Assembly: GCA_902496445.1 (NCBI GenBank)
Contig: CABVAZ010000002.1
Span: 4,925-68,924 of the forward strand
Length of the DNA stretch: 64,000 nt
Direction: 5' to 3'
Source of the DNA: an uncultured Prevotella sp.
GTDB taxonomy: Bacteria; Bacteroidota; Bacteroidia; Bacteroidales; Bacteroidaceae
The translations under genes were made by a program, and so were the position numbers. How positions within the stretch are numbered: the first letter of the stretch is position 1; the number at the start of each line of letters is the position of its first letter. The notes beneath the pieces are model-generated. The model had not been told where the DNA came from, did no database searches, and was given only the letters and a program-made list of their open reading frames with translations. Positions 1-64,000 of the stretch are shown one piece after another.

Positions 1-785
1 AGAAGTTCAAGATTAAGCGCATAGAGAAGGAGATAGGCAAGGACTTTGTAGACGGCACATTGCCTACGCCCGAGGAGATATGCAAGAAACAGCTCTATAA
101 GGTGATGGACGACATTATGAAGACTGACGTAGACGAGGAGCAGATAGCGCCTTACATGAAGGAGATAAACCGCCAGTTTGAGTATATGGACAAGGAGGAT
201 GTCATCAAGAAGATGGTGTCTGCCACCTTCGGCAGGTTCCTCGACTACTATAAAAATGCGCCCGTGATAGAGAAACCCGTGTCTTCGCGCAAGTCTGACA
301 AGAAACAGGAGCGTGGCGGCAAAGACTCACGTGGCAGCCGAAGAGGCAGCCATAAGGCAGAGAAAGGCTATCAGAGGCTCTTCATCAACTTGGGTAAGGA
401 CGATGGCTTCTATCCCGGTGAAATCATGCAGTTTGTAAACCGCTATGTGAAGGGACGGCAAGAAGTGGGCCACATCGACCTGCTGAAGCGCCAGAGCTAT
501 ATAGAAGTGCCCGAAGGCGACGCCCGTAAGGTGATGAAAGCCCTTGACGGTGCCGTATATAAGGGCCGTAAGGTGCGCTGCAACGATGCCGACAGCCGAC
601 TGGACTCGCGTGGCGCAGGAAGAAAGCGCAAGCAGGCTCAGGCTGACAATGGTGCACAGCCTTCTCAGCAACGCTTTAAGAAAGACGACTGGCGTGCGCT
701 GATGAACGCCGGCAACCCTACGCTGAAAGGTGAAGAGCCCGACTTCAGTGAGGAGGGATGGGCAAGACGTAAGCCTAAAAAGTAA
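1..785 (+). CDS. DEAD-box ATP-dependent RNA helicase, C-terminal fragment (the RNA-binding extension resembles DbpA/DeaD). The 5' end lies outside the window; the frame is open from base 3.
   Basis: The frame of ORF 60..785 stays open back to the window edge (KFKIKRIEKEIGKDFVDGTLPTPEE...). The basic RG-rich tail and the GYQRLFINLGKDDGFYPGEIMQFV...IDLL...SYIEVPEG motif match the DbpA-type RNA-binding domain. Confidence 0.6.
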   Translation, partial: KFKIKRIEKEIGKDFVDGTLPTPEEICKKQLYKVMDDIMKTDVDEEQIAPYMKEINRQFEYMDKEDVIKKMVSATFGRFLDYYKNAPVIEKPVSSRKSDKKQERGGKDSRGSRRGSHKAEKGYQRLFINLGKDDGFYPGEIMQFVNRYVKGRQEVGHIDLLKRQSYIEVPEGDARKVMKALDGAVYKGRKVRCNDADSRLDSRGAGRKRKQAQADNGAQPSQQRFKKDDWRALMNAGNPTLKGEEPDFSEEGWARRKPKK

Positions 786-1006
786 ATTTAAATAAGGTAG
801 AAGGGGCAGGCTGCATTTGCGGTCTGCCCTTTTTATGCTCAACAGCCAGCCACCGAAGAGCGCCCCCTTCAGGGAATGTGTCTTGCTTGTTTGTTGCTGC
901 ACAAGGATGCAGACGGCCACAAGGGCGCACCCTGCAGTGTTTGCGGTGATGTTCGCAAGCGGAGGCACCTTTCGCCAAATCCCCCCTTATGTACCGTCAC
1001 AGAGCG

Positions 1007-2233
1007 TTATTTGTTAGCCGGTTCGGTCTCTTCCTTTACCTTTTGCTGAGGCAACAGCAAGTTAAGTACAACACCAACCACGGCACTCAAGCCGATGCCT
1101 CCCAGTGTGAAGTTGCCATACGACAGCACGGCACCGCCAATGCCCAGCGTAAGCGTTACCGACACGATGATGGTGTTGCGCGTCTGCGACAAATCTACAT
1201 GATGGTTGATGAGGTTTTGTATGCCCACATTGGCTATGCTGCCAAACAGCAACAACATGATGCCTCCGAGCACGGCAGAGGGTATTGACTGTAAGAATGC
1301 CGACAACTTGCCAATCACGGAGAATACAATAGACGTGAAAGCTGCAATGCGAATGACTTGTGGGTCAGTGACTTTTGTGATAGACATGGCACCCGTCACC
1401 TCGCTATAGGTGGTTACGGGAGGGCCTCCTAGAAAGCTGGCTGCCATACATGCCAGACCGTCGCCCAGCATGGTGCGGTGCAATCCGGGGTCAGACACAA
1501 AGTCTTTCTCGGCCACTGAGCTCACCACATATACATCACCGATGTGCTCAATGACCGGAGCCAGTGCAACGGGTATCATGTAAACAAAGGGCTCCCACTC
1601 GAATTGGGGCAGGTGAAAATGGGCGATGGAGGGCGGAAGGGCAAACCATGAGGCCGAGAGCACACCGCTGAAGTCTATCTTGCCCATGCACAACGCAACG
1701 ACATAGCCCACAATGAGGCCGCACACCACAGGCACCAGCTTGATGAGCCCCTTGCAGAAGGTTAGCACAAGGATGGCCGTTATCAGCGACACGGCGGCCA
1801 ATAGCCAGTTGGTCTTGGCCATATCCACGGCCGAACCCGACAGCGTGAGACCGATGAGAATGATGACTGGACCAATGACCACGGGCGGAAACAGACGGTT
1901 GATGACCTTCTGTCCCTGCCATTTGATGAGCGCGCTCATCACGAAATAAACCAGCGAAACGCCTAAGATGCCGGCCAGAGTGCCCGGCATGCCCCACTGT
2001 TTGGAGGCTGCTATGATGGGTGCGATGAAGGCAAAGCTTGACCCTAAGAAGATGGGCACCTTGCCTTTTGTTACCAGATGGAAGATGAGGGTGCCCAAGC
2101 CCGCCGTAAACAAGGCCGTGGCAGGGTTGAGCCCTACAAGCAAAGGCACCAAGACGGTGGCACCGAATGCCACAAAAAGAAACTGCACTCCCACAATTCC
2201 TTTTCTGAAAGGTGTTAATCGAATGGAATCCAT
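1007..2233 (-). CDS. Uracil/xanthine permease of the NCS2 family
   Basis: 408 aa polytopic membrane protein. NCS2-type motifs LVGLNPATALFTAGLGTLIF and GGPPVTTYSEVTGAMSITKV are present, and the length and topology fit UraA/PyrP. Confidence 0.75.
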   Translation of the reverse strand: MDSIRLTPFRKGIVGVQFLFVAFGATVLVPLLVGLNPATALFTAGLGTLIFHLVTKGKVPIFLGSSFAFIAPIIAASKQWGMPGTLAGILGVSLVYFVMSALIKWQGQKVINRLFPPVVIGPVIILIGLTLSGSAVDMAKTNWLLAAVSLITAILVLTFCKGLIKLVPVVCGLIVGYVVALCMGKIDFSGVLSASWFALPPSIAHFHLPQFEWEPFVYMIPVALAPVIEHIGDVYVVSSVAEKDFVSDPGLHRTMLGDGLACMAASFLGGPPVTTYSEVTGAMSITKVTDPQVIRIAAFTSIVFSVIGKLSAFLQSIPSAVLGGIMLLLFGSIANVGIQNLINHHVDLSQTRNTIIVSVTLTLGIGGAVLSYGNFTLGGIGLSAVVGVVLNLLLPQQKVKEETEPANK

Positions 2234-2296
2234 TATTGTGTTTTATAGGTTATATGCAATCCGAAAACCGCCTGCACAGTGGGCGGAGCAGGGATG

Positions 2297-2743
2297 TCAG
2301 TCTTTCTTTGGCAGAAAGTCGGTCACATCCCGGCCAAAGGATTTCAGCTCCCTTACCAGCGTGCTGCTCACATGCTCCAGGCCCGGCTCTGCGAAAACAA
2401 GAATCGTTTCTATGCTTCCAAACTTGCGGTTGAAGTCGGCTTGCGTGCGCTCATACTCATAGTCCTTCACGTTGCGCACGCCCCTAATAAGATATTGAGC
2501 CCCCTCGCGCTTGGCCATGTCGATGGTCAGATCGCTGTAAGCCTTTACCACCACGCGCGGTTCGTCGCGATATATATCGGCTATGGCCCGCACCCGCTGC
2601 TCCACTTGCTCATCGGTGTGCTTCAGTTTGCTTACGGCTACGGCGATAACCAGTCGGTCGAACAGATTGATGGTGCGGTCTACGATAGACTGATGCCCTA
2701 TGGTGAAAGGGTCGAAAGTGCCCGTAAATAATGCTGTTTTCAT
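2297..2743 (-). CDS. coaD: Phosphopantetheine adenylyltransferase
   Basis: MKTALFTGTFDPFTIGHQSIVDR... carries the T/HxGH nucleotidyltransferase motif at about 150 aa. The ORF-track start at 2851 is an upstream extension; the true start is probably the internal Met. Confidence 0.85.
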   Translation of the reverse strand: MKTALFTGTFDPFTIGHQSIVDRTINLFDRLVIAVAVSKLKHTDEQVEQRVRAIADIYRDEPRVVVKAYSDLTIDMAKREGAQYLIRGVRNVKDYEYERTQADFNRKFGSIETILVFAEPGLEHVSSTLVRELKSFGRDVTDFLPKKD

Positions 2744-3278
2744 TGTATGATGATAGAAAAAGTGTGTTGCAAAGTTACTAATTTCAACGCAAAACGCCAT
2801 CGTTTCATGCATAAAGTTACATGAAATGGCCTTTTGAACAATAAACAGCATCTGCTACAGAAGCTCATCACGTCATATATCCACAACAGGGCGCCCCTCC
2901 TAATGCTGCCCTTATGAACATCCGCACATTTGTTCTGCAGCCCAACACCAGCAACCACTGTCTATTGTGACTGTCTGTGCATCAGCCTCGAAGGTTGACT
3001 TATTATTAAGATAATCAGCAGTTGTAGTGGCCGTGCCTTGTGCCGGCCAACATCCTTGTACAACAGAGTTTTTATGAATTGCATTTGCAGGTTGTTGTGT
3101 GCACGCTCATTGTTGGCCATAGGCAGAGCGAACTTGGTCGGCACATTCTGTAAATTGGGGAAATATAAAGACTTCATTACACCGTGAAATCTCATAAATT
3201 AATGTTACTTTTGCATCGCATAATTATATTTTATCAATTTACCGATTGTTTATCAATATTTTTTATTATTATTTCATT

Positions 3279-6023
3279 ATGAACAAAATCTACATGTATC
3301 TCAGCCTTCTGCTTTTTTCGGCAGGAGCAACCCCCTTACATGCTGACACGGTGAGCCCCTATAAACAGGACTTCAACCGCAGTTTGTCTACAGACAATCA
3401 TCATTTTGCACCCTCCGGCTGGAGTCATATCGTCGACTCGCTCGAGTATGATGACGTGTCTTATTACGTGTCTTACAGCTATAGCTCATGGGCAGGTGTT
3501 GATGGCTCAGGATGTTTATCGGTAGGTAGCCAGGATGTATCCGACTATTGGGGCCATGCCACGAAGCATTGTCACGATGCATTAGTGACGCCGCCTGTGG
3601 CAGGCAAGTGTTCTGTCCGTGTGAAGAGCAGCAGATATTATTCTCCTGAGAGTAGCACGATTTCTTTCTTTAAGGTAAAGACAAACGCTGACGGCAGCTT
3701 TGCGCTCGGCGACTCTCTTGCAGTTGACGTGCCTCAGCTCACCAACGATGAGTATGCCACCATACAGTTGCCCGAAGCCGAGACCGGAACACGATATGCC
3801 ATCTGTGGCAGTCTGGTATACATAGACGACTTTACGGCCGAAAGCGCTGAGGTAGTGTTGAAGTCTGCCCTCACCATCACCGACATGACACTTTATTCTA
3901 CCAATGGCGGATGGACAGATGCAGATGCTGACGGTAACTATACCGTGACCTTCAACGTGAATTTGCGCAATACAGGCGACAAACAGCTTGACGACTCTTT
4001 GGAGGGCTACACACTGACTCTTATCAACATGGATAAGCACGTAGAGTTGGGCACATTCAGCATTGATAAGCCTTTAGCTATTGATGAGAATACCATCCAA
4101 CAAGTGAGTAAGACGTTGAACATAAGTGATTATCCTGATGTGACTACATATGGCGTAAGAGAAAATATCAGCGGTACCATCGGGCACACAGTCACCGTGA
4201 AGCCTTATGCCTATGTCAGCGAGTTTCATTTCACCGAGAGCACAGACACAAAGGCTCTGGGCGACACTATGCTATATGATTTCGGCACATCTCAGAACGA
4301 TGTCACCTTCAGCTTTGCCCTGCGCAACTATGGCGCGAAGCCATTATCCATCAGCAGCGTCAGTGTCCCTGAGGGGTTCACAACTGATTGGAAGGGCGCG
4401 CAGACCATCCCTGCCCATGGACGCATTGACGTAAAGGTAACCATGAGCCACGAGATGCAAGGCGCAAAATCGGGCTATGTCAGCGTGAAGGGTGACGGCG
4501 TTGACTTTCGTATGCCGGTGAAGGGTACTACCGTAAGCCAGGACCAGCTGTTCTATGACTTTGAGGATGGCAAGATGCCTTTGGCCACCGTATATAATGA
4601 CGGCATGTGGGGCATCAACGCTTTCCCACGTGTCATCGGGCTGAAAGGCAACAACTATTGCCTCGAAGGCAAGTCTGTCACCAAGCCGGAGAAATTCATC
4701 ACGCCTCTTGTAGAGGTGAAAAGCGGTGAGAGCCTCTCGTTCGACGCAGCGCAGATAGGGCAAGACTCATATCTGAACATCTATTACTCGGCCGACCGCA
4801 AGAACTGGACGCTCGTACATTCCATCATCGCCGACTCTACAATTACTGAAGGTGAGCATTTCTCACAGAAAGTTGTTTATGAGGCATGGGACGGTGAGAA
4901 ATATGAGATGACACATTTTGCGTATAACAATATCCCTGCCGGACAGTGGTATATAGCCTTCGAAGGTCATTGCTATATCGACAACATAACTGCCTACAAC
5001 CGTCTAGGCGTGGCGCATGACATAAGCTTCAGCGAGACCGTCATACCTGTCACAGGGATGGTGAACCACACATCAACTGCCAAGGCCAGCGTGAGGAACG
5101 TAAATGACCGCGATGAACAGAAGGACGGCTACAAGGTGATATTCTACCTCGACGACGTGGCTGTAGACACCATCAGCGAGAGCCCGCTTATCAAAGCAGG
5201 CGAGAGCAAAACTTTCACCGCTAAGTTCACCCCCGCACAAGCAGGAACCTATCATGCCTATGCCGTATTCGTGGCAGGCGACTATCGGCAGGTGTCTGAC
5301 ACAACGATGATGGACATAGCCGAGGACAACGGCTTTGTAGACGTGGCAGTGGGCACAGCTAGCAAACTGAACAACACCGTGCCGGTTTATACCTATGATG
5401 CCAACAGTGAGACAGAAACCGTTTATCCCGCCGCATTGCTCAAGGATGTACCTGCCGGAGCTGAGATAACGAAGCTCACATATCGTGGATTCAACTCAGA
5501 CAAGAAGAACAACTTCAAGCGCACGCTTACCGTGTGGATGGAGAATACAACAGACACGGTGTTCGGCGACGACCTTGCGCTGCGCCCTACCGCCAACATG
5601 ACCCAGGTATATCAAGGCGAATACACCTTTCCGAATGTTGGCACGCGCGACGATGCCCAAGACATGATTGTGCTGCCCCTTGCTACTCCCTTCAAGTATG
5701 ACGGCCAGAACCTCCGCATAACCATCCTGTCGGAGGGCGACGGCTACTGCTCAACTTATTATGAGGTAGACGACACCTACACCCAGTATGCCATTGGCCG
5801 TCACACCGATTACACCCTGGCCAACGCGTCGCTGAACAAGTACAGCCTTCCCGTTGTCCACCTGGAGGTCAATCCCACCGTGACAGCCATCACCGGCATT
5901 ACGCAGAAGGGCCATGCCCGTCACACCGGCGTCTACGACCTCACCGGACGCAAGGTGGCTGATAGCCTGCAAGGGCTGAAGAGCGGCATATATATAGTGA
6001 ACGGAAAGAAGGTGATTAAATAA
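3279..6023 (+). CDS. Large T9SS cargo surface protein (adhesin A). N-terminal domain with PSGWSHIVD, CARDB-like repeats and a T9SS C-terminal sorting domain.
   Basis: Signal peptide MNKIYMYLSLLLFSAGATPLHA. The N-terminus is paralogous to the protein at 44836 (PPGWSHIVD). Repeated modules of about 65 aa (YKVIFYLDDVAVDTISESPLIKAGESKTFTAKFTPAQAGTYHAYAVF). The C-terminus ...GVYDLTGRKVADSLQGLKSGIYIVNGKKVIK is typical of a Por/T9SS CTD. Confidence 0.8.
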   Translation: MNKIYMYLSLLLFSAGATPLHADTVSPYKQDFNRSLSTDNHHFAPSGWSHIVDSLEYDDVSYYVSYSYSSWAGVDGSGCLSVGSQDVSDYWGHATKHCHDALVTPPVAGKCSVRVKSSRYYSPESSTISFFKVKTNADGSFALGDSLAVDVPQLTNDEYATIQLPEAETGTRYAICGSLVYIDDFTAESAEVVLKSALTITDMTLYSTNGGWTDADADGNYTVTFNVNLRNTGDKQLDDSLEGYTLTLINMDKHVELGTFSIDKPLAIDENTIQQVSKTLNISDYPDVTTYGVRENISGTIGHTVTVKPYAYVSEFHFTESTDTKALGDTMLYDFGTSQNDVTFSFALRNYGAKPLSISSVSVPEGFTTDWKGAQTIPAHGRIDVKVTMSHEMQGAKSGYVSVKGDGVDFRMPVKGTTVSQDQLFYDFEDGKMPLATVYNDGMWGINAFPRVIGLKGNNYCLEGKSVTKPEKFITPLVEVKSGESLSFDAAQIGQDSYLNIYYSADRKNWTLVHSIIADSTITEGEHFSQKVVYEAWDGEKYEMTHFAYNNIPAGQWYIAFEGHCYIDNITAYNRLGVAHDISFSETVIPVTGMVNHTSTAKASVRNVNDRDEQKDGYKVIFYLDDVAVDTISESPLIKAGESKTFTAKFTPAQAGTYHAYAVFVAGDYRQVSDTTMMDIAEDNGFVDVAVGTASKLNNTVPVYTYDANSETETVYPAALLKDVPAGAEITKLTYRGFNSDKKNNFKRTLTVWMENTTDTVFGDDLALRPTANMTQVYQGEYTFPNVGTRDDAQDMIVLPLATPFKYDGQNLRITILSEGDGYCSTYYEVDDTYTQYAIGRHTDYTLANASLNKYSLPVVHLEVNPTVTAITGITQKGHARHTGVYDLTGRKVADSLQGLKSGIYIVNGKKVIK

Positions 6024-6066
6024 TCAGATATTCGGGTAACCGCTGATCATCCATCAGCATAGAAAT

Positions 6067-6103
6067 AGGAGACTATGCCCCCTTGCCACGGGCATAGCCT
6101 CCT
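6067..6103. terminator. Bidirectional hairpin between the convergent adhesin genes
   Basis: aggagactatgccc-ccttgccacg-gggcatagcctcct forms a 13-bp stem with one mismatch and is followed by tattattattat. It lies between the stop at 6023 (+) and the stop at 6217 (-). Confidence 0.4.
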
Positions 6104-6216
6104 ATTATTATTATGCGAATGAGCCATTTGAAAGATGAAGGATTGAAAGACTTTGGAGAACTCATGCTCTTTGTTATCTTCCACCTCCCGTCATTCATGT
6201 AGCGTTCAGCGTCTGC

Positions 6217-9200
6217 TTAGCGCACAACCTGCTTTCGCACCCTGCCGGTTTGCTTGTTGCGCAGCAGATAGATGCCCGAGGCATCGACATGCCTTGTGCC
6301 CAAGAGCTTGCCGTCTACGCCGTAGAAGGCTTGTGCTCCGGCACCCCCCGGCTGCTCTATGGCCACGTTATGCATGCCTGTGATGACAGCAGCATCGCTC
6401 AGCTCCGACTCGGCATCTTCATACAAAACGCTCACCTGATAGCTGTGAGCTCCACCGTCGGTATCAGTGAAGGCAGAGTCGGCCGATGTAACATCTGTCA
6501 GAGGCTCGCCGTCGCGATAGATGCGATAGCCCTGCACAATGGGCGTACCACTTTGATAAGTTATATCATCGATAAACATGCTCATGCAGTTGTGCGACAG
6601 ATAGCGTATGGCGAAATAGCGTGAGCCTTCAGGAAGTCGCACGGAAACGCGATACCATTCGGTAGAAACCATGGGATAATCGGCCAGCAGCCTGAATGCC
6701 GCAGTGTCTTTGCCGGCGCACGAGTATAGCACCTCGAAGTGCTCCGCCTCATATTCATCAGAAGGCATGCGCACATAGAACGACACGTCTTGCTGCTTTC
6801 CGCTTAATGAGGGTGAGATGAGCCAGTCGTCGTTGTGCCCCAGCTGTGTGGTAGACGGATCTACGCTGAATGCGGCAAGATACTGGTTGCCCGAATGTGG
6901 AACGTATACGCTTTGAGTGGTGTAGTTGATGCCAAGCTGCACAGGGTTGAACACCATAAACGCATACGGTGTGCCCGCCCTGGGCACGTTCAGGCTTCCC
7001 ATGTCATAAGCATTGCCCCTGTCGCCATCTACCAGTCGCCAGTCGCCTATGTTATATATACTCCATGCCGGAGCGCTCTCAAAGGTCTCTGTGGTACGTG
7101 CTATTTGTCTCTCGGGTGCCTTCCACCTCAGCAGGTTGCCACCGCTGGTGCCAGATGCTTCAAGGTCAGCAACCGTTGGCAGATGAGGTCTTGACACCCC
7201 GATGGTGGCAGATGAGGTGTTGTTGTCTGCATCGTCATCATATTCAGCCGTCACCTCAGCCTTAACCACTGCCGTTTGTCGGTCACGGATATCCGATTGA
7301 TAGTCCATGTCATACAGCATATATCCATAAGGTTCAGGCACAGAGTCGAGGCTCACAGTGCCCAGCACCTTGTCATGAGCGTCTCTCAGCGTGATGAGCC
7401 CCGTGCCTTGAGCTGATGCCGCGTTGTTGTAAACGTGCACCCTCACCACAGCCTTTTGCCCCGCCACTACGGTGTCTTGAGGCAGGCTGAGCAGCACAGA
7501 CAAATCGTTGGCCTGATGCTCCTGTATGCGTATGTTGTCTATAGCCACGAGTCCCTGCTCATTGCCCGTTACATTGCTTTCGGCGCGGAAGTGCAACATG
7601 ATGAAATCCTCGTCTCTCAGAGCAGACAAGTCGGCCACGGCAGTGTTCCATCCTGTGTGCGGAGCGTCGCCCCATGCAATATCCTTCAGAGTCACTTGCG
7701 TGAGATAGTCGCCCTTGGTAGCCGAAACGTGCAGCTTGACGTTCTGCCCCACACTCTTGTCAGGCACGTAGTAAGCAAACACCAGTTCAGGATTTACAGT
7801 GCCGGCAAGCGAAATCTTTGTAGAGCTGATGGTAGCGTCCTCGCCTTTGTTGGCAGCATACCAGAACACGAGTCCCGCAATATCGTCAGACGCATTGGTA
7901 GCGGCAAGCGTCAGTAAGTTCTGACCGTTGCCGGTGCGCCACCATCCATGCGATAGTGTGCCGTAGGGAAAAGTTTCGCGATAAGGAACAGTTGCAGCGT
8001 TGCCCGTCACTATATAATTGCTTTCTGTAGCTGCGCTGATGGTGTCGCTGTTGTATGCCACGACAACATACGAGTAGATGGTTCCGTCAGCAAAACTTGG
8101 TATAGTAGTGGTTAGCGTAGTGTCGCCCTGGTCGGTTCTTGCTATCACTTGGGGCATGCCTTTGCCATCAGGGCAGAACACGGCATAGTGTATGCTGCCC
8201 AAATCAACATATCCGCCATTCGCGCCCTTAGTAGTTATGCCGTCCCACTGCAGGGTGATGTTGTTGCCAGATGTTCGTCTGGCCGTTAGCTTTGCCGGAG
8301 CACAGGGCACATCTACGCCCACGAAGGCAGCAGCACTTGCCTTCTCGCCCCTCGTGCCGTTCAGTATAGCCATGGCACTGTAGGTGTTGCGTCCCCTTGG
8401 CGGTGTGTTGTCTTTATAAGATAAGGAAGCCCCTGTGGCCGGATTCTCAAATGTGTGTATCACGGTGTCGTTTCTGCAAACAATGACTTCTGACAAGCTG
8501 CCAAGGCTCTGCCCCTTAACATCCTTGTCTGGAGCCTTCAGGCTGATAGATGCGCCTGCTCCCCCCTTAGCGTCGGGTATTGCCGAAAAATCGGTGGGTG
8601 CTGTCGGCATGGTGAGCGGCCCGCTTTGCTTTACGCTCACATTGCCCAGGGCCAGAGAGTAGGGCAGAGCATCGCTTTCTGCATGCCAGGCAATACGATA
8701 ATCGCCCTGTTCGGGTTTTATGATTCTCACTTGGTATACAGTGTCAGACGTTGCCGTGACGTTCATCGTGGGCACAATCTCCTTGTAAGAGGCAGGATCG
8801 TCGCCCGTCCCCACGCTCACAGACAGCTTGGCCCTTCTGCCGACAAGGATTCTGGCAGCAAATGACAGCGTTGAGGCATGCTCGCCGTCAAAGTGTATGG
8901 GGGGCGTAATGAGCCAGTCGTCGGCTTTGTCATAACAGCTGATGCACATGCGATCGTAAGACGACACATATTGCCAGAAACTGTCATCATCGTCGGGGTT
9001 GACGATGGTAAACAGGTCGGCGTCAGCCTTGCTTCTGAATCCTTCCACATAAGGCATTTCGAAAGCCTTTCCAAAGGCCACTTTGTTGGAGCTGCCCGAT
9101 TCTCCCGCAACGCCATTGTTTACGGCGGTTATGGTATATCCGCTCAGCGCATAGTTCTGCTGTGGCACATCTTCAGTGAACACAGTATCAGCCACCGTAG

Positions 9201-9375
9201 CGACAGCGGCTTTCTCACCCGCCCGATACACCTTATAGCTAACAGCCGATGGCAGTAAATGGTGGCTATGCAAACCTTCGGTAACCCTGTTCCACTTTAC
9301 ATGAGCTACATTCTCAGCATCAACATAAAAGTCTACTTGCCCCCGGAGCAGCCGGAACGTCGGGGCCGGCCCACA
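6217..9375 (-). CDS. T9SS cargo adhesin B (cleaved-adhesin and Fn3-like modules, T9SS CTD). It has no start codon or signal peptide. The frame is open from the ORF-track TTG at 9273 up to a TAG stop at 9376-9378, and the gene is probably 5'-truncated or a pseudogene.
   Basis: Family motifs are DDWLITPP, DDWLISPS, FEVLYS, YFAIRYLSHN and GYRIYRDGEPL. The C-terminus ...GVDGKLLGTRHVDASGIYLLRNKQ is a T9SS CTD. The N-terminus begins in the middle of a module (SYKVYRAGEK...). By hand translation the in-frame upstream region reads CGPAPTFRLLRGQVDFYVDAENVAHVKWNRVTEG before the stop. Confidence 0.6.
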   Translation of the reverse strand, partial: CGPAPTFRLLRGQVDFYVDAENVAHVKWNRVTEGLHSHHLLPSAVSYKVYRAGEKAAVATVADTVFTEDVPQQNYALSGYTITAVNNGVAGESGSSNKVAFGKAFEMPYVEGFRSKADADLFTIVNPDDDDSFWQYVSSYDRMCISCYDKADDWLITPPIHFDGEHASTLSFAARILVGRRAKLSVSVGTGDDPASYKEIVPTMNVTATSDTVYQVRIIKPEQGDYRIAWHAESDALPYSLALGNVSVKQSGPLTMPTAPTDFSAIPDAKGGAGASISLKAPDKDVKGQSLGSLSEVIVCRNDTVIHTFENPATGASLSYKDNTPPRGRNTYSAMAILNGTRGEKASAAAFVGVDVPCAPAKLTARRTSGNNITLQWDGITTKGANGGYVDLGSIHYAVFCPDGKGMPQVIARTDQGDTTLTTTIPSFADGTIYSYVVVAYNSDTISAATESNYIVTGNAATVPYRETFPYGTLSHGWWRTGNGQNLLTLAATNASDDIAGLVFWYAANKGEDATISSTKISLAGTVNPELVFAYYVPDKSVGQNVKLHVSATKGDYLTQVTLKDIAWGDAPHTGWNTAVADLSALRDEDFIMLHFRAESNVTGNEQGLVAIDNIRIQEHQANDLSVLLSLPQDTVVAGQKAVVRVHVYNNAASAQGTGLITLRDAHDKVLGTVSLDSVPEPYGYMLYDMDYQSDIRDRQTAVVKAEVTAEYDDDADNNTSSATIGVSRPHLPTVADLEASGTSGGNLLRWKAPERQIARTTETFESAPAWSIYNIGDWRLVDGDRGNAYDMGSLNVPRAGTPYAFMVFNPVQLGINYTTQSVYVPHSGNQYLAAFSVDPSTTQLGHNDDWLISPSLSGKQQDVSFYVRMPSDEYEAEHFEVLYSCAGKDTAAFRLLADYPMVSTEWYRVSVRLPEGSRYFAIRYLSHNCMSMFIDDITYQSGTPIVQGYRIYRDGEPLTDVTSADSAFTDTDGGAHSYQVSVLYEDAESELSDAAVITGMHNVAIEQPGGAGAQAFYGVDGKLLGTRHVDASGIYLLRNKQTGRVRKQVVR

Positions 9376-9680
9376 CTATGCGATGGGCTGCCTCTGACGT
9401 TCCCGAGCTGTTGCTGCATAAGAAAGACATCCTCACATTCCCCGTAGGCAATTGTCCTGTAAAGGATATGCTCTCACCCGGTTGCCCCGTTCCAGTCTGA
9501 AGTGTGTCGGGGCCGGCGCACACCACATAATTCATACTGCCGCTTGCGTCATCCCCCCCCACCGTCTTAGACGGCAAAGTAAACTGCACATCGCAAGTGT
9601 TGGTGGGCTCAATGGGAGTAAGATGTATGTCGGTTATCTTGGCCGGAGCCTGTGTGTTCAGCTCCCCGCAAATGCTCCGA
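9320..9680 (-). pseudogene. Out-of-frame upstream continuation of adhesin B. It is one Fn3-like module separated from the main frame by a frameshift and a stop near 9340-9378.
   Basis: The minus-strand frame of ORF 9320..9589 is open to 9808. It reads ...QAPAKITDIHLTPIEPTNTCDVQFTLPSKTVGGDDASGSMNYVVCAGPDTLQTGTGQPGESISF.... This aligns to an internal module of adhesin B (CAPAKLTARRTSGNNITLQWDGITTKGANGGYVDLGSIHYAVFCPDGKG). Confidence 0.5.
9553..9560. repeat. Homopolymeric C8 tract (G8 on the coding minus strand) inside the upstream adhesin B module
   Basis: The sequence atcccccccc accg can be read directly. It encodes the Gly-Gly of ...KTVGGDD... in the minus-strand frame. A second C5 tract at 9340-9344 coincides with the frame change. 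Confidence 0.9.
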
Positions 9681-12676
9681 TGGGCATCTACTGGTATAAG
9701 GTATATGCAGTAAACGGCGATATGACAAGCGAGGAAGTGAACACACAGTATCAGAAGGTGGCTTTCGGAGGAGCACTGCCAACACCGTGGTATTGCAATT
9801 TCGAGTCGTCAGACTCGTTGATGCTCTTCACAAAAATCAACAGTAACGATGATTATAGCTCGTGGTATTGGACCAGCGACTACGACTATAACACAGGTCT
9901 GAACAATGGCAGAGCTGCCATATCCACAAACAGTGCTGCCGACGACTGGCTCCTCACACCCCCGCTGAAGCTTTTGGGCGGACGCGAATACTGCGTCAGC
10001 TACTCTTACGAAAGCGGTACCTGGGACAAGGACAACATCATGCAGGTTCTCTTCGGAAAAGGCACTGACGCGACGGGCTTCAAGGCTATCAGCGACACTC
10101 TAAAATTCTCGGGAGTGGGCATGCCCTGGAACCACAGCAAAAACACCGTCCGGATAGAGTCTGACGGCGAATATAGGTTTGCCTTTCACGCTATGAGCCC
10201 TGACCAAGCCCAATACATCAAGATCGACAGCCTGGGCGTATACCCCGGTGCCGTATTCCTCTCACCCGACTCCGTAACCCAATTGCAGATGAAGCCCCGT
10301 CTCGGCGAGTATAACACACAACTGACGTTCAAAGCGCCCACAAAGCTTGGCGACGGATCACTCCTCCCATCAATAGAAAAGATAGAAATACTGGCGCAAG
10401 ACACCATCCTGCTCAAGACTCTCAGCAATGTAACCCCTGGCGAGCAACTGACTTACACCGACACATCAGCCTACAGCGGATTACGCAAGTACACCGTAGT
10501 GGCTTATAATGAGGCCGGACGTGGCTCAGAAAACAGCGTGAGCGGATATGTGGGTGACGATGTGCCTGCTACAACAGAAGGTGTAACCTATCAAGACAAC
10601 CTCAACGGAACAGCCACCATCTCATGGAACAAGGTCAGTACCACAGGCGCTAACGGAAGACCCGTCAACCCCGCACATGTCACTTACGGCATCATGCCCA
10701 TGGGCTACGGCAACCATCAGGGCGGTGCAGCACCTACTATTACGGGCATTAAAGATACCTGCTATGTAATAGACGACATACCCACTACGGGCGAACAACG
10801 CTTGGCCGACTTCCTGGTTTACACCACAAACCTTGCCGGAACAGGCAATCCGGGATTCGACTTCAACACTCTTATCACTGGCGCTCCTTACACGCTGCCG
10901 CTGCACGAGGGATTCAATCAGGGCCAAAGCGTATATAAGTGGGAGTATTATCGATATGACAATGTGAGCAATTTCTCGGCTGATGACGACGAACCCGGAG
11001 CTGTCGCCATGACAGGCATGGGGGCAGACAACATGAAGGGCACACTCACCTCCTACAAGATAAACCTGGCAGGCGCTGCCAATCCCAAACTCGTATTCAG
11101 CATCTACGGACAGAAACCCACGAACAACAATCCCTCTTACATCAATGTCATCGAACGAATGGATGGTAGAGCCAATCCACCTTATATTCTTCAGAAGATA
11201 GACCTCTCTGCAGCCTTCTCTCCAGAAGGTGAGTGGAAGCGAATAGCCATACCTCTCGTAAAGCATGACAATGGATACGTGCGCTTGCAATTCTATACCA
11301 TGCTCGGCGACAAAACCGTACCAGTTGCCATCGACAACATAGATGTATACGATGTGCCGTCACATGACCTGCAGATAAAACTGAAAGGCTCTGCCTCTGT
11401 TAAGGTAAACAACAACGGCACCTATCACGTCAGGGTGACCAACAGAGGCGAAAACACCGAAAGTAACTTTACCATACGTTTGGTCGACTCGAAAGACAGC
11501 CTGCTTGCCTCATGTAATGGTGGTACGCTCGCATCCATGGCAGACAGCACCTACACCCTGCTGTTTCATGCCACCACCAACACCGTGGGACAATACATGC
11601 TACAGGCGGTTGTGACAGATGCCAATGACACCATTGCCCGTAACAATCGCGACACCATGATGGTGGCTGTCAGCCCGAGCGACTATCCCGGTATAACAGA
11701 CTTGCGCGCCTCCACTAACGGCTCCCGTTACGTCACACTGTCGTGGAGCGAGCCACAAGGCGCTTATCCCAACATCACAGAAGACTTTGAGGCCTACGAG
11801 CCATTCAGCGACAGTATGTCACCCTGGCAGCTCATTGATGCCGATGGAGCTCAGAAAACCTACGGATTTGCAGATGTCACCTTCAGCCACATGGGACAGG
11901 CCATGAGCTACATCACCTTCAAACCCTCAGCTTTGGGAGTAGACCCTCAGGCCAATCCCAATGCTGCTGCGCCGTCGGGAGAGCAATACGTCATCTCATT
12001 CGATGCCGTACCGCAATATGCCAAGAACGGCCACTCCGACGACTGGCTCATCTCACCCCAACTGTCAGGAAGAGAGCAGACCATCAAGCTGAAAGCCGGA
12101 CTGCTGACAAGCAATTATGGCGCAGAGACCTTCGACGTGCTCTATTCAACAACCGACTCGGCACAAAGCAGCTTCCAGCTCCTTGAGACAGAGCGGCCAT
12201 CCGCTGCTGGGTGGACTGAATATGAGGTTACATTGCCTGAAGATGCCCGCTTCTTCGCCTTGCGCCACACCACACCCAACGGCTTGTCACTCGCCTTTGA
12301 CGACGTCTCTTTCGAAGGCGCTTCACAACCCGTCACGGGCTACAGAATCTATCGTGACGGAGAACTTATCGCCTCGCTCCCCGCAGCTGTGACCAACTTC
12401 GACGACTATGCCTCAGAAGACGGCCTGCACACCTATATGGCAACAGCCATGTATGGCGACAAAGAGTCTGCAGCATCCAATGCCATAACCATTGCTACAG
12501 AAATAGGATATTTATCTGCAATCACAGACAATCTGATGGATGTTGATGTCACGGTATACAATACAGCCGGTGTAAGGATGGCTTCTGGTAAGGGTGTTTT
12601 AGCTAAGATGCCTAGAGGTATTTACCTTGTTAGTCCCAATGGAACATCTAAGTGCTACCGTATGATAGTGAGATAG
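9623..12676 (+). CDS. T9SS cargo adhesin C, paralogous and collinear with adhesin B. It has no signal peptide and is probably 5'-truncated.
   Basis: Family motifs are DDWLLTPP, DDWLISPQLSG, FDVLYSTT, FFALRHTT and GYRIYRDGELI. The C-terminus ...GVLAKMPRGIYLVSPNGTSKCYRMIVR is T9SS-CTD-like. Homology to adhesin B begins at YWYKVYAVNGD (about 9689). The first in-frame ATGs, at 9623 and 9680, give non-secretory N-termini. The frame is open back to a TTG at 9452 but runs antisense to the adhesin B module. Confidence 0.6.
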   Translation: MYVGYLGRSLCVQLPANAPMGIYWYKVYAVNGDMTSEEVNTQYQKVAFGGALPTPWYCNFESSDSLMLFTKINSNDDYSSWYWTSDYDYNTGLNNGRAAISTNSAADDWLLTPPLKLLGGREYCVSYSYESGTWDKDNIMQVLFGKGTDATGFKAISDTLKFSGVGMPWNHSKNTVRIESDGEYRFAFHAMSPDQAQYIKIDSLGVYPGAVFLSPDSVTQLQMKPRLGEYNTQLTFKAPTKLGDGSLLPSIEKIEILAQDTILLKTLSNVTPGEQLTYTDTSAYSGLRKYTVVAYNEAGRGSENSVSGYVGDDVPATTEGVTYQDNLNGTATISWNKVSTTGANGRPVNPAHVTYGIMPMGYGNHQGGAAPTITGIKDTCYVIDDIPTTGEQRLADFLVYTTNLAGTGNPGFDFNTLITGAPYTLPLHEGFNQGQSVYKWEYYRYDNVSNFSADDDEPGAVAMTGMGADNMKGTLTSYKINLAGAANPKLVFSIYGQKPTNNNPSYINVIERMDGRANPPYILQKIDLSAAFSPEGEWKRIAIPLVKHDNGYVRLQFYTMLGDKTVPVAIDNIDVYDVPSHDLQIKLKGSASVKVNNNGTYHVRVTNRGENTESNFTIRLVDSKDSLLASCNGGTLASMADSTYTLLFHATTNTVGQYMLQAVVTDANDTIARNNRDTMMVAVSPSDYPGITDLRASTNGSRYVTLSWSEPQGAYPNITEDFEAYEPFSDSMSPWQLIDADGAQKTYGFADVTFSHMGQAMSYITFKPSALGVDPQANPNAAAPSGEQYVISFDAVPQYAKNGHSDDWLISPQLSGREQTIKLKAGLLTSNYGAETFDVLYSTTDSAQSSFQLLETERPSAAGWTEYEVTLPEDARFFALRHTTPNGLSLAFDDVSFEGASQPVTGYRIYRDGELIASLPAAVTNFDDYASEDGLHTYMATAMYGDKESAASNAITIATEIGYLSAITDNLMDVDVTVYNTAGVRMASGKGVLAKMPRGIYLVSPNGTSKCYRMIVR

Positions 12677-12794
12677 TCATCGGTTGATTGTTCTATTCAG
12701 CATGCCCGCTTTCTTTTGCAGAGAAGTGGACATGTTCTTGTTAGATATAGAGCAGTGCTTGTGAAGGCGTGTGCTAAGCTACGCTCGAACGCAC

Positions 12795-12838
12795 AAAAAA
12801 AAGAGAGGGCTGGAGTCCTCACTTGGATTTCAGCCCTC
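12795..12838 (-). terminator. Rho-independent terminator read on the minus strand, downstream of the sigma/anti-sigma pair
   Basis: The minus strand reads gagggctgaaatccaagtgaggactccagccctc followed by tcttttttttg, an 8-bp GC-rich stem followed by a T8 run. Confidence 0.5.
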
Positions 12839-12940
12839 GATCTACGTTTGTATGTTATGAAAAATTTGAGAGAATTGAAACTTCACAGTTTCATTTTTGT
12901 TTTACTAAACATGATTTATTGAGAAAGCATAGAAATTATC

Positions 12941-13411
12941 TTATTTCATGAATCCGTCGGGGGTGATGCTCTGCTTCATGGTGTCGAGCTTGGCGGAGTC
13001 TATCTTGGCCACAGAGGGTCCGTCGTGCGGCTTCTCCATGCTGGCCGAGGAGGGTGCGGGTGCGGCGTTCTCGTCGCTCACAGCCATTTGCATGGCGTTC
13101 CCGATGGTAAGTATGATGGCTACGACAGCCGCTGCCTTGAAGAGCGGCATGAGGCGCCTGCGCATGGTGATAACTCGGGCTTTGACTGGCCGTGCGTCTT
13201 CCGTGAGTGCCAGAATCCTCTCGTCGAAGTCATCGCCCAGGGCATTTTCTTGCTTTTGGGCGTGAGCATAGCTGAACAGGGGCTGGAAAGGGCGCAACTC
13301 TTCGGGGATGTTGTCCTGTGAGAAGAAGGTCTTCAGGATGTCCTCTTCCTCAAGGGTTGTCTCGCACTTCCAGTAGCGCTCGAGTATTTGCTGTATATAC
13401 TTATAATCCAT
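12941..13411 (-). CDS. Putative anti-sigma factor, a small single-pass membrane protein
   Basis: 156 aa with one TM segment (LMPLFKAAAVVAIILTIGNAM). It overlaps the upstream ECF sigma gene by 11 nt. Confidence 0.5.
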   Translation of the reverse strand: MDYKYIQQILERYWKCETTLEEEDILKTFFSQDNIPEELRPFQPLFSYAHAQKQENALGDDFDERILALTEDARPVKARVITMRRRLMPLFKAAAVVAIILTIGNAMQMAVSDENAAPAPSSASMEKPHDGPSVAKIDSAKLDTMKQSITPDGFMK

Positions 13412-13913
13412 AGTTGTCTATTTTTCTAAACTTTTGCTTGATGGTTTGGCGGGCTCTGAAGATATTCACCTTCACTTGTTCCTCGGTTATGCCGAGTATC
13501 TCCGCTACTTCCTTATAGCTTTTTCCCTCAAAGTCGCGGAGCTGCATGCAGCTCCGTTGTTTTTCGGGGAGTGTGTTCACAAGCTTTCTGACGGTTTCTA
13601 CTCTGTCTTTTCGCATCATCAGCTTGTAGGGATCGCTCGTCGCAGACGGCTCGGGTGTGTTCTTGGATTCCAGTGACTCGTGGTCGTTGCCTTTTTTCTT
13701 CAGGCGGTCCAGAGCCATGTTGCGACATATGGTGAGGCAGAAGGCCTCTATGGAGTCTATCTCTGGCCAATAGTCGCGCTTGCTCCACACTTTGATGAGC
13801 GTGTCCTGAACGATGTCTTCAGCTTCGGTCTGATTGAGTGTGATGCGCAGGGCAAGCCTGTATAGCTGGTTCTTCAGCGGCAACACATCGTTACGAAAAC
13901 TGATTTTCTTCAT
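13401..13913 (-). CDS. RNA polymerase sigma-70 factor, ECF subfamily
   Basis: Region 2 reads DIVQDTLIKVWSKRDYW. Region 4 reads LPEKQRSCMQLRDFEGKSYKEVAEILGITEEQVKVNIFRARQTIKQKF. Confidence 0.85.
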   Translation of the reverse strand: MKKISFRNDVLPLKNQLYRLALRITLNQTEAEDIVQDTLIKVWSKRDYWPEIDSIEAFCLTICRNMALDRLKKKGNDHESLESKNTPEPSATSDPYKLMMRKDRVETVRKLVNTLPEKQRSCMQLRDFEGKSYKEVAEILGITEEQVKVNIFRARQTIKQKFRKIDNYGL

Positions 13914-14018
13914 CTGACTTCTGCTTAAAAGACGATTGGGTTATGGTGAAAGTTACAGCAATACGGGTGAAAGTTATTGTTTTTAATATCTGTTAACAAT
14001 ACTTGGTTCCCTGCCCTG

Positions 14019-14780
14019 TTATTGTATAATGGTGCCTTCTTGGCCGTCTATGGCGGTGGCTTGTGTGATGAAGACCCGCCTGACGCCTCTCTCTACGGCC
14101 AAGAGGGCGTTTTCTACCTTGGGTATCATCCCGCCCGAGAGCGTGCCGGAGGCTTTCAGGGCCTCGAAGCGGGCGCGGTTGAGATGGGGTATGACGCTGC
14201 CGTCGTCGCCCATCACGCCTTTCTTCTCGAAGCAATAGATGAGCGTGGTGTCGTAGAGTCCAGCCATGGCGCAGGCTGTCTCTCCGGCAATGGTGTCGGC
14301 GTTGGTGTTGAGCAGCCGCCCCTCGGCGTCGAAGGTGAGGGGTGCCAGGACGGGTGTGAGCCCTTGCTCCAGGAATGCCTGCAGTTGTGGGCCGTTTACC
14401 TCTTTGACGTCGCCTACGTAGCCATAGTCTGTGCCGTTTGTTATGGGGCGCTTCTCGGAGCGTATCACGGTGGCGTCGGCTCCTGTGAGGCCGAGTGCCC
14501 GGATGCCTTTGGCGTCGAGACGCGCCACGATGTTCTTGTTGACCAGACCTGCGTAGACCATTGTCACCACGTCGAGCATCTGCCTGCCGGTGACTCGCCT
14601 GCCCTCTACCATGCGGCTTTCAATGCCCAAGGCGGCGGCTACCTTGGTGGCTCTGCGGCCTCCGCCGTGCACAAGTATCTTATGCCCGGGCAGGGTGGCA
14701 AAGCGTCCGAGCAGGTTGTCTAGCCGGCTGTCGTCTTCGACGATGGCCCCGCCCACTTTGATGATGGTGAGTTTTTCCAT
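14019..14780 (-). CDS. argB: Acetylglutamate kinase
   Basis: IIKVGGA...LVHGGG...TNADT motifs are present. 253 aa of the amino-acid kinase family. Confidence 0.9.
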   Translation of the reverse strand: MEKLTIIKVGGAIVEDDSRLDNLLGRFATLPGHKILVHGGGRRATKVAAALGIESRMVEGRRVTGRQMLDVVTMVYAGLVNKNIVARLDAKGIRALGLTGADATVIRSEKRPITNGTDYGYVGDVKEVNGPQLQAFLEQGLTPVLAPLTFDAEGRLLNTNADTIAGETACAMAGLYDTTLIYCFEKKGVMGDDGSVIPHLNRARFEALKASGTLSGGMIPKVENALLAVERGVRRVFITQATAIDGQEGTIIQ

Positions 14781-14786
14781 TTCTGT

Positions 14787-16688
14787 TTATTCCAGATAAG
14801 TGTATCCATAGAGCCCGGAGCGGTAGTTGCTGAGAAATTCCTTGCCCTCGTCGAGGGTTATCTTGCCGCTCTTGACGCTCTTTGTCACCCATATCTCGAG
14901 CTGGCGCACGAGCTTTTTGGGGTTATACTGCACATAGTCGAGCACCTCTTCTACGGTTTCGCCGTCGAATATCTGGTCGATGTGATACTGTCCGTTCTTC
15001 ACTGATATGTGCACGGCATTGGTGTCGCCGAAGAGGTTGTGCATGTCGCCGAGTATTTCCTGGTAGGCTCCTACGAGGAACACGCCCAGGTAGTAAGGCT
15101 CGCCCTTCTTGAGAGTGTGCACGGGCAGCACATGCTCTATATGTCCGTTGCACACGAAGTTGGCTATCTTGCCGTCGCTGTCGCACGTTATGTCTTGCAG
15201 CGTGGCGTTGCGTGTGGGGCGCTCGGCAAGCCGCTGTATGGGCATGATGGGGAAGAGCTGGTCTATGGCCCAGCTGTCGGGCAGTGACTGGAAGATGGAG
15301 AAGTTGCAGAAATACTTGTCGGCCAGCAACTTGTCAAGCCCGCGCAGCTCATCGGGCACGTGCTTCATGCCTTGCGCCAGGGTGTTTATCTCGTGGCACA
15401 CGCTCCAGTACATGCTCTCTATCTCGGCCCTTGTCTTGAGGTCTACCATGCCGTGTGAGAAGAGCTCCAGGGCCTCGTCGCGTATCTGCTCGGCATCGTG
15501 CCAGTCTTCGAGCATTGTTCTGGGGTTGAGGTTGTCCCATATATCATACAGGTCTTTCACCAGCTGGTGGTCAGACTCCTTGGCCTCAAACTCTTCGGGC
15601 ATCTCGGGCAGGGATGCTGTCTCGAGCACGTCTATGATCAGCACGGAGTGGTGGGCTGCGAGGCTGCGGCCGCTCTCTGTGATGATGTTGGGGTGGGCGA
15701 TGTTGTTTTTGTTGGCGGCGTCTACAAAGGTGTAGACGCAGTCGTTCACATACTCTTGTATGGAGTAGTTCACGCTGCTCTCGCTGCTGGAGCTGCGTGT
15801 GCCGTCATAGTCTACGCCGAGCCCGCCTCCGCAGTCAACGAAGTCTACGTTATATCCCATCTTGTGCAGGTTAACGTAGAACTGGGCTGCCTCTTTCAAG
15901 GCTGTCTGTATGCGTCGTATCTTGGTTATCTGGCTTCCGATGTGGAAGTGTATGAGTCTGAGGCAGTCGTCGAGCCCTCTTTCGTGAAGTATGTGCAGCG
16001 CGTCGAGCAGCTCGGAGCTGGTGAGCCCGAACTTGCTGGCATCGCCTCCGCTCTCTTCCCACTTGCCCGAGCCGGATGAGGCGAGCTTGATTCTGATGCC
16101 CAGGTTGGGCTTGATGTTCATTTTCTTGGCCACGCGTGCGATGATGTCGAGCTCGTTGAGCTTCTCCACCACGATGAAGATGCGCTTTCCCATCTTCTGT
16201 GCCAGCAGTGCCAGCTCTATGTAGCTTTGGTCTTTATACCCATTGCAGACAATGAGCGAGTCGCTCTGGCACTGCACGGCGATGACGGCGTGCAGCTCGG
16301 GCTTTGATCCGGCCTCAAGTCCGAGGTTGAACTTGCGTCCGTGTGAGATGATTTCTTCCACGACGGGCTGCATTTGGTTTACCTTGATGGGGTAGATAAT
16401 GAAATTTTGGGCCTTGTAGTCGTATTCCTTGGCGGCTTTCTGAAAGCAGCTGGCTGTTTTCTCGATGCGGTTGTCCAGAATGTCGGGAAAACGCAGCAGC
16501 ACGGGGGGTGTGACGTCTCTGAGCGCCAGCTCGTCCATCACGTCGCGCAGGTCTATCTGCGTATTGTCCTTGCACGGGGTGACATACACGTCTCCTTTAT
16601 CGTTGATGCCAAAGTAGGATGTGCCCCATCCGTTGATGTTGTACAGCTCTTTGGAGTCTTCTATTGTCCATTTTTTCATTGTTGTCAA
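14787..16688 (-). CDS. speA: Biosynthetic arginine decarboxylase
   Basis: 633 aa PLP-dependent decarboxylase of fold III with a characteristic SpeA N-terminus (MKKWTIEDSKELYNINGWG...YPIKVNQ). Confidence 0.9.
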   Translation of the reverse strand: MTTMKKWTIEDSKELYNINGWGTSYFGINDKGDVYVTPCKDNTQIDLRDVMDELALRDVTPPVLLRFPDILDNRIEKTASCFQKAAKEYDYKAQNFIIYPIKVNQMQPVVEEIISHGRKFNLGLEAGSKPELHAVIAVQCQSDSLIVCNGYKDQSYIELALLAQKMGKRIFIVVEKLNELDIIARVAKKMNIKPNLGIRIKLASSGSGKWEESGGDASKFGLTSSELLDALHILHERGLDDCLRLIHFHIGSQITKIRRIQTALKEAAQFYVNLHKMGYNVDFVDCGGGLGVDYDGTRSSSSESSVNYSIQEYVNDCVYTFVDAANKNNIAHPNIITESGRSLAAHHSVLIIDVLETASLPEMPEEFEAKESDHQLVKDLYDIWDNLNPRTMLEDWHDAEQIRDEALELFSHGMVDLKTRAEIESMYWSVCHEINTLAQGMKHVPDELRGLDKLLADKYFCNFSIFQSLPDSWAIDQLFPIMPIQRLAERPTRNATLQDITCDSDGKIANFVCNGHIEHVLPVHTLKKGEPYYLGVFLVGAYQEILGDMHNLFGDTNAVHISVKNGQYHIDQIFDGETVEEVLDYVQYNPKKLVRQLEIWVTKSVKSGKITLDEGKEFLSNYRSGLYGYTYLE

Positions 16689-16689
16689 G

Positions 16690-17220
16690 CTATATGTTGA
16701 GCAGTTTCTTGATTGTTTCGACTGTGATTTTTATCTTTTCACGGTTGTCCAGCAGGCTCACGTCGATGGTGTGGTGGGCCTGGCTGTAGTATTTCTCGCG
16801 TTGGGCGAGCTGCTGCTTGATGAAGGCTCTCACCTGGTCGGGTGTCTTGTTGAGCAACAGTGGCCTTACCACCTTGCCCATCTTGAGATGGCTGTAGAGC
16901 ACTTCGGGTTGGGCCTTGAGGTATATGGTCTGGCCTTGCCGGTTCAGGTAGCTCATGTTGTCGAAGAAGCAGGGCGTTCCGCCTCCGCAGCTCAGGATGA
17001 CGTTCTCAAACTCTGCCACCTCGTGCAGCATGTTGCGCTCTGTTTTCCGGAAGCCCTCTTCGCCCTCTTGGTCGAATATTTGCTTCACGCTGCGGCGCAT
17101 CCGGCTCTCTATATACCAGTCGAGGTCGTAGAAGGGCATGCCCAGGTCTTTGGAGAGCGCCCTGCCCACGGTGGTCTTGCCGGCGCCCATGTAGCCGATG
17201 AAGATGATTCTGTTTGTCAT
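16690..17220 (-). CDS. aroK: Shikimate kinase
   Basis: The P-loop GYMGAGKTTVGR is present, at 176 aa. The start overlaps the topA stop. Confidence 0.85.
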   Translation of the reverse strand: MTNRIIFIGYMGAGKTTVGRALSKDLGMPFYDLDWYIESRMRRSVKQIFDQEGEEGFRKTERNMLHEVAEFENVILSCGGGTPCFFDNMSYLNRQGQTIYLKAQPEVLYSHLKMGKVVRPLLLNKTPDQVRAFIKQQLAQREKYYSQAHHTIDVSLLDNREKIKITVETIKKLLNI

Positions 17221-19568
17221 TTAGCGTGTTTTTTGCCTCTCGGCGACTTGGGCTCGGGGGCGTTGTTGACGATGTTCAGGCACTCGTCGTAGCTCAGTTG
17301 GGCTGCTTTCTCGTGTAGGTTCTTGGGCAGGCGGTAGTTCTTTCCGTCGTAAGCGATGTAGGGTCCGAAGCGTCCGTTCATCACTTCCATCTTGGGGTCT
17401 TCGTCAAACTGCTTGAGGTGTCGCTTGGCTTCTTCCTCGCGCTTGTTTCTTATCAGCTCTACGGCCTCTTGGAGCGTTATGCTCAGGGGGTCGGCGCCCT
17501 TGGGCAGCGACACGTATTTCTTGTTGTGCAGCACGTAGGGCCCGAATCTGCCGGCGCCTATGACAACTGCCGTGCCCTCGAAGTCGCCCACCGTGCGGGG
17601 CAGCTTGAAGAGCTCCAGAGCCTCTTGGAGCGTGATGTCTTCCATGCTCTTGTCGGCGGGTAACTGCGAGAAGCGGGGCTTCTCGTCGTCGTCGGCCGTG
17701 CCTATCTGCACCACGGGGCCGAAGCGCCCTATCTTCACGGACACTTGCTTGCCCGATTTGGGGTCAGTGCCCAGCACACGCTCTCCGGCCTTGTGCTCCG
17801 AGCGGGCGTTCATCACCTTCTCTACGTCGGGCTCAAACCTACGGTAGAATTCCTTCATCTCGGCGTTCCAGCGGGCCTTGCCCTCGGCTATCTTATCGAA
17901 CTCTTGCTCCACGTTGGCCGTGAAGTTGTAGTCCATGATGTCGGGGAAGTTCTGCATGAGGAAGTCGTTCACCACAATGCCTATGTCGGTGGGTATGAGC
18001 TTGCCTTTGTCGGCGCCTGCCATCTCTTTCTTCGTAGAGGTTGTTATGCTGGCGCTTCTTAGGGTGTCGATGGCGTAGAGCCTCTCTTCGCCTTTCTTCT
18101 CGCCCTTTTCCACGTAGCCTCTTTGCTGTATGGTGGATATGGTGGGGGCGTAGGTAGAGGGTCGGCCTATGCCCAGCTCTTCCATCTTGCGCACCAGGCT
18201 GGCCTCTGTGTAGCGCGAGGGGCTCTGCGAGAAGCGCTCGGTGGAGGTTATCTCGCGGCGTTTCAGCTCGTCGCCCATCTTCAGGGCTGGCAGGGTGTGC
18301 ATGCTGTCGTCGGCTCCGTTGCCGTCGTCGTCTGTAGACTCACGATACACTTTCAGGAATCCGTCGAAGCTCACCACCTCGCCGTTGGCCACAAACTCTT
18401 CTTCAGCCATGCGCCCGTTGCCATACACGCTGATGTTCACCGTGGTCTTCTCTATGCTGGCATCGGCCATCTGCGAGGCTATGGTGCGCTTCCATATCAG
18501 CTCGTATAGCCTCTTTTCCTGTGCCGTTCCGTCTATCTTCACGTCTTCCATGTGTGTGGGGCGTATGGCCTCGTGGGCCTCTTGGGCGCCCTTGGTGTGC
18601 ACGTGATACTGTCTCACCTTGCTGTATTGCCCGCCGTAGAGCTTCTCTATCTCGGCCTTGCTGGCGTTGATGCAGAGGGATGAGAGGTTCACGCTATCGG
18701 TTCGCATATAGGTGATGCGGCCGTTCTCATACAGCCTCTGGGCTATCATCATGGTTTGCGATACCGTCATGCCCAACTTGCGTGCTGCCTCTTGTTGCAG
18801 TGTAGATGTGGTGAAGGGTGGCGCGGGGGTGCGCTTGAGGGGCTTCTTGGTGATGGCGGCCACTCTGAATGTGGCGTCCTTGCAGGTGTTAAGAAATTCT
18901 ATGGCCTCGTCGTGCGTCTTGAAGCGTGTTGACAGTTCGGCTTTTACCTCGTTCACCTCGCCGTTTTCGTCGGCCACGGCAAAGATGGCGTTGATGCGAT
19001 AGTAGGGAACGCTCTTGAAGTTTTGTATCTCGCGCTCGCGCTCCACGATGAGCCTCACGGCAACGCTCTGCACTCTGCCGGCCGATAGCTGCGGCTTGAC
19101 CTTGCGCCAGAGCACGGGTGAGAGCTTGAAACCCACCAGTCTGTCGAGCACCCGGCGTGCCTGCTGGGCGTTAACCAGGTTCATGTCCAGATGGCGGGGG
19201 TGCTTGATGGCCTCGAGTATGGCGGGCTTGGTTATCTCATGAAAGACGATACGGCTTGTCTTTTCCTCGTTCAGCCCTAGCACCTCACACAAATGCCAGC
19301 TGATGGCCTCTCCCTCGCGGTCCTCATCAGACGCCAGCCATATTTTCTTGGCCTCTTTGGCGTTCTTCTTAAGGTCGCTGACAACCTTTTTCTTTTCCTC
19401 CGGTATCTCGTAGTCAGGCTCAAGCGTCTTGGTGTCTATGCTGAGCTCATGCTTCTTCAAGTCGCGTATATGTCCGTAAGACGACATCACCTTGTAGTCT
19501 TTGCCAAGGAACTTCTCAATGGTTTTAGCCTTGGCCGGACTCTCCACAATAACTAAGTTTTCCTGCAT
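17217..19568 (-). CDS. topA: DNA topoisomerase I
   Basis: The Toprim N-terminus LVIVESPAKAKTIEKFLG is present. 783 aa with C-terminal zinc-ribbon-like repeats. Confidence 0.95.
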   Translation of the reverse strand: MQENLVIVESPAKAKTIEKFLGKDYKVMSSYGHIRDLKKHELSIDTKTLEPDYEIPEEKKKVVSDLKKNAKEAKKIWLASDEDREGEAISWHLCEVLGLNEEKTSRIVFHEITKPAILEAIKHPRHLDMNLVNAQQARRVLDRLVGFKLSPVLWRKVKPQLSAGRVQSVAVRLIVEREREIQNFKSVPYYRINAIFAVADENGEVNEVKAELSTRFKTHDEAIEFLNTCKDATFRVAAITKKPLKRTPAPPFTTSTLQQEAARKLGMTVSQTMMIAQRLYENGRITYMRTDSVNLSSLCINASKAEIEKLYGGQYSKVRQYHVHTKGAQEAHEAIRPTHMEDVKIDGTAQEKRLYELIWKRTIASQMADASIEKTTVNISVYGNGRMAEEEFVANGEVVSFDGFLKVYRESTDDDGNGADDSMHTLPALKMGDELKRREITSTERFSQSPSRYTEASLVRKMEELGIGRPSTYAPTISTIQQRGYVEKGEKKGEERLYAIDTLRSASITTSTKKEMAGADKGKLIPTDIGIVVNDFLMQNFPDIMDYNFTANVEQEFDKIAEGKARWNAEMKEFYRRFEPDVEKVMNARSEHKAGERVLGTDPKSGKQVSVKIGRFGPVVQIGTADDDEKPRFSQLPADKSMEDITLQEALELFKLPRTVGDFEGTAVVIGAGRFGPYVLHNKKYVSLPKGADPLSITLQEAVELIRNKREEEAKRHLKQFDEDPKMEVMNGRFGPYIAYDGKNYRLPKNLHEKAAQLSYDECLNIVNNAPEPKSPRGKKHAK

Positions 19569-19598
19569 ATTCAGTATCTTGCTATATATTCAAGGGCG

Positions 19599-19606
19599 CA
19601 AAAGTA
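19599..19606 (-). promoter_or_regulatory. Bacteroides-type -7 element (TACTTTTG on the minus strand) upstream of topA
   Basis: The minus strand reads ttcttacTTTTGcgcc, matching the TAnnTTTG consensus about 30 nt upstream of the topA ATG. No clean -33 TTTG was found. Confidence 0.3.
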
Positions 19607-19662
19607 AGAAAAACTTTTGCTTACACCTTATATATAAGCGCTTTTTTCTGTTTTTTTAAGGT

Positions 19663-20184
19663 TTAGTAAGCATCCAGAAATTCCAGGAGTGCCTGCCTTA
19701 CCGACCGCATTCCGAACAGCTCGGTATGTATTTCCGGCAGCGGCAGCCACATTAGCTCGGCCGCGTCGTCGTTGGCCACGGCGCCCTTGCAGTCTTTCAC
19801 TTCACAGATGAAAAAGGTGTCGAGCGTGGGAACGTCAAACCCGCTGTAGCGGTATTTGGTGTTGGGCAGGCTGCAAAAATATTTTGTCTGGGTAACAGTC
19901 AGCCCCGTCTCTTCTTGCACCTCTCTCTTCAGGGCCGACTCCAGCGTCTCGCCTATGTCACAAAAGCCACCCGGAAGGTCGAGCGTGCCCTTGCCCGGAT
20001 TGCGCTTGCGCCGTTCCACCAGCAGCTCGTGATTCTCGTTCATGATGAAGGCGGCCACTGCCGAGCTGGGATTGAGATAATACTCAAATCCGCAGTTTGC
20101 GCATCGCTTGCTCTTCTCGTCGTTGATGTCGAAATGTTTGCTGCCGCAAACGGGACAATAGGCAAATTTATCCAATACGTGCAT
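19663..20184 (-). CDS. NUDIX hydrolase with an N-terminal C4 zinc ribbon (NudC-like architecture)
   Basis: CPVCGSKHF...CANCGF forms the zinc ribbon. The Nudix box is GGFCDIGETLESALKREVQEETGL. The probable start is the internal Met (MHVLDKF). Confidence 0.75.
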   Translation of the reverse strand: MHVLDKFAYCPVCGSKHFDINDEKSKRCANCGFEYYLNPSSAVAAFIMNENHELLVERRKRNPGKGTLDLPGGFCDIGETLESALKREVQEETGLTVTQTKYFCSLPNTKYRYSGFDVPTLDTFFICEVKDCKGAVANDDAAELMWLPLPEIHTELFGMRSVRQALLEFLDAY

Positions 20185-20367
20185 ATCTATATCTTTTTTA
20201 CAAGTGTTCTCCACGCCGGGCCCACTGGGCACAGCGACCATGAGTTGTTAACGGCAATGGCTAAACATTAAATTTCCTTTATAATGCCGTGGGCATTACC
20301 TTTAGCGACTGCAATATTACAAAAAAATGATTATCTTTGCAACATAATAAGCGAAAAAACATTCAGA

Positions 20368-21192
20368 ATGAATTTCAAGAAATTATTTTTCTTGCTGGGC
20401 TTGGCCGTTTTCTCACTTTCTGCGGCTGCCCAGCGCACTTTTGACGTAAACTTATATCAGGGCCGTCCACGCTACAGCAACGGCAATGTGCTAGACACAG
20501 CCAAGGTGAGGGTGTATCTTCCTGACGAGAAGAGCAACACGCGCAGGGCAGTGGTCATCTTTCCCGGGGGCGGCTATGAGTCGTTGGCTATGGACAAGGA
20601 AGGCTACGACTGGGGCGAGTTCTTTCAAAATCAGGGCATTGCGGCCATCGTGGTGAAATATCGTATGCCCAAGGGCAACCCCGACGTGCCCGTATCCGAT
20701 GCTGAGACGGCCATGCGCATGGTGCGCATCAATGCCGGCAGCTGGGGCATAAACGACGATGAAGTGGGCGTGATGGGCTTCTCGGCTGGAGGACATTTGG
20801 CCTCTGTGATTGCCACGCAAAGCACAGGAACGGCCAAGCCCAACTTCCAGATACTTTTCTATCCTGTCATTTCCATGATGGAAGGTTATGGACATGAGGG
20901 GTCGTTCAACAACTTCCTGGGCAAGCATCCCAGCAAGCGTGACCAGAAAAAATACAGTTCTGACCAGAACGTTTCGCGCATGACGCCGCGCGCGCTCATC
21001 TTTCTTTGCGACGACGACCGAGTGGTGCCGCCAGCCAATGGAGCCAGCTACTTCATGGAGCTGTATCGCCATGACGTGCCCGCGTCTATACACGTGTATC
21101 CCAGCGGAGGTCACGGCTTCGGCTCAAAGATAGGATTCCGTTATCACGAAGAGATGATGATGGAGCTCAAGTCATGGCTTAAAAGCTTCTAA
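20368..21192 (+). CDS. Secreted alpha/beta-hydrolase-fold esterase
   Basis: Signal peptide [30 protein letters not shown] nucleophile elbow and a conserved His near the C-terminus are present. Confidence 0.65.
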
Positions 21193-21197
21193 GCTCT

Positions 21198-22232
21198 ATG
21201 GCGGAAGATTTTGATATAAGAGAGGAGCAGCTGTCGTCGGCCGAAAAGGAGTTTGAGAACGCACTGCGGCCGCTGCGCTTCGACGACTTCAGCGGGCAGC
21301 GCGCCGTGGTGGACAATCTGCGCGTGTTTGTAGAGGCAGCCAAGTATCGTGGCGAGCCGCTAGACCATACGCTGCTGCACGGACCGCCCGGACTGGGCAA
21401 GACAACCCTCAGCCAAATCATTGCTAACGAGCTGGGGGTGGGATTTAAGATTACGAGCGGCCCCGTGCTCGACAAGCCGGGCGACCTGGCCGGCATCCTG
21501 ACTTCGCTAGAGCCCAACGATGTGTTGTTCATCGACGAGATACACAGGCTCAGCCCTGTGGTGGAGGAGTATCTCTACTCGGCCATGGAAGACTATCGCA
21601 TAGATATCATGATAGACAAAGGGCCGTCGGCACGCTCCATACAGATAGACCTGAATCCCTTCACCCTGGTGGGTGCCACCACGCGCAGCGGGTTGCTCAC
21701 AGCGCCCCTTCGTGCACGCTTCGGCATCAACCTGCATCTGCAATACTATGATCCCGAAACGCTACAACGCATCGTCAAGCGCTCTGCCTCTTTGCTCAAG
21801 GTGCCCATAGAGGATGCCGCAGCTGCAGAGATAAGCCGCCGCAGCAGAGGCACGCCACGTATTGCCAACGGCTTGCTGAGACGTGTGAGAGACTTCGCCC
21901 AAGTGAAAGGCAACGGAACCATCACCCATTCCATCACCAACATGGCTCTGCAGGCTCTCAACATAGACCAGTATGGCCTTGACGAAACAGACAATAAGAT
22001 ACTGCTCACCATCATAGATAAGTTCAGGGGTGGCCCCGTGGGCATATCAACCATAGCCACGGCCATAGGCGAGGATGCCGGCACGGTGGAGGAGGTATAC
22101 GAGCCTTTCCTCATCATGGAGGGATTTATCAAGCGCACGCCACGCGGACGAATGGCCACAAAGCTGGCTTACGACCATCTGGGACGCAATCCCTATGCGG
22201 GCAATATCATGGAGCCAGACCTTTTTGGGTAA
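21198..22232 (+). CDS. ruvB: Holliday junction branch migration helicase RuvB
   Basis: Walker A motif [12 protein letters not shown]+ sensor and winged-helix regions are present. 344 aa. Confidence 0.95.
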
Positions 22233-22306
22233 TACTATAAGAGGCTTAACCGGCACATACAGCCAGCTAAGCCTCTTTTGCTATTCGTCAGGAAAAAACT
22301 TCTTGC

Positions 22307-23734
22307 TTACTTGCCGGGATAGCCCGGCTCGCCCTTCAGCGGCCAGTAAGGCGACGGGTGGTGCATCTTCTTCATCATCTTGTCGAGCGCTTTCACCATC
22401 TTGGGATATTTCTCCGCCAGGTTATTCTGCTCGGTGGGGTCCTCCTTGATGTTATACAGCTCCACAGGATGGCCCTGCCCAATCGACTCAGCCTTCCACT
22501 CTCCGTGGCGAATGGCACGCTGCTTGCCCGGAAACTCCCAGTAGAGGTATCGGTTGTCGGTGTCTATCTGCTTGCCGTAGAAGAGGGGCGACACGTCCAT
22601 ACCGTCTATATCGCGTGGCAGGCTCTTGCTGCTGCCCGTTATCTGCGCCAGGGTGGGCATGAAGTCGGGAAAATAAACCAGGTTGCTGAGGTTCTGCACA
22701 GGCACCTTTCCAGGCTGGTTTACGATGAGCGGAACCCTTATTCCGCCCTCATAGAGCTGGCCCTTGTGGCCTTTGAGGCCCGCTCCGCAGTTCAGCTCTT
22801 TGAGCGGAGCCATAACAGCCGCGCCGTTATCCGACGCGAAGATAACCAGTGTGTTCTGCCTCAAGCCCAGCGCGTCGAGCGCGCCCAGAACCCTTCCGAT
22901 GTTATAGTCCATGTGTGTCACCAGGGCGGCATAGCGCTTGGTGTTGGCGCTCCAGTTGCCCTCGTCGTCATACCACGACGTGTCGTCGATGTGGTAAGGC
23001 TCGTGCGGAGCGTCGTAAGCCAGATAAAGGAAGAAGGGATGGTCCTTCTCACGGTTGATAAAGGCTATGGCGTCGTCGGTAGAAATCTCGGTGTTGTGCC
23101 TCACATGGGCGTCGTGCTCGTTCTCACTGATGTTGATGAGGCTGTCGCCATGAAAACGATAGTAGGGATAATAATAGTAAGGACCGTTGCTCTTGGGCGT
23201 TGATATGGTCCAGCCATAGAATTCGTCAAAGCCCCTGTGGTTGGGTGCTGCCATAGGGTCGTAGCCGTCGAGGTGCCATTTGTTTACCAGGCAAGTGCGG
23301 TAACCGGCCGTGCGCAGCACCGTGGCTATGGTGGTGTCTTCCGGAAGCAGGTTGGCTCGGTGCAGATAAGTGGTGTCGCCGTTGGTGTTAATCTTGATTC
23401 CGATGCGCCCGCCCACAGGGCATTGGTTGTCGCGTATGCGCGACTTGCCGGTATTCATGCCCGTCATGAGTGCGCATCTCGACGGCGACGAAATGCCGCT
23501 GCCGGCATAAGCCTGTGAGAAGCGAGTGCCCGTAGCGGCCAGCTTGTCGATGTTAGGAGTTTGAATGTACTGGTTGCCGTAGCAGTGCAAGTCGCCGTAG
23601 CCCATGTCATCGGCCAGTATGAAGACGATGTTGGGCCTCTCCGGCGTAGCTTTAGTAGCTTTTTCCTGGGCACCTGCACAGCCTGGCACAAACGTGGCGG
23701 CCAGCATTCCGCCCAGACATAATTTTGTGTTCAT
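22307..23734 (-). CDS. Sulfatase (arylsulfatase family, Ser-type active site)
   Basis: Signal peptide present. FILADDMGYGDL and SSPSRCALMTG (S-x-P-x-R with Ser rather than Cys) are present. Confidence 0.85.
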   Translation of the reverse strand: MNTKLCLGGMLAATFVPGCAGAQEKATKATPERPNIVFILADDMGYGDLHCYGNQYIQTPNIDKLAATGTRFSQAYAGSGISSPSRCALMTGMNTGKSRIRDNQCPVGGRIGIKINTNGDTTYLHRANLLPEDTTIATVLRTAGYRTCLVNKWHLDGYDPMAAPNHRGFDEFYGWTISTPKSNGPYYYYPYYRFHGDSLINISENEHDAHVRHNTEISTDDAIAFINREKDHPFFLYLAYDAPHEPYHIDDTSWYDDEGNWSANTKRYAALVTHMDYNIGRVLGALDALGLRQNTLVIFASDNGAAVMAPLKELNCGAGLKGHKGQLYEGGIRVPLIVNQPGKVPVQNLSNLVYFPDFMPTLAQITGSSKSLPRDIDGMDVSPLFYGKQIDTDNRYLYWEFPGKQRAIRHGEWKAESIGQGHPVELYNIKEDPTEQNNLAEKYPKMVKALDKMMKKMHHPSPYWPLKGEPGYPGK

Positions 23735-24032
23735 AGTTTGTTTGGATTAATATTCGCAGATGCAAAGATAGTGTTTTTTGCCTTAACGTACAAGCATTGA
23801 AAGACATTTCTGCCTTAGCGCCCAAGTAGAAAGACATAAAAACGCATCCACAGAAGGGTGCTGCCCTTGTATGGATAATCATTAAAATCTGTTGCATGTA
23901 ATCATTCTTTTACCAGCAGTTGTATTGCCCGCGCCTTCTAATGCGTACGGCAGTCAGTGCATTCTGCAAATGTAAAGTGGTAAGGGCTGCAGCTGAATAT
24001 GTGGACGAAGGCATGAAAAAAGCGGATATTGA

Positions 24033-24063
24033 TTTGACAGCTAGCTATTTTTTTGTAACTTTG
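24033..24063 (+). promoter_or_regulatory. Bacteroides sigma-A promoter (-33 TTTG, -7 TAACTTTG) for the nucleoside transporter gene
   Basis: gaTTTGacag lies 19 nt upstream of gTAACTTTGc, and the ATG is at 24078. Confidence 0.4.
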
Positions 24064-24077
24064 CAGCTGTTTATATT

Positions 24078-25310
24078 ATGGTACTCAATTATATTTGGAT
24101 AGCATTCTTCGTCATAGCCTTTGTCTTTGCGATTATTCAACTGGCTATGGGCAATACGACAATCTTTCAACAGATTGTCCTTTCTACTTTCGACTCTTCC
24201 AAAACGGCCTTCGAAACGTCGTTGGGACTTACAGGCGTGCTGGCCTTGTGGCTGGGCATCATGAAGATAGGAGAGAGGGCTGGCGTGGTGAATGTGCTGG
24301 CCAGGATGCTCAGCCCGGTGTTTACGAAGCTCTTCCCTGACATTCCCAAGAATCATCCTGTGATGGGCAGCATCTTCATGAACATCGCTTCCAACATGTT
24401 GGGGCTTGATAATGCCGCCACGCCTACGGGACTCAAGGCTATGAGCCAGATGCAAGAGCTGAACAACAAGAAGGACACGGCCACCAATCCCATGATTATG
24501 TTCCTTGTGCTCAACACGTCCGGCCTCACCATCATCCCCACAACCATCCTTGCCTTTCGCTCCTCTTACGGAGCGGCACAGCCCAACGACGTGTTCATAC
24601 CCATCCTGCTGGCCACCACGGTGGCCACACTGGCCGGCATTGTCGTCACTGCCTTGTGGCAGAAGATAAATCTCTTGCAGCCTGCTCTGCTGGCTACGCT
24701 GCTCGGTCTCATCGCTTTTGTGGGGCTGGTGATATGGGGCTTCGGGCAGATGAGCCGTCAGACGATGGACACGGTGACGGCTGTAGCCTCCAACCTGATA
24801 CTCTTCGGCTTCATCGTGCTGTTCATTCTGGCGGGTTGGCTGAAGCACATCAACGTCTATGACGCCTTCATAGAGGGCGCGAAAGAGGGCTTCAGCACCG
24901 CTGTGCGCATCATTCCCTATCTTGTGGCCATACTTGTTGGCGTGGGCGTGTTCCGCGCTTCGGGTGCCATGGACATGCTCATAGGAGGCGTGAAGTGGGC
25001 TGTGGCAGCCTGCGGCATGAATACCGACTTTGTGGGCGCGCTGCCCACGGCACTTATGAAGCCGTTGTCGGGCAGTGGGGCGCGTGGCCTGATGCTCGAA
25101 ACCATGAAGCATTACGGCCCCGACTCGTTTGTGGGCAGGCTGAGCTGCATTTTCCAAGGCTCCACCGACACCACGTTCTACATCCTGGCCGTTTACTTCG
25201 GCTCGGTAAACATCAAATACACACGCCACGCCGTGGCCTGTGGCTTGCTGGCAGACTTGGCTGGCGTGATAGCGGCTATATGCATAGCCTACATCTTTTT
25301 CGGCGCATAG
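24078..25310 (+). CDS. Membrane protein with a nucleoside-recognition domain (SpmA/SpmB-like)
   Basis: 410 aa polytopic protein. The Gate/nucleoside-transporter-like repeats (NMLGLDNAATPTGLKAM) are duplicated. Confidence 0.7.
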   Translation: MVLNYIWIAFFVIAFVFAIIQLAMGNTTIFQQIVLSTFDSSKTAFETSLGLTGVLALWLGIMKIGERAGVVNVLARMLSPVFTKLFPDIPKNHPVMGSIFMNIASNMLGLDNAATPTGLKAMSQMQELNNKKDTATNPMIMFLVLNTSGLTIIPTTILAFRSSYGAAQPNDVFIPILLATTVATLAGIVVTALWQKINLLQPALLATLLGLIAFVGLVIWGFGQMSRQTMDTVTAVASNLILFGFIVLFILAGWLKHINVYDAFIEGAKEGFSTAVRIIPYLVAILVGVGVFRASGAMDMLIGGVKWAVAACGMNTDFVGALPTALMKPLSGSGARGLMLETMKHYGPDSFVGRLSCIFQGSTDTTFYILAVYFGSVNIKYTRHAVACGLLADLAGVIAAICIAYIFFGA

Positions 25311-25357
25311 CAAACATCATATAGGCTCTGTGAGAGCGTAAATCCAATAACTTTGAA

Positions 25358-26848
25358 ATGGCAAACTTAAAGTCACTCATGAAAGATACCGCCATCTATG
25401 GCATCAGCAGCATAGCCGCGCGGTTCATCAATTATCTGCTCGTGCCCATAGAGACATTCGCCTGGGCAGCCAAAGGTGGCCAATATGGCATCATCACCAA
25501 CGTGTATTCTTATATAGCCATACTCATTGTGCTGCTCACCTTTGGCATGGAAACCACCTTCTTCCGTTATGCCAACAAAGAGGGTGAGAATGCCCGGATG
25601 GTTTACTCCACCGTGCTGCGCATGGTGGGAGCCGTGGCTCTGGCCTTCGCACTCATCATAATGGCCTTCCTGAAGCCTATAGCTGGCTTCATGGGCTATG
25701 CCGAACATCCGTGGTACATAGGCGCCATGGCCCTGTGTGTGGCTATCGACGCATGGTCGTGCATCATGTTCGACTATTTGAGATACCTGCACAGGCCCAT
25801 GAAGTTCATGATTCTCAAGGTAGCCAACATCTTCATCAACGTGGTGATGGTGGCCATGCTGCTGCTTGTTCTGCCCGCCCTGCACATCTATATACCGGGA
25901 CTCTACAGTGCCACGGGCGTGCCCGACGTGGGCATTGTGTTCTACGTCAACCTGCTGTGCTCGGTAGTCACGCTGCTGTTGTTGTGGAAAGAGGCACGCG
26001 GCATTACCGCAGGCTTCGACTGGAAGCTGTGCCGCCGCATGTTCTCCTACACCTGGCCCATGCTCATCCTGGGCATCGCCGGACAGCTTAACCAGAGCGC
26101 CTCGCAGATACTCTTTCCCTATCTGTATGACGGAGCAGCCTCAGAGGCGAAGGCACAGTTAGGTATTTACGGCGGATGTATAAAGATAGCCATGATCATG
26201 GTGATCATCACGCAGGCCTTCCGCTTTGCTTATGAGCCTTTCGTATTCGGCAATAAAGATGCCGACAAGAAGCAAACCTATGCCAAGGTGATGAAATTCT
26301 ATGTCATGTTCACACTGCTGGCCTATCTTTGCGTCATTGCTTATATGGACATCCTGCGCCATGTGGTGGCCCCCGATTACTGGGAAGGCCTGAAGGTGGT
26401 GCCTATCACGATGGCTGCCGAGATTATGTTCGGCGTCTACTTCAATCTGAGCTTCTGGTATAAGCTCACCGACCGCACCATCTGGGGCGCCTACTTCTCC
26501 GGACTGGGATGCCTGGTGCTCATCCTCACCGATGTTATCTTCATTCCGCATTACAGCTATATGGCCTGCGCATGGGCCGGCTTTGCGGCTTACGGAATAA
26601 GCATGGTGGCCAGCTACTTCTTCGGGCAGAAGTATTACCCCATCAACTATCCCATCAAGGATATTATGATATATGTTGTTCTGGCCGTGCTCGTCTTCGC
26701 CGGAATGACCTGTTCCAACCAACTGCTGCCATCGGGCTGGGCCCTTGTGGGCAACACACTGCTCTTGCTGGCGTTTGTGGCTTACATGGTGAAGAAAGAC
26801 ATACCCTTAGCCAGCCTGCCTGTCATTGGCAAGCACTTCAAGAAATAA
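25358..26848 (+). CDS. Polysaccharide biosynthesis / oligosaccharide flippase (Wzx/MOP superfamily)
   Basis: 496 aa with about 12-14 TM segments. The N-terminal pattern MANLKSLMKDTAIYGISSIAARFINYLLVP is typical of Bacteroidetes Wzx-like proteins. Confidence 0.65.
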   Translation: MANLKSLMKDTAIYGISSIAARFINYLLVPIETFAWAAKGGQYGIITNVYSYIAILIVLLTFGMETTFFRYANKEGENARMVYSTVLRMVGAVALAFALIIMAFLKPIAGFMGYAEHPWYIGAMALCVAIDAWSCIMFDYLRYLHRPMKFMILKVANIFINVVMVAMLLLVLPALHIYIPGLYSATGVPDVGIVFYVNLLCSVVTLLLLWKEARGITAGFDWKLCRRMFSYTWPMLILGIAGQLNQSASQILFPYLYDGAASEAKAQLGIYGGCIKIAMIMVIITQAFRFAYEPFVFGNKDADKKQTYAKVMKFYVMFTLLAYLCVIAYMDILRHVVAPDYWEGLKVVPITMAAEIMFGVYFNLSFWYKLTDRTIWGAYFSGLGCLVLILTDVIFIPHYSYMACAWAGFAAYGISMVASYFFGQKYYPINYPIKDIMIYVVLAVLVFAGMTCSNQLLPSGWALVGNTLLLLAFVAYMVKKDIPLASLPVIGKHFKK

Positions 26849-26880
26849 CGTAATCTTAATTAATAGCTATAGAAAACCTT

Positions 26881-29010
26881 ATGAGAAAAAAACAATTCAC
26901 AAAAGTTGTCACCTTGCTGGCTGCAACAGCCGCTGTGTGCATGCCGGCACATGCTGATGAGGGCATGTGGACACTGTACAATCTGCCGCAGGCGGTGTAC
27001 GATGAGATGGTACAGGAGGGCTTTCAGTTGCCCTACAACAGTCTTTATGCCGGACAAGACGCGTTGAAGAACGCTGTGGTAAACTTTTCGGGCTACTGCT
27101 CGGGTGTAGTGGTGTCACCCAACGGACTGGTGTTCACCAACCACCACTGTGGCTTCTCGGCCATCAACGCCCACTCTACAGAGGAGCACGACTATATGCT
27201 CAACGGCTTCTATGCCAAGGACTACAGTGAGGAACTGCCCAACGAGAATATGTTTGTGAGCTTCATGAAGGACCAGAAAGACGTTACGGCACGGGTGCAG
27301 AATGTTATCAAGGGTATGACAGGTACAGCTGCGGGAGCTGCCATAGACTCTATTGCCAACGTGATGACCGACTCGGTGAAGAACATAGACAACACGCTGC
27401 ACGTCGAGATTGATGCCTTCTACGAGGGAAATAAGTATTATGCCACTACTTATCAGAAGTTCGACGACATACGCCTGGTGTTCACCGTGCCCAAGTCGAT
27501 GGGTAAGTATGGTGGCGAAACAGACAACTGGATGTGGCCCCGGCAGACTTGCGACTTCTCGGTGTTCCGCATTTATGCCGACCCGAAGACCAACGGCCCT
27601 GCTGAATACTCCAAGAACAACGTGCCTTATCATCCCAAGCACTGGGCACCCGTGAGCCTGCAGGGCTATAAGGACGGCGATTTCTCTATGACCGTGGGCT
27701 ATCCTGGCTCTACGGAAAGGTATCTGTCAAGCTACGGCATACAGCAGATGCGCGACATAGACAATACTACTCGCGTGCAGGCACGCACCATCAAGCTGGC
27801 CCTGATGAAGAAATACATGGACCAAAGCGAGAAAACGCGCATACAGTATGAGGATAAATACGTGGGAGCAGCCAACTACTGGAAGAACAGCATGGGCATG
27901 AACAAGTGCATAGACTCTATTGGGCTGATACGGCAGAAGCAGGAATATGAGGCCAAGATAAGGCAATGGCAGCTGCAAAACCCCACGCTGAGCGAGAAAG
28001 TGGACTTCGACCTGCTGCAAAAATTGTATGCCAAGGAGGCCGAGAGCGCCAAAGCATCCAGCTATATGGGTGAGTCGTTCTTCCGTACATCTGAGTTCTT
28101 TGCCCGCGCCATAAAGATTTGCAATGGTATGGAGGCAAAAGGACCGAAGGATAACCCCAAGAAGCAATACGTGGAATTTGACGACAACAGCAACGAATGG
28201 AACATGCAGCTCGATAAGGAGCTTACTTGCGCCATGCTGAAGAACTATGCTGAGAACGCGCCCGCACGCTTCCTGCCTAAGTTCTATACCACTATTAAGA
28301 ATAAGTTCGGTGGCGATTACAAGAAGTATACCGACTATCTGTATGACAAGTCGGGACTGATGAAACCCGGATATAAGTTCTACGACCATAAAAAGAACTT
28401 CGCCAAAGACCCCGGAGTGGCTATGGGCTTCGACATCATGGAGGTTATCAGTGCTCTGAGAGAGGAGCTTTATCCACTGTCAGACAGCATCAGTGAGCAG
28501 GAGAAGCACCTCTGCGCTGCCAAGATACGTATGGAAGAGGATATGCCACACTACTCTGATGCCAACTTCACCATGCGTCTGAGCTACGGACAAGTGGGTG
28601 GCTACCTCATCGGAGGCTATAAGTCGGGCTACTACACCGACGCGGCCAGCATCGTGGAAAAGATGAAACGGGGCAACGAAGTAGAAGAATATAAGGCCGA
28701 GCCCATTATGATGCAGCTGATGAGTCAGAAAGACTTCGGCCGTTATCAGGACAAGACAACGGGCAAGATGCAGCTCTGCTTCCTCACCAACAACGATATT
28801 ACGGGCGGAAACAGTGGCTCGCCGATGTTCGACGGACGTGGCAGGCTCATCGGATTGGCCTTCGATGGCAACTGGGACAGCCTGGCCAGCGACATCAACT
28901 TCGACAGGCAACTGGCTCGCTGCATAGGTGTAGACATCCGTTACGTGCTCTTCATGATGGACAAGTGGGGACATGCCGACAGGCTGCTACAGGAGATTAA
29001 CCCCCAATAA
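26881..29010 (+). CDS. S46 family dipeptidyl-peptidase (DPP7/DPP11-like)
   Basis: Signal peptide present. The catalytic His is in GLVFTNHHCG and the Ser in GGNSGSPMFDGRGRLIGLAFDGNWD. 709 aa. Confidence 0.85.
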   Translation: MRKKQFTKVVTLLAATAAVCMPAHADEGMWTLYNLPQAVYDEMVQEGFQLPYNSLYAGQDALKNAVVNFSGYCSGVVVSPNGLVFTNHHCGFSAINAHSTEEHDYMLNGFYAKDYSEELPNENMFVSFMKDQKDVTARVQNVIKGMTGTAAGAAIDSIANVMTDSVKNIDNTLHVEIDAFYEGNKYYATTYQKFDDIRLVFTVPKSMGKYGGETDNWMWPRQTCDFSVFRIYADPKTNGPAEYSKNNVPYHPKHWAPVSLQGYKDGDFSMTVGYPGSTERYLSSYGIQQMRDIDNTTRVQARTIKLALMKKYMDQSEKTRIQYEDKYVGAANYWKNSMGMNKCIDSIGLIRQKQEYEAKIRQWQLQNPTLSEKVDFDLLQKLYAKEAESAKASSYMGESFFRTSEFFARAIKICNGMEAKGPKDNPKKQYVEFDDNSNEWNMQLDKELTCAMLKNYAENAPARFLPKFYTTIKNKFGGDYKKYTDYLYDKSGLMKPGYKFYDHKKNFAKDPGVAMGFDIMEVISALREELYPLSDSISEQEKHLCAAKIRMEEDMPHYSDANFTMRLSYGQVGGYLIGGYKSGYYTDAASIVEKMKRGNEVEEYKAEPIMMQLMSQKDFGRYQDKTTGKMQLCFLTNNDITGGNSGSPMFDGRGRLIGLAFDGNWDSLASDINFDRQLARCIGVDIRYVLFMMDKWGHADRLLQEINPQ

Positions 29011-29176
29011 CAGTCTCTTTGCAGGGCCCCAACGCCCATATCAATAACCCAAGAGGGGCAAGCAACACACGCTGCTTGCCCCTCTTGATGTTGTAAACCG
29101 TCAGAATGCTATGGCGGAATGATGTTTATGCCTTATAAGCAGACAGGTTCATGGTGCTTTCAGATAACAGTTTGCC

Positions 29177-30784
29177 TTACTGCTTGATGTACTTTTTCAG
29201 CATATTCTCATACGGCTGATAGCCTTTGAGCGGCTTGAGGAAGGGCAGATCCCTCAGCAAGCAGTAGCTGTTGAACCCTTTCTCCAGGGCTATCTCAAGC
29301 TTGCGCATGGCCATTTCCTTGTCACCTAAGAGCGCATATAGCCCTGCTGCACCAACATAATCAGATGAAGAAGGATTGTCAGCCAGGCATTTGGCTACGC
29401 TCTCCAGTGCTGCTTTGTCTATGCCCAGATAGTGCTGCGAGATGAAGGTGGGTGCGGTGGGCGTGCCCACGCTATCCATTTCTATGGCCTTACGGAAGTC
29501 TCCCTCGGCCTGCATGTCCATTCCCTGCTCTTTCTCCAGCCATCCTCTGTATAACAAATTTCTGGCATCATATTCTTCGGGGTCGTCGCCTATGGCCTTG
29601 TTGTAGTCGTCTAAGGCTTTCTTATAATCGCCTTTCAGCATATAAGTCTTGCCCCTTACTCCGTAATAATTCCCTCCGCCATCAATGGCTTTGTCATATT
29701 GCGCCAGAGCCTTGTCGTATAATCCCTGGTCGCTGTACAGGTCTCCTATGCAAGCCTCATAGCTTGCTGTGCTCTCATCAGAGTCTTTGGCTAGTTGCAG
29801 TGCCTTTCTTATCCATGTCTCCGCGTTGGCATAGTCGTTCGTCATGAAGTAGGTTTTAAACACTTGGTATGCCCTTGCTGCGCTCTTGTTCAGGTTGAAG
29901 GCCTTCTTCATAGCCTCACCGGCTTGTGGATATTGCTGCAGCTGGTAATAGGCATCGCCCAGCAGGGAGGGCCACATCCAGTTTTTCGTGTCTTTGTTCA
30001 TGCGTTCCTTCAGTCCGCTGATAACGTAGTCGCGCGTTGCCGTGGTGTCTACGTAGACCTTAAAGATATATGACACCTCGTCGTCGACATCTATATCGTA
30101 TAGGCTGAGCATGTCGTCGATGGCCTCCTTATATTTATTTTGGGCAAACTGCACCAGTGAGCGTTGCTTCAGGGCAGATGTGTTTTCGTTGTCAGTTTGC
30201 AACACTCTGTTGAGCCAAGTCATAGCGTCATCATATTTTTTCTGGCTTATCAGGCAGCCGGCTATGTTGTCCATCATGTCAAGGTTGCCGGGGTCTGTCT
30301 CCAGCAGTGCCTTATAGTCGGCTATGGCCTCGTCATATTTTTCGTCGTTATAGTTTTTTTCTGCCCTAGCGTTCAGCAGAGAGACGCTTTTGGGATAGCG
30401 TTTCAGCCCCTCATTGAGTGCGGCCAGAGCCTGCTCTTTGTCGTCTGCCGACTCATATATCTTGCTTTTCAGGATATAAGCCTTGCCTAAAGACACTTCG
30501 TCTTGCTTGGGTATGTACTTCATGGCATTGTCCAAGGCCTTCAGCCCGTTGGCTATGTCGCCGCCATCGGCCACGAGCGATGCCTTCAATATCCATGCGT
30601 AGCCGTTCTTGGGGTTTAGCTTGAGCTCCTTGTCTACCCACGAAGTGGCTTTGTCCAGGTTGTTGTTGTTAATAGCTTCTACGGCTTTCTGCAGGTTGTA
30701 AGTTGCGTTTTGCGCTTTCATTCTCAGTGGGGCAAGAGCCAACATCAGGAGAATGGCGACCATGTAGGTGATGTTTCGAATCAT
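29177..30784 (-). CDS. Tetratricopeptide-repeat protein, secreted or periplasmic
   Basis: Signal peptide MIRNITYMVAILLMLALAPLRMKAQ. Multiple 34-aa TPR-like repeats (YKEAI..Y..AL..DP.N). Confidence 0.7.
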   Translation of the reverse strand: MIRNITYMVAILLMLALAPLRMKAQNATYNLQKAVEAINNNNLDKATSWVDKELKLNPKNGYAWILKASLVADGGDIANGLKALDNAMKYIPKQDEVSLGKAYILKSKIYESADDKEQALAALNEGLKRYPKSVSLLNARAEKNYNDEKYDEAIADYKALLETDPGNLDMMDNIAGCLISQKKYDDAMTWLNRVLQTDNENTSALKQRSLVQFAQNKYKEAIDDMLSLYDIDVDDEVSYIFKVYVDTTATRDYVISGLKERMNKDTKNWMWPSLLGDAYYQLQQYPQAGEAMKKAFNLNKSAARAYQVFKTYFMTNDYANAETWIRKALQLAKDSDESTASYEACIGDLYSDQGLYDKALAQYDKAIDGGGNYYGVRGKTYMLKGDYKKALDDYNKAIGDDPEEYDARNLLYRGWLEKEQGMDMQAEGDFRKAIEMDSVGTPTAPTFISQHYLGIDKAALESVAKCLADNPSSSDYVGAAGLYALLGDKEMAMRKLEIALEKGFNSYCLLRDLPFLKPLKGYQPYENMLKKYIKQ

Positions 30785-30925
30785 AAGTGTAGGTATTAAT
30801 TGATGCCACAAATTTAGTTATATAAGTTAAACGAAGCAAGTGATTTGTGAAAAAAAAGTGGTTTATTTAGATAAAAATCATTCAAAAAGGCAGTGGCGGC
30901 ACCGTTTGTGTGCCGCCACCGTCTG

Positions 30926-33655
30926 CTATCTGCGTGCCACCTTATAGGTGGTTGTCTTTCCGTTGGTGTCTTTCGTGCGCACCACATACACTTCGCCGGG
31001 CAGCTTGGCCAGTGGCAGCTTGCTCACCGCAAGCCCCTTGCAGCGACCCTCAGCCACCTTTCTGCCGTCGAGGGTGTACATCTCATAGCTCACGGCCTGT
31101 GCCTGCGGGGTTGCCTCAATGCCTGTAGCCTCACCCGTCACGGCCACGTTGAGTGTGCGTGTCAGGCTGTCGTTGTCGCCGTCGGTCACGGTCAGAGCAA
31201 TGCTGTTGAGCGTTGCCGCCTGCCCAGTGGGCCGTATGACGAGCATGCTGTCTTGCTCCGTGCTCAGGCTGAGCGCGTTTCCGTCATACTGCCAGGTATA
31301 GGTCGGCGATTTGGTAAAGCCGGCAAAGAGCGACTTCATGTTCACTTTTGCCGTTTCAGCGGGTGCCAGCACCCTGTGCTCCTCAGCCATCCAGTTCAGG
31401 TAGTCCTCCAGTTCGGTATAGCCGTCGTGGTTGCTGTCGGCATTGTTATTGGCCGTGTTGGGGTCGGTGCCCGTTATCTTCTCAAACCAGTCGGGTATGC
31501 CGTCCTGGTCGGTGTCATAGCCTTCGGGTCGCGATTCCTCGGCAAAGAGCTCCCATCCTCCGGCATCCTCCTCGTTGTCTATCTCGCCTTTGATGCCCGA
31601 CAAGCTGCCTTTATACGTCCACGAGCGGTCTCTTGTCTCGCGCACCATGCGCAGGTCGTGGTCGTCTCTCATGGGTTGGGTGGCTCCGGCACACGAGAGC
31701 ACCTTCTTATATGCCAGTTCGGGGCTGTCTATGGTGGCATGTGACTCAAAGTAAGGAGCCGTTCCCCAATACGTCCAGTCTACGGTTTGCTTGGAACTTA
31801 TCTGCACCGACTTCATGTCTTTGGCATCCTTGTCTATCTTTCCGGCCAGATTGTCTCTGATGTTGTTGTGCAGGTATGCGCTTTGCGTGCCCTTTCCGGT
31901 GCCTTCCAGTTGCAGGGTGAAGATGCGGTGTATCTTTACTGCCGGGCCCTCCTTATAGTAGTTGCCCACGAAGTTCACCTCGTGTGCTCCGCCGTCAGTG
32001 GTTCTTGCGCCCCAGTTGTAGCACACATTATTAAATATATCCAGCTTTCCGGCATAATATCCGTTGCCGTCCAGTCCGCCGCCCATGCTCCAGTTGCGTC
32101 CGTAGCAGTCTGCGAGCAGGTTGTGATGAAACGATCCTGTCTCACCGCCTATAGTGGCAGCGTAGCCGTGGTTGGTGCCTTCGGAGTAGTTTTTGTGATG
32201 GGCTATGCCCAGAGCCTCGGCTATCATGCTGTTCTGGAAGGTGATGTTTTTGGCCGAGCGGCTGGAGAATGTCTCGTCAGTGCCCCATGCCGCCGTGACG
32301 TGGTCTGCTATGGCGTTGTCAGATCCCGACAGTCCCATGGCGTTGCCCGTTTGCTCCGGTGTGCCCAGTCCGCGATGCGCTCGCAAGAATCTGATGACGT
32401 TGTCGTTGCCGAAGTTCACGTTGCAGTGCTTCAAGCAGATGCCCTTGCCCGGTGCCGTCTGTCCGGCCAGCGTGATGTTGGGATTAGAGAAGACGGCAGA
32501 AAAGTCCATGACGATGAGCCCCGACACGTCGAACACAATGGTGCGTGGCCCCTCCACCTGGGTCAGACCGTAGAGCAGTGAGCCCGGTGTGGCCTCGTTG
32601 CTCAGGTTGGTTACGTGATATACTGTGCCGCCGCGCCCTCCTTTGGCAAAGCGGCCGTAGCCCTCGGCACCCGGAAAGGCCAGCTGGCGGGGCTGAAAAC
32701 GCCACACCGAGGCATCATATTCCTGTCCCTGGGCATCCACCTCCTTCACCTTCCAGTAATAGGTGTTCATGCTGTAGAGCCCGCTCAACGAGTAAGATGT
32801 ATCGGTAAGCAGCCCCTTGTCCTCCATGTTATTGATGTCAGTGCCTATGAAGAGATGGTGCTTCACGGCCTTGTCGGCCTTCTTCCATGTGAGTGTCACC
32901 GTTCCGCCGTCGCAGTTGGCATGAACATCATAGTCGGCAGGGTAGGGGTTTGAGGCCATCGTGGCCGGATTGCCCTCGTCGAAGGCGATAGCGTTGAGAA
33001 ATACAGAGGATGTGTAGTAGGGGCTTGTGCTGCTATAGTCGGTAGCAGCGTCGGGTGTGCTGCGATAGTCTATGGTCACGGGCCTTCCCTCCTGAACGTT
33101 GAAGCGCACGTAAGACGTTGCGCTCTCTGCCGCGCTCGTCATGTTGCATGTCTGGCTTACGCCCTCTTGCGCCAACACGCCGTCTACATACACGTTGAGC
33201 TTGGGCCCCGCATAGTTGGTGGGATTGTTGTGATAGGCCAGCAGGGTGTGCTCGCCGGGCGTCAGTCCGCTCACGATGAGCTCCAGCTCACCCACCGGTC
33301 CTTGCAGCTTATGGGTCTCACCGTCGTTGCTGGTGCTGATGGTCTCAATGCCGTCGCCCACCAGCTTGTCGTTATCTTGCGTTATCTTCTTGCTCCATCC
33401 GCAGCCCAGCGTGTTGCCACCCGAATGGCTCCCGCTCTTCACCACAATCTTTATGCCGTCGAGAGTCATCGAGTCGGCCAGGCAAGTCTTTGGAAATCCC
33501 GGAACGGTGTTCACCGCCCCGGCCCATGCCGTATAGCCGTCGGCTGTTACTTGTGCGGCGTTCCGGCCCGAAAAGTTAAAGTCTATTTTCTGCGCATTGG
33601 CCGCCGAGGCCATCACGAGAGACGCTAAAAGCGCAGTTGTCTTCTTCATATTCAT
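30926..33655 (-). CDS. T9SS-sorted right-handed beta-helix protein, pectate/polysaccharide-lyase-like, with a thrombospondin-type-3 calcium-binding repeat
   Basis: Signal peptide MNMKKTTALLASLVMASAANAQ. A beta-helix/PL1-like segment (GSDNAIADHVTAAWGTDETFSSRSAKNITFQNSMIAEALG) is present. DTDQDGIPDW is a DxDxDG Ca-binding repeat. The C-terminus ...KLPGEVYVVRTKDTNGKTTTYKVARR is a T9SS CTD. Confidence 0.6.
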   Translation of the reverse strand: MNMKKTTALLASLVMASAANAQKIDFNFSGRNAAQVTADGYTAWAGAVNTVPGFPKTCLADSMTLDGIKIVVKSGSHSGGNTLGCGWSKKITQDNDKLVGDGIETISTSNDGETHKLQGPVGELELIVSGLTPGEHTLLAYHNNPTNYAGPKLNVYVDGVLAQEGVSQTCNMTSAAESATSYVRFNVQEGRPVTIDYRSTPDAATDYSSTSPYYTSSVFLNAIAFDEGNPATMASNPYPADYDVHANCDGGTVTLTWKKADKAVKHHLFIGTDINNMEDKGLLTDTSYSLSGLYSMNTYYWKVKEVDAQGQEYDASVWRFQPRQLAFPGAEGYGRFAKGGRGGTVYHVTNLSNEATPGSLLYGLTQVEGPRTIVFDVSGLIVMDFSAVFSNPNITLAGQTAPGKGICLKHCNVNFGNDNVIRFLRAHRGLGTPEQTGNAMGLSGSDNAIADHVTAAWGTDETFSSRSAKNITFQNSMIAEALGIAHHKNYSEGTNHGYAATIGGETGSFHHNLLADCYGRNWSMGGGLDGNGYYAGKLDIFNNVCYNWGARTTDGGAHEVNFVGNYYKEGPAVKIHRIFTLQLEGTGKGTQSAYLHNNIRDNLAGKIDKDAKDMKSVQISSKQTVDWTYWGTAPYFESHATIDSPELAYKKVLSCAGATQPMRDDHDLRMVRETRDRSWTYKGSLSGIKGEIDNEEDAGGWELFAEESRPEGYDTDQDGIPDWFEKITGTDPNTANNNADSNHDGYTELEDYLNWMAEEHRVLAPAETAKVNMKSLFAGFTKSPTYTWQYDGNALSLSTEQDSMLVIRPTGQAATLNSIALTVTDGDNDSLTRTLNVAVTGEATGIEATPQAQAVSYEMYTLDGRKVAEGRCKGLAVSKLPLAKLPGEVYVVRTKDTNGKTTTYKVARR

Positions 33656-33859
33656 GTTTGGATGTTAGGTTTTTATTTTTTGTTATGGGACTCGTTAAGA
33701 GTCAACATGCACTATATAGTAGACGTGTGAGCTGCGATTTTGTACGCATCTTTGGATAAATGAAATAGCAATATTTATTCTTCTGTGGTCTGATGACAAG
33801 TTTCTCACGTTGTGATAAATATTTACATGACGCACAATGTTAAGCACACTATTCGATGA

Positions 33860-34030
33860 AATGGGGCATTTTGAGCCGTAAAACCACCTTTTTTGGCTCG
33901 CGAAAGTGCCTATTTCGCCACGTGAAAATGCCTGTTTTGAAAGGTGAAAAAATGGGTACTGAAAATCATTTCGCAACTCTTTGGCATACAACCCTTTGCG
34001 TAAAGGGCTTGCGAAACAATGATGATGGGA
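33860..34030. repeat. Intergenic repeat element, copy 1. It has periodicity of about 22 nt and shares motifs with 63390-63660.
   Basis: cgcgaaagtgcctatttcgccacgtgaaaatgcctgttttgaaaggtgaaaaaatggg is about 77% identical without gaps to 63581-63626. ggcttgcgaaacaa is also shared. Confidence 0.5.
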
Positions 34031-34140
34031 GATTGGGGTATGAGCTTTGAAGATAAATTTTTACAGCATGAAGCCTTCATACCCCGCTCCTTGTGCACGA
34101 AAGATGCTCGTTCACAAGGAACGGATGAGGCTTCATGGCC

Positions 34141-35400
34141 TTAGAGAGAGGTGATGAGCAGCCACACATTGAGTGCGCTCACGATGGCGGCCAGACTATA
34201 TAGGAAGACTGTGTTCCACGGTTTGTTGGCATACTTGCCCATGACGCGCTTGGAAGAGGTGAGACTTACCTGCAAGAATACGGTGAAGGGCAGTTGTATG
34301 CTGAGCACCATCTGCGAGATGAGCAGCCCCTTGAAGGCATCGCCAATGAAGAAGATGACGAGCAAGGCTATGCCCAATGAGAGCACGACGCCCACGGCAG
34401 AGTGGGGGTCCTTGGCGTTATAACTCTCCTGAAACAGTCCTGAGAAGATACTTCCCGCTGCCATTCCGCTCGTGATGGTGCTGGATATGCCGGCCAGCAG
34501 CAGGGCTATGGCAAAGATGTTGGCAGCGTTGTTGCCCAGCAAAGGCTCGAGCATGGCCTGTGCCTGCGCCAGTTCGTCTACGTGCTCGCCCCTTGCAAAG
34601 AAGGTACTTGCTGCCAGCAGAATCATGGCAGAGTTGATAGCCCATCCCACAAGCATGGAAAAGAGGGTGTCGGCAAACTCATATTTCAGCATGTGCTGTA
34701 TGCGGTCGTCGCCTTTCAGGTTGATTTCGCGGCTCTGTATCACCTCAGAATGTAAGAAGAGATTGTGCGGCATGACCACCGCTCCCAGCACGCTCATGAT
34801 GATGAGCAGCGAGCCTTGCGGCACGGAAGGCACCACGGCACAAGTCGCTGCCTGCCCCCAGTCTACGTGAACCAGAAACAACTCATAGATGAACGACAGG
34901 CCGATGAGCGACACAAAGCCTATGATGGCGCGCTCCATGCGCTTGTAAGAATTGGTGAAGAGCATGATGAGAACGGCCACAGTGACGAGTATGGAGCCCG
35001 TAGGTATGCTGATGCCCAGCAGCATTTGCAGGGCTATGGCGCCTCCCAGTATCTCTGCCAGCGACGTGGATATGCTGGCCAGCAGCGCCGTCACCACAAT
35101 GGGGCGCCCCAGCCAGCGGGGAGCATACTTCACGGCGGCCTCGCTGAGGCACAATCCCGTCACTATGCCCAGGTGGGCAACGTTGTGCTGAAGGGCAATG
35201 AGCATGATGGTGGAGAGCGTTACCACCCACAACAGGGCATAACCATACTCTGACCCGGCTGCGAAGTTGCTGGCCCAGTTGCCCGGATCGATAAATCCCA
35301 CGGTGACAAGCAGGCCCGGTCCGATGTATTTAAAGATGTCTAAGGCACCCAGCACATGTGGGTGTGTTTTGGAATGCAGTTCTTTCAGAAGATTCTTCAT
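34141..35400 (-). CDS. mntH: NRAMP-family divalent metal (Mn2+/Fe2+) transporter
   Basis: GPGLLVTVGFIDPGNWASNFAAGSEYGY and ...MPHNLFLHSE are Nramp signature regions. Confidence 0.9.
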   Translation of the reverse strand: MKNLLKELHSKTHPHVLGALDIFKYIGPGLLVTVGFIDPGNWASNFAAGSEYGYALLWVVTLSTIMLIALQHNVAHLGIVTGLCLSEAAVKYAPRWLGRPIVVTALLASISTSLAEILGGAIALQMLLGISIPTGSILVTVAVLIMLFTNSYKRMERAIIGFVSLIGLSFIYELFLVHVDWGQAATCAVVPSVPQGSLLIIMSVLGAVVMPHNLFLHSEVIQSREINLKGDDRIQHMLKYEFADTLFSMLVGWAINSAMILLAASTFFARGEHVDELAQAQAMLEPLLGNNAANIFAIALLLAGISSTITSGMAAGSIFSGLFQESYNAKDPHSAVGVVLSLGIALLVIFFIGDAFKGLLISQMVLSIQLPFTVFLQVSLTSSKRVMGKYANKPWNTVFLYSLAAIVSALNVWLLITSL

Positions 35401-35692
35401 ATCGTTTTTTGCTGACAAAAATAAGAAATAAAGGCGATACATGAAAGCATTTGGATGACAAATCGACCCACTTCACTTTGTTATCGTTATTATTGGGTAG
35501 GATAACGAATGTTAAATTGGCTGTATGGGGACGCTTGCTTACGGAGTATAAGCTGCTTTTTTATGCTGTCAGACCGAATGACTGATAAGTGACTGTAAGG
35601 AGTATTTAGGTTTGTTTTTTACACTTTTAACGGGAAAAGAAGATGAATTAAGCGAATATTGTGTAACTTTGGAAACTGAAAAGCAGATTTAT

Positions 35693-36664
35693 ATGGTTAG
35701 AAAGAATTATTCTATAAACAAGAACCGAACTGAGAAATGGAAGGCTGATGTACAGAAATCTGTGATGTTTTATAATGAGTGGTTTCTGAACTTCGCACCT
35801 AAAGCTTATGTCAATGCTCGCAAGGAGGCCATTGATAAGGTTGAGAATATATTCCATGATATTGAATGTTTCAATTCGTTGTCTGTTGATATATTGAAGA
35901 ATAATCCTGATGCCATTACGATACTTCGATTGTCTACCACTCCACCATTGGCTCGTGACAGACTAATAGGGTTGTCTGGCGTGTCTGCCAATCTGATAGA
36001 TAAAATGGAAGAAGGGAGATTTCCGCCCAGAATGTCGCAAGAAGAGATAGACGAATCGCTTGAACGTATCATAGAAATTATCCATAGTCTGTTAGACTAT
36101 GATATGATGCCGTGGCTTAAACAGAAATCTTATCCTCATGAAACAGACAGAAATCTGGCCATACAAGTTATAGGCGATCGCGTTTGTGGCTCACTTTCTG
36201 ATCCTATTATACGTAATGAGCAAGAGCGGCGCCAGCTGAATAGCATCGGCGATTATCTCAACAGAAAGGGTTATCGCTTTGTAGAATCGAATGCTATTGA
36301 AGATTTCCAAAACATGGAATGTGGAATGTATTCATTTCATCTTAAAGTGCTTGCGGAAAGAAGGGATGGTAAAAGCGTCAATATGCCCATTGATGTTGTC
36401 ATCAAACGTAAGAATGCGATAGCCGGCGAACTGCCTGTTTTGATTGAATGCAAGTCGGCCGGAGATTTCACAAATACCAACAAGCGGAGAAAAGAAGAAG
36501 CAATAAAGATAGAACAGTTGCAGTTGAAATATGGCCAGAAGATAGAGCTTGTGCTCTTTCTGTGTGGCTATTTTGATAGTGGATACCTGGGTTATGAGGC
36601 TGGCGAGGGTATCGACTGGATATGGGAGCATCGAATAGAGGATTTTAAAAAGCTGGGGATATAA
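35693..36664 (+). CDS. Type II restriction endonuclease with a PD-(D/E)xK fold. From memory it resembles the XamI family, so that assignment is tentative.
   Basis: The ...MPIDVVIKRKNAIAGELPVLIECKSAGDF... D/ExK core is present. Its stop overlaps the start of the adjacent methyltransferase (ataTAAATGaag). No signal peptide. The ORF-track start at 35612 is a TTG; the first in-frame ATG is at 35693. Confidence 0.55.
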   Translation: MVRKNYSINKNRTEKWKADVQKSVMFYNEWFLNFAPKAYVNARKEAIDKVENIFHDIECFNSLSVDILKNNPDAITILRLSTTPPLARDRLIGLSGVSANLIDKMEEGRFPPRMSQEEIDESLERIIEIIHSLLDYDMMPWLKQKSYPHETDRNLAIQVIGDRVCGSLSDPIIRNEQERRQLNSIGDYLNRKGYRFVESNAIEDFQNMECGMYSFHLKVLAERRDGKSVNMPIDVVIKRKNAIAGELPVLIECKSAGDFTNTNKRRKEEAIKIEQLQLKYGQKIELVLFLCGYFDSGYLGYEAGEGIDWIWEHRIEDFKKLGI

Positions 36665-38194
36665 ATGAAGGAAAGAGAATTAAAGCGCAAAAGCATACAA
36701 GATGCATTGGATGAACAGAAATCGCAGAAAGAGCGAAACGTCATGGGACAGTTCTCTACGCCCTATCTTCTTGCTCAAGACATTATGCGTTACATGCGTA
36801 ATCTGATAGGCAAAGACGACGTTTCGCTCATTGAGCCTGCAATAGGCATGGGAGTTTTCTATTCAGCCTTCATCGATGCGTTCTCTGCTGGTGGGCGTGC
36901 CCTTGGCTTTGAAATAGATCCTCACTACTTTAAACCTGCCAGTGAGTTTTGGAAAGGAACAAAGTTGGAGATGCGATGCGCTGATTTTCTTGCACAAAAA
37001 GCTGACGAGCAATTCGATATGTTAGTGGCTAATCCTCCATATATCCGCCATCATTATATTGAGACACAAACAAAGAAACGACTTCAACATGAAGTAATGA
37101 GTCAGACAGGCATTAAAATTTCCGGTCTCGCCGGCCTATATTGCTATTTCATGATGCTCTCTGCTCAGTGGTTAAAAGATGGCGGACTCTCTTGTTGGCT
37201 CGTACCCAGTGAATTCATGGACGTTAATTATGGTGTGGCTGTTAAACGTTATCTTTTGCAAAATGTAGAACTTCTTCATATCCATCGGTTTAAGGCTGAT
37301 GACCTGCAATTTGCTGATGCGTTGGTAAGCTCCTGTATTGTCGTTTTCCGAAAGAGTGTTCCTCCGAGTTGTCATGAGGTGAAATTCACCATAGGCGGAA
37401 CTATCAATAACCCTGAGACAATAAGAACAATTAAGGCGAACCAACTTAGGGCTGAAGACAAATGGACCAACTTGTTTAACCATGGACCTATACAAACGGA
37501 AGCGGAAGCTACGCTTGGCGACTTCTTTACGGTGAAACGAGGGGTGGCAACTGGGGATAATGGATTCTTTGTCATTGATAATGAGACCATTGATCGCTAT
37601 GAGATACCTAAGAATTTTCTGCGTCCCATACTGCCTAGTCCGCGTTATATCAAAGGCGACCACATAGAAAGCCGCAACGGCTTGCCCGTCGTAGACCAAC
37701 AGTTGTTTCTCTTCTGTTGTAATTTACCGGAAGAACGCATGAAGAAACTTTATCCGAAAGTATGGGAATATGTTATGTGTGGCTATGAGCGCGGCGTACA
37801 AAGAGGCTATATCTGTAGTAGACGTAACCCATGGTATTCTTGCGAAGAGCGTGAACCTGCGCCTTTCGTCGTGCCATATATGGGACGGGAGGAAGCAAGC
37901 AATCGGCTTTTCCGTTTTATACTGAATGACTCAAATGCCATAACTACTAACGTTTATTTGCTGCTTTATCCCAAAGCGCAATACGCTCAATGCTTGAAAG
38001 ACAAGGCTATACTGACTGAAGTGTGGCATGTGTTGAACACTATTCCCACTGAAACACTTTCAAGTAACGGCCGGTTTTATGGTGGAGGACTGCGCAAAAT
38101 GGAGCCTAAAGAACTCATGCAAACCCCAGCTACAGGCATCGCTTCGTTGCTAACGCATCGTGCATCATTTAAGCAGCTCACGTTTTTTGAATAG
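36665..38194 (+). CDS. N6-adenine DNA methyltransferase (gamma-class, Eco57I-like) of a type II restriction-modification system
   Basis: Motif I (LIEPAIGMGVF) and motif IV (VANPPYIRHH) are present. 509 aa. Translationally coupled to the endonuclease. Confidence 0.8.
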   Translation: MKERELKRKSIQDALDEQKSQKERNVMGQFSTPYLLAQDIMRYMRNLIGKDDVSLIEPAIGMGVFYSAFIDAFSAGGRALGFEIDPHYFKPASEFWKGTKLEMRCADFLAQKADEQFDMLVANPPYIRHHYIETQTKKRLQHEVMSQTGIKISGLAGLYCYFMMLSAQWLKDGGLSCWLVPSEFMDVNYGVAVKRYLLQNVELLHIHRFKADDLQFADALVSSCIVVFRKSVPPSCHEVKFTIGGTINNPETIRTIKANQLRAEDKWTNLFNHGPIQTEAEATLGDFFTVKRGVATGDNGFFVIDNETIDRYEIPKNFLRPILPSPRYIKGDHIESRNGLPVVDQQLFLFCCNLPEERMKKLYPKVWEYVMCGYERGVQRGYICSRRNPWYSCEEREPAPFVVPYMGREEASNRLFRFILNDSNAITTNVYLLLYPKAQYAQCLKDKAILTEVWHVLNTIPTETLSSNGRFYGGGLRKMEPKELMQTPATGIASLLTHRASFKQLTFFE

Positions 38195-38685
38195 AAAGAC
38201 AGGCTCTTATTGCTTTAGATGGTAAACGGTTACTACTAACTTGGATTGTTTTATGGGATGGGAACGACGGTCTCTTCTATACCTTTCTGCTATGTCTAGG
38301 CTTTGTTAATGTGCCCCTAAGTTGGTTTGGCAGAAGAGTCTTGCTCAATGGTGGGCTTAGGGGGGCTTTTTGGGGAGACGTTTCGCTCACAACATCTTCA
38401 CTGAGGTGTAGGCTTGGCAATATGCCAGAATGAATATAGTATCAGGCTTGGGTGAGCTTCTAAATGCAAAGTGCCTTATAATATAATAAGGTGTAAGGGT
38501 AAATAGGGATGAAGCAGGGCTGATAGTCATGCTAATGAATATCTATGAAGACCCCCATATTCTGTTAAAAATTTGTTATTATGCTACGCAACAGCTTTTA
38601 ATGATGATTTTTTTATGTTTAAATTTGGATATTATGACGTTTTGTTATATCTTTGCACGAAAATCAAACTAAAAATAATTAAACC

Positions 38686-39174
38686 ATGCCAAAAAAGAGA
38701 TTTTTGTTACCTTTGGCGTTACTCTTGCTTTCGTCTACAGTAAAGGCCGATGACGGTGTACTGCTTCAGCTTGCTGACGGCTCTACCGTAGGCTTCGCGT
38801 TCAGCGAAAAGCCCGTGCTGGTAACCGGCGATTCGTTGCTGATGAAGACGACAAGCCAAGAGATTGCCTATCCTTATTCCGACATCAAGCGTGTGGTCTT
38901 TGGCGAAATGCCGGTGACTCCGGATGCCATAGAACGCGTGAACAGTGAGCCCAGAGCAAGCGTAAGCTTTCGTATCAACAACGGAGAAATAGAGGTGTCG
39001 GGCCTGCAGCGCGGCGAGCGTGTGAGCGTTTACGGCATCAACGGAGCCCTGACGGCGTCGGCGGTAGCCTCTTCTGACAATGCTTCAGTAAGCCTACAGT
39101 TGGCCAAAGACGGCAGCAACGTGTACATCGTGCGCACGAGCAGCGGCAAATCATTCAAATTTACAACCAAATAA
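38686..39174 (+). CDS. Small secreted protein with a T9SS C-terminal sorting domain
   Basis: Signal peptide MPKKRFLLPLALLLLSSTVKA. The C-terminus ...SLQLAKDGSNVYIVRTSSGKSFKFTTK is CTD-like. 162 aa. Confidence 0.5.
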   Translation: MPKKRFLLPLALLLLSSTVKADDGVLLQLADGSTVGFAFSEKPVLVTGDSLLMKTTSQEIAYPYSDIKRVVFGEMPVTPDAIERVNSEPRASVSFRINNGEIEVSGLQRGERVSVYGINGALTASAVASSDNASVSLQLAKDGSNVYIVRTSSGKSFKFTTK

Positions 39175-39209
39175 CAACCTACTACAATATTCTATAAACA
39201 ATTCAAGCG

Positions 39210-40031
39210 ATGAAGAAATTATTTACTCTTATATGCGTTTTCATCAGTGTTCTTGCTGCCGGGGCACAGACCTCAGACAGCGTAGCCGTGTGGCAGAACG
39301 GCAAGGCAACCATGTTTGCAAGGGCATCTGTAGACAGTATAACCTTCGTAAAAGGCATTAACCCTCTCGACACCATGTTTGTTGACATGGGGGTAAGCGT
39401 GAAATGGGCCAAAGTGAACATAGGCGCTACCACCGAGACAGAGTTTGGCTCCTTCTTCCAGTGGGGTGACCCGGAGCCTAAGCAGGAGTGTTCGTGGGAT
39501 AATTATAAATGGCATGAGGGGGCTGATGACAGTTATGCGCGTTACACCAAGTATGTTGTAGACGCGCAGTATGGCTGGAACGGCTTTACAGATGGCAAGG
39601 GTGAGCTCGACCCGGAGGATGATGCTGCTGCCGTGGCATGGGGAGACGGATGCCGTATGCCTACTTGGAGCGAGATGCAAGAGCTCATAGAGGGCTGCAC
39701 ATGGACGTGGGATACCATTCATGCCGTGCCCGGCGCAACGGCTACGAGTAAGGTTAATGGCAACAAGATATTCTTTCCGGCTGCAGGATTCCATTATACG
39801 CAGAACACATCTGGATATCCTCACGGCGACGATCCCTACGACTGGTGGCCCGGCGACCGCGTGATTTACTGGACCAAGACCCTTTATAAGGGGTCGGGTG
39901 ATGCCCTTTACTGGGATTTCCGCAATGCTGCCAAACATGCGCAAGATGATCCTTGGAATGTGTATGGCCCATGGAGATATATCAGTTCGATGCGTTATTA
40001 TGGCCATCCGGTTCGTGCCGTCCGTCCTTAG
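39210..40031 (+). CDS. Fibrobacter succinogenes major paralogous (FISUMP) domain protein, a secreted lipoprotein or secreted protein
   Basis: Signal peptide present. The conserved FISUMP core KWAKVNIGA...FGSFFQWG...AAGF..YW is present. Confidence 0.7.
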   Translation: MKKLFTLICVFISVLAAGAQTSDSVAVWQNGKATMFARASVDSITFVKGINPLDTMFVDMGVSVKWAKVNIGATTETEFGSFFQWGDPEPKQECSWDNYKWHEGADDSYARYTKYVVDAQYGWNGFTDGKGELDPEDDAAAVAWGDGCRMPTWSEMQELIEGCTWTWDTIHAVPGATATSKVNGNKIFFPAAGFHYTQNTSGYPHGDDPYDWWPGDRVIYWTKTLYKGSGDALYWDFRNAAKHAQDDPWNVYGPWRYISSMRYYGHPVRAVRP

Positions 40032-40118
40032 CCCTATTCAATAAGTGAATATGTGCCAGATGTTATTTGAAAGCACTGGCACATTTTCTATTTGTAGTAC
40101 ATATAAACAAAACATCTG

Positions 40119-43100
40119 ATGAAAACTTTTCTACTTTCAAATATTGTCGGAGCCATCGCCTTCTTGTCGGTTGCAACAGCCGGCGCACAGACTTTTGCGC
40201 CTCGTGCTCTGCCCTCCCAGCAACCGTTGAACACTGCCCGGCAGCAGAAACTGCTCAACGAATATCGGGTAAGCCATCCGCTGGACCGCGGAAGGATGGT
40301 TGTGCCGCAGCGGCAGAGCAACGCTGTTATGGGCATCAAGCAACACAGCCGGCCTGTAGCCACGCAACTGAAGACGGCTGCGGGCAACACCATCTGGGGC
40401 AATGTGATGTATATGGACGAGTGGTCGGTCATGCAGACGTGGCCATACGGCTATTATGCCTTTCAGCCTGTATCGTCGCCACAGTTCAACCTGCTCTACC
40501 AGCAAGAGCGAGGGTATGCTAACAATGGCGTGGGCTATTATGACGGACATCTCTATCAGTTGTCTATGGACGATAAGTTCAAGTCTGTCAACATCTGTTC
40601 TGAGGTTCTCTACGACTTCGACACATCTACATGGACGCGTAGCAACGACACCATTGCGCGCGATTCATCGCAGTTGCGCTATGAACTGATGGCCCTTGAG
40701 ACTGCGCAGGGCCCTGACGGCACGGTATACGGACAGTTTTATTCGCATGACGGAAAGCGTATGGAGTGGGGCACTATCGATTATCGCACGCTGCAGCGCA
40801 CCACCTTTGGGCAGTGCACTCGCACGTATGTGGCCCTCGGCGTGACCAAGCAGCACGAGCTGTATGGCGTAGCTGATGACGGCAACCTCTATAAAATAAG
40901 TACCACGGACGGTACAGAAACCCTCGTAGGCAATACCGGATTGACCGTAACGGCCAACGGTGGATATTATTATCAGTCGGGAGAGATAGACCCCAAAGAC
41001 AATACTTTCTACTGGGCGGCAGTGCTTCCTGATGGCGAAGGGCTCAAGACCGGCCTCTATACGGTGAACCTTCAAACCGGAACGGCTACGAAAATAGGTG
41101 ATTATACGGGACAGATTCTCGGCATAATCATACCACACGACAATGCTGAAGATGATGCGCCGGAGGCAGTGAGCGACTTGGCGGTGAGCTTCACGGCACC
41201 TAGTCTTTTGGGAACAGTGTCGTTCACCGTCCCCTCACGGACGTTTGCAGGCTCAGCACTCAGCGGAGAGGTGAGCTATGATGTGACGGCCAACGGGCTG
41301 ACTGTGGCCTCGGGAACGGCTCAGGCGGGCGAAAAAGTGAGCAAGGAGGTCACTTTGCCCAAGAGCGGAGAATATTCTTTCGTCGTTACTACATCCACAT
41401 CGGCCGGCTCCTCGCCTAAAGCTTCGGCCTTGCAACTTGTGGGTTACGATATTCCTGACGTGCCGGCGAACGTCAGTGCCACGCATACGGGCAATGAGGC
41501 TACCATCAGTTGGAAGGCTCCCACAAAGGGATTGAACAATGGCTATATGGGCGAGCTGACCTATGACGTTGTTCGTGTGAACGGAACAAAGCAATCGTCG
41601 ACAACCGTAGCTGCCGCAACAACAGCTACATCTGTGACCGACCAACTGCCGGAAGATGCTGATATGGGATATTATTACTATACCGTCACGGCTCATAATG
41701 GCGACCAGGTGAGTGCTACTGTAACGTCTAACGGCTTTACATTCGGCTCGGCTATCACACCGGATTGGCATACGGAGTTCGGCACACAGGCCGACTTCGG
41801 GCTCTTCACCGTGGTGGATGCCAACAAAGATAAGAGAACTTGGCGCTATGACGAGGCTGATAAGGCTGCCATGTCAAACTATAGCTCGTCTAACGGTAAT
41901 GACGACTGGCTCTTCACACCCGGCTTCCGCCTCAGTCCTGACTACACCTATAAGTTTATATATAAGGTGCGCAATGTGTATGAGGGCTATCCTAACAGTC
42001 TTGAAGTGAGATGGGGAACCGATACCACAGCGGCTGCCATGACGTCTACGCTGCTTGCCACCACTACGCCAACGGCACAATGGAAGGTTTATGAGCATGA
42101 GGTTACGCCGTCGGTAAGTGGCATTTATTACTTCGGTTTCCACGATAATACGGCTCAACGCGACCAGTATGCCTTACAGCTGGACAGTGTGGCCATCGTA
42201 AAGAGCGCGGCCCTGACGGCTCCAGACTCGGTAACTATGCTGAGCATTGTACCCGGTGAGAATGGAGCAAGCACGGCCAAGGTGACCTTTAAGTTGCCTG
42301 TCAAGAACATAAATGGCAGCAAGCCGAGCAAGACAAAGAGCATAACAAAGATTGTAGTGAAGCGTGACGGAGAGATATTCAAGAGTTATCCCAAGGCCGG
42401 AGCAACAACTACATATAGTTATGGAGCAAAGTTTGATGCCGGAACAGATAAGAATATTCCTTCAGGATGGCATACCTACACCGTTGTATGCTCAAATGCT
42501 GAGGGCGAAGGGCGTGAAGCTTCCAAGCGGGTATATATAGGCTTGGATGCGCCCAAGGCTCCGACAGGTCTCAAACTGCATGACGACTCTACGCATATCA
42601 CGGCTACATGGGATGCGTTTACCGGCAAGGGAGCCAATGGCGCTTACCTCGAACCGACTGATATTGCCGTTAGTTTCTTCAATCACTACGAGAATTACTA
42701 TGGCCAGCAGGTCGTTGGCGACTCGCTAACGTCTAGCGCTAAAGGCGCGACATCGCTCGTCCTGCCTCAGAATCCTGAGACATCCATCAACCGAGGGGCG
42801 CAAGGACTCTATTATTTAGCAGCCCGTGCCGATGGAAGTATGGGCAAGAGCTCGTTTGTTTTCACCCCTTCGGTGGTAGTAGGACCTACCATTGGTCTTC
42901 CGTTTAGCGAGAGTTTTCATGCCGGAAGTGTTGACAATCATTTCATTTGGGTAGAAGGTAACGAGCAATACAATCACCGCTCTAACTCAGCTGCATGGTA
43001 TCTGGAGGAGAATGGAGATGCCGATGGAACGGGAGGTGCTTTGTTCTGGAAACCGTATTCCGAGACACAGAACTATGTAACAACTGATTATACTGTAGAG

Positions 43101-44771
43101 GCTGGCGATGAGGCCTCGCTGAATATGCCGAAGGTGAGCCTGAAGGGCGCGCAAAATCCGATGCTGCTCTTCCAGCTTTATGCCACAAAGAATGATCCTG
43201 GCAAGCTGAAGGTGATGGTTCAGACGCCTGACGGCATAGACCACGACGGCAAGATCATAGACCTTAAGCAGACAGCTCAGGCCGAATGGAGCCGTCAGAG
43301 CTTCAGTCTGAAGGATTATGCCGGCCAACGTTATGTCATTGTGAAGTTCCGTGGCATCAGCGAAGGCGACAGTACAACAGTGGGTATCGACAATATCAGC
43401 ATCTACAACCAGCCCCATTATAACCTTGCAGCCACATCCCTGTCGGCTCCTGTTAGTGTTACGGCGGGAGCGGAAGCAACGTTCGGCGTGGGCATACGCA
43501 ACACTGGAGTGAACGCCATGTCCGACTATAGGGTACTGCTCTTTGCCAATGGTGCACCGGTAGACACGGTTACAGTGAACGAACCACTGGCTTCACTGGC
43601 CGATACGTGCATCAATATGAGGTATATTGTCCCTGTAAAAGTCGCAGACTCTCTGAAGGTTTATGCCACGATAGATAATAGTAAGGACCTTGACGCTACT
43701 GACAATACCACGCAAGAAGCCGATGTCATCGTGATGAAGTCGGGCTATGCAGCAGTCAGTGATCTTGCTGCTGCTAAGGACAAAGGTGCTTCTGTGAGCC
43801 TTACTTGGAGCAATCCGGTTATTCCGGAGCCCCAGCAGGTCACTGAGGATTTTGAGAGTTATGCTCCCTTCTCGCTCTCTTTGGGCGACTGGACGATGAT
43901 AGATGGTGACAAGGGACGTGTCGCGCCCATCTTCAACTCCAACCCCATACCAGTCTATGGAAAGGAGTTCGCATTCACGGCATTTAATCCTAATGCCATT
44001 GCAAGCGATATCAATGTGCTGCAGATAGCGCCCGGGCTCACTCCTCACAGTGGCAATCAGTTTGCTGCTGCCGTATATAGCTATCGCGACGGTGAGGTGG
44101 TGGATGCTGATAACTGGCTCATCTCACCCATACTGTCGGGAAATAGCCAGACAGTGATGTTCTATGTATTCAACATTGCTGTATCTGACGGGGGCACGCC
44201 GACACCTTATACAGAGAAGTTTGATGTGCTTTACTCCACCACCAACACCGATAGTGCAGCCTTTCATAAGCTGGAGAGTGGTGAGGCCGACGGCATAAAC
44301 CTTCGCAATGTGGCCCCTAACTGGAAGAAGGTTACTGTAAATTTGCCCGAAGGAGCCACATATTTTGCCATTCATCATAACACGATGGCCAACAATACTT
44401 ACATCTTTGGTGTGGATGATGTGACCTTTGAAAAGGGTACACTCGGGCAAAACGACTCTATAGTGGGCTTCCGCATCTATCGAGATGGTGAGTATATAGG
44501 CTGTTGCGGTGGTGATACACACGTCTATATAGACCCGAATGGCAGTGAGAAATCTGTTTATACCATAGTGGTTGTATATGAGGACAAAGACGGACATCGC
44601 TATCTGTCAGGCGTGTCTAACGAGGCTTCTGTCTTCGGAGCAACGGCTGTGCAAGCCGTCAATGTCCAAGCAGCTGCCGACGAACATGTATATAATTTAG
44701 CCGGGCAGCGGGTATCACGCAGTTATCGTGGTCCTGTTATCTGCAACGGAAGGAAGTTTATACAGAAATAA
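40119..44771 (+). CDS. Giant T9SS cargo adhesin E (1550 aa) with cleaved-adhesin-like modules, Fn3-like modules and a T9SS CTD
   Basis: Signal peptide MKTFLLSNIVGAIAFLSVATAGAQ. Family motifs DDWLFTPG, DNWLISPILSG, FDVLYSTTN, YFAIHHN and GFRIYRDGEYIG are present. The C-terminus ...DEHVYNLAGQRVSRSYRGPVICNGRKFIQK is a T9SS CTD. Confidence 0.8.
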   Translation: MKTFLLSNIVGAIAFLSVATAGAQTFAPRALPSQQPLNTARQQKLLNEYRVSHPLDRGRMVVPQRQSNAVMGIKQHSRPVATQLKTAAGNTIWGNVMYMDEWSVMQTWPYGYYAFQPVSSPQFNLLYQQERGYANNGVGYYDGHLYQLSMDDKFKSVNICSEVLYDFDTSTWTRSNDTIARDSSQLRYELMALETAQGPDGTVYGQFYSHDGKRMEWGTIDYRTLQRTTFGQCTRTYVALGVTKQHELYGVADDGNLYKISTTDGTETLVGNTGLTVTANGGYYYQSGEIDPKDNTFYWAAVLPDGEGLKTGLYTVNLQTGTATKIGDYTGQILGIIIPHDNAEDDAPEAVSDLAVSFTAPSLLGTVSFTVPSRTFAGSALSGEVSYDVTANGLTVASGTAQAGEKVSKEVTLPKSGEYSFVVTTSTSAGSSPKASALQLVGYDIPDVPANVSATHTGNEATISWKAPTKGLNNGYMGELTYDVVRVNGTKQSSTTVAAATTATSVTDQLPEDADMGYYYYTVTAHNGDQVSATVTSNGFTFGSAITPDWHTEFGTQADFGLFTVVDANKDKRTWRYDEADKAAMSNYSSSNGNDDWLFTPGFRLSPDYTYKFIYKVRNVYEGYPNSLEVRWGTDTTAAAMTSTLLATTTPTAQWKVYEHEVTPSVSGIYYFGFHDNTAQRDQYALQLDSVAIVKSAALTAPDSVTMLSIVPGENGASTAKVTFKLPVKNINGSKPSKTKSITKIVVKRDGEIFKSYPKAGATTTYSYGAKFDAGTDKNIPSGWHTYTVVCSNAEGEGREASKRVYIGLDAPKAPTGLKLHDDSTHITATWDAFTGKGANGAYLEPTDIAVSFFNHYENYYGQQVVGDSLTSSAKGATSLVLPQNPETSINRGAQGLYYLAARADGSMGKSSFVFTPSVVVGPTIGLPFSESFHAGSVDNHFIWVEGNEQYNHRSNSAAWYLEENGDADGTGGALFWKPYSETQNYVTTDYTVEAGDEASLNMPKVSLKGAQNPMLLFQLYATKNDPGKLKVMVQTPDGIDHDGKIIDLKQTAQAEWSRQSFSLKDYAGQRYVIVKFRGISEGDSTTVGIDNISIYNQPHYNLAATSLSAPVSVTAGAEATFGVGIRNTGVNAMSDYRVLLFANGAPVDTVTVNEPLASLADTCINMRYIVPVKVADSLKVYATIDNSKDLDATDNTTQEADVIVMKSGYAAVSDLAAAKDKGASVSLTWSNPVIPEPQQVTEDFESYAPFSLSLGDWTMIDGDKGRVAPIFNSNPIPVYGKEFAFTAFNPNAIASDINVLQIAPGLTPHSGNQFAAAVYSYRDGEVVDADNWLISPILSGNSQTVMFYVFNIAVSDGGTPTPYTEKFDVLYSTTNTDSAAFHKLESGEADGINLRNVAPNWKKVTVNLPEGATYFAIHHNTMANNTYIFGVDDVTFEKGTLGQNDSIVGFRIYRDGEYIGCCGGDTHVYIDPNGSEKSVYTIVVVYEDKDGHRYLSGVSNEASVFGATAVQAVNVQAAADEHVYNLAGQRVSRSYRGPVICNGRKFIQK

Positions 44772-44835
44772 AGAAGAACAAAGAGAAAGAAAAGTAATGA
44801 ACATACTTCATTTTATTAACTCAAACATATAGCTT

Positions 44836-47800
44836 ATGAAGAGGTTAAATTACATTTTAGCTCTCATGTCAGTGCTGTTGAACATCGCCCCGGCGAGTGC
44901 GTACGAGCAGGAGACCATCTCCAACTACACGTACGACTTCAATCTCGGCTTTGGCGATGGGCAGACAACCCTTGAGAGTGGATGGGCGCCACCAGGATGG
45001 AGCCACATCGTTGACACGTATAACGGCAGTTGGCAAACCTATACTGTCGATTATACTTATGCTTCCGCATTGGGTGTAGACAACTCCGGCGCTGTCATGG
45101 TGAGCACACAGAGCCTTGGCAGTTGGTACAGTTCATACGAAGCCAAGGACTTGCTTGTCACGCCATTGGTAAGCGGTACAGTCACATTACAGGTAAAGAA
45201 GAACGACTACGACGGCAGTATTCAGTTCTATAATGTCGATGAGAGTGGCGGCTCTTATGCTGCCGGGACACAGATTACAGACACCACGATGAGTGGCGCA
45301 CTGTCTACGTCAAGCGACACCTTTATTACGGTAACGCTGGATGCCGGCACCACACCCCGCCATATAGGTGTTCGGGCCAGTGGAGTGATTATAGACAATT
45401 TTAAGGCAGCCAGTGCCACGCTGGTGAAGAAGCCGCAGATGAAGATACGCAGTGTGAGTCCTGCTGACGATCAGTCTGTAGATGCCGATGCCAACGGCGA
45501 CTTCACGGTGAGCTATGACGTTGCCATTGCCAACACAGGACTGGTAGATCTCACCGAGGGCTATCCCGGTTATTCGCTCAGCCTTATCCGACCCAACGAC
45601 TCGCTCGTAGCCGAAGTGCCTTTAACCAGAACGCTCAAGCAAGGCGCTACCGATACGGTCAAGGTGAGCAAGACGCTCAATATCTCGCAGTTCCCGGCTG
45701 GTTACAGCTATGAGTTCAGCATTCGCGAGAACATAGACAGCGTGGTGACCAAAGCGGGTAGCGTATATCCTGTGGAGTATAAGCCTCAGTTCAAGTTCAC
45801 AGAGCCTGGCTCATCTGTTTCGCTCAACGACAGTATAAGCCTAAACTTTGGTATGGTGAAGGGCAAGGCAACCAAGAGTTATGTCATTGCCAATGATGGT
45901 GCGAAGGCTCTCGACATCACATCCATCACCGTGCCTGACGGTTACACCGTTCTTCCGGCGGCACCGTTCAGTGTTGAACCTCACCAGCAAGACACGCTTA
46001 CTGTGCAACAGAACGATGATTTCATAGGTGAGAAGAGCGGCATCATCACCCTCAAGATGAAAGATCTGCCCGACTATCACATCCTTGTGAGCGGTAGTTG
46101 TGTAGACTCTACCAAGTGGTTTGTCAACTTCGAGGATAACCAGATACCTAAGAACGTCATTGCAGAGGGCACCAACTGGGCCGTTGCTACCTATCCGCAG
46201 CAGCTTGAGCTTCTTGGCAACCAATACTGTCTGTATCAAGATCAGTATGGCGAACCCTCTGACCACTTCATCTCTCCGAAGCTTCATGTAGCTGCCGGCG
46301 ACGTGTTGCAGTTCATGGCTGCACGTGGCAGCAGTGCCACGACACCTGTGCTCAACGTCTATTACAGCTACGACCGCCACAACTGGACGCTTGTAAAGAC
46401 CATCAATACGAGTGATACGATACCCGAAGCCGACAGATTCTCAAACGAGACATACCGTGGCTCTGGCTATTATGCCAACTACAACTTCAAGACTTTCACC
46501 CTCAGCAATATCCCTGTGGGCGATGTCTATGTGGCTTTTGCCGGAACCTACTTCTATCTCGACAATCTCTATGGATTCACTCCGGTAGCTGTGAGCCACG
46601 ACATCATGATGTCACAGTTTAAGGTTCCTGAAACCATCAGCGTCAACAAAGCAGCCGAATTCTCTGCTTCTGCCCATAATGCTACAGTAAATAACGTTGA
46701 TGCAGGCTCATATACGGTACAGCTCGTTATAGGTGATGAGCACTATGACGCTGAGGCTTCGAAGATAAGTGCCGGCGGAGATGCTTCTTACACCGTGAGT
46801 GCTACTCCGCACAAGGCTGGTACCTTCCCGGCTTACTTCGTGTACAAGACGGCCGACGGCTATGTTTCTACCACCGACACTGTGAGTGTTACGATAGCTC
46901 CTGAGACAACATTAGGCTCTCATCAGGTAGGAACGCCCTCGTCATCATCTGCTTCAATGAGGGGTCTTCTGAATATGTATGACAAGAAGAGCCAGGTTGT
47001 TGCCGTGTATAAGGCATCAGACATCAACCTTCCTGCCGGTACAATCATCCACGGCATCTCACTCCGCGGCTACAATCCCAAGCCCATCGACAGTGATGTG
47101 CAGCTCTATTTCCGCAGTACAGACAAGACTTCTATGGATGCTACTACGGCTGAGGATGAGATAGCCGATACGGCAAGCTTCACCAGAGTATACGCAGGAA
47201 ACTACAGCTTCCCCACTGGCGGACAGAGTGATGGTTCTTCTTATACCCCCACAATAACGAAAGCTGACGACATTTTCCACGTAACATTTGCCACACCGTA
47301 TGTATATGATGGCGGAAACCTGGAGATAGCAGCCAACCATGTGTCTGATTCCTGGAGCAAAATCTTATGGGAGCTAACCAACGTCGAGGGTCAGTCTGCC
47401 GGACGAAGCAACGACCGTACGCTGGATTCTTTCGAAGATTGGAACCTGCCCGTTATCTACTTAGACATCGAGCGCGCTCCGTCTGCCGTCAGTGGCACCG
47501 TTACGTCAGCGACAACTTCGCAGCCTGTTCCCGGCGTAAAGGTTAAGTTGGTCAGCGGAAATGTAGAATATGCCGATACAACCGATGCTGCCGGTAAGTA
47601 TAATGTAAAGATATTCCAGAGCAATCTGAAGTATAATCTCACCGCAACAAGGGCCGGATTCACTCCCGTAAGCATCGATACGCTGAGCGCTGCCAAGGAC
47701 ACCACCGTCAACATCAGCCTGCCTGATGCCAGCGGATTCTATCTCTTGAGCAAGAACATCCCGGCAAACGGCGAGGTGAACAGTGCATTCAAGGCTACGG

Positions 47801-49314
47801 CAAAGGCCATGAACACTGAGGCCGAGGCTCTTTCGCCTTCAGCTTATACCGCAACGCTCTACTTCGGCGACAAGGCCGTTGCACAGGCTAAGCCAGACAG
47901 CATAGCAGCAGGAGCCAAAGCCGACTATACCTTTGCCTTCACACCGCATGAGGCTGGTCAGTACAAGGCTTATGTGAAGTTTGCTTATGGTGACAAGACT
48001 ACGGTGAGCGACACTACGGATGTGACCATTGGCGAGGAAACGTCAGCCCATGTAGTGCGTGTTAACACGCCAGATGGCTTCACGCAGCATGCTCCTTTCT
48101 ACACTTACTATAAGCACGGACAGATAGAGGTGCTTTATAAGGCCAGTCAGCTGGGCCTCGCTCCGGGCACGAAGATCAAGCGCATCTCGTTCCACGGATA
48201 CCATAGCACATCTAATCAGTCTGACTTCTCTACTGCTTTGACGGCCTACATCAGCAATACTACTGACGAAACCGTGAAGTCGGCTGGCACTCTGTTCGTC
48301 GACACAACAAGCATGACATGCATCGTGCGTGACACTACTGAGGCCACGTTCAGCTCTTCTGTAGGTTCGATGAGTGAACCTGAGGAGGTGCTCTCATTTG
48401 AGATACCCGGTGGATTCGTCTACACGGGTGGCAACATCCGCCTGGCCTTTACCAATAACTCAGAGAGTGGATGGCTTGCTGTTTACTATGAGAGCGATAA
48501 GACAGTAGATCCCAGCCAGACAGTCTATCGTTTTGATGATGACGACAACGTAGAGTCTAAGGTGTTCAGTCCTAACCCCGAAGGCCAGCCTGTAGCATAC
48601 CTTGAGGTAGAAACCCAGGGAAGCGTAAGCGGTAAGGTTGTCAATACGGCTCACGAAGGCATTGCAGGAGCTACTGTAACGCTTAACAATGCCGATGTGA
48701 TATACACCGGTACTACCGATGCCGACGGCAACTACTCTATCGTTGTGAAGAAAGTAGACAGAAGCTATGACGCTACAGTTGAGGCTGCCGGATATGTTTC
48801 TTCCATGAAACCGGCTGCGGTTAAGTTCGGAAATGTTGTTAATGTAGAGTTCAACGACACACTGACAAAGTATATTGCCGTGAGTGGAACCGTCAAGGGC
48901 GTGCATGTAGCTTATCAGGCTGCTAAGGGCTACTATAACGACACCACGCTGCTTGCCGGTGCTACCGTAACCATTACCGATGCCAATGGCAAGATATACA
49001 CCGCTACAACGGCTGCTGATGGCACCTATACCGTAGACAGCCTGCTTGAGAACGGCACCTACGCCTTCAAGTTTGCTGCCGATGGCTACCTCGACAAGGA
49101 CACTACCGTCAATGCGGAGATGGCCGATTTAACTGTAGACGCAACGCTCTGGACACAGGAAGCTACGGGCATAGATGCTGCCCATGCTACTGGCCGTAAG
49201 GCTACAGGCAACGTTTACAGCCTGAACGGTAAGCTCATTGGGCGCGACCTCGACCTCAAGGCCTTGCCACGTGGCGTTTACATCGTAGATGGAAAGAAGT
49301 TTATTGTAAAGTAA
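44836..49314 (+). CDS. Giant T9SS cargo protein F (1492 aa), paralogous to adhesin A, with CARDB-like repeats and three carboxypeptidase-regulatory-like domains
   Basis: Signal peptide MKRLNYILALMSVLLNIAPASA. PPGWSHIVD is present. Internal repeats include YTVQLVIGDEHYDAEASKISAGGDASYTVSATPHKAGTF versus YTATLYFGDKAVAQAKPDSIAAGAKADYTFAFTPHEAGQY. CarbopepD_reg-like modules (VSGTVTSATTSQPVPGVKVKL..., VSGKVVNTAHEGIAGATVTL...) are present. The C-terminus ...YSLNGKLIGRDLDLKALPRGVYIVDGKKFIVK is a T9SS CTD. Confidence 0.8.
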   Translation: MKRLNYILALMSVLLNIAPASAYEQETISNYTYDFNLGFGDGQTTLESGWAPPGWSHIVDTYNGSWQTYTVDYTYASALGVDNSGAVMVSTQSLGSWYSSYEAKDLLVTPLVSGTVTLQVKKNDYDGSIQFYNVDESGGSYAAGTQITDTTMSGALSTSSDTFITVTLDAGTTPRHIGVRASGVIIDNFKAASATLVKKPQMKIRSVSPADDQSVDADANGDFTVSYDVAIANTGLVDLTEGYPGYSLSLIRPNDSLVAEVPLTRTLKQGATDTVKVSKTLNISQFPAGYSYEFSIRENIDSVVTKAGSVYPVEYKPQFKFTEPGSSVSLNDSISLNFGMVKGKATKSYVIANDGAKALDITSITVPDGYTVLPAAPFSVEPHQQDTLTVQQNDDFIGEKSGIITLKMKDLPDYHILVSGSCVDSTKWFVNFEDNQIPKNVIAEGTNWAVATYPQQLELLGNQYCLYQDQYGEPSDHFISPKLHVAAGDVLQFMAARGSSATTPVLNVYYSYDRHNWTLVKTINTSDTIPEADRFSNETYRGSGYYANYNFKTFTLSNIPVGDVYVAFAGTYFYLDNLYGFTPVAVSHDIMMSQFKVPETISVNKAAEFSASAHNATVNNVDAGSYTVQLVIGDEHYDAEASKISAGGDASYTVSATPHKAGTFPAYFVYKTADGYVSTTDTVSVTIAPETTLGSHQVGTPSSSSASMRGLLNMYDKKSQVVAVYKASDINLPAGTIIHGISLRGYNPKPIDSDVQLYFRSTDKTSMDATTAEDEIADTASFTRVYAGNYSFPTGGQSDGSSYTPTITKADDIFHVTFATPYVYDGGNLEIAANHVSDSWSKILWELTNVEGQSAGRSNDRTLDSFEDWNLPVIYLDIERAPSAVSGTVTSATTSQPVPGVKVKLVSGNVEYADTTDAAGKYNVKIFQSNLKYNLTATRAGFTPVSIDTLSAAKDTTVNISLPDASGFYLLSKNIPANGEVNSAFKATAKAMNTEAEALSPSAYTATLYFGDKAVAQAKPDSIAAGAKADYTFAFTPHEAGQYKAYVKFAYGDKTTVSDTTDVTIGEETSAHVVRVNTPDGFTQHAPFYTYYKHGQIEVLYKASQLGLAPGTKIKRISFHGYHSTSNQSDFSTALTAYISNTTDETVKSAGTLFVDTTSMTCIVRDTTEATFSSSVGSMSEPEEVLSFEIPGGFVYTGGNIRLAFTNNSESGWLAVYYESDKTVDPSQTVYRFDDDDNVESKVFSPNPEGQPVAYLEVETQGSVSGKVVNTAHEGIAGATVTLNNADVIYTGTTDADGNYSIVVKKVDRSYDATVEAAGYVSSMKPAAVKFGNVVNVEFNDTLTKYIAVSGTVKGVHVAYQAAKGYYNDTTLLAGATVTITDANGKIYTATTAADGTYTVDSLLENGTYAFKFAADGYLDKDTTVNAEMADLTVDATLWTQEATGIDAAHATGRKATGNVYSLNGKLIGRDLDLKALPRGVYIVDGKKFIVK

Positions 49315-49386
49315 GTCATTAGAAGAAGGGCTTGCGCATGATGCTTTCATCACGCGTAGCCCCGATTCTTAGCTCTTCATGAAAAG

Positions 49387-49425
49387 GCCTTCGCCAGCTT
49401 CATTGCAGGCGGAGGCTTTTTATTT
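49387..49425 (+). terminator. Rho-independent terminator after adhesin F
   Basis: gccttcgcc-agcttcattgca-ggcggaggc followed by ttttta ttt. Confidence 0.5.
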
Positions 49426-49636
49426 GCCCTTTCGCCGGCCCATAGCACCCTCCTTATTGCCTACAGTAAAGGGCGTGCAAGCACTTACAGCAAGGCACAT
49501 CAATAAGCAGGCCGAGTCCCTTGTAGCCCTCAGCAACCTCTGCATGGCTTGAAATGTCCTTATTTTGTCAACGCAAAAGGCCCGAACTCATTTTATAAAA
49601 GAGATACTGCCAGAAGCCTAAGTGGCCGATTTTAAA

Positions 49637-49727
49637 TAATAAAATAAATTATATTACATTATAATATAATCTATATCGTATTATAAAATAATTTATATTA
49701 CTTTATAAAATAAATTATATTATATCT
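49637..49727. repeat. AT-rich array of three copies of a 23-nt repeat (TATAAAATAAwTTATATTAywTy) in the long leader before the hypothetical/rpoN operon
   Basis: The copies are aataaaataaattatattacatt (49637), ttataaaataatttatattacttt (49681) and tataaaataaattatattatatc (49705). Two ctgaaaag boxes follow at about 49770 and 49791. Confidence 0.7.
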
Positions 49728-50088
49728 TATTTTGGGCACTTTCAGCCTATATCTGCCTACTATCTGCAGCTGAAAAGACATTGAACGGAGGCTGAAAAGT
49801 AAAACTTTCTTCGCAAAACTTTTCACTTTTTTGTCGCCAAACGGGAGCCCGGTGCTCACTAAGAAGCTGCAGTACAACTCGTTATACGCATTCCGGCAGA
49901 AAGCCTGAAAATTGTTTTGCGTGAGCAACACATGACGATCAATAAGCTATCCGGGCACTATGCTGATGCCATAGCACGCCGCCCGGCCTGCAATAACCCG
50001 TCACAAAGCGTGAAATGAAAGACAGAATGATTTGGCACTTTGCGCAAAAAGACTTATCTTTGCAACAAAACATACACGCGACAAACAA

Positions 50089-50736
50089 ATGGCTACACAT
50101 CCTTATTGGTCAGACGAATACTGGCTGCTGTTGCTTCAGCTCTATATGAAGAAGCCGGAGGGTATGAAGAAGCCCTTCGACCGCAGAGCAGTAGACCTGA
50201 GTTTGGAGTTGCACATTCCGCCGCTGGCACTCCATAAACTCATGTTCAGGCTCCGTCAGAGAGACGTTCCCTTCATCAACATGCTGTGGAATACGTATGA
50301 GGGCCATCCCCGTAAGCTGGAAAACGACGCGCGCAAGTTGCGTGCCATGCAAGGCTTTGGCCGCGCCAAGGACTTTTATGAGGGCGTGGAGCTGAACGAG
50401 ACGTTCGAAAAAGACTTCAAGCCGTTGCCGCAAAGGCCCAGGCTGAAGCCCGTCATGCTCATTATGATACTCGATTTGTACTTCCGGCTCACCGTGAACA
50501 CCATGGTGACAGACACCCCCGAGGTGCAACAGCTGGCGCGACTCTTGCGCCTCACGCCAGAGGAAGTGGCCGAGGTGCTCGACGTGTTCTGCTATTGCGA
50601 CCCCTATCTGAGCCGCGACGAGCTCTTTCTGAGCCCCCTGCTGGTGCCCTGCCAGCGCATCTGGAACCGCTATGGCAACGACAATCCTGAGCAGCTGGCC
50701 TCGCTTGCGGCACAGCTAACCGAATATTTCAAGTAA
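50089..50736 (+). CDS. Conserved hypothetical protein upstream of rpoN
   Basis: The ORF is open for 234 aa and MATHPYWSDEYW is the likely start. No recognisable motif was found. Confidence 0.5.
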   Translation: MATHPYWSDEYWLLLLQLYMKKPEGMKKPFDRRAVDLSLELHIPPLALHKLMFRLRQRDVPFINMLWNTYEGHPRKLENDARKLRAMQGFGRAKDFYEGVELNETFEKDFKPLPQRPRLKPVMLIMILDLYFRLTVNTMVTDTPEVQQLARLLRLTPEEVAEVLDVFCYCDPYLSRDELFLSPLLVPCQRIWNRYGNDNPEQLASLAAQLTEYFK

Positions 50737-50776
50737 AAATAATCAGCCCGGCTGGCGCTATATCAGCATTTATAAC

Positions 50777-50784
50777 TAACTTTG
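50777..50784 (+). promoter_or_regulatory. Bacteroides-type -7 element TAACTTTG immediately upstream of rpoN
   Basis: ctaacTTTGcaaggcaatATG lies 10 nt before the rpoN ATG at 50794. Confidence 0.3.
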
Positions 50785-50793
50785 CAAGGCAAT

Positions 50794-52284
50794 ATGGCAC
50801 AAAGACTCTATCAGACACAAGAACAGAAACAGCAGCAGGTGCAGCGCCTCTCGCAGCAACAAATGCTGCAAGTAAAGCTCCTGGAGATGCCGCTCACAGA
50901 GCTGGAGGAGAGCGTGACGGCCGAGCTGGACGACAATCCGGCCCTGGAGACGGCCAACGACGACCCTGACTACCAGCCCGAAGAAACCGACAAGGACGAG
51001 GAACTGCCCGACTTTGAGGAGCAGAGCGAGCAAGAAGAGCGCAAGGATGCCCTCGACTCGGCTCTGGAACGCATAGGCGACGATGACGACCTGCCTGTTT
51101 ATACCAGTCAGAGCAACAACAACGATGCCGATTATGAGGAGATGGTGTATGGCGACACCACGTCGTTCATCGACAAGCTCAACGAGCAGATGGGCGAATA
51201 CGAGCTCACCGACAGGCAGAGAAGCATCATGGAGTATCTCATCGGGTCGCTAGACGACGACGGATTGCTGCGCAAACCGCTCGACACCATAGCCGATGAG
51301 CTGGCCATATATCATAACATCGATGCCTCGGAAGCCGAGATAGAGCAGGTGCTGAAGATATTGCAGCATTTTGACCCGGCCGGCATCGGCGCGCGCTCGC
51401 TGCAAGAATGTCTGCTTTTGCAGATAGCACGGCGGCCCGACTCCAGGCTGAAGACGCTCATGCAAGAGGTGGTGGAGCATCATTTTGAGGCCTTCACCAA
51501 GAAGCATTGGGACAAGATTAGCCAGGCACTCAAGCTCAACAGCGTGCAGACAGAGACGCTGCAGCAGGAAATACGCAAGCTCAATCCCAAGCCCGGTGCG
51601 TCGCTCAGCGAGACGCAAGGGCGCAACATCAACCAGATAACGCCCGACTTCATCGTAGACACGGGCGAAGACGGCAGCGTGACCTTTACGCTCAACCGAG
51701 GGCATATACCTGAGCTGCACGTCTCGCCGTCGTTTGCCGAGATGCTCAATGCCTATAAGGACAACAAGAAAGGCATGTCGAGGCAGGCCAAGGAGGCGTT
51801 GCTCTATGCCAAGGAAAAGGTAGACAAGGCGCAAGGATTCATAGACGCGGTGAAGCAAAGGCAGCACACGCTGTGCGTAACCATGCAGGCCATCATCGAC
51901 ATACAGCGCAAATTCTTTCAAGATGGCGACGAGAGCGACCTCAAGCCCATGATTCTGCAAGACGTGGCCGACCGCACCGGGCTCGACAAATCAACCATAT
52001 CGCGCGTGAGCAACATCAAGTACACGCAAACCAAGTGGGGCATCTTCCCCCTGAGGTTCTTCTTCACCGACAGCTATACCACGGAGGGCGGCGAGGAACT
52101 GTCTACACGTAAGATGAAGATTGCGCTGAAAGAGATTGTTGAGAAGGAAGACAAGAACAAGCCGATGAGCGACGATGCGCTCACGCAGGCTATGAAAGCG
52201 CAGGGCTATCCCATTGCCAGGCGCACGGTGGCTAAATATCGTGAGCAGCTGGGCATACCTGTGGCAAGACTCAGAAAAGAATGA
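50794..52284 (+). CDS. rpoN: RNA polymerase sigma-54 factor
   Basis: Gln-rich region I (QTQEQKQQQVQRLSQQQMLQ), an acidic region II, and the C-terminal RpoN box ARRTVAKYREQLGIP. Confidence 0.9.
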   Translation: MAQRLYQTQEQKQQQVQRLSQQQMLQVKLLEMPLTELEESVTAELDDNPALETANDDPDYQPEETDKDEELPDFEEQSEQEERKDALDSALERIGDDDDLPVYTSQSNNNDADYEEMVYGDTTSFIDKLNEQMGEYELTDRQRSIMEYLIGSLDDDGLLRKPLDTIADELAIYHNIDASEAEIEQVLKILQHFDPAGIGARSLQECLLLQIARRPDSRLKTLMQEVVEHHFEAFTKKHWDKISQALKLNSVQTETLQQEIRKLNPKPGASLSETQGRNINQITPDFIVDTGEDGSVTFTLNRGHIPELHVSPSFAEMLNAYKDNKKGMSRQAKEALLYAKEKVDKAQGFIDAVKQRQHTLCVTMQAIIDIQRKFFQDGDESDLKPMILQDVADRTGLDKSTISRVSNIKYTQTKWGIFPLRFFFTDSYTTEGGEELSTRKMKIALKEIVEKEDKNKPMSDDALTQAMKAQGYPIARRTVAKYREQLGIPVARLRKE

Positions 52285-52898
52285 ACGAGAAGAACATCAT
52301 ATTGTCAGCAAGGGTGGTGAGCATGGTGTTCACACCCTTTTACCTGCCCCTCTTGGGCATGCTCATGCTGTTTACCTTCAGCTATCTGAGCATCTGCGAC
52401 TGGCTCACCAAGTTGTTTGTCTACATCATGGTGTACCTCTTCACCGTGCTGCTGCCCACGTTGCTCATACATTCTTACCGCCGCTATCAGCGGTGGACGC
52501 CCTTGCAGCTCATTCAGAAGGAGCGCCGCATGGTGCCGTATGTCATATCCATACTGTGCTATTTCTTGTGCTTCTATCTCATGAACGTGCTCAACATGCC
52601 CTATTTCATCAGCTCCATACTCATGGCGGCACTCGTCATACAGATTGTCTGTGCCCTGATCAACAAGTGGTGGAAGATCTCTACACACTCAGCAGGGCTT
52701 GGTGGAGTGACCGGAGCGTTGGTTGCCTTCTCGCTGATATTCAATTTCGACCCCACATGGTGGCTCTGCCTGGTGCTCATCATGGCCGGAGCAGTGGGCA
52801 CCAGCCGCATGATTCTGCGCCAACACTCGCTGGCACAGGTCACTACGGGCTTCTTGCTGGGCTTTGTAGCGGCCTTTGCTACGATACTGAACATTTAA
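52281..52898 (+). CDS. PAP2-family (acid phosphatase / lipid phosphatase) membrane protein
   Basis: Five or six TM segments. KISTHSAG and SRMILRQHS resemble PAP2 motifs 2 and 3. It has an ATGA start/stop overlap with rpoN. Confidence 0.55.
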   Translation: MNEKNIILSARVVSMVFTPFYLPLLGMLMLFTFSYLSICDWLTKLFVYIMVYLFTVLLPTLLIHSYRRYQRWTPLQLIQKERRMVPYVISILCYFLCFYLMNVLNMPYFISSILMAALVIQIVCALINKWWKISTHSAGLGGVTGALVAFSLIFNFDPTWWLCLVLIMAGAVGTSRMILRQHSLAQVTTGFLLGFVAAFATILNI

Positions 52899-52913
52899 CA
52901 TAAACACGATATT

Positions 52914-53420
52914 ATGAAACCAATCATCAGCATTATCATGGGCAGTACAAGCGACCTGCCCGTTATGGAGAAAGCCTGCAAATGGCTTGAGCAACAGCAG
53001 ATACCCTTCGAGCTGAATGCTCTGTCGGCTCATCGCACGCCCGACGCGGTGAGAGAGTTTGCCCAAAACGCCAAACAGCGTGGCATAAAGGTCATCATTG
53101 CCGGTGCCGGAATGGCTGCCGCGCTGCCCGGAGTGATAGCGGCTTCTACGCCACTGCCCGTCATCGGTGTGCCTATCAAGGGTATGCTCGACGGTCTGGA
53201 TGCCATGCTGAGCATCATACAGATGCCCCCAGGCATACCCGTTGCCACTGTTGGAGTGAACGGAGCGCAGAATGCGGCCATCCTGGCAGCTGAGATGATA
53301 GCCCTGGGAGACGAGCAGATAGCCGCTAAGGTGGATGCCTGGAAAGCCGGACTGGGCGCCAAGATAGAGAAAGCCAACAAGGAGCTGGCTGAGATAAAGG
53401 ACTATAAGTTTAAGTGCTAA
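52914..53420 (+). CDS. purE: N5-carboxyaminoimidazole ribonucleotide mutase
   Basis: IIMGSTSD...AHRTP...[14 protein letters not shown] is the PurE signature. 168 aa. Confidence 0.9.
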
Positions 53421-53465
53421 GGCACCTCACACCCCACAATTCGAACAACTTCGCAGCAAATAAGC

Positions 53466-55364
53466 ATGACAGATCTATTCAATTATAGCCGCCGCAAGGC
53501 TTCGGTGACGCACATCGGAAACCTTGACATGGGTGGCGACAACCCCGTAAGGGTGCAGAGTATGACCACCACATCTACCGACGACACGGCGGCAAGCGTG
53601 GCTCAGGCTGAGCGAATCATAGATGCAGGCGGCGAGCTGGTGAGGCTTACCACGCAGGGAAGGCGCGAGGCTGAGAACCTGAAGAACATACACGACGCGC
53701 TCAGAGCCGACGGTTACACCGCCCCTCTGTGTGCCGACGTGCACTTCAATGCCAATGTGGCCGACGTGGCTGCGTGCTATGCAGAGAAGGTGCGCATCAA
53801 TCCCGGCAACTACGTAGACCCTGCCCGCACCTTCAAGAAGCTCACCTACACCGATGAGGAGTATGCCCGGGAGCTCAAGAAGATAGAAGACAGGCTCACG
53901 CCTTTCATCAAGATATGCAAGGAACACCACACGGCGGTGCGCATAGGCGTCAACCATGGCTCGCTCTCCGACCGCATCATGAGCCGCTACGGCGACACTC
54001 CGGCCGGCATCGTAGAGAGTTGTATGGAGTTTCTGCGCATCTTCCGCAAGCACAACTTCAACAACGTGGTCATCTCCATCAAGGCTTCCAACACCGTGGT
54101 CATGGTGCAGTCGGTGAGGCTCTTGGTGCATGAGATGGACAAGGAGGATATGCACTACCCGCTGCACTTGGGCGTTACGGAGGCCGGAGAGGGCGAAGAC
54201 GGACGCATCAAGAGCGCCGTGGGCATCGGAGCATTGCTGGCCGACGGCATTGGCGACACCATTCGCGTGTCGCTGAGCGAGGATCCGGAGTGCGAGATAC
54301 CCGTAGCCAAGCATCTGGTGTGGTACATACGCCGCAAGCAAGGTCATCTGCTCATACCGGCCGAAGCCTATAAGGGCTTCGACTATCTGCACCCCGAGCG
54401 CCGCAAGACACAGGCCGTGGGCATCGTGGGAGGCGACAACGCACCCGTGGTCATCACCTCTGAGCAGGGCAACGGGCAAGGCGTTGAGATAGTAGACGGC
54501 CTGCACCCGAAGCCCGACTTCATCTATGTGGGCAGTAAGATGCCTCAGCACGTGGCCAAGGGACAGAAATACATCATCGACTTTAATGTATATGCCGACC
54601 TGAAAGCCAAGGGCGAGATAGACGAGAAGGCCTTTTTCCCCATCTTCCCCGTTACGGCTATGCCGTTCATAGGATTGGTTCAGGCTCCCATGAAGTTCCT
54701 TACGCTGCAGTTCGGAACACCTTCTGACGAGTATATACCGTGCCTGAAAGCCCATCCTGAGATTGTTGTGGTGTGCGCAAGCAACCATCAGAACAGGCTG
54801 GGAAGCCAGCGTGCGCTGGTGCATGAGATGATGTCGGCCGGCCTGGGCAACCCTATTGTGTTCGCTCAGATGTACCGTCACTCAGCCAAGGAGCGTGAAT
54901 CGTTTCAGTTGGAGGCTGCTGCCGACATGGGAGCTCTGATGATTGACGGGCTGACGGATGGCATCTGGCTCATGAACGACGGCGACATCAGTGCCGAAGA
55001 CATTGCCGACACGGCCTTTGCCGTGCTTCAGGCGGGCCGGTTGCGCACTGTTAAGACGGAGTACATCAGCTGTCCGGGATGCGGACGGACGCTTTACGAC
55101 TTGCGTTCTACCATTGCCCGCATCAAGGAAGCCACCAAAGGAATGGTCGGACTGAAGATAGGCATCATGGGATGTATAGTGAACGGCCCCGGCGAAATGG
55201 CCGATGCCGACTATGGCTACGTGGGTGCCGGCCCGCATAAGGTGAGCCTCTACCGCAAGAAAGTGTGCGTAGAGAAGAACATTCCGGAGGAAGAGGCCGT
55301 GCAACATCTGCTGCAACTCATCCGTAAAGACAGAAGTAGCCTGGACAAGAGCCTTGACAATTAA
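53466..55364 (+). CDS. ispG: 4-hydroxy-3-methylbut-2-enyl diphosphate synthase (long-form GcpE)
   Basis: VRVQSMT...GVNHGSL... is present. C-terminal Fe-S cysteines are in SCPGCGRTLYDL and ...GCIVNGPGE. 632 aa, including the Bacteroidetes insertion domain. Confidence 0.9.
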   Translation: MTDLFNYSRRKASVTHIGNLDMGGDNPVRVQSMTTTSTDDTAASVAQAERIIDAGGELVRLTTQGRREAENLKNIHDALRADGYTAPLCADVHFNANVADVAACYAEKVRINPGNYVDPARTFKKLTYTDEEYARELKKIEDRLTPFIKICKEHHTAVRIGVNHGSLSDRIMSRYGDTPAGIVESCMEFLRIFRKHNFNNVVISIKASNTVVMVQSVRLLVHEMDKEDMHYPLHLGVTEAGEGEDGRIKSAVGIGALLADGIGDTIRVSLSEDPECEIPVAKHLVWYIRRKQGHLLIPAEAYKGFDYLHPERRKTQAVGIVGGDNAPVVITSEQGNGQGVEIVDGLHPKPDFIYVGSKMPQHVAKGQKYIIDFNVYADLKAKGEIDEKAFFPIFPVTAMPFIGLVQAPMKFLTLQFGTPSDEYIPCLKAHPEIVVVCASNHQNRLGSQRALVHEMMSAGLGNPIVFAQMYRHSAKERESFQLEAAADMGALMIDGLTDGIWLMNDGDISAEDIADTAFAVLQAGRLRTVKTEYISCPGCGRTLYDLRSTIARIKEATKGMVGLKIGIMGCIVNGPGEMADADYGYVGAGPHKVSLYRKKVCVEKNIPEEEAVQHLLQLIRKDRSSLDKSLDN

Positions 55365-55450
55365 GCTCTTTAAAGGCTGGCTTTATTTATCACATAACAT
55401 TAGGGAATGGCTTATACGGCCGCTCCCTAATAATTAAAAACCTAAAAACA

Positions 55451-56434
55451 ATGAACCTAAAACAACGTTACACAGCATCAGCAGAGCGCTACGACGATGC
55501 CGAAAGCATCTATCAGAGATGCGGAAGGTCGGGCGTGCTGCTCCCAAAGATTTCTCTGGGCTTCTGGCATAACTTCGGTGGCGTGGACCCTTACGAGCGT
55601 TCGCGCGCCATAACGCACTATGCGTTCGACCATGGCATCACTCATTTCGACCTGGCCAATAACTATGGGCCTCCCTACGGCACGGCAGAAGAGACCATGG
55701 GCAGGCTGATGGACGATGACTTCAGGCCTTATCGCGACGAGCTCTTCATCTCTTCAAAGGCTGGTTATGACATGTGGGAGGGCCCTTACGGCAACTGGGG
55801 CTCGCGAAAATACCTCATGGCGAGTCTCGACCAAAGCCTCAGACGTATGCATCTTGACTATGTAGACCTATTCTATAGTCATCGCTACGACCCCAACACG
55901 CCTCTGGAGGAGACTCTGCAAGCCCTCGTAGACATCGTGAGACAGGGCAAAGCGCTCTACATAGGCATATCACGGTGGCCGCTGGAGGCCCTGAAGGTGG
56001 CCGAGAAATACCTGCGCGAGCACGACACACCGCTGCTCATCTATCAGGGAAGGCTCAATCTGATAGACCGCAGTCCGCAGGATGAGGGCATCACAACGTT
56101 CTGCCAAGAGCACGGCATAGGCTTCATCAGCTTCTCGCCCTTGGCACAAGGCCTGCTCACCAATCGCTATCTGAACGGCATTCCGGCCGACAGTCGCATG
56201 GCAAAAGAGCGTTCGCTCAAGCAAGATGCCATTACGCCCGAGCTGGCGGGCAAGTTGCGGCAGTGGCAAAGCATAGCCGAGAGCCGGCAGGAAACCATCG
56301 CCCAGATGGCATTGGCATGGGTGCTGCACCAGAAAGGCGTGACCAGCGTGCTCGTAGGAGCCAGTAAGGTGGAGCAACTGGAGGACGATTTAAGGTGCAT
56401 ATACGCCGAACCATTTCATAACAATGAGGTTTAA
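55451..56434 (+). CDS. Aldo/keto reductase (YghZ/Tas-like)
   Basis: GFWHNFG...HFDLANNYGPPYGTAEE...DLFYSHRYD are AKR motifs. 327 aa. Confidence 0.85.
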   Translation: MNLKQRYTASAERYDDAESIYQRCGRSGVLLPKISLGFWHNFGGVDPYERSRAITHYAFDHGITHFDLANNYGPPYGTAEETMGRLMDDDFRPYRDELFISSKAGYDMWEGPYGNWGSRKYLMASLDQSLRRMHLDYVDLFYSHRYDPNTPLEETLQALVDIVRQGKALYIGISRWPLEALKVAEKYLREHDTPLLIYQGRLNLIDRSPQDEGITTFCQEHGIGFISFSPLAQGLLTNRYLNGIPADSRMAKERSLKQDAITPELAGKLRQWQSIAESRQETIAQMALAWVLHQKGVTSVLVGASKVEQLEDDLRCIYAEPFHNNEV

Positions 56435-56439
56435 GCGAC

Positions 56440-58839
56440 ATGAAACGAATGATGATAGCCTGCTTGCTGGCTGCTATGGCATCGCTGGCACAGGCACAAC
56501 GGCAGGAGATAAACCTTAAAACGTGGCAGTTTTCGCACGACAAGGCATCGTGGCAAACGGTTAATGTGCCGCACGACTGGGCCATCAGCGGGCCTTTTGA
56601 CAAGAAGTGGGACTTGCAGACGGTGGCTATCGAGCAGAACGGAGAGACCGAGAAGACTGAGAAAAGCGGCCGGTCTGGCGCGCTGCCATGGATAGGTGAG
56701 GGATGGTATAAATGCTCTGTCAACCTGAAAGGCACTGCATATAAACATGCCTATCTGTGTTTTGACGGTGCCATGAGCGAACCTAAGGTGTATGTAAACG
56801 GTAAGCTGGCGGGCGAATGGGCCTACGGCTACAACGCTTTTCGCATAGATGCGACGCCCTATTTGCACGATGGCGACAACGAGATAAGCGTTCACCTCCG
56901 CAATTTAGAGGAGAGCAGCCGCTGGTATCCTGGTGCCGGCATCTACAGACCCGTGAAGCTGGTGCTTACGGGGGATGTGCGCATTGACCCGTGGCAGCTC
57001 TTTGTGCGCACCCTGAGCGCAGATTCGGCCACGGCAAGTGTGGCCATAGATGCTCAGGTGCTGGGGCTGGAAAAGCAAGACACGGCAAACAGCCGTCTAA
57101 AAATAGCTATTTTAGACGCTAATATGGTGCATATTGCAGAGCAAAATGCACTATTTGACAAGCAAGGAAGGGTACATGCAGTACTGAAAGTGCCCAACCC
57201 GCATCTCTGGTCGCCCGAAACACCTTATTTATATAAGGTGGTTGTGAAGGCCATCAGCCATGGTGAGACCCAAGACCAGTATGTCTTGAACACCGGAATA
57301 AGGACTATCAGCGTGAGCAAAGAGCATGGTTTTCAGCTCAATGGCGTAACCAGGAAGATAAAAGGCGTGTGCCTGCACCACGACCTGGGCCCTCTTGGTG
57401 CGGCAGTGAATAAGGCTGCACTCATCAGGCAGGTCAGAGAGATGAAGGAGATGGGTGCGGATGCTATCCGTACGAGCCATAACATGCCTTCAGAAATGCA
57501 GATGCAGGTGTGCGACTCTATGGGTATGATGGTCATGGCAGAGAGCTTTGACATGTGGAAATACCCCAAGGTGAAGAATGGTTACAGCCGTTTCTTTGAT
57601 GAATGGAGCGACCGCGACATCACCAACCTGGTGCTGCACCACCGCAACCACCCCGCCATCGTGATGTGGAGCATAGGCAACGAGATACCCGAACAGGGCA
57701 TGAAGGGCGGCCGCAACATAGCTATGCACTTGCAAGACATCTGTCATCAGCTAGACCCCACACGCCCCGTGACACAAGGTATGGACCGTGTGGACAACGC
57801 ACTGAGCACGGGTTTCGCACAAGTAATGGATATTCCGGGCTTCAACTACCGCGTAAACAAATACGAGATGGGCATCAAGAAGCTTTGGCAAGGTTATCTG
57901 TTAGGCTCCGAAACAGCCTCTACGGTATCTTCAAGAGGCGTTTATAAGTTTCCGGTAGAGTATTCTGCTCATCATACTTACCCCGACGGACAGTGCTCAG
58001 GCTATGACACGGAGTGGTGTTCATGGAGCAATCTGCCTGAAACAGACTTTATTGCGATGGACGATTATCCCTACACCATCGGACAATTCGTATGGACCGG
58101 CTTCGACTATCTGGGCGAACCAACCCCTTATGATGAGTATTGGCCGTCGCGAAGCAGCTACTTCGGCATCTGCGACTTGGCCGGGCTGCCCAAAGACAGA
58201 TATTATCTCTACCGCTCGGTATGGAACCATCAGAGCCACACCCTGCACCTTCTGCCTCACTGGACGTGGCCGGGCAGAGAGGGAAAGACCACTCCTGTGT
58301 ATTGTTACACCGACTATCCGGAGGCCGAACTGTTTGTGAATGGCAAGAGTCAGGGCCGTATCAAGAAGAACAAGCAGAGCATGTACGACCGCTATCGCCT
58401 GCGTTGGAACGATGTGAAGTATGAACCGGGTGAGCTGAAAGTGGTGGCCTATGATGCCAACGGCAAACGTGCGGGCGAAGAAACTGTGCGCACAGCGGGC
58501 ACACCGGCACGCCTCCGCCTCACTGCCGACCGTGGTTTTATACACGCCGATGGCACTGACCTGATGTTTGTTACCGTAGAGATGACCGACAAGAAGGGCA
58601 CTCTCTGTCCTGATGCCGATGATGAGCTGCTCTTTGATGTGTCTGGTGCGGGCACGTTCAAGGCCGTGTGCAATGGCGACGCCACATCTCTTGAGCCGTT
58701 CACGCAGCCCCGCATGAAGCTCTTCCACGGCAAGCTGGTGGTCATTGTGCAGGCTGCTGACGCGCCGGGCACGGCATGGCTCGATGTGAGAACAGCCGGC
58801 AAGCCCATCAAGCAGCGCCTGAGGCTCATCGTGAAGTAG
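56440..58839 (+). CDS. Glycoside hydrolase family 2 (beta-galactosidase/beta-glucuronidase-like), secreted
   Basis: Signal peptide MKRMMIACLLAAMASLAQAQ. The sugar-binding N-domain and TIM-barrel WSIGNEIPEQG (acid/base Glu) are present. 799 aa. Confidence 0.85.
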   Translation: MKRMMIACLLAAMASLAQAQRQEINLKTWQFSHDKASWQTVNVPHDWAISGPFDKKWDLQTVAIEQNGETEKTEKSGRSGALPWIGEGWYKCSVNLKGTAYKHAYLCFDGAMSEPKVYVNGKLAGEWAYGYNAFRIDATPYLHDGDNEISVHLRNLEESSRWYPGAGIYRPVKLVLTGDVRIDPWQLFVRTLSADSATASVAIDAQVLGLEKQDTANSRLKIAILDANMVHIAEQNALFDKQGRVHAVLKVPNPHLWSPETPYLYKVVVKAISHGETQDQYVLNTGIRTISVSKEHGFQLNGVTRKIKGVCLHHDLGPLGAAVNKAALIRQVREMKEMGADAIRTSHNMPSEMQMQVCDSMGMMVMAESFDMWKYPKVKNGYSRFFDEWSDRDITNLVLHHRNHPAIVMWSIGNEIPEQGMKGGRNIAMHLQDICHQLDPTRPVTQGMDRVDNALSTGFAQVMDIPGFNYRVNKYEMGIKKLWQGYLLGSETASTVSSRGVYKFPVEYSAHHTYPDGQCSGYDTEWCSWSNLPETDFIAMDDYPYTIGQFVWTGFDYLGEPTPYDEYWPSRSSYFGICDLAGLPKDRYYLYRSVWNHQSHTLHLLPHWTWPGREGKTTPVYCYTDYPEAELFVNGKSQGRIKKNKQSMYDRYRLRWNDVKYEPGELKVVAYDANGKRAGEETVRTAGTPARLRLTADRGFIHADGTDLMFVTVEMTDKKGTLCPDADDELLFDVSGAGTFKAVCNGDATSLEPFTQPRMKLFHGKLVVIVQAADAPGTAWLDVRTAGKPIKQRLRLIVK

Positions 58840-58941
58840 ACCTCCTGTTGGGCCGAAAAGGCAGGAAAAGAGAGTCCGGTATGTTGACACAACCCTGTGC
58901 CACCATACCGGACTCTTTGTGTTATGCACCTTGCGTGGTGC

Positions 58942-59751
58942 TTATTTCACCAGCGACGTAATATTCTCTCGTACGCCCCTCATGCCCACCAGGAACGCCT
59001 TGGCTGAGCCAAAGCGCAAGAACATATCCAGACGGACGGGTACATGGTTGCTGTCGTCGGTGACATAGAAGCGCGCTATCTCCTTCCACTTGCCGCCTTC
59101 AAACTCCTTATACGATAGAGCCAGGCAGCGATAGCGGTGTCCGTTGTCGGCTTTCACCGTGTTTTTGCCTTTGTAGAGCACCTGCGCAGGGTGACAGTCG
59201 TTGCCGTCGATGATGGGAAACTTTACCACAAATCCCTTCTTCCAACCCTCAGGGTTGAACGAACGAGCTCTCATAAAGATGCTCATCATGTCGTAAACGC
59301 AGTCGTTATATACGTGCGACTGGCGTCTCACCTCGCCGTCGGAGCCTTTACGGTATTGTCTGACGGCGCATTTTCCGTTGGGATAAGTGTAGTGCACCTC
59401 GTCTACCGTATACCTTCTGCCCTCTCTGGCGCCCTTACGGAAGTAGAGCGGAGCCATTTGGTGCGTGTTATAGCACAGCAACGTGTCGCGCAACACAAAG
59501 TAGTCGTCCAGCCTTCCGTTGCCTTTCGTTGTCAGACTGCACCTGTAGGCGGGCGTGCCTTTATAAGTTGAGTTTACCACATACCATGAGGCGGTGCCTG
59601 CCTTGACCCATACAAACTTCCAGTTATAGTACAGGTTATAGGTAAGAAATTCGCCGTTCTTGAATGCCGTGTTGCGAAATGTGCACTGAGCCTGCGCTTT
59701 TGGTGCGAGCCACAGCAGCATCATAAGAAATATTAAGAGCTTCTTCTTCAT
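58942..59751 (-). CDS. DUF3108-like secreted protein
   Basis: Signal peptide MKKKLLIFLMMLLWLAPKAQAQ. GEFLTYNLYYNWKFVWVKAGTASW resembles the DUF3108 N-terminus. It has a 4-nt overlap with the upstream gene. Confidence 0.55.
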   Translation of the reverse strand: MKKKLLIFLMMLLWLAPKAQAQCTFRNTAFKNGEFLTYNLYYNWKFVWVKAGTASWYVVNSTYKGTPAYRCSLTTKGNGRLDDYFVLRDTLLCYNTHQMAPLYFRKGAREGRRYTVDEVHYTYPNGKCAVRQYRKGSDGEVRRQSHVYNDCVYDMMSIFMRARSFNPEGWKKGFVVKFPIIDGNDCHPAQVLYKGKNTVKADNGHRYRCLALSYKEFEGGKWKEIARFYVTDDSNHVPVRLDMFLRFGSAKAFLVGMRGVRENITSLVK

Positions 59752-61727
59752 TGTTTTATCTTTTTATCAGGAGTGTAAGTGATGCCCATTTGTCGGGCAC
59801 GCTGTGCATTCCTGTTTATGGTTTTCTTCTTTTCGTCAGGCTTCTGCTTGGTTATCTCGCCCGGCTTCTGCCTGTTGAGCGGCAGTGCAGTAGGGTTCCA
59901 GGCCTGCTTGATGTCCCATTTGGCCCTGCATGCAATAGACTTGGGATAGTAATATACCTGTTCCGGCTGCAAATCGCTGCCATATTCGCCTGTGTCCCAT
60001 TTGCCGTTCATGTTAGCATCTACTATCATCCGCAGGAAGTAAGTGCCCGGCTTGACATACTTAAACAGTGCCGTATTGCTCTTGGTAACCACTTGCTGCA
60101 CCACGCCTTCCTGCGAATTGAGCAGCTGAACGATGTATTGCAGCGCGTCCTGGCCCTGTATATCAATCTGCAAAGAACCCAACTCCTCAAGCGGATAGAC
60201 CTTAAAGCCCTGCTTGAAGGGCGCTGTGGCCTTGCCATATATGTCTACGAAGGCCCCGGAATCCACTTCCAGGCTGTATTCGCCGCCCGGTCGCCATTTG
60301 CCGGCAAGCTCATACTGCCTCAGTTTGCCCGCTACGGGATAGAGCGCTACGCGCGAACGATACCACAGCGTGTCTATCTTGGTGTAGAGATGTATCTTTG
60401 CCGTGTCGGCAACGGCCAGTGGCGCGGGCATCACAACGCCCAGTTGCTCGTCGGGCTTGATGGTCGATGGCACGTTATATTGCGGTTGCAGCGGCTCGGC
60501 AGGCATCTCCGGCAGCACCTCAAGCCCTTTTTTGCGCCGTTTCTCCTGCTGTTTGGCCCATTCGTCCTGCTTGCGTTGCGTCTCTTTGAGGCGCTTGGCA
60601 TAGGGCTGTTTGGACAATATCTCCAGCGTATCAGCCATGGGGCGCAGCTGTCCGAGCGAGTCTGTGCCCTCATAAGCCATGCGCAGGCGCAGCGTGTCTT
60701 GGTTGATGAGCGCCGTGTCGCGCAGCCAATAGGTGATAGAGTCGCCCCTCTCCGAAGGCTCTATGATGAAAGCCGAGTCGGCAGAGAAGTTCAATCCCTT
60801 CAGCTCCGGCAGCTTATCAGAGCCGTAACTGAATATGATGTCAAAGTGATTGGCTTCGTTTCGGTCGGCCTTGATGAAGTATCGGTCGGTCTGCTCCTCT
60901 GTAAAGGCCCTCAGAACCACGTCGTCTGGCAGGAAATGCGTGTAAGGCGTCTGCACGATATTATCTATGTGGAGCGAGTCTAGCCATATAGTGTCTTGCC
61001 TGACATCGGGTTTGAAGGATGGCTTGATGATGTCTTTACTGTATGCCAGTTTCTCCGCGCGCTGCGAAAACCTGTAGTTTGCGTCCATATCCTGCAAGGC
61101 GTAGACGCGATAGTTGCCCGGCGCCACGCCCCGAATAACGAAGTGGCCCCGGCTGTCGGTCCTTCCCATGCGTTGGAAAGGTAGTTTGGTAAACGCCGTA
61201 TCGGCCAGATTGCTGTATAACCCCACCAATATGCCCTTGATGGGCTCCAGATTGCTGGCCTCCAACACATATCCTGCCACCTCAAGAGTGTCTATATGGT
61301 CGCCGGTAGAGAAGGTAAAGGCATAGTTGCCCAGCGGATTGCCCTCGTTGTTGTCTGATATGGCATCTGAGAAGTCTATGGTATAGGTGGTGTTCTTGTG
61401 CAAAGAGTCTTTCAGCTGCACCACGACGCTCTTTCCCTGTCCCTTGATGTCGGGCTGTTCTAGTTGTGGCGGCGATACGACAACCTTCTCGGTGGGGTTG
61501 TCGAGTTGTATAAACTCATCGAAGAATATGGCCACTTTCTTACTCTTCACGTCGGTGGCGTGCTCTGCGGGCGACGTATGCATGATGCGCGGCGGCGTTT
61601 CGTCATACCATCCGCCGTCAGGCTGCCCCATCTTGGCGCACGATGCGCACAGCAAGAGCGCCGCTACGGCAGCCGCCATAAGCGCCGGCACACGGCTCAA
61701 AGCGTGAAGTGAGCTAGGGTACCTCAT
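59748..61727 (-). CDS. Ig-like-domain lipoprotein with a lysine/arginine-rich C-terminal tail
   Basis: The N-terminus is hydrophobic, followed by cysteines (LLLCASCAK). A BIG/Ig-like N-domain (SPAEHATDVKSKKVAIFFDEF...TYTIDF) and a CarbopepD_reg-like segment (HFVIRGVAPGNYRVYAL) are present. 659 aa. Confidence 0.5.
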   Translation of the reverse strand: MRYPSSLHALSRVPALMAAAVAALLLCASCAKMGQPDGGWYDETPPRIMHTSPAEHATDVKSKKVAIFFDEFIQLDNPTEKVVVSPPQLEQPDIKGQGKSVVVQLKDSLHKNTTYTIDFSDAISDNNEGNPLGNYAFTFSTGDHIDTLEVAGYVLEASNLEPIKGILVGLYSNLADTAFTKLPFQRMGRTDSRGHFVIRGVAPGNYRVYALQDMDANYRFSQRAEKLAYSKDIIKPSFKPDVRQDTIWLDSLHIDNIVQTPYTHFLPDDVVLRAFTEEQTDRYFIKADRNEANHFDIIFSYGSDKLPELKGLNFSADSAFIIEPSERGDSITYWLRDTALINQDTLRLRMAYEGTDSLGQLRPMADTLEILSKQPYAKRLKETQRKQDEWAKQQEKRRKKGLEVLPEMPAEPLQPQYNVPSTIKPDEQLGVVMPAPLAVADTAKIHLYTKIDTLWYRSRVALYPVAGKLRQYELAGKWRPGGEYSLEVDSGAFVDIYGKATAPFKQGFKVYPLEELGSLQIDIQGQDALQYIVQLLNSQEGVVQQVVTKSNTALFKYVKPGTYFLRMIVDANMNGKWDTGEYGSDLQPEQVYYYPKSIACRAKWDIKQAWNPTALPLNRQKPGEITKQKPDEKKKTINRNAQRARQMGITYTPDKKIKQ

Positions 61728-61732
61728 ATAGA

Positions 61733-63265
61733 TTATGGTTGTTGAAAGGGGTTCTGACGGTTCATCTCCAATAGCTCTTCCATGATAGTGCGGCCGTTAG
61801 ACAGTCTGGGCACCTTGTGCTGGCCGCCCAGCTTGCCCTTCGACTTGAGCCAGTCGTTGAATAAATTCTTGCGGGCCACTATCACTTCGAGGGGCTGCAG
61901 CGTGACGTTGTGCGACCGTTTGGCCTCATAGTCGGAGTTGAGAGCCTGCAAACGCTTGTCAAGCGCCTCGGCAAAGTGCTGCAACGAGTCGGGTTCTTTG
62001 GCAAATTCTATGAGCCATTGATGCCTGCACTTGGCCTTATTGTCCATGTAAACGGGCGCTGTGGTATACTCCGACACCTCTGCTCCGGTCTGCTTGCAGG
62101 CATAGTCCAGTCCTTTCTCGGCGTTGTCCATAATCAGCTCTTCGCCAAAGGCATTGATGAAGTATTTTGTCCGGCCGGTGATGATGAACTTATAAGGGTT
62201 CCGGGAGGTGAATGTCACGGTGTCACCTATCTCATATCGCCACAGTCCGCACGATGTTGAGATGAGCATGGCATAGTTCTTGCCCGTCTCAACGCCCTCT
62301 AGCGGCACGATGTTGGGGTGCTCTGAGTGCAGTTCATCCATGGGGATGAACTCGTAGAACACGCCATAGTCGAGCATAAGCAGCATGCTGGCATCACCGG
62401 GGTCGTTCTGTATGCCGAAGAAACCCTCGCTTGCGTTGTAGGTTTCCATATAGTGCATGTCTGGCTTGGTGATGATTTGCTCGTATTGCTTACGGTAAGG
62501 GGTAAACGGAATTCCTCCGTGGAAGAACACTTCCAGGTTAGGCCACAGCTCTTGTATGTATTTCTTGCCGCTTATCTCAAGCATCCTGACCAGCACGGAG
62601 AGCATCCACGAGGGCACGCCACTGATGTTGGTCACGTTTTTGTGCATGGTTTCGCGTGCTATATGGTCGCGCTTCACCTCAAAGTCGCTCAGCAGAGCCG
62701 TTTCCTTACGAGGCACTCTGAAGAGATTGGCCACCGGATTCATGTTCTCTATGAGCACTGCGCTCAGGTCGCCCACGATAGAATTGGGCAGATTATAGTT
62801 GGGCGAGTGGCTCCCACCCAATATTAATGACTTGCCGTCGAACAACTTGCTCTTGGGATTGTTGCCCAGATAGAAGGCCACAACATCTCTCGGCCCCTGA
62901 TAATGTATCTGATGCAAGCCCTCGGGCGTGACGGGAATGAACTTCGATTTGTCGTTTGTGGTGCCCGAACTCTTGGCATACCACTTCACCATGCCGGGCC
63001 ACAGCACGTCTGTCTCGCCATGACGCATACGGTCTATGTCGATTTTCAAATCCTCATAAGTATTTACCGGCACGTTCTGCACAAAATCGTCGTAGCCGGT
63101 AGTAACGCCAAAGAGGTGCTTCCTGCCATATTCCGTGTTCTTGGCCTTGCTCAGAAGATAGGTCAGAACCTCGTGTTGCATGGCGTCGCCCTCTGCGTTA
63201 TATCGCTGGAGCTCACGCCTCCGCGACTTGAAAAGCAGCTTATCTGCTATACAGGTTAGACTCAT
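61733..63265 (-). CDS. GH3 auxin-responsive-promoter family protein (acyl-acid amido synthetase-like adenylating enzyme)
   Basis: YAKSSGTTNDKSKFIPVT is the adenylation SSGTT motif. 510 aa with the characteristic bacterial GH3 family layout. Confidence 0.8.
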   Translation of the reverse strand: MSLTCIADKLLFKSRRRELQRYNAEGDAMQHEVLTYLLSKAKNTEYGRKHLFGVTTGYDDFVQNVPVNTYEDLKIDIDRMRHGETDVLWPGMVKWYAKSSGTTNDKSKFIPVTPEGLHQIHYQGPRDVVAFYLGNNPKSKLFDGKSLILGGSHSPNYNLPNSIVGDLSAVLIENMNPVANLFRVPRKETALLSDFEVKRDHIARETMHKNVTNISGVPSWMLSVLVRMLEISGKKYIQELWPNLEVFFHGGIPFTPYRKQYEQIITKPDMHYMETYNASEGFFGIQNDPGDASMLLMLDYGVFYEFIPMDELHSEHPNIVPLEGVETGKNYAMLISTSCGLWRYEIGDTVTFTSRNPYKFIITGRTKYFINAFGEELIMDNAEKGLDYACKQTGAEVSEYTTAPVYMDNKAKCRHQWLIEFAKEPDSLQHFAEALDKRLQALNSDYEAKRSHNVTLQPLEVIVARKNLFNDWLKSKGKLGGQHKVPRLSNGRTIMEELLEMNRQNPFQQP

Positions 63266-63389
63266 TTAAATGATTGCTAATTGAACTACAAAGGTAAGGT
63301 AAACTTTCGTGATACCTTAATATTTTACTTATTTTAATATGTTATATGTCACATGAAAAGCTCTTACGCACTCACGGAAGAGACTGAAA

Positions 63390-63660
63390 GGCTTGCGAAA
63401 CAAGTTTACAAATCGTTTCTTGCCCCGCCGCTCGCCCGCCTTGGCCGGGCAAAAGCGCCTGCGCCGGCCTGCCTCACGCAGATGATGAAAAGACAGGAAA
63501 GATGGTTTGTGTAATCAGTTGGTAGACAGCGGGTTGTAGAAACAGTACAAACAGGCTTGCAAAAAGGCCTGTTTGAGCTCGTAAAAGTGCCTATTTTGCA
63601 AGGCGATAATGCCTGTTTGGGGAAGCAAGAAGGGCATTCTTGTCACGCCGAAAGCAATCG
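63390..63660. repeat. Intergenic repeat element, copy 2, related to 33860-34030
   Basis: aaaggcttgcgaaacaag, aaacaggc-ttgcaaaaag-gcctgttt (an 8-bp hairpin), gtaaaagtgcctattttgcaaggcgataatgcctgtttgggg and gaagggcattcttg all match copy 1. It lies upstream of the GH3 gene. Confidence 0.5.
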
Positions 63661-63696
63661 CCGGCCCGGCAAGAGTGCCCCAAGCAACCTTTAGGA

Positions 63697-64000
63697 TCAT
63701 GCGTAACTGTGCATACCCGTAAGAAAATAGTTTACGCCAAAGTAGGTCATCAGTAGCGTAAGAAAGGCCAGCAGCATGTAAACATGATAGAAAACGGGGC
63801 GGCGGAAGCGCTTATACAGCCCGCCGTGCAGAGGCAGAGCATACACCAGAAAGGTGATGAGGGCCCACGTCTCCTTTGAGTCCCAGCTCCAATAGGTGCC
63901 CCAGCTCACGTTGGCCCAGATGGCTCCGAGAAACATTCCGATGCCCAACGTGGCTACGGCAGGGTAGAGCATGAAGGCGCTGAGCACCTGCATGCCCGGC
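63697..64000 (-). CDS. ccsA: Cytochrome c biogenesis protein CcsA/ResC, C-terminal end; the gene continues beyond the window
   Basis: WANVSWGTYWSWDSKETWALITFLVYA carries the WGxxWxWD haem-handling tryptophan-rich motif. Polytopic. Confidence 0.7.
   Translation of the reverse strand, partial: PGMQVLSAFMLYPAVATLGIGMFLGAIWANVSWGTYWSWDSKETWALITFLVYALPLHGGLYKRFRRPVFYHVYMLLAFLTLLMTYFGVNYFLTGMHSYA

Follow-up and report, generated by a model that had tools for sequence, protein, structure and literature searches.

A deletion allele of a divergent choice-of-anchor J gene pair in a human-gut Prevotella

Choice-of-anchor J/Fn3 putative adhesins have been described among the T9SS (type IX secretion system) cargo of Prevotella intermedia, in which a short C-terminal domain (CTD) is defined by motifs B (Y..G), D (GxY followed by I or L) and E (a terminal K or R) (PMC11969387). 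The locus analyzed here lies in a 64,000-nucleotide stretch of DNA from an uncultured Prevotella sp., hereafter the window, and its two genes, A and B, resemble this cargo in their intact form: each carries two NF038128 regions, Fn3/Ig-like modules and a Sec signal peptide, and, compared by eye, their tails, with Y..G, GxY[IL] and a terminal K/R, are like the short CTDs (PMC11969387). They differ from it in that both miss the standard T9SS CTD HMM, their secretion being putative and predicted from sequence, and in that nothing upstream of codon 332 (B) or codon 485 (A) is left in the window copies. The invertible promoters and shufflons of Bacteroidales are similar only in the theme of surface-protein variation and in a superficial head-to-head geometry, whereas this locus has no pre-existing inverted-repeat sites, recombinase or second orientation, and DNA has been lost from it. 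Silent-cassette gene conversion needs long tracts of high identity, but the paralogues in the window are ~28–30% identical at the protein level. From the microhomology-mediated (illegitimate) deletions seen as structural variants of gut commensals the locus shows no essential difference, as it shares with them an intact conspecific allele, collinear flanks, a 3-nt microhomology and secondary frameshifts; only its geometry is unusual. The deletion covers a divergent promoter region, and two paralogues are therefore decapitated together in an arrangement that mimics an inversion junction.

The window region 6217–12676 is occupied by a minus-strand ORF (6217–9273) and a plus-strand ORF ending at 12676, which are collinear paralogues with 28% identity over 1,023 columns (BLASTP, E = 2e-97). 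The start of the plus-strand gene aligns with residue 46 of the minus-strand ORF, a position in the final strand of an Fn3-like module. The initial annotation had correctly recognized two head-to-head adhesin paralogues, but placed their junction at 9680–9690 instead of its true position at 9659–9661. The modules it called cleaved-adhesin domains are better named as two choice-of-anchor J domains: NF038128 (choice-of-anchor J) reaches 113 and 98 bits, where the cut-off is 30, with two stretches in each of A and B, whereas the Pfam Cleaved_Adhesin matches barely exceed the threshold. The T9SS CTD it assigned was not recognized by the HMMs: neither TIGR04183 nor PF18962 nor any other Pfam model matched A, B or the neighboring 925-aa protein, even at E ≤ 10, in searches that covered the full proteins and their last 100 aa. 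The tails of A and B (VYNTAGVRM...GIYLV...KCYRMIVR; FYGVDGKLL...GIYLL...RKQVVR), compared by eye only, do show the pattern described for the Prevotella short-CTD class. A and B are best described as surface proteins of ~1,480 aa and putative T9SS adhesins. Among the window genes examined, none was identified as part of the T9SS machinery. Sequence searches of the PDB with intact A and B returned no match, and the lost N-terminal domain resembles a beta-propeller only through sub-threshold matches to DUF4394 and Tachylectin.

The intact locus was found on nine contigs of the same species, 98.2–98.9% identical to the window; conspecific contigs were located through an identical ECF sigma protein encoded next door. 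In it, an AT-rich spacer of 321 bp lies between the divergent genes A (1,489 aa) and B (1,478 aa), both of which encode a signal peptide. The intergenic region has 27% GC and contains one TAnnTTTG motif facing each gene, a motif that is absent from window 9200–9900. Intact A starts with MKHNLLLSMIAVFFVPLYSSG and then Q, and intact B with MEKTLGFLCLLLLPGWLGSSG and then Q, both of them signal-peptide-like; Sec signal peptides are seen by inspection in the intact alleles, and neither window copy has one. The intact loci L002, L007, L009 and L010 encode proteins of 1,454–1,489 aa and 1,478 aa, and the window-like loci L003, L004, L005 and L008 have ORFs of ~1,000 aa. In blastn comparisons, the deletion-type loci align end to end with the window, while window 6169–9661 and 9659–16000 match, with order and orientation unchanged, two blocks of the intact locus that have ~2.77 kb between them. 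The neighboring genes are the same in intact and window-type loci, with the order and orientation of the flanks kept. The breakpoints map to A codon 485 and B codon 332, in agreement with the earlier reading that both genes are 5′-truncated at one DNA point. The intact and the deleted allele both occur among the sampled assemblies of the species. When genome contigs were searched, the B remnant had no relative and the ECF sigma factor matched only other Prevotellaceae at ≤75% identity; a search of metagenome contigs with an invariant junction-adjacent 37-mer returned one contig, L091, which carries the intact allele.

A base-by-base comparison with four intact alleles pins the junction to window 9659–9661, a single CAG common to both sides and the one left of two, which reads as L332 of B on the minus strand (CTG) and as Q485 of A. 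In the intact alleles, 2,769 bp lie between the two CAG copies; on the reverse complement of L002 this segment occupies 3493–6261. A-derived sequence extends from 9662 onward (...LPANAPMGIYWYKVY) and the B-derived coding in the window begins LNTQAPAKIT; the peptide HRSICGE, previously quoted as B coding, is A antisense. The lengths agree with this, as the intact 9,228 nt compare with 6,459 nt in the deletion allele (the window span of 6,460 nt less an extra C). The junction 20-mer TGTGTGTTCAGCTCCCCGCA, at window 9651, is also present in L003, L004/L092, L005, L008, L103 and L104, and the 20-mers of the intact edges (TGTGTGTTCAGAGGATTTGT, ACACAGACCAGCTCCCCGCA) were not found in the window. At least seven contigs thus have the same junction; they stem from six different samples and belong to ENA SPAdes, MEGAHIT or Logan assemblies. 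The breakpoint microhomology is 3 nt (CAG) in all four intact comparisons, and no longer direct or inverted repeat is common to both breakpoints of the intact allele, apart from a 6-nt inverted match (CTGTGT/ACACAG), which was treated as chance.

The remnant of A (9662–12676, plus strand) retains, from the intact 1,489-aa gene, codons 486–1489 with the stop codon and is 98.4–98.9% identical to the 3′ part of intact A (blastn). Besides the promoter, signal peptide and N-terminal domain, it has lost one Ig-like module and the greater part of an Fn3 module, and keeps a CARDB and two choice-of-anchor J domains in a frame that is still open, with 1,004 uninterrupted codons in all deletion lineages. 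The remnant falls in the 90%-identity cluster P0001, with intact members of 1,454–1,489 aa and truncated members of 1,017 aa. Because the plus-strand ORF extends at its 5′ side through the antisense of the B remnant (9452–9661, plus strand; TTG at 9452, ATG at 9623), gene callers give chimeric "proteins" of 1,074 aa or 1,017 aa. P0107, the recorded 1,017-aa product, is found on five contigs, and another truncated product, P0113, on six. No signal peptide follows the TTG at 9452 or the ATG at 9623, and the annotated 1,017/1,074-aa and 1,018-aa products of gene callers are best regarded as pseudogenes.

The remnant of B (6217–9661, minus strand) retains, from the intact 1,478-aa gene, codons 332–1478 with the stop codon and is 98.2–98.5% identical to the 3.4 kb at the 3′ side of intact B from L002, L007, L009 and L010 (blastn). 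The promoter, the signal peptide and an N-terminal domain of ~330 aa are missing, and the remaining part contains two choice-of-anchor J domains together with MAM-like, fn3 and RGI_lyase-like domains. A C5 homopolymer at 9340–9344, which reads as G5 in the coding direction of B, breaks its frame by +1, and only the window lineage has this shift. The run is C5 in the window and in the clonal L005, L103 and L104, and C4 in all other alleles, intact or deleted; since the C5 contigs come from other samples and assemblers, it is not the sequencing error of one assembly. A second, independent frameshift, +CC at 6343, is present in L003 and L008, so that two of the three deletion lineages have a frameshifted B remnant, and none was found in the intact alleles examined. 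The TTG at 9273 from which the ORF finder starts the minus-strand ORF is internal and is not followed by a signal peptide. The initial annotation was therefore right that a genuine start codon and signal peptide are missing in both genes, the ORF-finder starts being antisense or internal; the minus-strand gene does reach the junction, as it had stated, but only across the frameshift at 9340–9344.

We consider it highly probable (roughly 93%) that window 6217–12676 is a deletion allele of the divergent A/B choice-of-anchor J locus of a human-gut Prevotella and that its two remnants are pseudogenes. Direct observation covers the intact allele, the position of each breakpoint to the base, the microhomology there, the finding of one and the same junction in independent assemblies, and the secondary frameshifts, and the event is an ordinary deletion of a known kind, not an inversion switch. 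Simple decay, the option listed last in the initial annotation, was essentially correct, in the form of a 2,769-bp deletion allele. One deletion of this size took away B codons 1–331, the 321-bp intergenic region with both promoters, and A codons 1–484. Its ends at two CAG triplets, with 3 nt of microhomology, point to illegitimate recombination or replication slippage as the probable mechanism. It left two 3′ portions that face outward and lack a promoter, a start codon and a signal peptide, and the B remnant acquired its +1 frameshift in a later step in the window lineage. All deletion alleles would derive from one event, with their flanks reshuffled afterwards by homologous recombination. 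Since the promoter and the signal peptide are missing in both genes, export would be impossible, and we infer that the remnants are neither expressed nor exported.

The relationships among the deletion alleles bear on whether the event happened once. Barring private singletons and site 9671, which varies among intact alleles too, all the deletion alleles have a single core haplotype in common between 9527 and 9709, and this haplotype resembles that of the intact allele L099. They also sit on mosaic haplotypes, and any two of them are separated by 83–98 substitutions over 6.4 kb, as many as separate a deletion allele from an intact one; a single origin thus requires frequent recombination, or metagenome consensus sequences in which strains are mixed. 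Excision of the 2,769-bp segment by a dedicated mechanism, as an irreversible off-switch for both adhesins, would, if repeated, explain the presence of the deletion on several divergent haplotypes, and the selected appearance of the remnant polymorphism and the other independent disruptions at the locus (L001, L006 and L093–L098) would suit it as well. Such programmed excision is nevertheless very improbable: the microhomology is just 3 nt, the ends have no repeat or recombinase site, no recombinase is nearby, and the sharing of one junction-proximal core haplotype by all deletion alleles is what a single event followed by flank recombination predicts.

An equally minor place is left for functional remnants, either as silent donor cassettes for gene conversion into expressed paralogues or as products expressed from internal starts. 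The open A frame of all deletion lineages would be in keeping with function, as would the absence of stop codons made by substitution in the remnants and the values of pN/pS: A has 0.08 both between deletion alleles and between intact alleles, and B has 0.16 and 0.10, respectively. The ratio of nonsynonymous to synonymous variants is 21:40 for those found only in deletion alleles versus 56:177 for intact-allele variants (p = 0.10), and neither this test of relaxed selection nor the pairwise pN/pS gives a significant signal of decay. However, the junction has no promoter motif, start codon or signal peptide, and B is frameshifted in most deletion lineages. The longest DNA similarity is ≤30 nt between A and B; between A or B and the other paralogues in the window it is 30–56 nt, a length insufficient for gene conversion. 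Regular replacement of the flanks from intact alleles would likewise be expected to give a low pN/pS. The purifying-looking pattern of the remnants is compatible with a deletion of recent date, or with remnants that recombination constantly overwrites from intact alleles, and residual function would also fit it; on the evidence of the junction and of the B frameshifts we regard functional remnants as highly unlikely.

The initial annotation had favored an inversion with both breakpoints inside adhesin paralogues, the 3′ halves meeting here and the 5′ halves facing each other at a reciprocal junction elsewhere, or else a shufflon or silent-cassette system. Two 5′-truncated paralogues facing outward from one point do suggest such an event, and a 20-nt, 85% inverted repeat straddles the junction, pairing 9650–9669 with 9729–9748. 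This repeat was rejected as a recombinase site because its left arm, half B and half A, was made by the junction and was therefore absent before the event; no comparable inverted repeat exists at the intact edges. A and B are already divergent neighbors in the intact alleles. An inversion inside the pair would retain all DNA and make hybrid genes rather than leave a head-to-head scar, whereas the window corresponds to the intact locus minus 2,769 bp between unchanged flanks. Among more than 20 conspecific contigs there is no inverted isomer, all of them being intact, deleted or insertion-bearing. Convergent adhesin 5′ fragments were looked for within the 64-kb window, the part of the genome searched, and none was present; the deleted 2,769 bp, including the 5′ halves of A and B, had no blastn match there. 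The large ORFs scanned and the called genes of the window encode no integrase or invertase domain, only the housekeeping RuvB and a topoisomerase; the initial annotation had likewise noted no recombinase gene. An inversion junction or shufflon is, on these grounds, extremely improbable. An assembly artefact, in which a metagenome assembler collapsed or skipped 2.8 kb, is the least credible alternative, for although the window is 100% identical to the metagenome scaffold L005 from sample SAMEA2466959 and metagenome consensus can be chimeric (all four site combinations occur at 9494/9503), the identical junction recurs across assemblers and samples with lineage-specific secondary mutations, and an assembler could not have been misled by a repeat common to A and B, none of which exceeds 30 nt.

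The deletion allele of the A/B locus adds one more case of presence/absence variation of a large surface adhesin among gut Prevotella strains. It also carries a caution: seen in a single genome, the deletion of a divergent promoter looks like the junction of an inversion or shufflon, and a comparison with conspecific alleles settles the choice between deletion and inversion at once. Other disruptions affect the same locus. L001 and L006 have two different deletions of ~8.8 kb, whose endpoints, at 2931–2946 and at 11703–11714, differ by no more than 15 nt on either side; in L093–L098, a mobile element has probably inserted 70 nt upstream of A. Next to the remnants, at 3246–6023 on the plus strand, the variable cluster also includes an intact gene whose 925-aa surface product has a signal peptide and ends in a short-CTD-like tail; L001 and L006 have lost this gene in their larger deletions, along with B and most of A. 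With at least four independent disruptive events, the A/B locus might be a hot spot of recurrent, possibly selected loss, a reading that we find rather unlikely and hold only tentatively. In that case, IgA or phage pressure on surface proteins could keep the deletion allele at appreciable frequency on many haplotypes, and recombination with intact strains could keep the remnants looking selected. Should the losses prove selected, they would be of modest interest for strain-level interaction with the host.

More than 100 Prevotella members of the family, named by NCBI "choice-of-anchor J domain-containing protein", measure 1,450–1,520 aa, which indicates that the long form is ancestral. The window itself contains a full-length paralogue of 1,550 aa (40119–44771, plus strand), with a choice-of-anchor J score of 114 bits and 30% identity to A residues 1–467 (tblastn, E = 5e-46). 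Its signal peptide and N-terminal domain are intact (N-terminus MKTFLLSNIVGAIAFLSVATAGAQ), and it displays what both remnants are missing.

The minus-strand ORF at 6217–9273 (1,018 aa) and the plus-strand ORF at 9452–12676 (1,074 aa), both present in the ORF listing and the six-frame translation, are 3' remnants of two genes, here called B and A, respectively. Their proteins are collinear paralogues with 28% identity over 1,023 columns (BLASTP, E = 2e-97). Each contains two choice-of-anchor J domains (NF038128, 98–113 bits against a cut-off of 30); the domain search also returned CARDB, MAM-like, fn3 and RGI_lyase-like beta-sandwiches, and only marginal Cleaved_Adhesin matches. In six-frame translation, the homology of the B remnant runs on upstream of 9273 in another frame to about 9660, and the first ~70 codons of the plus-strand ORF are the antisense of the minus-strand coding sequence. 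The A remnant begins at the counterpart of residue 46 in the minus-strand ORF, within the final strand of an Fn3-like module. Both remnants lack a homologous N-terminus and a signal peptide, and the starts chosen by the ORF finder (TTG 9452 and ATG 9623 on the plus strand, TTG 9273 on the minus strand) are fortuitous. These data bear out the initial annotation of two paralogous genes lying head-to-head without a true start or signal peptide.

An exact look-up of a 170-aa ECF sigma protein, whose gene lies 0.7 kb downstream of the plus-strand gene, gave conspecific contigs with 10-kb flanks. Matches of this sigma factor in the genome collection searched, from named Prevotella, Segatella and Hoylesella species, reach no more than 75% identity, and NCBI labels the proteins of the conspecific MAGs 'Prevotella sp.'. 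The scaffold labels ZELL14, GAIO21 and STEW19 are study-style and, judged by name only, point to human-gut metagenome studies. In four loci (L002, L007, L009 and L010), both genes are full-length and divergent: A (1,454–1,489 aa as called) and B (1,478 aa), separated by about 321 bp. Four others (L003, L004, L005 and L008) resemble the window in having two ORFs of about 1,000 aa each, and L001 and L006 retain only a 325–330-aa tail of A. More than 100 Prevotella family members measure 1,450–1,520 aa, the conspecific ones being named 'choice-of-anchor J domain-containing protein [Prevotella sp.]' at NCBI; the long form is ancestral.

Blastn resolves window 6169–9661 and 9659–16000 into two blocks with 98.2–98.9% identity to the intact loci, where they have the same order and orientation with ~2.77 kb between them. 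The window-like loci match end to end, L005 with 100% identity. Base-level comparison places the junction at a single CAG at 9659–9661, rather than at about 9680–9690 as first proposed. On the B side, the window matches intact ...CCTGTGTGTTCAG/AGGATTTG... upstream of the CAG; on the A side, it matches intact ...ACACAGACCAG/CTCCCCGCA... downstream of it. The left CAG is codon L332 of B, read on the minus strand, and the right CAG is codon Q485 of A. The loss amounts to 993 + 321 + 1,452 + 3 = 2,769 bp, which is also what remains when the corresponding span in the window (6,459 nt, leaving out an extra C) is subtracted from the intact one (9,228 nt). With a probability of about 0.93, the locus is an ordinary deletion polymorphism in which two divergent paralogous surface-protein genes were decapitated together, an event that mimics an inversion junction.

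The intact proteins begin with MKHNLLLSMIAVFFVPLYSSG/QG... (A) and MEKTLGFLCLLLLPGWLGSSG/QE... (B), which have the appearance of typical Sec signal peptides. In both, Gln directly follows the likely cleavage site, as is common in signal peptidase I substrates of Bacteroidetes. Each is followed by a domain of ~300 aa with sub-threshold similarity to DUF4394 and Tachylectin, probably a beta-propeller. In the 321-bp intergenic region (27% GC), each gene is faced by one Bacteroidetes-type -7 motif (TAnnTTTG), which for B lies 53 nt and for A 106 nt upstream of the ATG; the motif is absent from both strands of window 9200–9900. Both genes thus lost their promoter, start codon, signal peptide and head domain in the deletion, and A also an Ig-like module and the larger part of an Fn3 module.

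The window (at 9651), L003, L004/L092, L005, L008, L103 and L104 all contain the junction 20-mer TGTGTGTTCAGCTCCCCGCA; the 20-mers of the intact edges are absent from the window and present in 8 and 15 other loci. Five contigs encode the truncated product of the window haplotype and six that of the L004 haplotype. An additional C (C5 vs C4) at 9340–9344, which frameshifts the B remnant, is common to the window, L005, L103 and L104; an additional CC at 6343 is common to L003 and L008. L004 has neither, nor do the intact alleles examined, and the B remnant is thus frameshifted in two of the three deletion lineages. The minus-strand frame of this remnant stays open for ~50 codons past the junction (9662–9810), through the antisense of A, with a hydrophobic stretch (...HLLILCVHFLACHIAVYCIYLIPV...). 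Gene callers therefore give a 1,070-aa ORF in the allele without a frameshift (L004), whose resemblance to a membrane anchor at the N-terminus is almost certainly fortuitous.

Deletion haplotypes differ from one another by 83–98 substitutions in 6.4 kb, about their distance from intact alleles, and at only two sites were the first four intact alleles distinct from every deletion allele. Near the junction (9527–9709), all deletion alleles share one core haplotype that resembles the intact allele of L099, except for private singletons at 9554, 9614 and 9648 and site 9671, a position that is variable in intact alleles too. The pattern is mosaic farther from the junction and across loci throughout 6217–12676, and all four site combinations occur at SNPs 9494 and 9503, 9 nt apart. 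The mosaics reflect either very frequent homologous recombination in the species or strain-mixed metagenome consensus contigs, and they limit dating of the deletion. The pattern fits a single deletion event with flanks later swapped by homologous recombination, at some risk from strain-mixed consensus.

The remnants show no clear sign of decay in their substitutions. The pN/pS ratio is 0.08 (A) and 0.16 (B) between deletion alleles, and 0.08 and 0.10 between intact alleles. Deletion-only variants include no stop codons and have an N:S ratio of 21:40, vs 56:177 (odds ratio 1.66, p = 0.10) for variants that occur in intact alleles. This suggests either that the deletion is recent compared with the standing variation or that intact donors continually overwrite the remnants. 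Residual function of the remnants is unlikely, because promoter, start codon and signal peptide are missing and the B frame is broken in two of three lineages.

An inversion with breakpoints inside adhesin paralogues, a shufflon or a cassette store, as first envisaged from the head-to-head arrangement, is very unlikely to have made the junction: in intact alleles, A and B already lie side by side in divergent orientation. An inversion within the pair would keep all DNA and give A5'-B3' and B5'-A3' hybrids without a scar. No inverted isomer is found among more than 20 conspecific contigs, and a blastn search of the window with the deleted DNA gives no match. By tblastn, the lost N-termini match only internal Ig modules and a distant full-length paralogue with an intact N-terminus (40119–44771, plus strand, 1,550 aa, choice-of-anchor J family). 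An inverted repeat is present at 9650–9669/9729–9748 (20 nt, 85%); its left arm was built by the junction itself, so it could not have guided the event. The lack of a recombinase gene noted in the initial annotation holds for the large ORFs at 24–63 kb (Pfam scans) and the neighbouring genes (precomputed domains), where no integrase or invertase was found. DNA similarity reaches at most 30 nt between A and B and 30–56 nt with other paralogues, stretches too short to support homologous inversion or gene conversion. An assembly artefact is ruled out by the same junction in six samples and several pipelines (SPAdes-type, MEGAHIT-type and Logan) and by the lineage-specific secondary mutations.

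Neither TIGR04183 nor the Pfam CTD models match the C-terminal tails of A, B or the adjacent 925-aa protein, even with the threshold relaxed to E ≤ 10. [quoted passage not shown] By eye, the three tails (...VYNTAGVRM...RGIYLV...KCYRMIVR; ...FYGVDGKLL...SGIYLL...RKQVVR; ...VYDLTGRKV...SGIYIV...KKVIK) fit this description, which makes 'putative T9SS adhesin' a reasonable label. In tandem with the full-length paralogue lies a second large surface-protein gene (44836–49314, plus strand, 1,492 aa) with CarboxypepD_reg repeats and a weak Por_Secre_tail match (16 bits, below cut-off).

The locus is hit repeatedly in the species, by the 2,769-bp deletion, two larger deletions and a probable insertion upstream of A. 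In L001, window 2946 is joined to ~11714, and in L006, 2931 to ~11703; these deletions of ~8.8 kb take out the 925-aa gene, the whole of B and two-thirds of A. The two junctions differ, neither being derivable from the other by further deletion, and their ends lie within 15 nt of each other at both sides, which may point to a hot spot for deletion or to a quasi-repeat (CTGC.GCC..CAAC) at both sites. Six contigs from different samples (L093–L098), with the intact A allele P0115, leave the normal intergenic sequence at one common point (...GATTGCTTGCGGATTTTAGG/GATTTAGTAAAG...), ~70 nt upstream of the A ATG, and end within 142 nt past it, the affected part being the first 28–142 nt of each contig. 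The departure probably marks a multi-copy mobile element between the A promoter motif and start codon. The repeated hits could reflect selection against these surface proteins.

Elsewhere in the window, a type II restriction-modification pair at 35612–38194 (plus strand) consists of a XamI-family endonuclease (316 bits) and, after it, an Eco57I/N6_Mtase-type methylase. At 24045–25313 (minus) and 24078–25310 (plus), two ORFs, each longer than 400 aa, overlap almost fully. Only the plus-strand ORF has a Pfam match (Gate, nucleoside recognition), and its antisense counterpart is probably a shadow ORF; long antisense ORFs also accompany many other genes of the window.

Follow-up and report, generated by a model that had tools for sequence, protein, structure and literature searches.

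The window analysed here, a 64-kb stretch from an uncultured gut Prevotella with a GC content of 52%, holds two copies of a modular intergenic repeat. Copy 1 lies between the gene of an Nramp transporter and the gene of a 909-aa secreted protein, and copy 2 separates the GH3 gene from the 3′ end of a ResB/CcsA-type cytochrome c assembly gene. Both copies are located 125-395 nt upstream of a minus-strand gene. The two loci and their neighbours are as follows.

30926-33655, minus strand: gene of the 909-aa secreted protein (the T9SS lyase of the preliminary description), with a weak pectate-lyase-like match
about 33814-34065: copy 1 as a whole
34067-34137, minus strand: nested hairpin made of the inverted repeats I1 and I2, located immediately after the stop codon of the Nramp gene
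34141-35442, minus strand: Nramp transporter gene, with its stop codon at 34141
61733-63265, minus strand: GH3 gene, of the auxin-type acyl-amido synthetase family (Pfam PF03321)
about 63385-63662: copy 2 as a whole
63658-63672, minus strand: GC hairpin resembling a terminator, located behind the ccsA-type gene and adjoining copy 2

The flanking genes had been placed correctly in the preliminary description, and only a name was corrected: "GH3" stands for the acyl-amido synthetase family PF03321 and not for a glycoside hydrolase. The ccsA-type gene beside copy 2 matched Pfam Cytochrom_C_asm in the window, and both ResB and Cytochrom_C_asm in contig L114. The Nramp protein had 99% identity with proteins encoded on gut-metagenome contigs in ENA, and about 88% with those of many Prevotella. 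Next to its gene, at 35612-38194, a XamI-type restriction endonuclease gene with an adjacent Eco57I-like methyltransferase gene was observed, and the same arrangement occurred in the same-species contigs L001 and L002.

The two hairpins in the list are neighbours of the repeat and not parts of it. The double hairpin at 34067-34137 spans 71 nt, with outer arms of 10 bp and inner arms of 17 bp and without a clear T-run after it, and was conserved in L001 and L002. Upstream of the GH3 gene, a promoter-like TAccTTTG was located about 35 nt before the start codon and about 250 nt from the array of copy 2. Scans for sigma-70 promoters and terminators were uninformative for Bacteroidota. Both copies are intergenic, between genes of annotated type, and the ORFs overlapping them encode just 61-98 aa (33695-33991 on the minus strand, 33856-34050 on the plus strand, and 63515-63700 on the minus strand). 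One such short ORF was called as a gene in contig L114.

Shared motifs, periodicity and homologues

All four motifs that had been listed as common to the two loci were found in place in both, as the following pairs.

aaagtgcctatttcgc at 33903 and aaagtgcctattttgc at 63584
aatgcctgttttg at 33926 and aatgcctgtttgg at 63608
ttgagccgtaaaa at 33872 and ttgagctcgtaaaa at 63574
GGCTTGCGAAACAA, a 14-mer, exact at 34006 (34006-34019) and at 63390

The best ungapped 43-mer (33895 against 63576) was 81% identical (35/43), for which 77% had been claimed. Comparison of the copies by blastn-short gave 35 nt at 85.7% identity (30/35) with an E-value of 0.02, and 0.09 for the 14-mer, and the significance of the two-copy similarity taken within the window alone was borderline. 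The reported periodicity of about 22 nt proved to be exactly 22 nt and was significant in both loci, with a lag-22 self-identity of 0.58 at 33860-33960 and 0.52 at 63550-63650, values reached by 0 of 2000 shuffles. Within the window, a lag-22 identity of at least 0.5 was found just in the two copies and in an AT-rich tandem repeat at 49596-49761. TRF left the 22-nt periodicity of both copies undetected since the units are too degenerate, whereas autocorrelation detected it. The unit GAAA[AG]TGCCT[AG]TTT[TC]G was said to recur three or four times in each copy, which was overstated: it was exact at 33902 and 33924 in copy 1 and occurred with one mismatch at 63583 and two mismatches at 63605 in copy 2, the rest being degenerate. 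Both small hairpins that had been described exist, namely cccttt-gcgt-aaaggg in copy 1, which was not conserved in L001 and L002, and aaacaggc-N10-gcctgttt in copy 2.

Homologues were found in other Prevotella. A strict two-unit pattern gave 0 matches in the species-representative genomes because it was too specific; even the same-species contig L001 differs from it at one fixed base. The loose pattern TGCCTRTTT-N13-TGCCTRTTT retrieved 102 loci, which were mostly chance matches and included three of P. aurantiaca and two of P. disiens. At these loci, the unit CAAAAGTGCCTRTTTTG recurred every 22 nt, often with a long hairpin of two inverted units at the end of the array. The scan of metagenomes returned just 2 unrelated low-GC contigs, and the scan of viruses returned 0 matches. 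A P. aurantiaca copy searched by BLAST against PLSDB matched 14 places on a 568-kb replicon of P. nigrescens. This replicon (NZ_CP082843.1) has been filed as "plasmid, non-mobilizable" but is a second chromosome rather than a plasmid, since rpsA, dnaB and pheS are carried on it; it also contains ribosomal protein genes and ftsK.

An nhmmer profile built iteratively from oral loci alone (P. nigrescens, P. aurantiaca and P. disiens) matched both loci in the window, at 33866-33957 with 47.2 bits (E 6e-14) and at 63557-63653 with 43.1 bits (E 1e-12). For a full-length oral HMM, the best alignments were to the minus strand in copy 1 (34013 to 33870, E 2.5e-12) and to the plus strand in copy 2 (63556-63652, E 5e-12). 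The best null score was 11.7 bits in 6.4 Mb simulated with the composition of the window and 13.4 bits in 6.4 Mb simulated with that of both intergenic regions, and among 756 kb of loci pre-enriched for the core motif the scores outside Prevotella were at most 25 bits. The weight matrix (PWM) of the oral unit scored 31.1 bits at 63581, 22.0 bits at 33922 and 21.6 bits at 33900, and these three top sites in the window were all above the maximum of 200 simulations. There is a partial circularity in the profile, as the first oral copies were retrieved by a pattern derived from the window; this circularity is limited, since the P. nigrescens units with a GAGCCTG centre fail that pattern and the GYAAAAG...TTTTGC flanks were never in it. 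The suggestion of a REP/MITE-like family of dispersed intergenic repeats was thus supported by an HMM of oral Prevotella that finds both loci, and further copies and conservation in related species were clearly present.

Chance similarity of two AT-rich intergenic regions, which the marginal E-values obtained from the window alone would have allowed, was refuted by the family HMM (43-47 bits, with 13.4 bits as the highest null score in 12.8 Mb) and by a 22-nt periodicity above that of all shuffles, and has practically no probability left.

PINSR anatomy and its decayed form in the window

PINSR has been described as an intergenic "incomplete repeat" of 188 bp (Naito et al. 2015, DNA Res 23:11, PMC4755523). 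According to that paper, each P. intermedia genome contains 177-184 copies, PCR was positive in P. nigrescens, P. falsenii and P. disiens, and the element is without terminal inverted repeats, coding capacity or known function; the portions of its text consulted contain no mention of a 22-nt modular anatomy. In P. intermedia, the published PINSR primers bracketed an array with 5 + 2 mismatches, giving a product of 150 bp against the published 149 bp. In addition, 11 oral copies have the PINSR-F head motif TGTAAAYATTTTT ahead of the modules, at a constant distance of 46-48 nt. Because the primers bracket the array and the head stands at a constant distance from it, the arrays are, judged by sequence, the interior of PINSR.

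The consensus of this interior consists of five 22-nt modules, each formed by GCAAAA, a 7-nt centre, TTTTGC and a 3-nt linker, in either orientation. Two kinds of module centre predominate, A (GWGCCTR) and B (CCCAYTG), both of which occur either way round. The alternating A4 and T4 tracts, 11 bp apart, were the most conserved columns among 33 copies from six species, and the centres vary. An inverted pair of A modules forms an 18-bp hairpin between A and T runs. The tail of PINSR includes TTATCTTTACAA, and TGTAAATATTTTT is a candidate end sequence. The ends of the oral consensus, compared by eye, read TGTAAA...TTTACA with about 12/18 matches. No TSD, partner IS, transposase partner or empty site was identified for the repeat, and no RAYT was annotated in 200 kb of P. 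nigrescens (annotation only).

The corresponding parts of the window copies are as follows.

33856-33967, minus strand: core of copy 1, five 22-nt modules starting at about 33856, 33878, 33900, 33922 and 33944
33968-34051, minus strand: head-proximal part of copy 1, degenerate modules including the 14-mer GGCTTGCGAAACAA; the HMM alignment reaches 34013
33994-34009: strain-specific hairpin ccctttgcgtaaaggg in the head-proximal part of copy 1
34052-34065, minus strand: head-like motif TGTAAAAATTTATC, to be compared with the PINSR head TGTAAATATTTTTC
33814-33861, minus strand: tail-like stretch of copy 1, CATTTCATCGAATAGTGTGCTTAACATTG from 33861 to 33833, followed by the motif TGTAAATATTTATC
63555-63662, plus strand: core of copy 2, modules starting at 63559, 63581, 63603 and about 63625
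63385-63418, minus strand: left remnant of copy 2, TGTAAAC-TTGTTTCGCAAGCC, a head-like motif (match at 63410) abutting the 14-mer

The core of copy 1 follows the skeleton GYRAAA-N7-TTTYGS, with the centres GTGCCTA and ATGCCTG of type A and CCACCTT and AATGGGT of type B. On the minus strand, the 14-mer GGCTTGCGAAACAA corresponds to the 3′ half of a type-B module together with an inter-module junction (cATTGTTTCGC-AAG). The head-like motif was found by a motif search and by alignment with 11 full-length oral copies. It is located about 100 nt from the modules detected by the HMM, about 55 nt beyond the 46-48 nt of the oral copies, and because of this longer distance the assignment of 34052-34065 as the PINSR head is tentative. 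At the other end, the 14-nt motif recurs as TGTAAATATTTATC (33827 to 33814), which matches 34065 to 34052 at 13/14 positions in the same orientation; the flanking 14-nt motifs are thus direct and not inverted repeats. The sequence TTTCATCGAAT resembles the oral tail consensus TTTCATTTGAAT and may be read as a tail.

In copy 2, an inverted half-module ahead of the four modules gives the hairpin aaacaggc-N10-gcctgttt at 63545-63572. The 14-mer of its left remnant is located about 150 nt from the core, beyond a GC-rich stretch of about 90 nt, and this remnant may be the stump of a second, truncated element. Copy 2 has just weak head and tail remnants, and its orientation is ambiguous. The central inverted module pair is absent from both window copies, which are decayed, consisting mostly of direct units with poorly preserved head and tail.

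By sequence, both window loci are homologous to the PINSR family. They have in common with it an intergenic, non-coding location, the same chain of 22-nt modules (HMM E-values of 1e-12 to 6e-14), the TGTAAA(A/T)ATTT motif resembling the head in copy 1, and probably spurious short ORFs called over the copies. They differ from it in their host, a gut Prevotella of 52% GC outside the clade of PINSR's name, in GCGAAA/TTTCGC stems, ATGCCTG centres and extra degenerate modules, and in a non-canonical head distance and the missing central inverted pair. Regarding the ORFs, two "hypothetical proteins" were annotated over PINSR copies in P. nigrescens (L110 33029-33274 and L113 23031-23444). Naito et al. 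(2015, PMC4755523) judged the ORFs over PINSR in P. intermedia strain 17 most likely non-coding, and the short ORFs over the window copies and over those of P. nigrescens are therefore probably spurious as well.

The nearest analogue in design is BrickBuilt, a MITE/minisatellite of P. gingivalis (Klein et al. 2015, PMC4596501). This Bacteroidales repeat, likewise intergenic, has a "leader" on one side and a "tail" on the other side of its internal tandem units of 22-23 nt, and many of its copies are partial (PMC4596501). Its 23-nt unit AGACCATAGTATCCTCTCATATG is unrelated in sequence to the window modules, and its units are near-identical and direct, whereas modules of the window type are degenerate and occur in both orientations. 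An identity of the window copies with BrickBuilt was rejected on account of the unrelated unit, and IS5-type terminal inverted repeats were absent near both loci. The enterobacterial REP/BIME and pneumococcal BOX elements likewise are extragenic, high-copy mosaic arrays of short palindromic modules with alternating orientations and hairpin potential. Hairpin formation by palindromic units, typical of REP/BIME, was strong in the oral copies (z -5 to -8) and weak in the window (z -0.7 to -2.9). The module sequence of PINSR and its 22-bp phasing with the A4/T4 skeleton are distinct from REP/BIME and BOX. The iterons of plasmid origins (direct repeats of about 17-22 bp) resemble PINSR only in a period of about 22 bp, with units on one helix face; in contrast, PINSR-type arrays occupy hundreds of chromosomal sites in mixed orientation and are not beside a rep gene or origin.

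Distribution, evolution and possible roles

In 200 kb of the P. nigrescens replicon, 21-23 arrays were counted, about one per 9 kb, and the window holds 2 copies in 64 kb. When the P. nigrescens intergenic regions of 150 nt or more were considered, PINSR was present in 13/38 of the tandem, 5/11 of the convergent and 2/14 of the divergent ones, the depletion of divergent regions being not significant (p 0.19). In tandem contexts, 7 elements had the direction of transcription and 7 the opposite one. This lack of orientation bias argues against a strand-specific role as small RNA, unidirectional promoter or terminator, and also against an operator for particular genes; the absence of bias is in keeping with a selfish interspersed repeat or with a symmetric role at the DNA level.

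Arrays also occur in P. aurantiaca and P. dentasini, beyond the P. intermedia/nigrescens clade of PINSR's name. P. aurantiaca JCM 15754 (L013, L061, L109) contained at least 4 PINSR-like arrays in 24 kb, 3 of them with the head-like motif (0-2 mismatches). This species is not among the PCR-positive species listed by Naito et al. (2015, PMC4755523), likely through primer mismatch. PCR-based absence calls for PINSR are therefore unreliable, and the repeat regarded as specific for the P. intermedia/nigrescens group has diverged relatives in a gut Prevotella, P. aurantiaca and P. dentasini, so that its origin is older, or its spread wider, than reported. These hosts widen the range of the family and do not speak against the PINSR membership of the window copies.

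Different 22-nt tandem arrays whose units include a mini-palindrome, for example TGCCTGTTTGCCCCAAACTCAA and GTTTCACCTATTGAAACTGCCT, were observed in other Bacteroidales: at L070 3450-3620 and L089 7646-7740 (Prevotella sp. SGB_5589), at L035 7312-7411 (Tannerellaceae) and at L095 3204-3300. The Tannerellaceae array scored 25 bits with the PINSR HMM. These arrays may indicate that modular repeats of 22 nt form a wider class.

Copy 1 was found at the same place in L001 and L002. Copy 2 was found in one further contig, L114, which is identical to the window and from the same strain and therefore adds no independent evidence. Copies 1 and 2 matched each other at 30/35 positions, and copy 1 matched the oral consensus at about 25/35 (hand count); the order of modules with GTGCCTA followed by ATGCCTG, common to both window copies, was unseen in the oral copies examined. 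Because the two copies are closer to each other than to the oral ones and have this module order in common, a duplication within this gut lineage is suggested. Comparison of the strains revealed a variable patch at 33936-34026 against L001 6376-6466, with 30/96 differences and 0 indels, in flanks that differ by about 4%. An inversion was rejected, since the reverse complement aligned worse, and DGR-like A-specific mutagenesis was rejected for the mixed substitution spectrum. The patch suggests short-tract conversion from another repeat copy.

At the site of copy 2, the regions upstream of the GH3 orthologues in bovine-gut Prevotella (a gap of 118 nt) and in P. intermedia contained no array; such loci without the element would represent an insertion-like distribution. 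P. dentasini carries a PINSR-like array (L118 3633-3703) about 300 nt upstream of its GH3 orthologue, a distance similar to that of copy 2, with GCGAAA/TTTCGC-type stems like those of the window module at 33900. The surroundings of that locus are not colinear with the window and its upstream neighbour gene differs, and the array near GH3 could be a coincidence or a conserved association. The comparison of orthologous sites for copy 1 was uninformative, as the Nramp synteny is not conserved in the species with 88% identity.

Both loci are probably old, partly decayed PINSR-type copies, that is, non-autonomous selfish repeats with at most generic local effects. To judge from its distribution, the family would have spread as a non-autonomous, REP/MITE-like selfish element via a putative mobilising activity, and the closer likeness of copies 1 and 2 to each other than to the oral copies suggests that it was active in this gut lineage. 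Conversion of a short tract by another copy would account for the strain-variable patch of about 90 nt in copy 1. At both sites the elements would be passengers between a terminator and the next promoter, and any effect would be generic (DNA curvature, a weak hairpin) rather than one that regulates the lyase or GH3 genes specifically.

It is unlikely that the arrays instead constitute functional DNA architecture, in which curved DNA, or sites phased at 22 bp (two helical turns), would be bound cooperatively by a nucleoid-associated or regulatory protein and act as insulators or modulators separating transcription units. The conservation of the A4-N7-T4-N7 skeleton above the centres in the 33 copies of six species would agree with such a role, as would the palindromic junction TTTTGC-NNN-GCAAAA, which is of the kind bound by dimers, the persistence of the modules in a distant lineage of 52% GC, the location of both window copies between a terminator-like hairpin and the promoter region of the next gene, and pairing counts above those of slid controls. 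These points are opposed by the lack of any preference for orientation or context, with about 1/3 of the long intergenic regions occupied, by the degeneracy of the window copies and by the related species that are without the element at orthologous sites. The module arrays are not known to have a protein partner. The more general proposition that PINSR-type arrays are a conserved architecture of phased A4/T4 tracts in 22-bp palindromic modules, protein-bound or mobilised as hairpins and maintained from oral to gut lineages, is equally doubtful. If the architecture were functional, the 22-23-nt modular arrays of other Bacteroidales would belong to one broader class. The explicit anatomy of 22-bp modules and A4/T4 tracts makes the hypotheses of protein binding, curvature and hairpin transposition testable.

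Folding differed between the oral copies and the window copies. The oral copies folded strongly (z -7.9 and -5.2), forming the 18-bp hairpin between A and U runs. In the 33-copy alignment, the 6-bp stems of each module and the long hairpin of U3/U4 were paired at about 77%, with slid controls at no more than 55%. The covariation was modest: the pair 61-87 was AU in 10, CG in 7 and UA in 3 copies, and the 3-17 pair within single modules covaried weakly (odds ratio 6.9, p 0.014). Single-strand hairpins could account for this pattern of pairing, and dyad-symmetric sites for proteins or a simple inverted duplication could do so just as well. In the window, plus-strand folding reached z values of about -2.9 and -2.8, and the strand co-transcribed with the flanking genes, with z -0.7 and -1.7, folded no better than shuffles.

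The elements might instead be bidirectional intrinsic terminators or RNA-stabilising hairpins kept for that role, in agreement with the strong hairpin of the oral copies, with some compensatory changes in the U3/U4 pairing, and with 18 of the 20 occupied long regions in P. nigrescens (tandem or convergent) adjoining at least one gene 3′ end. We regard this as improbable, as the window copies have no long hairpin and fold weakly on the transcribed strand, separate hairpins already follow the upstream genes, and the depletion of divergent regions did not reach significance.

The preliminary description also proposed a shared operator array or a small structured RNA. A common operator controlling the lyase-like and GH3 genes, or the gene of a small regulatory RNA, would suit the position of both copies upstream of a minus-strand gene and the P. 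dentasini array at a similar distance from GH3, but it is highly unlikely. The family fills about 1/3 of the long P. nigrescens intergenic regions in both orientations, and in other Prevotella the repeat adjoins dozens of unrelated genes. Moreover, the promoter-like TAccTTTG of GH3 is far from the array, and other GH3 orthologues (bovine-gut Prevotella, P. intermedia) are without the element. Against a small RNA, in addition to the weak folding, the Rfam scan that had been proposed as a check gave no match to the window copies: at gathering level, the window and 5 oral loci yielded no match except tRNAs, and searches by E-value yielded only chance-level matches. With both stretches recognised as PINSR-type copies, they need no longer be confused with the operator of a regulon, with a small RNA or with genes of small proteins.

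Two other places in the window were noted beside the copies. A third HMM match at 57092-57163 (14.7 bits, E 8e-4), which includes the perfect palindrome GTCTAAAAATAGCTATTTTAGAC, was considered a chance match; it falls within the gene of a GalB-like GH2 beta-galactosidase. At 49553-49603, in a region that may hold a decayed third copy, a PINSR-like junction, TATTTTGTCAACGCAAAAGG, was observed with an HMM match that was not significant (E 1.7). It stands just before the AT-rich tandem repeat, which at 49632-49722 has a period of 22 nt, the unit TTACATTATAAAATAAATTATA and 4.1 copies with 78% matches, and is located in a 775-nt intergenic region (49315-50090) upstream of a sigma-54 gene region.
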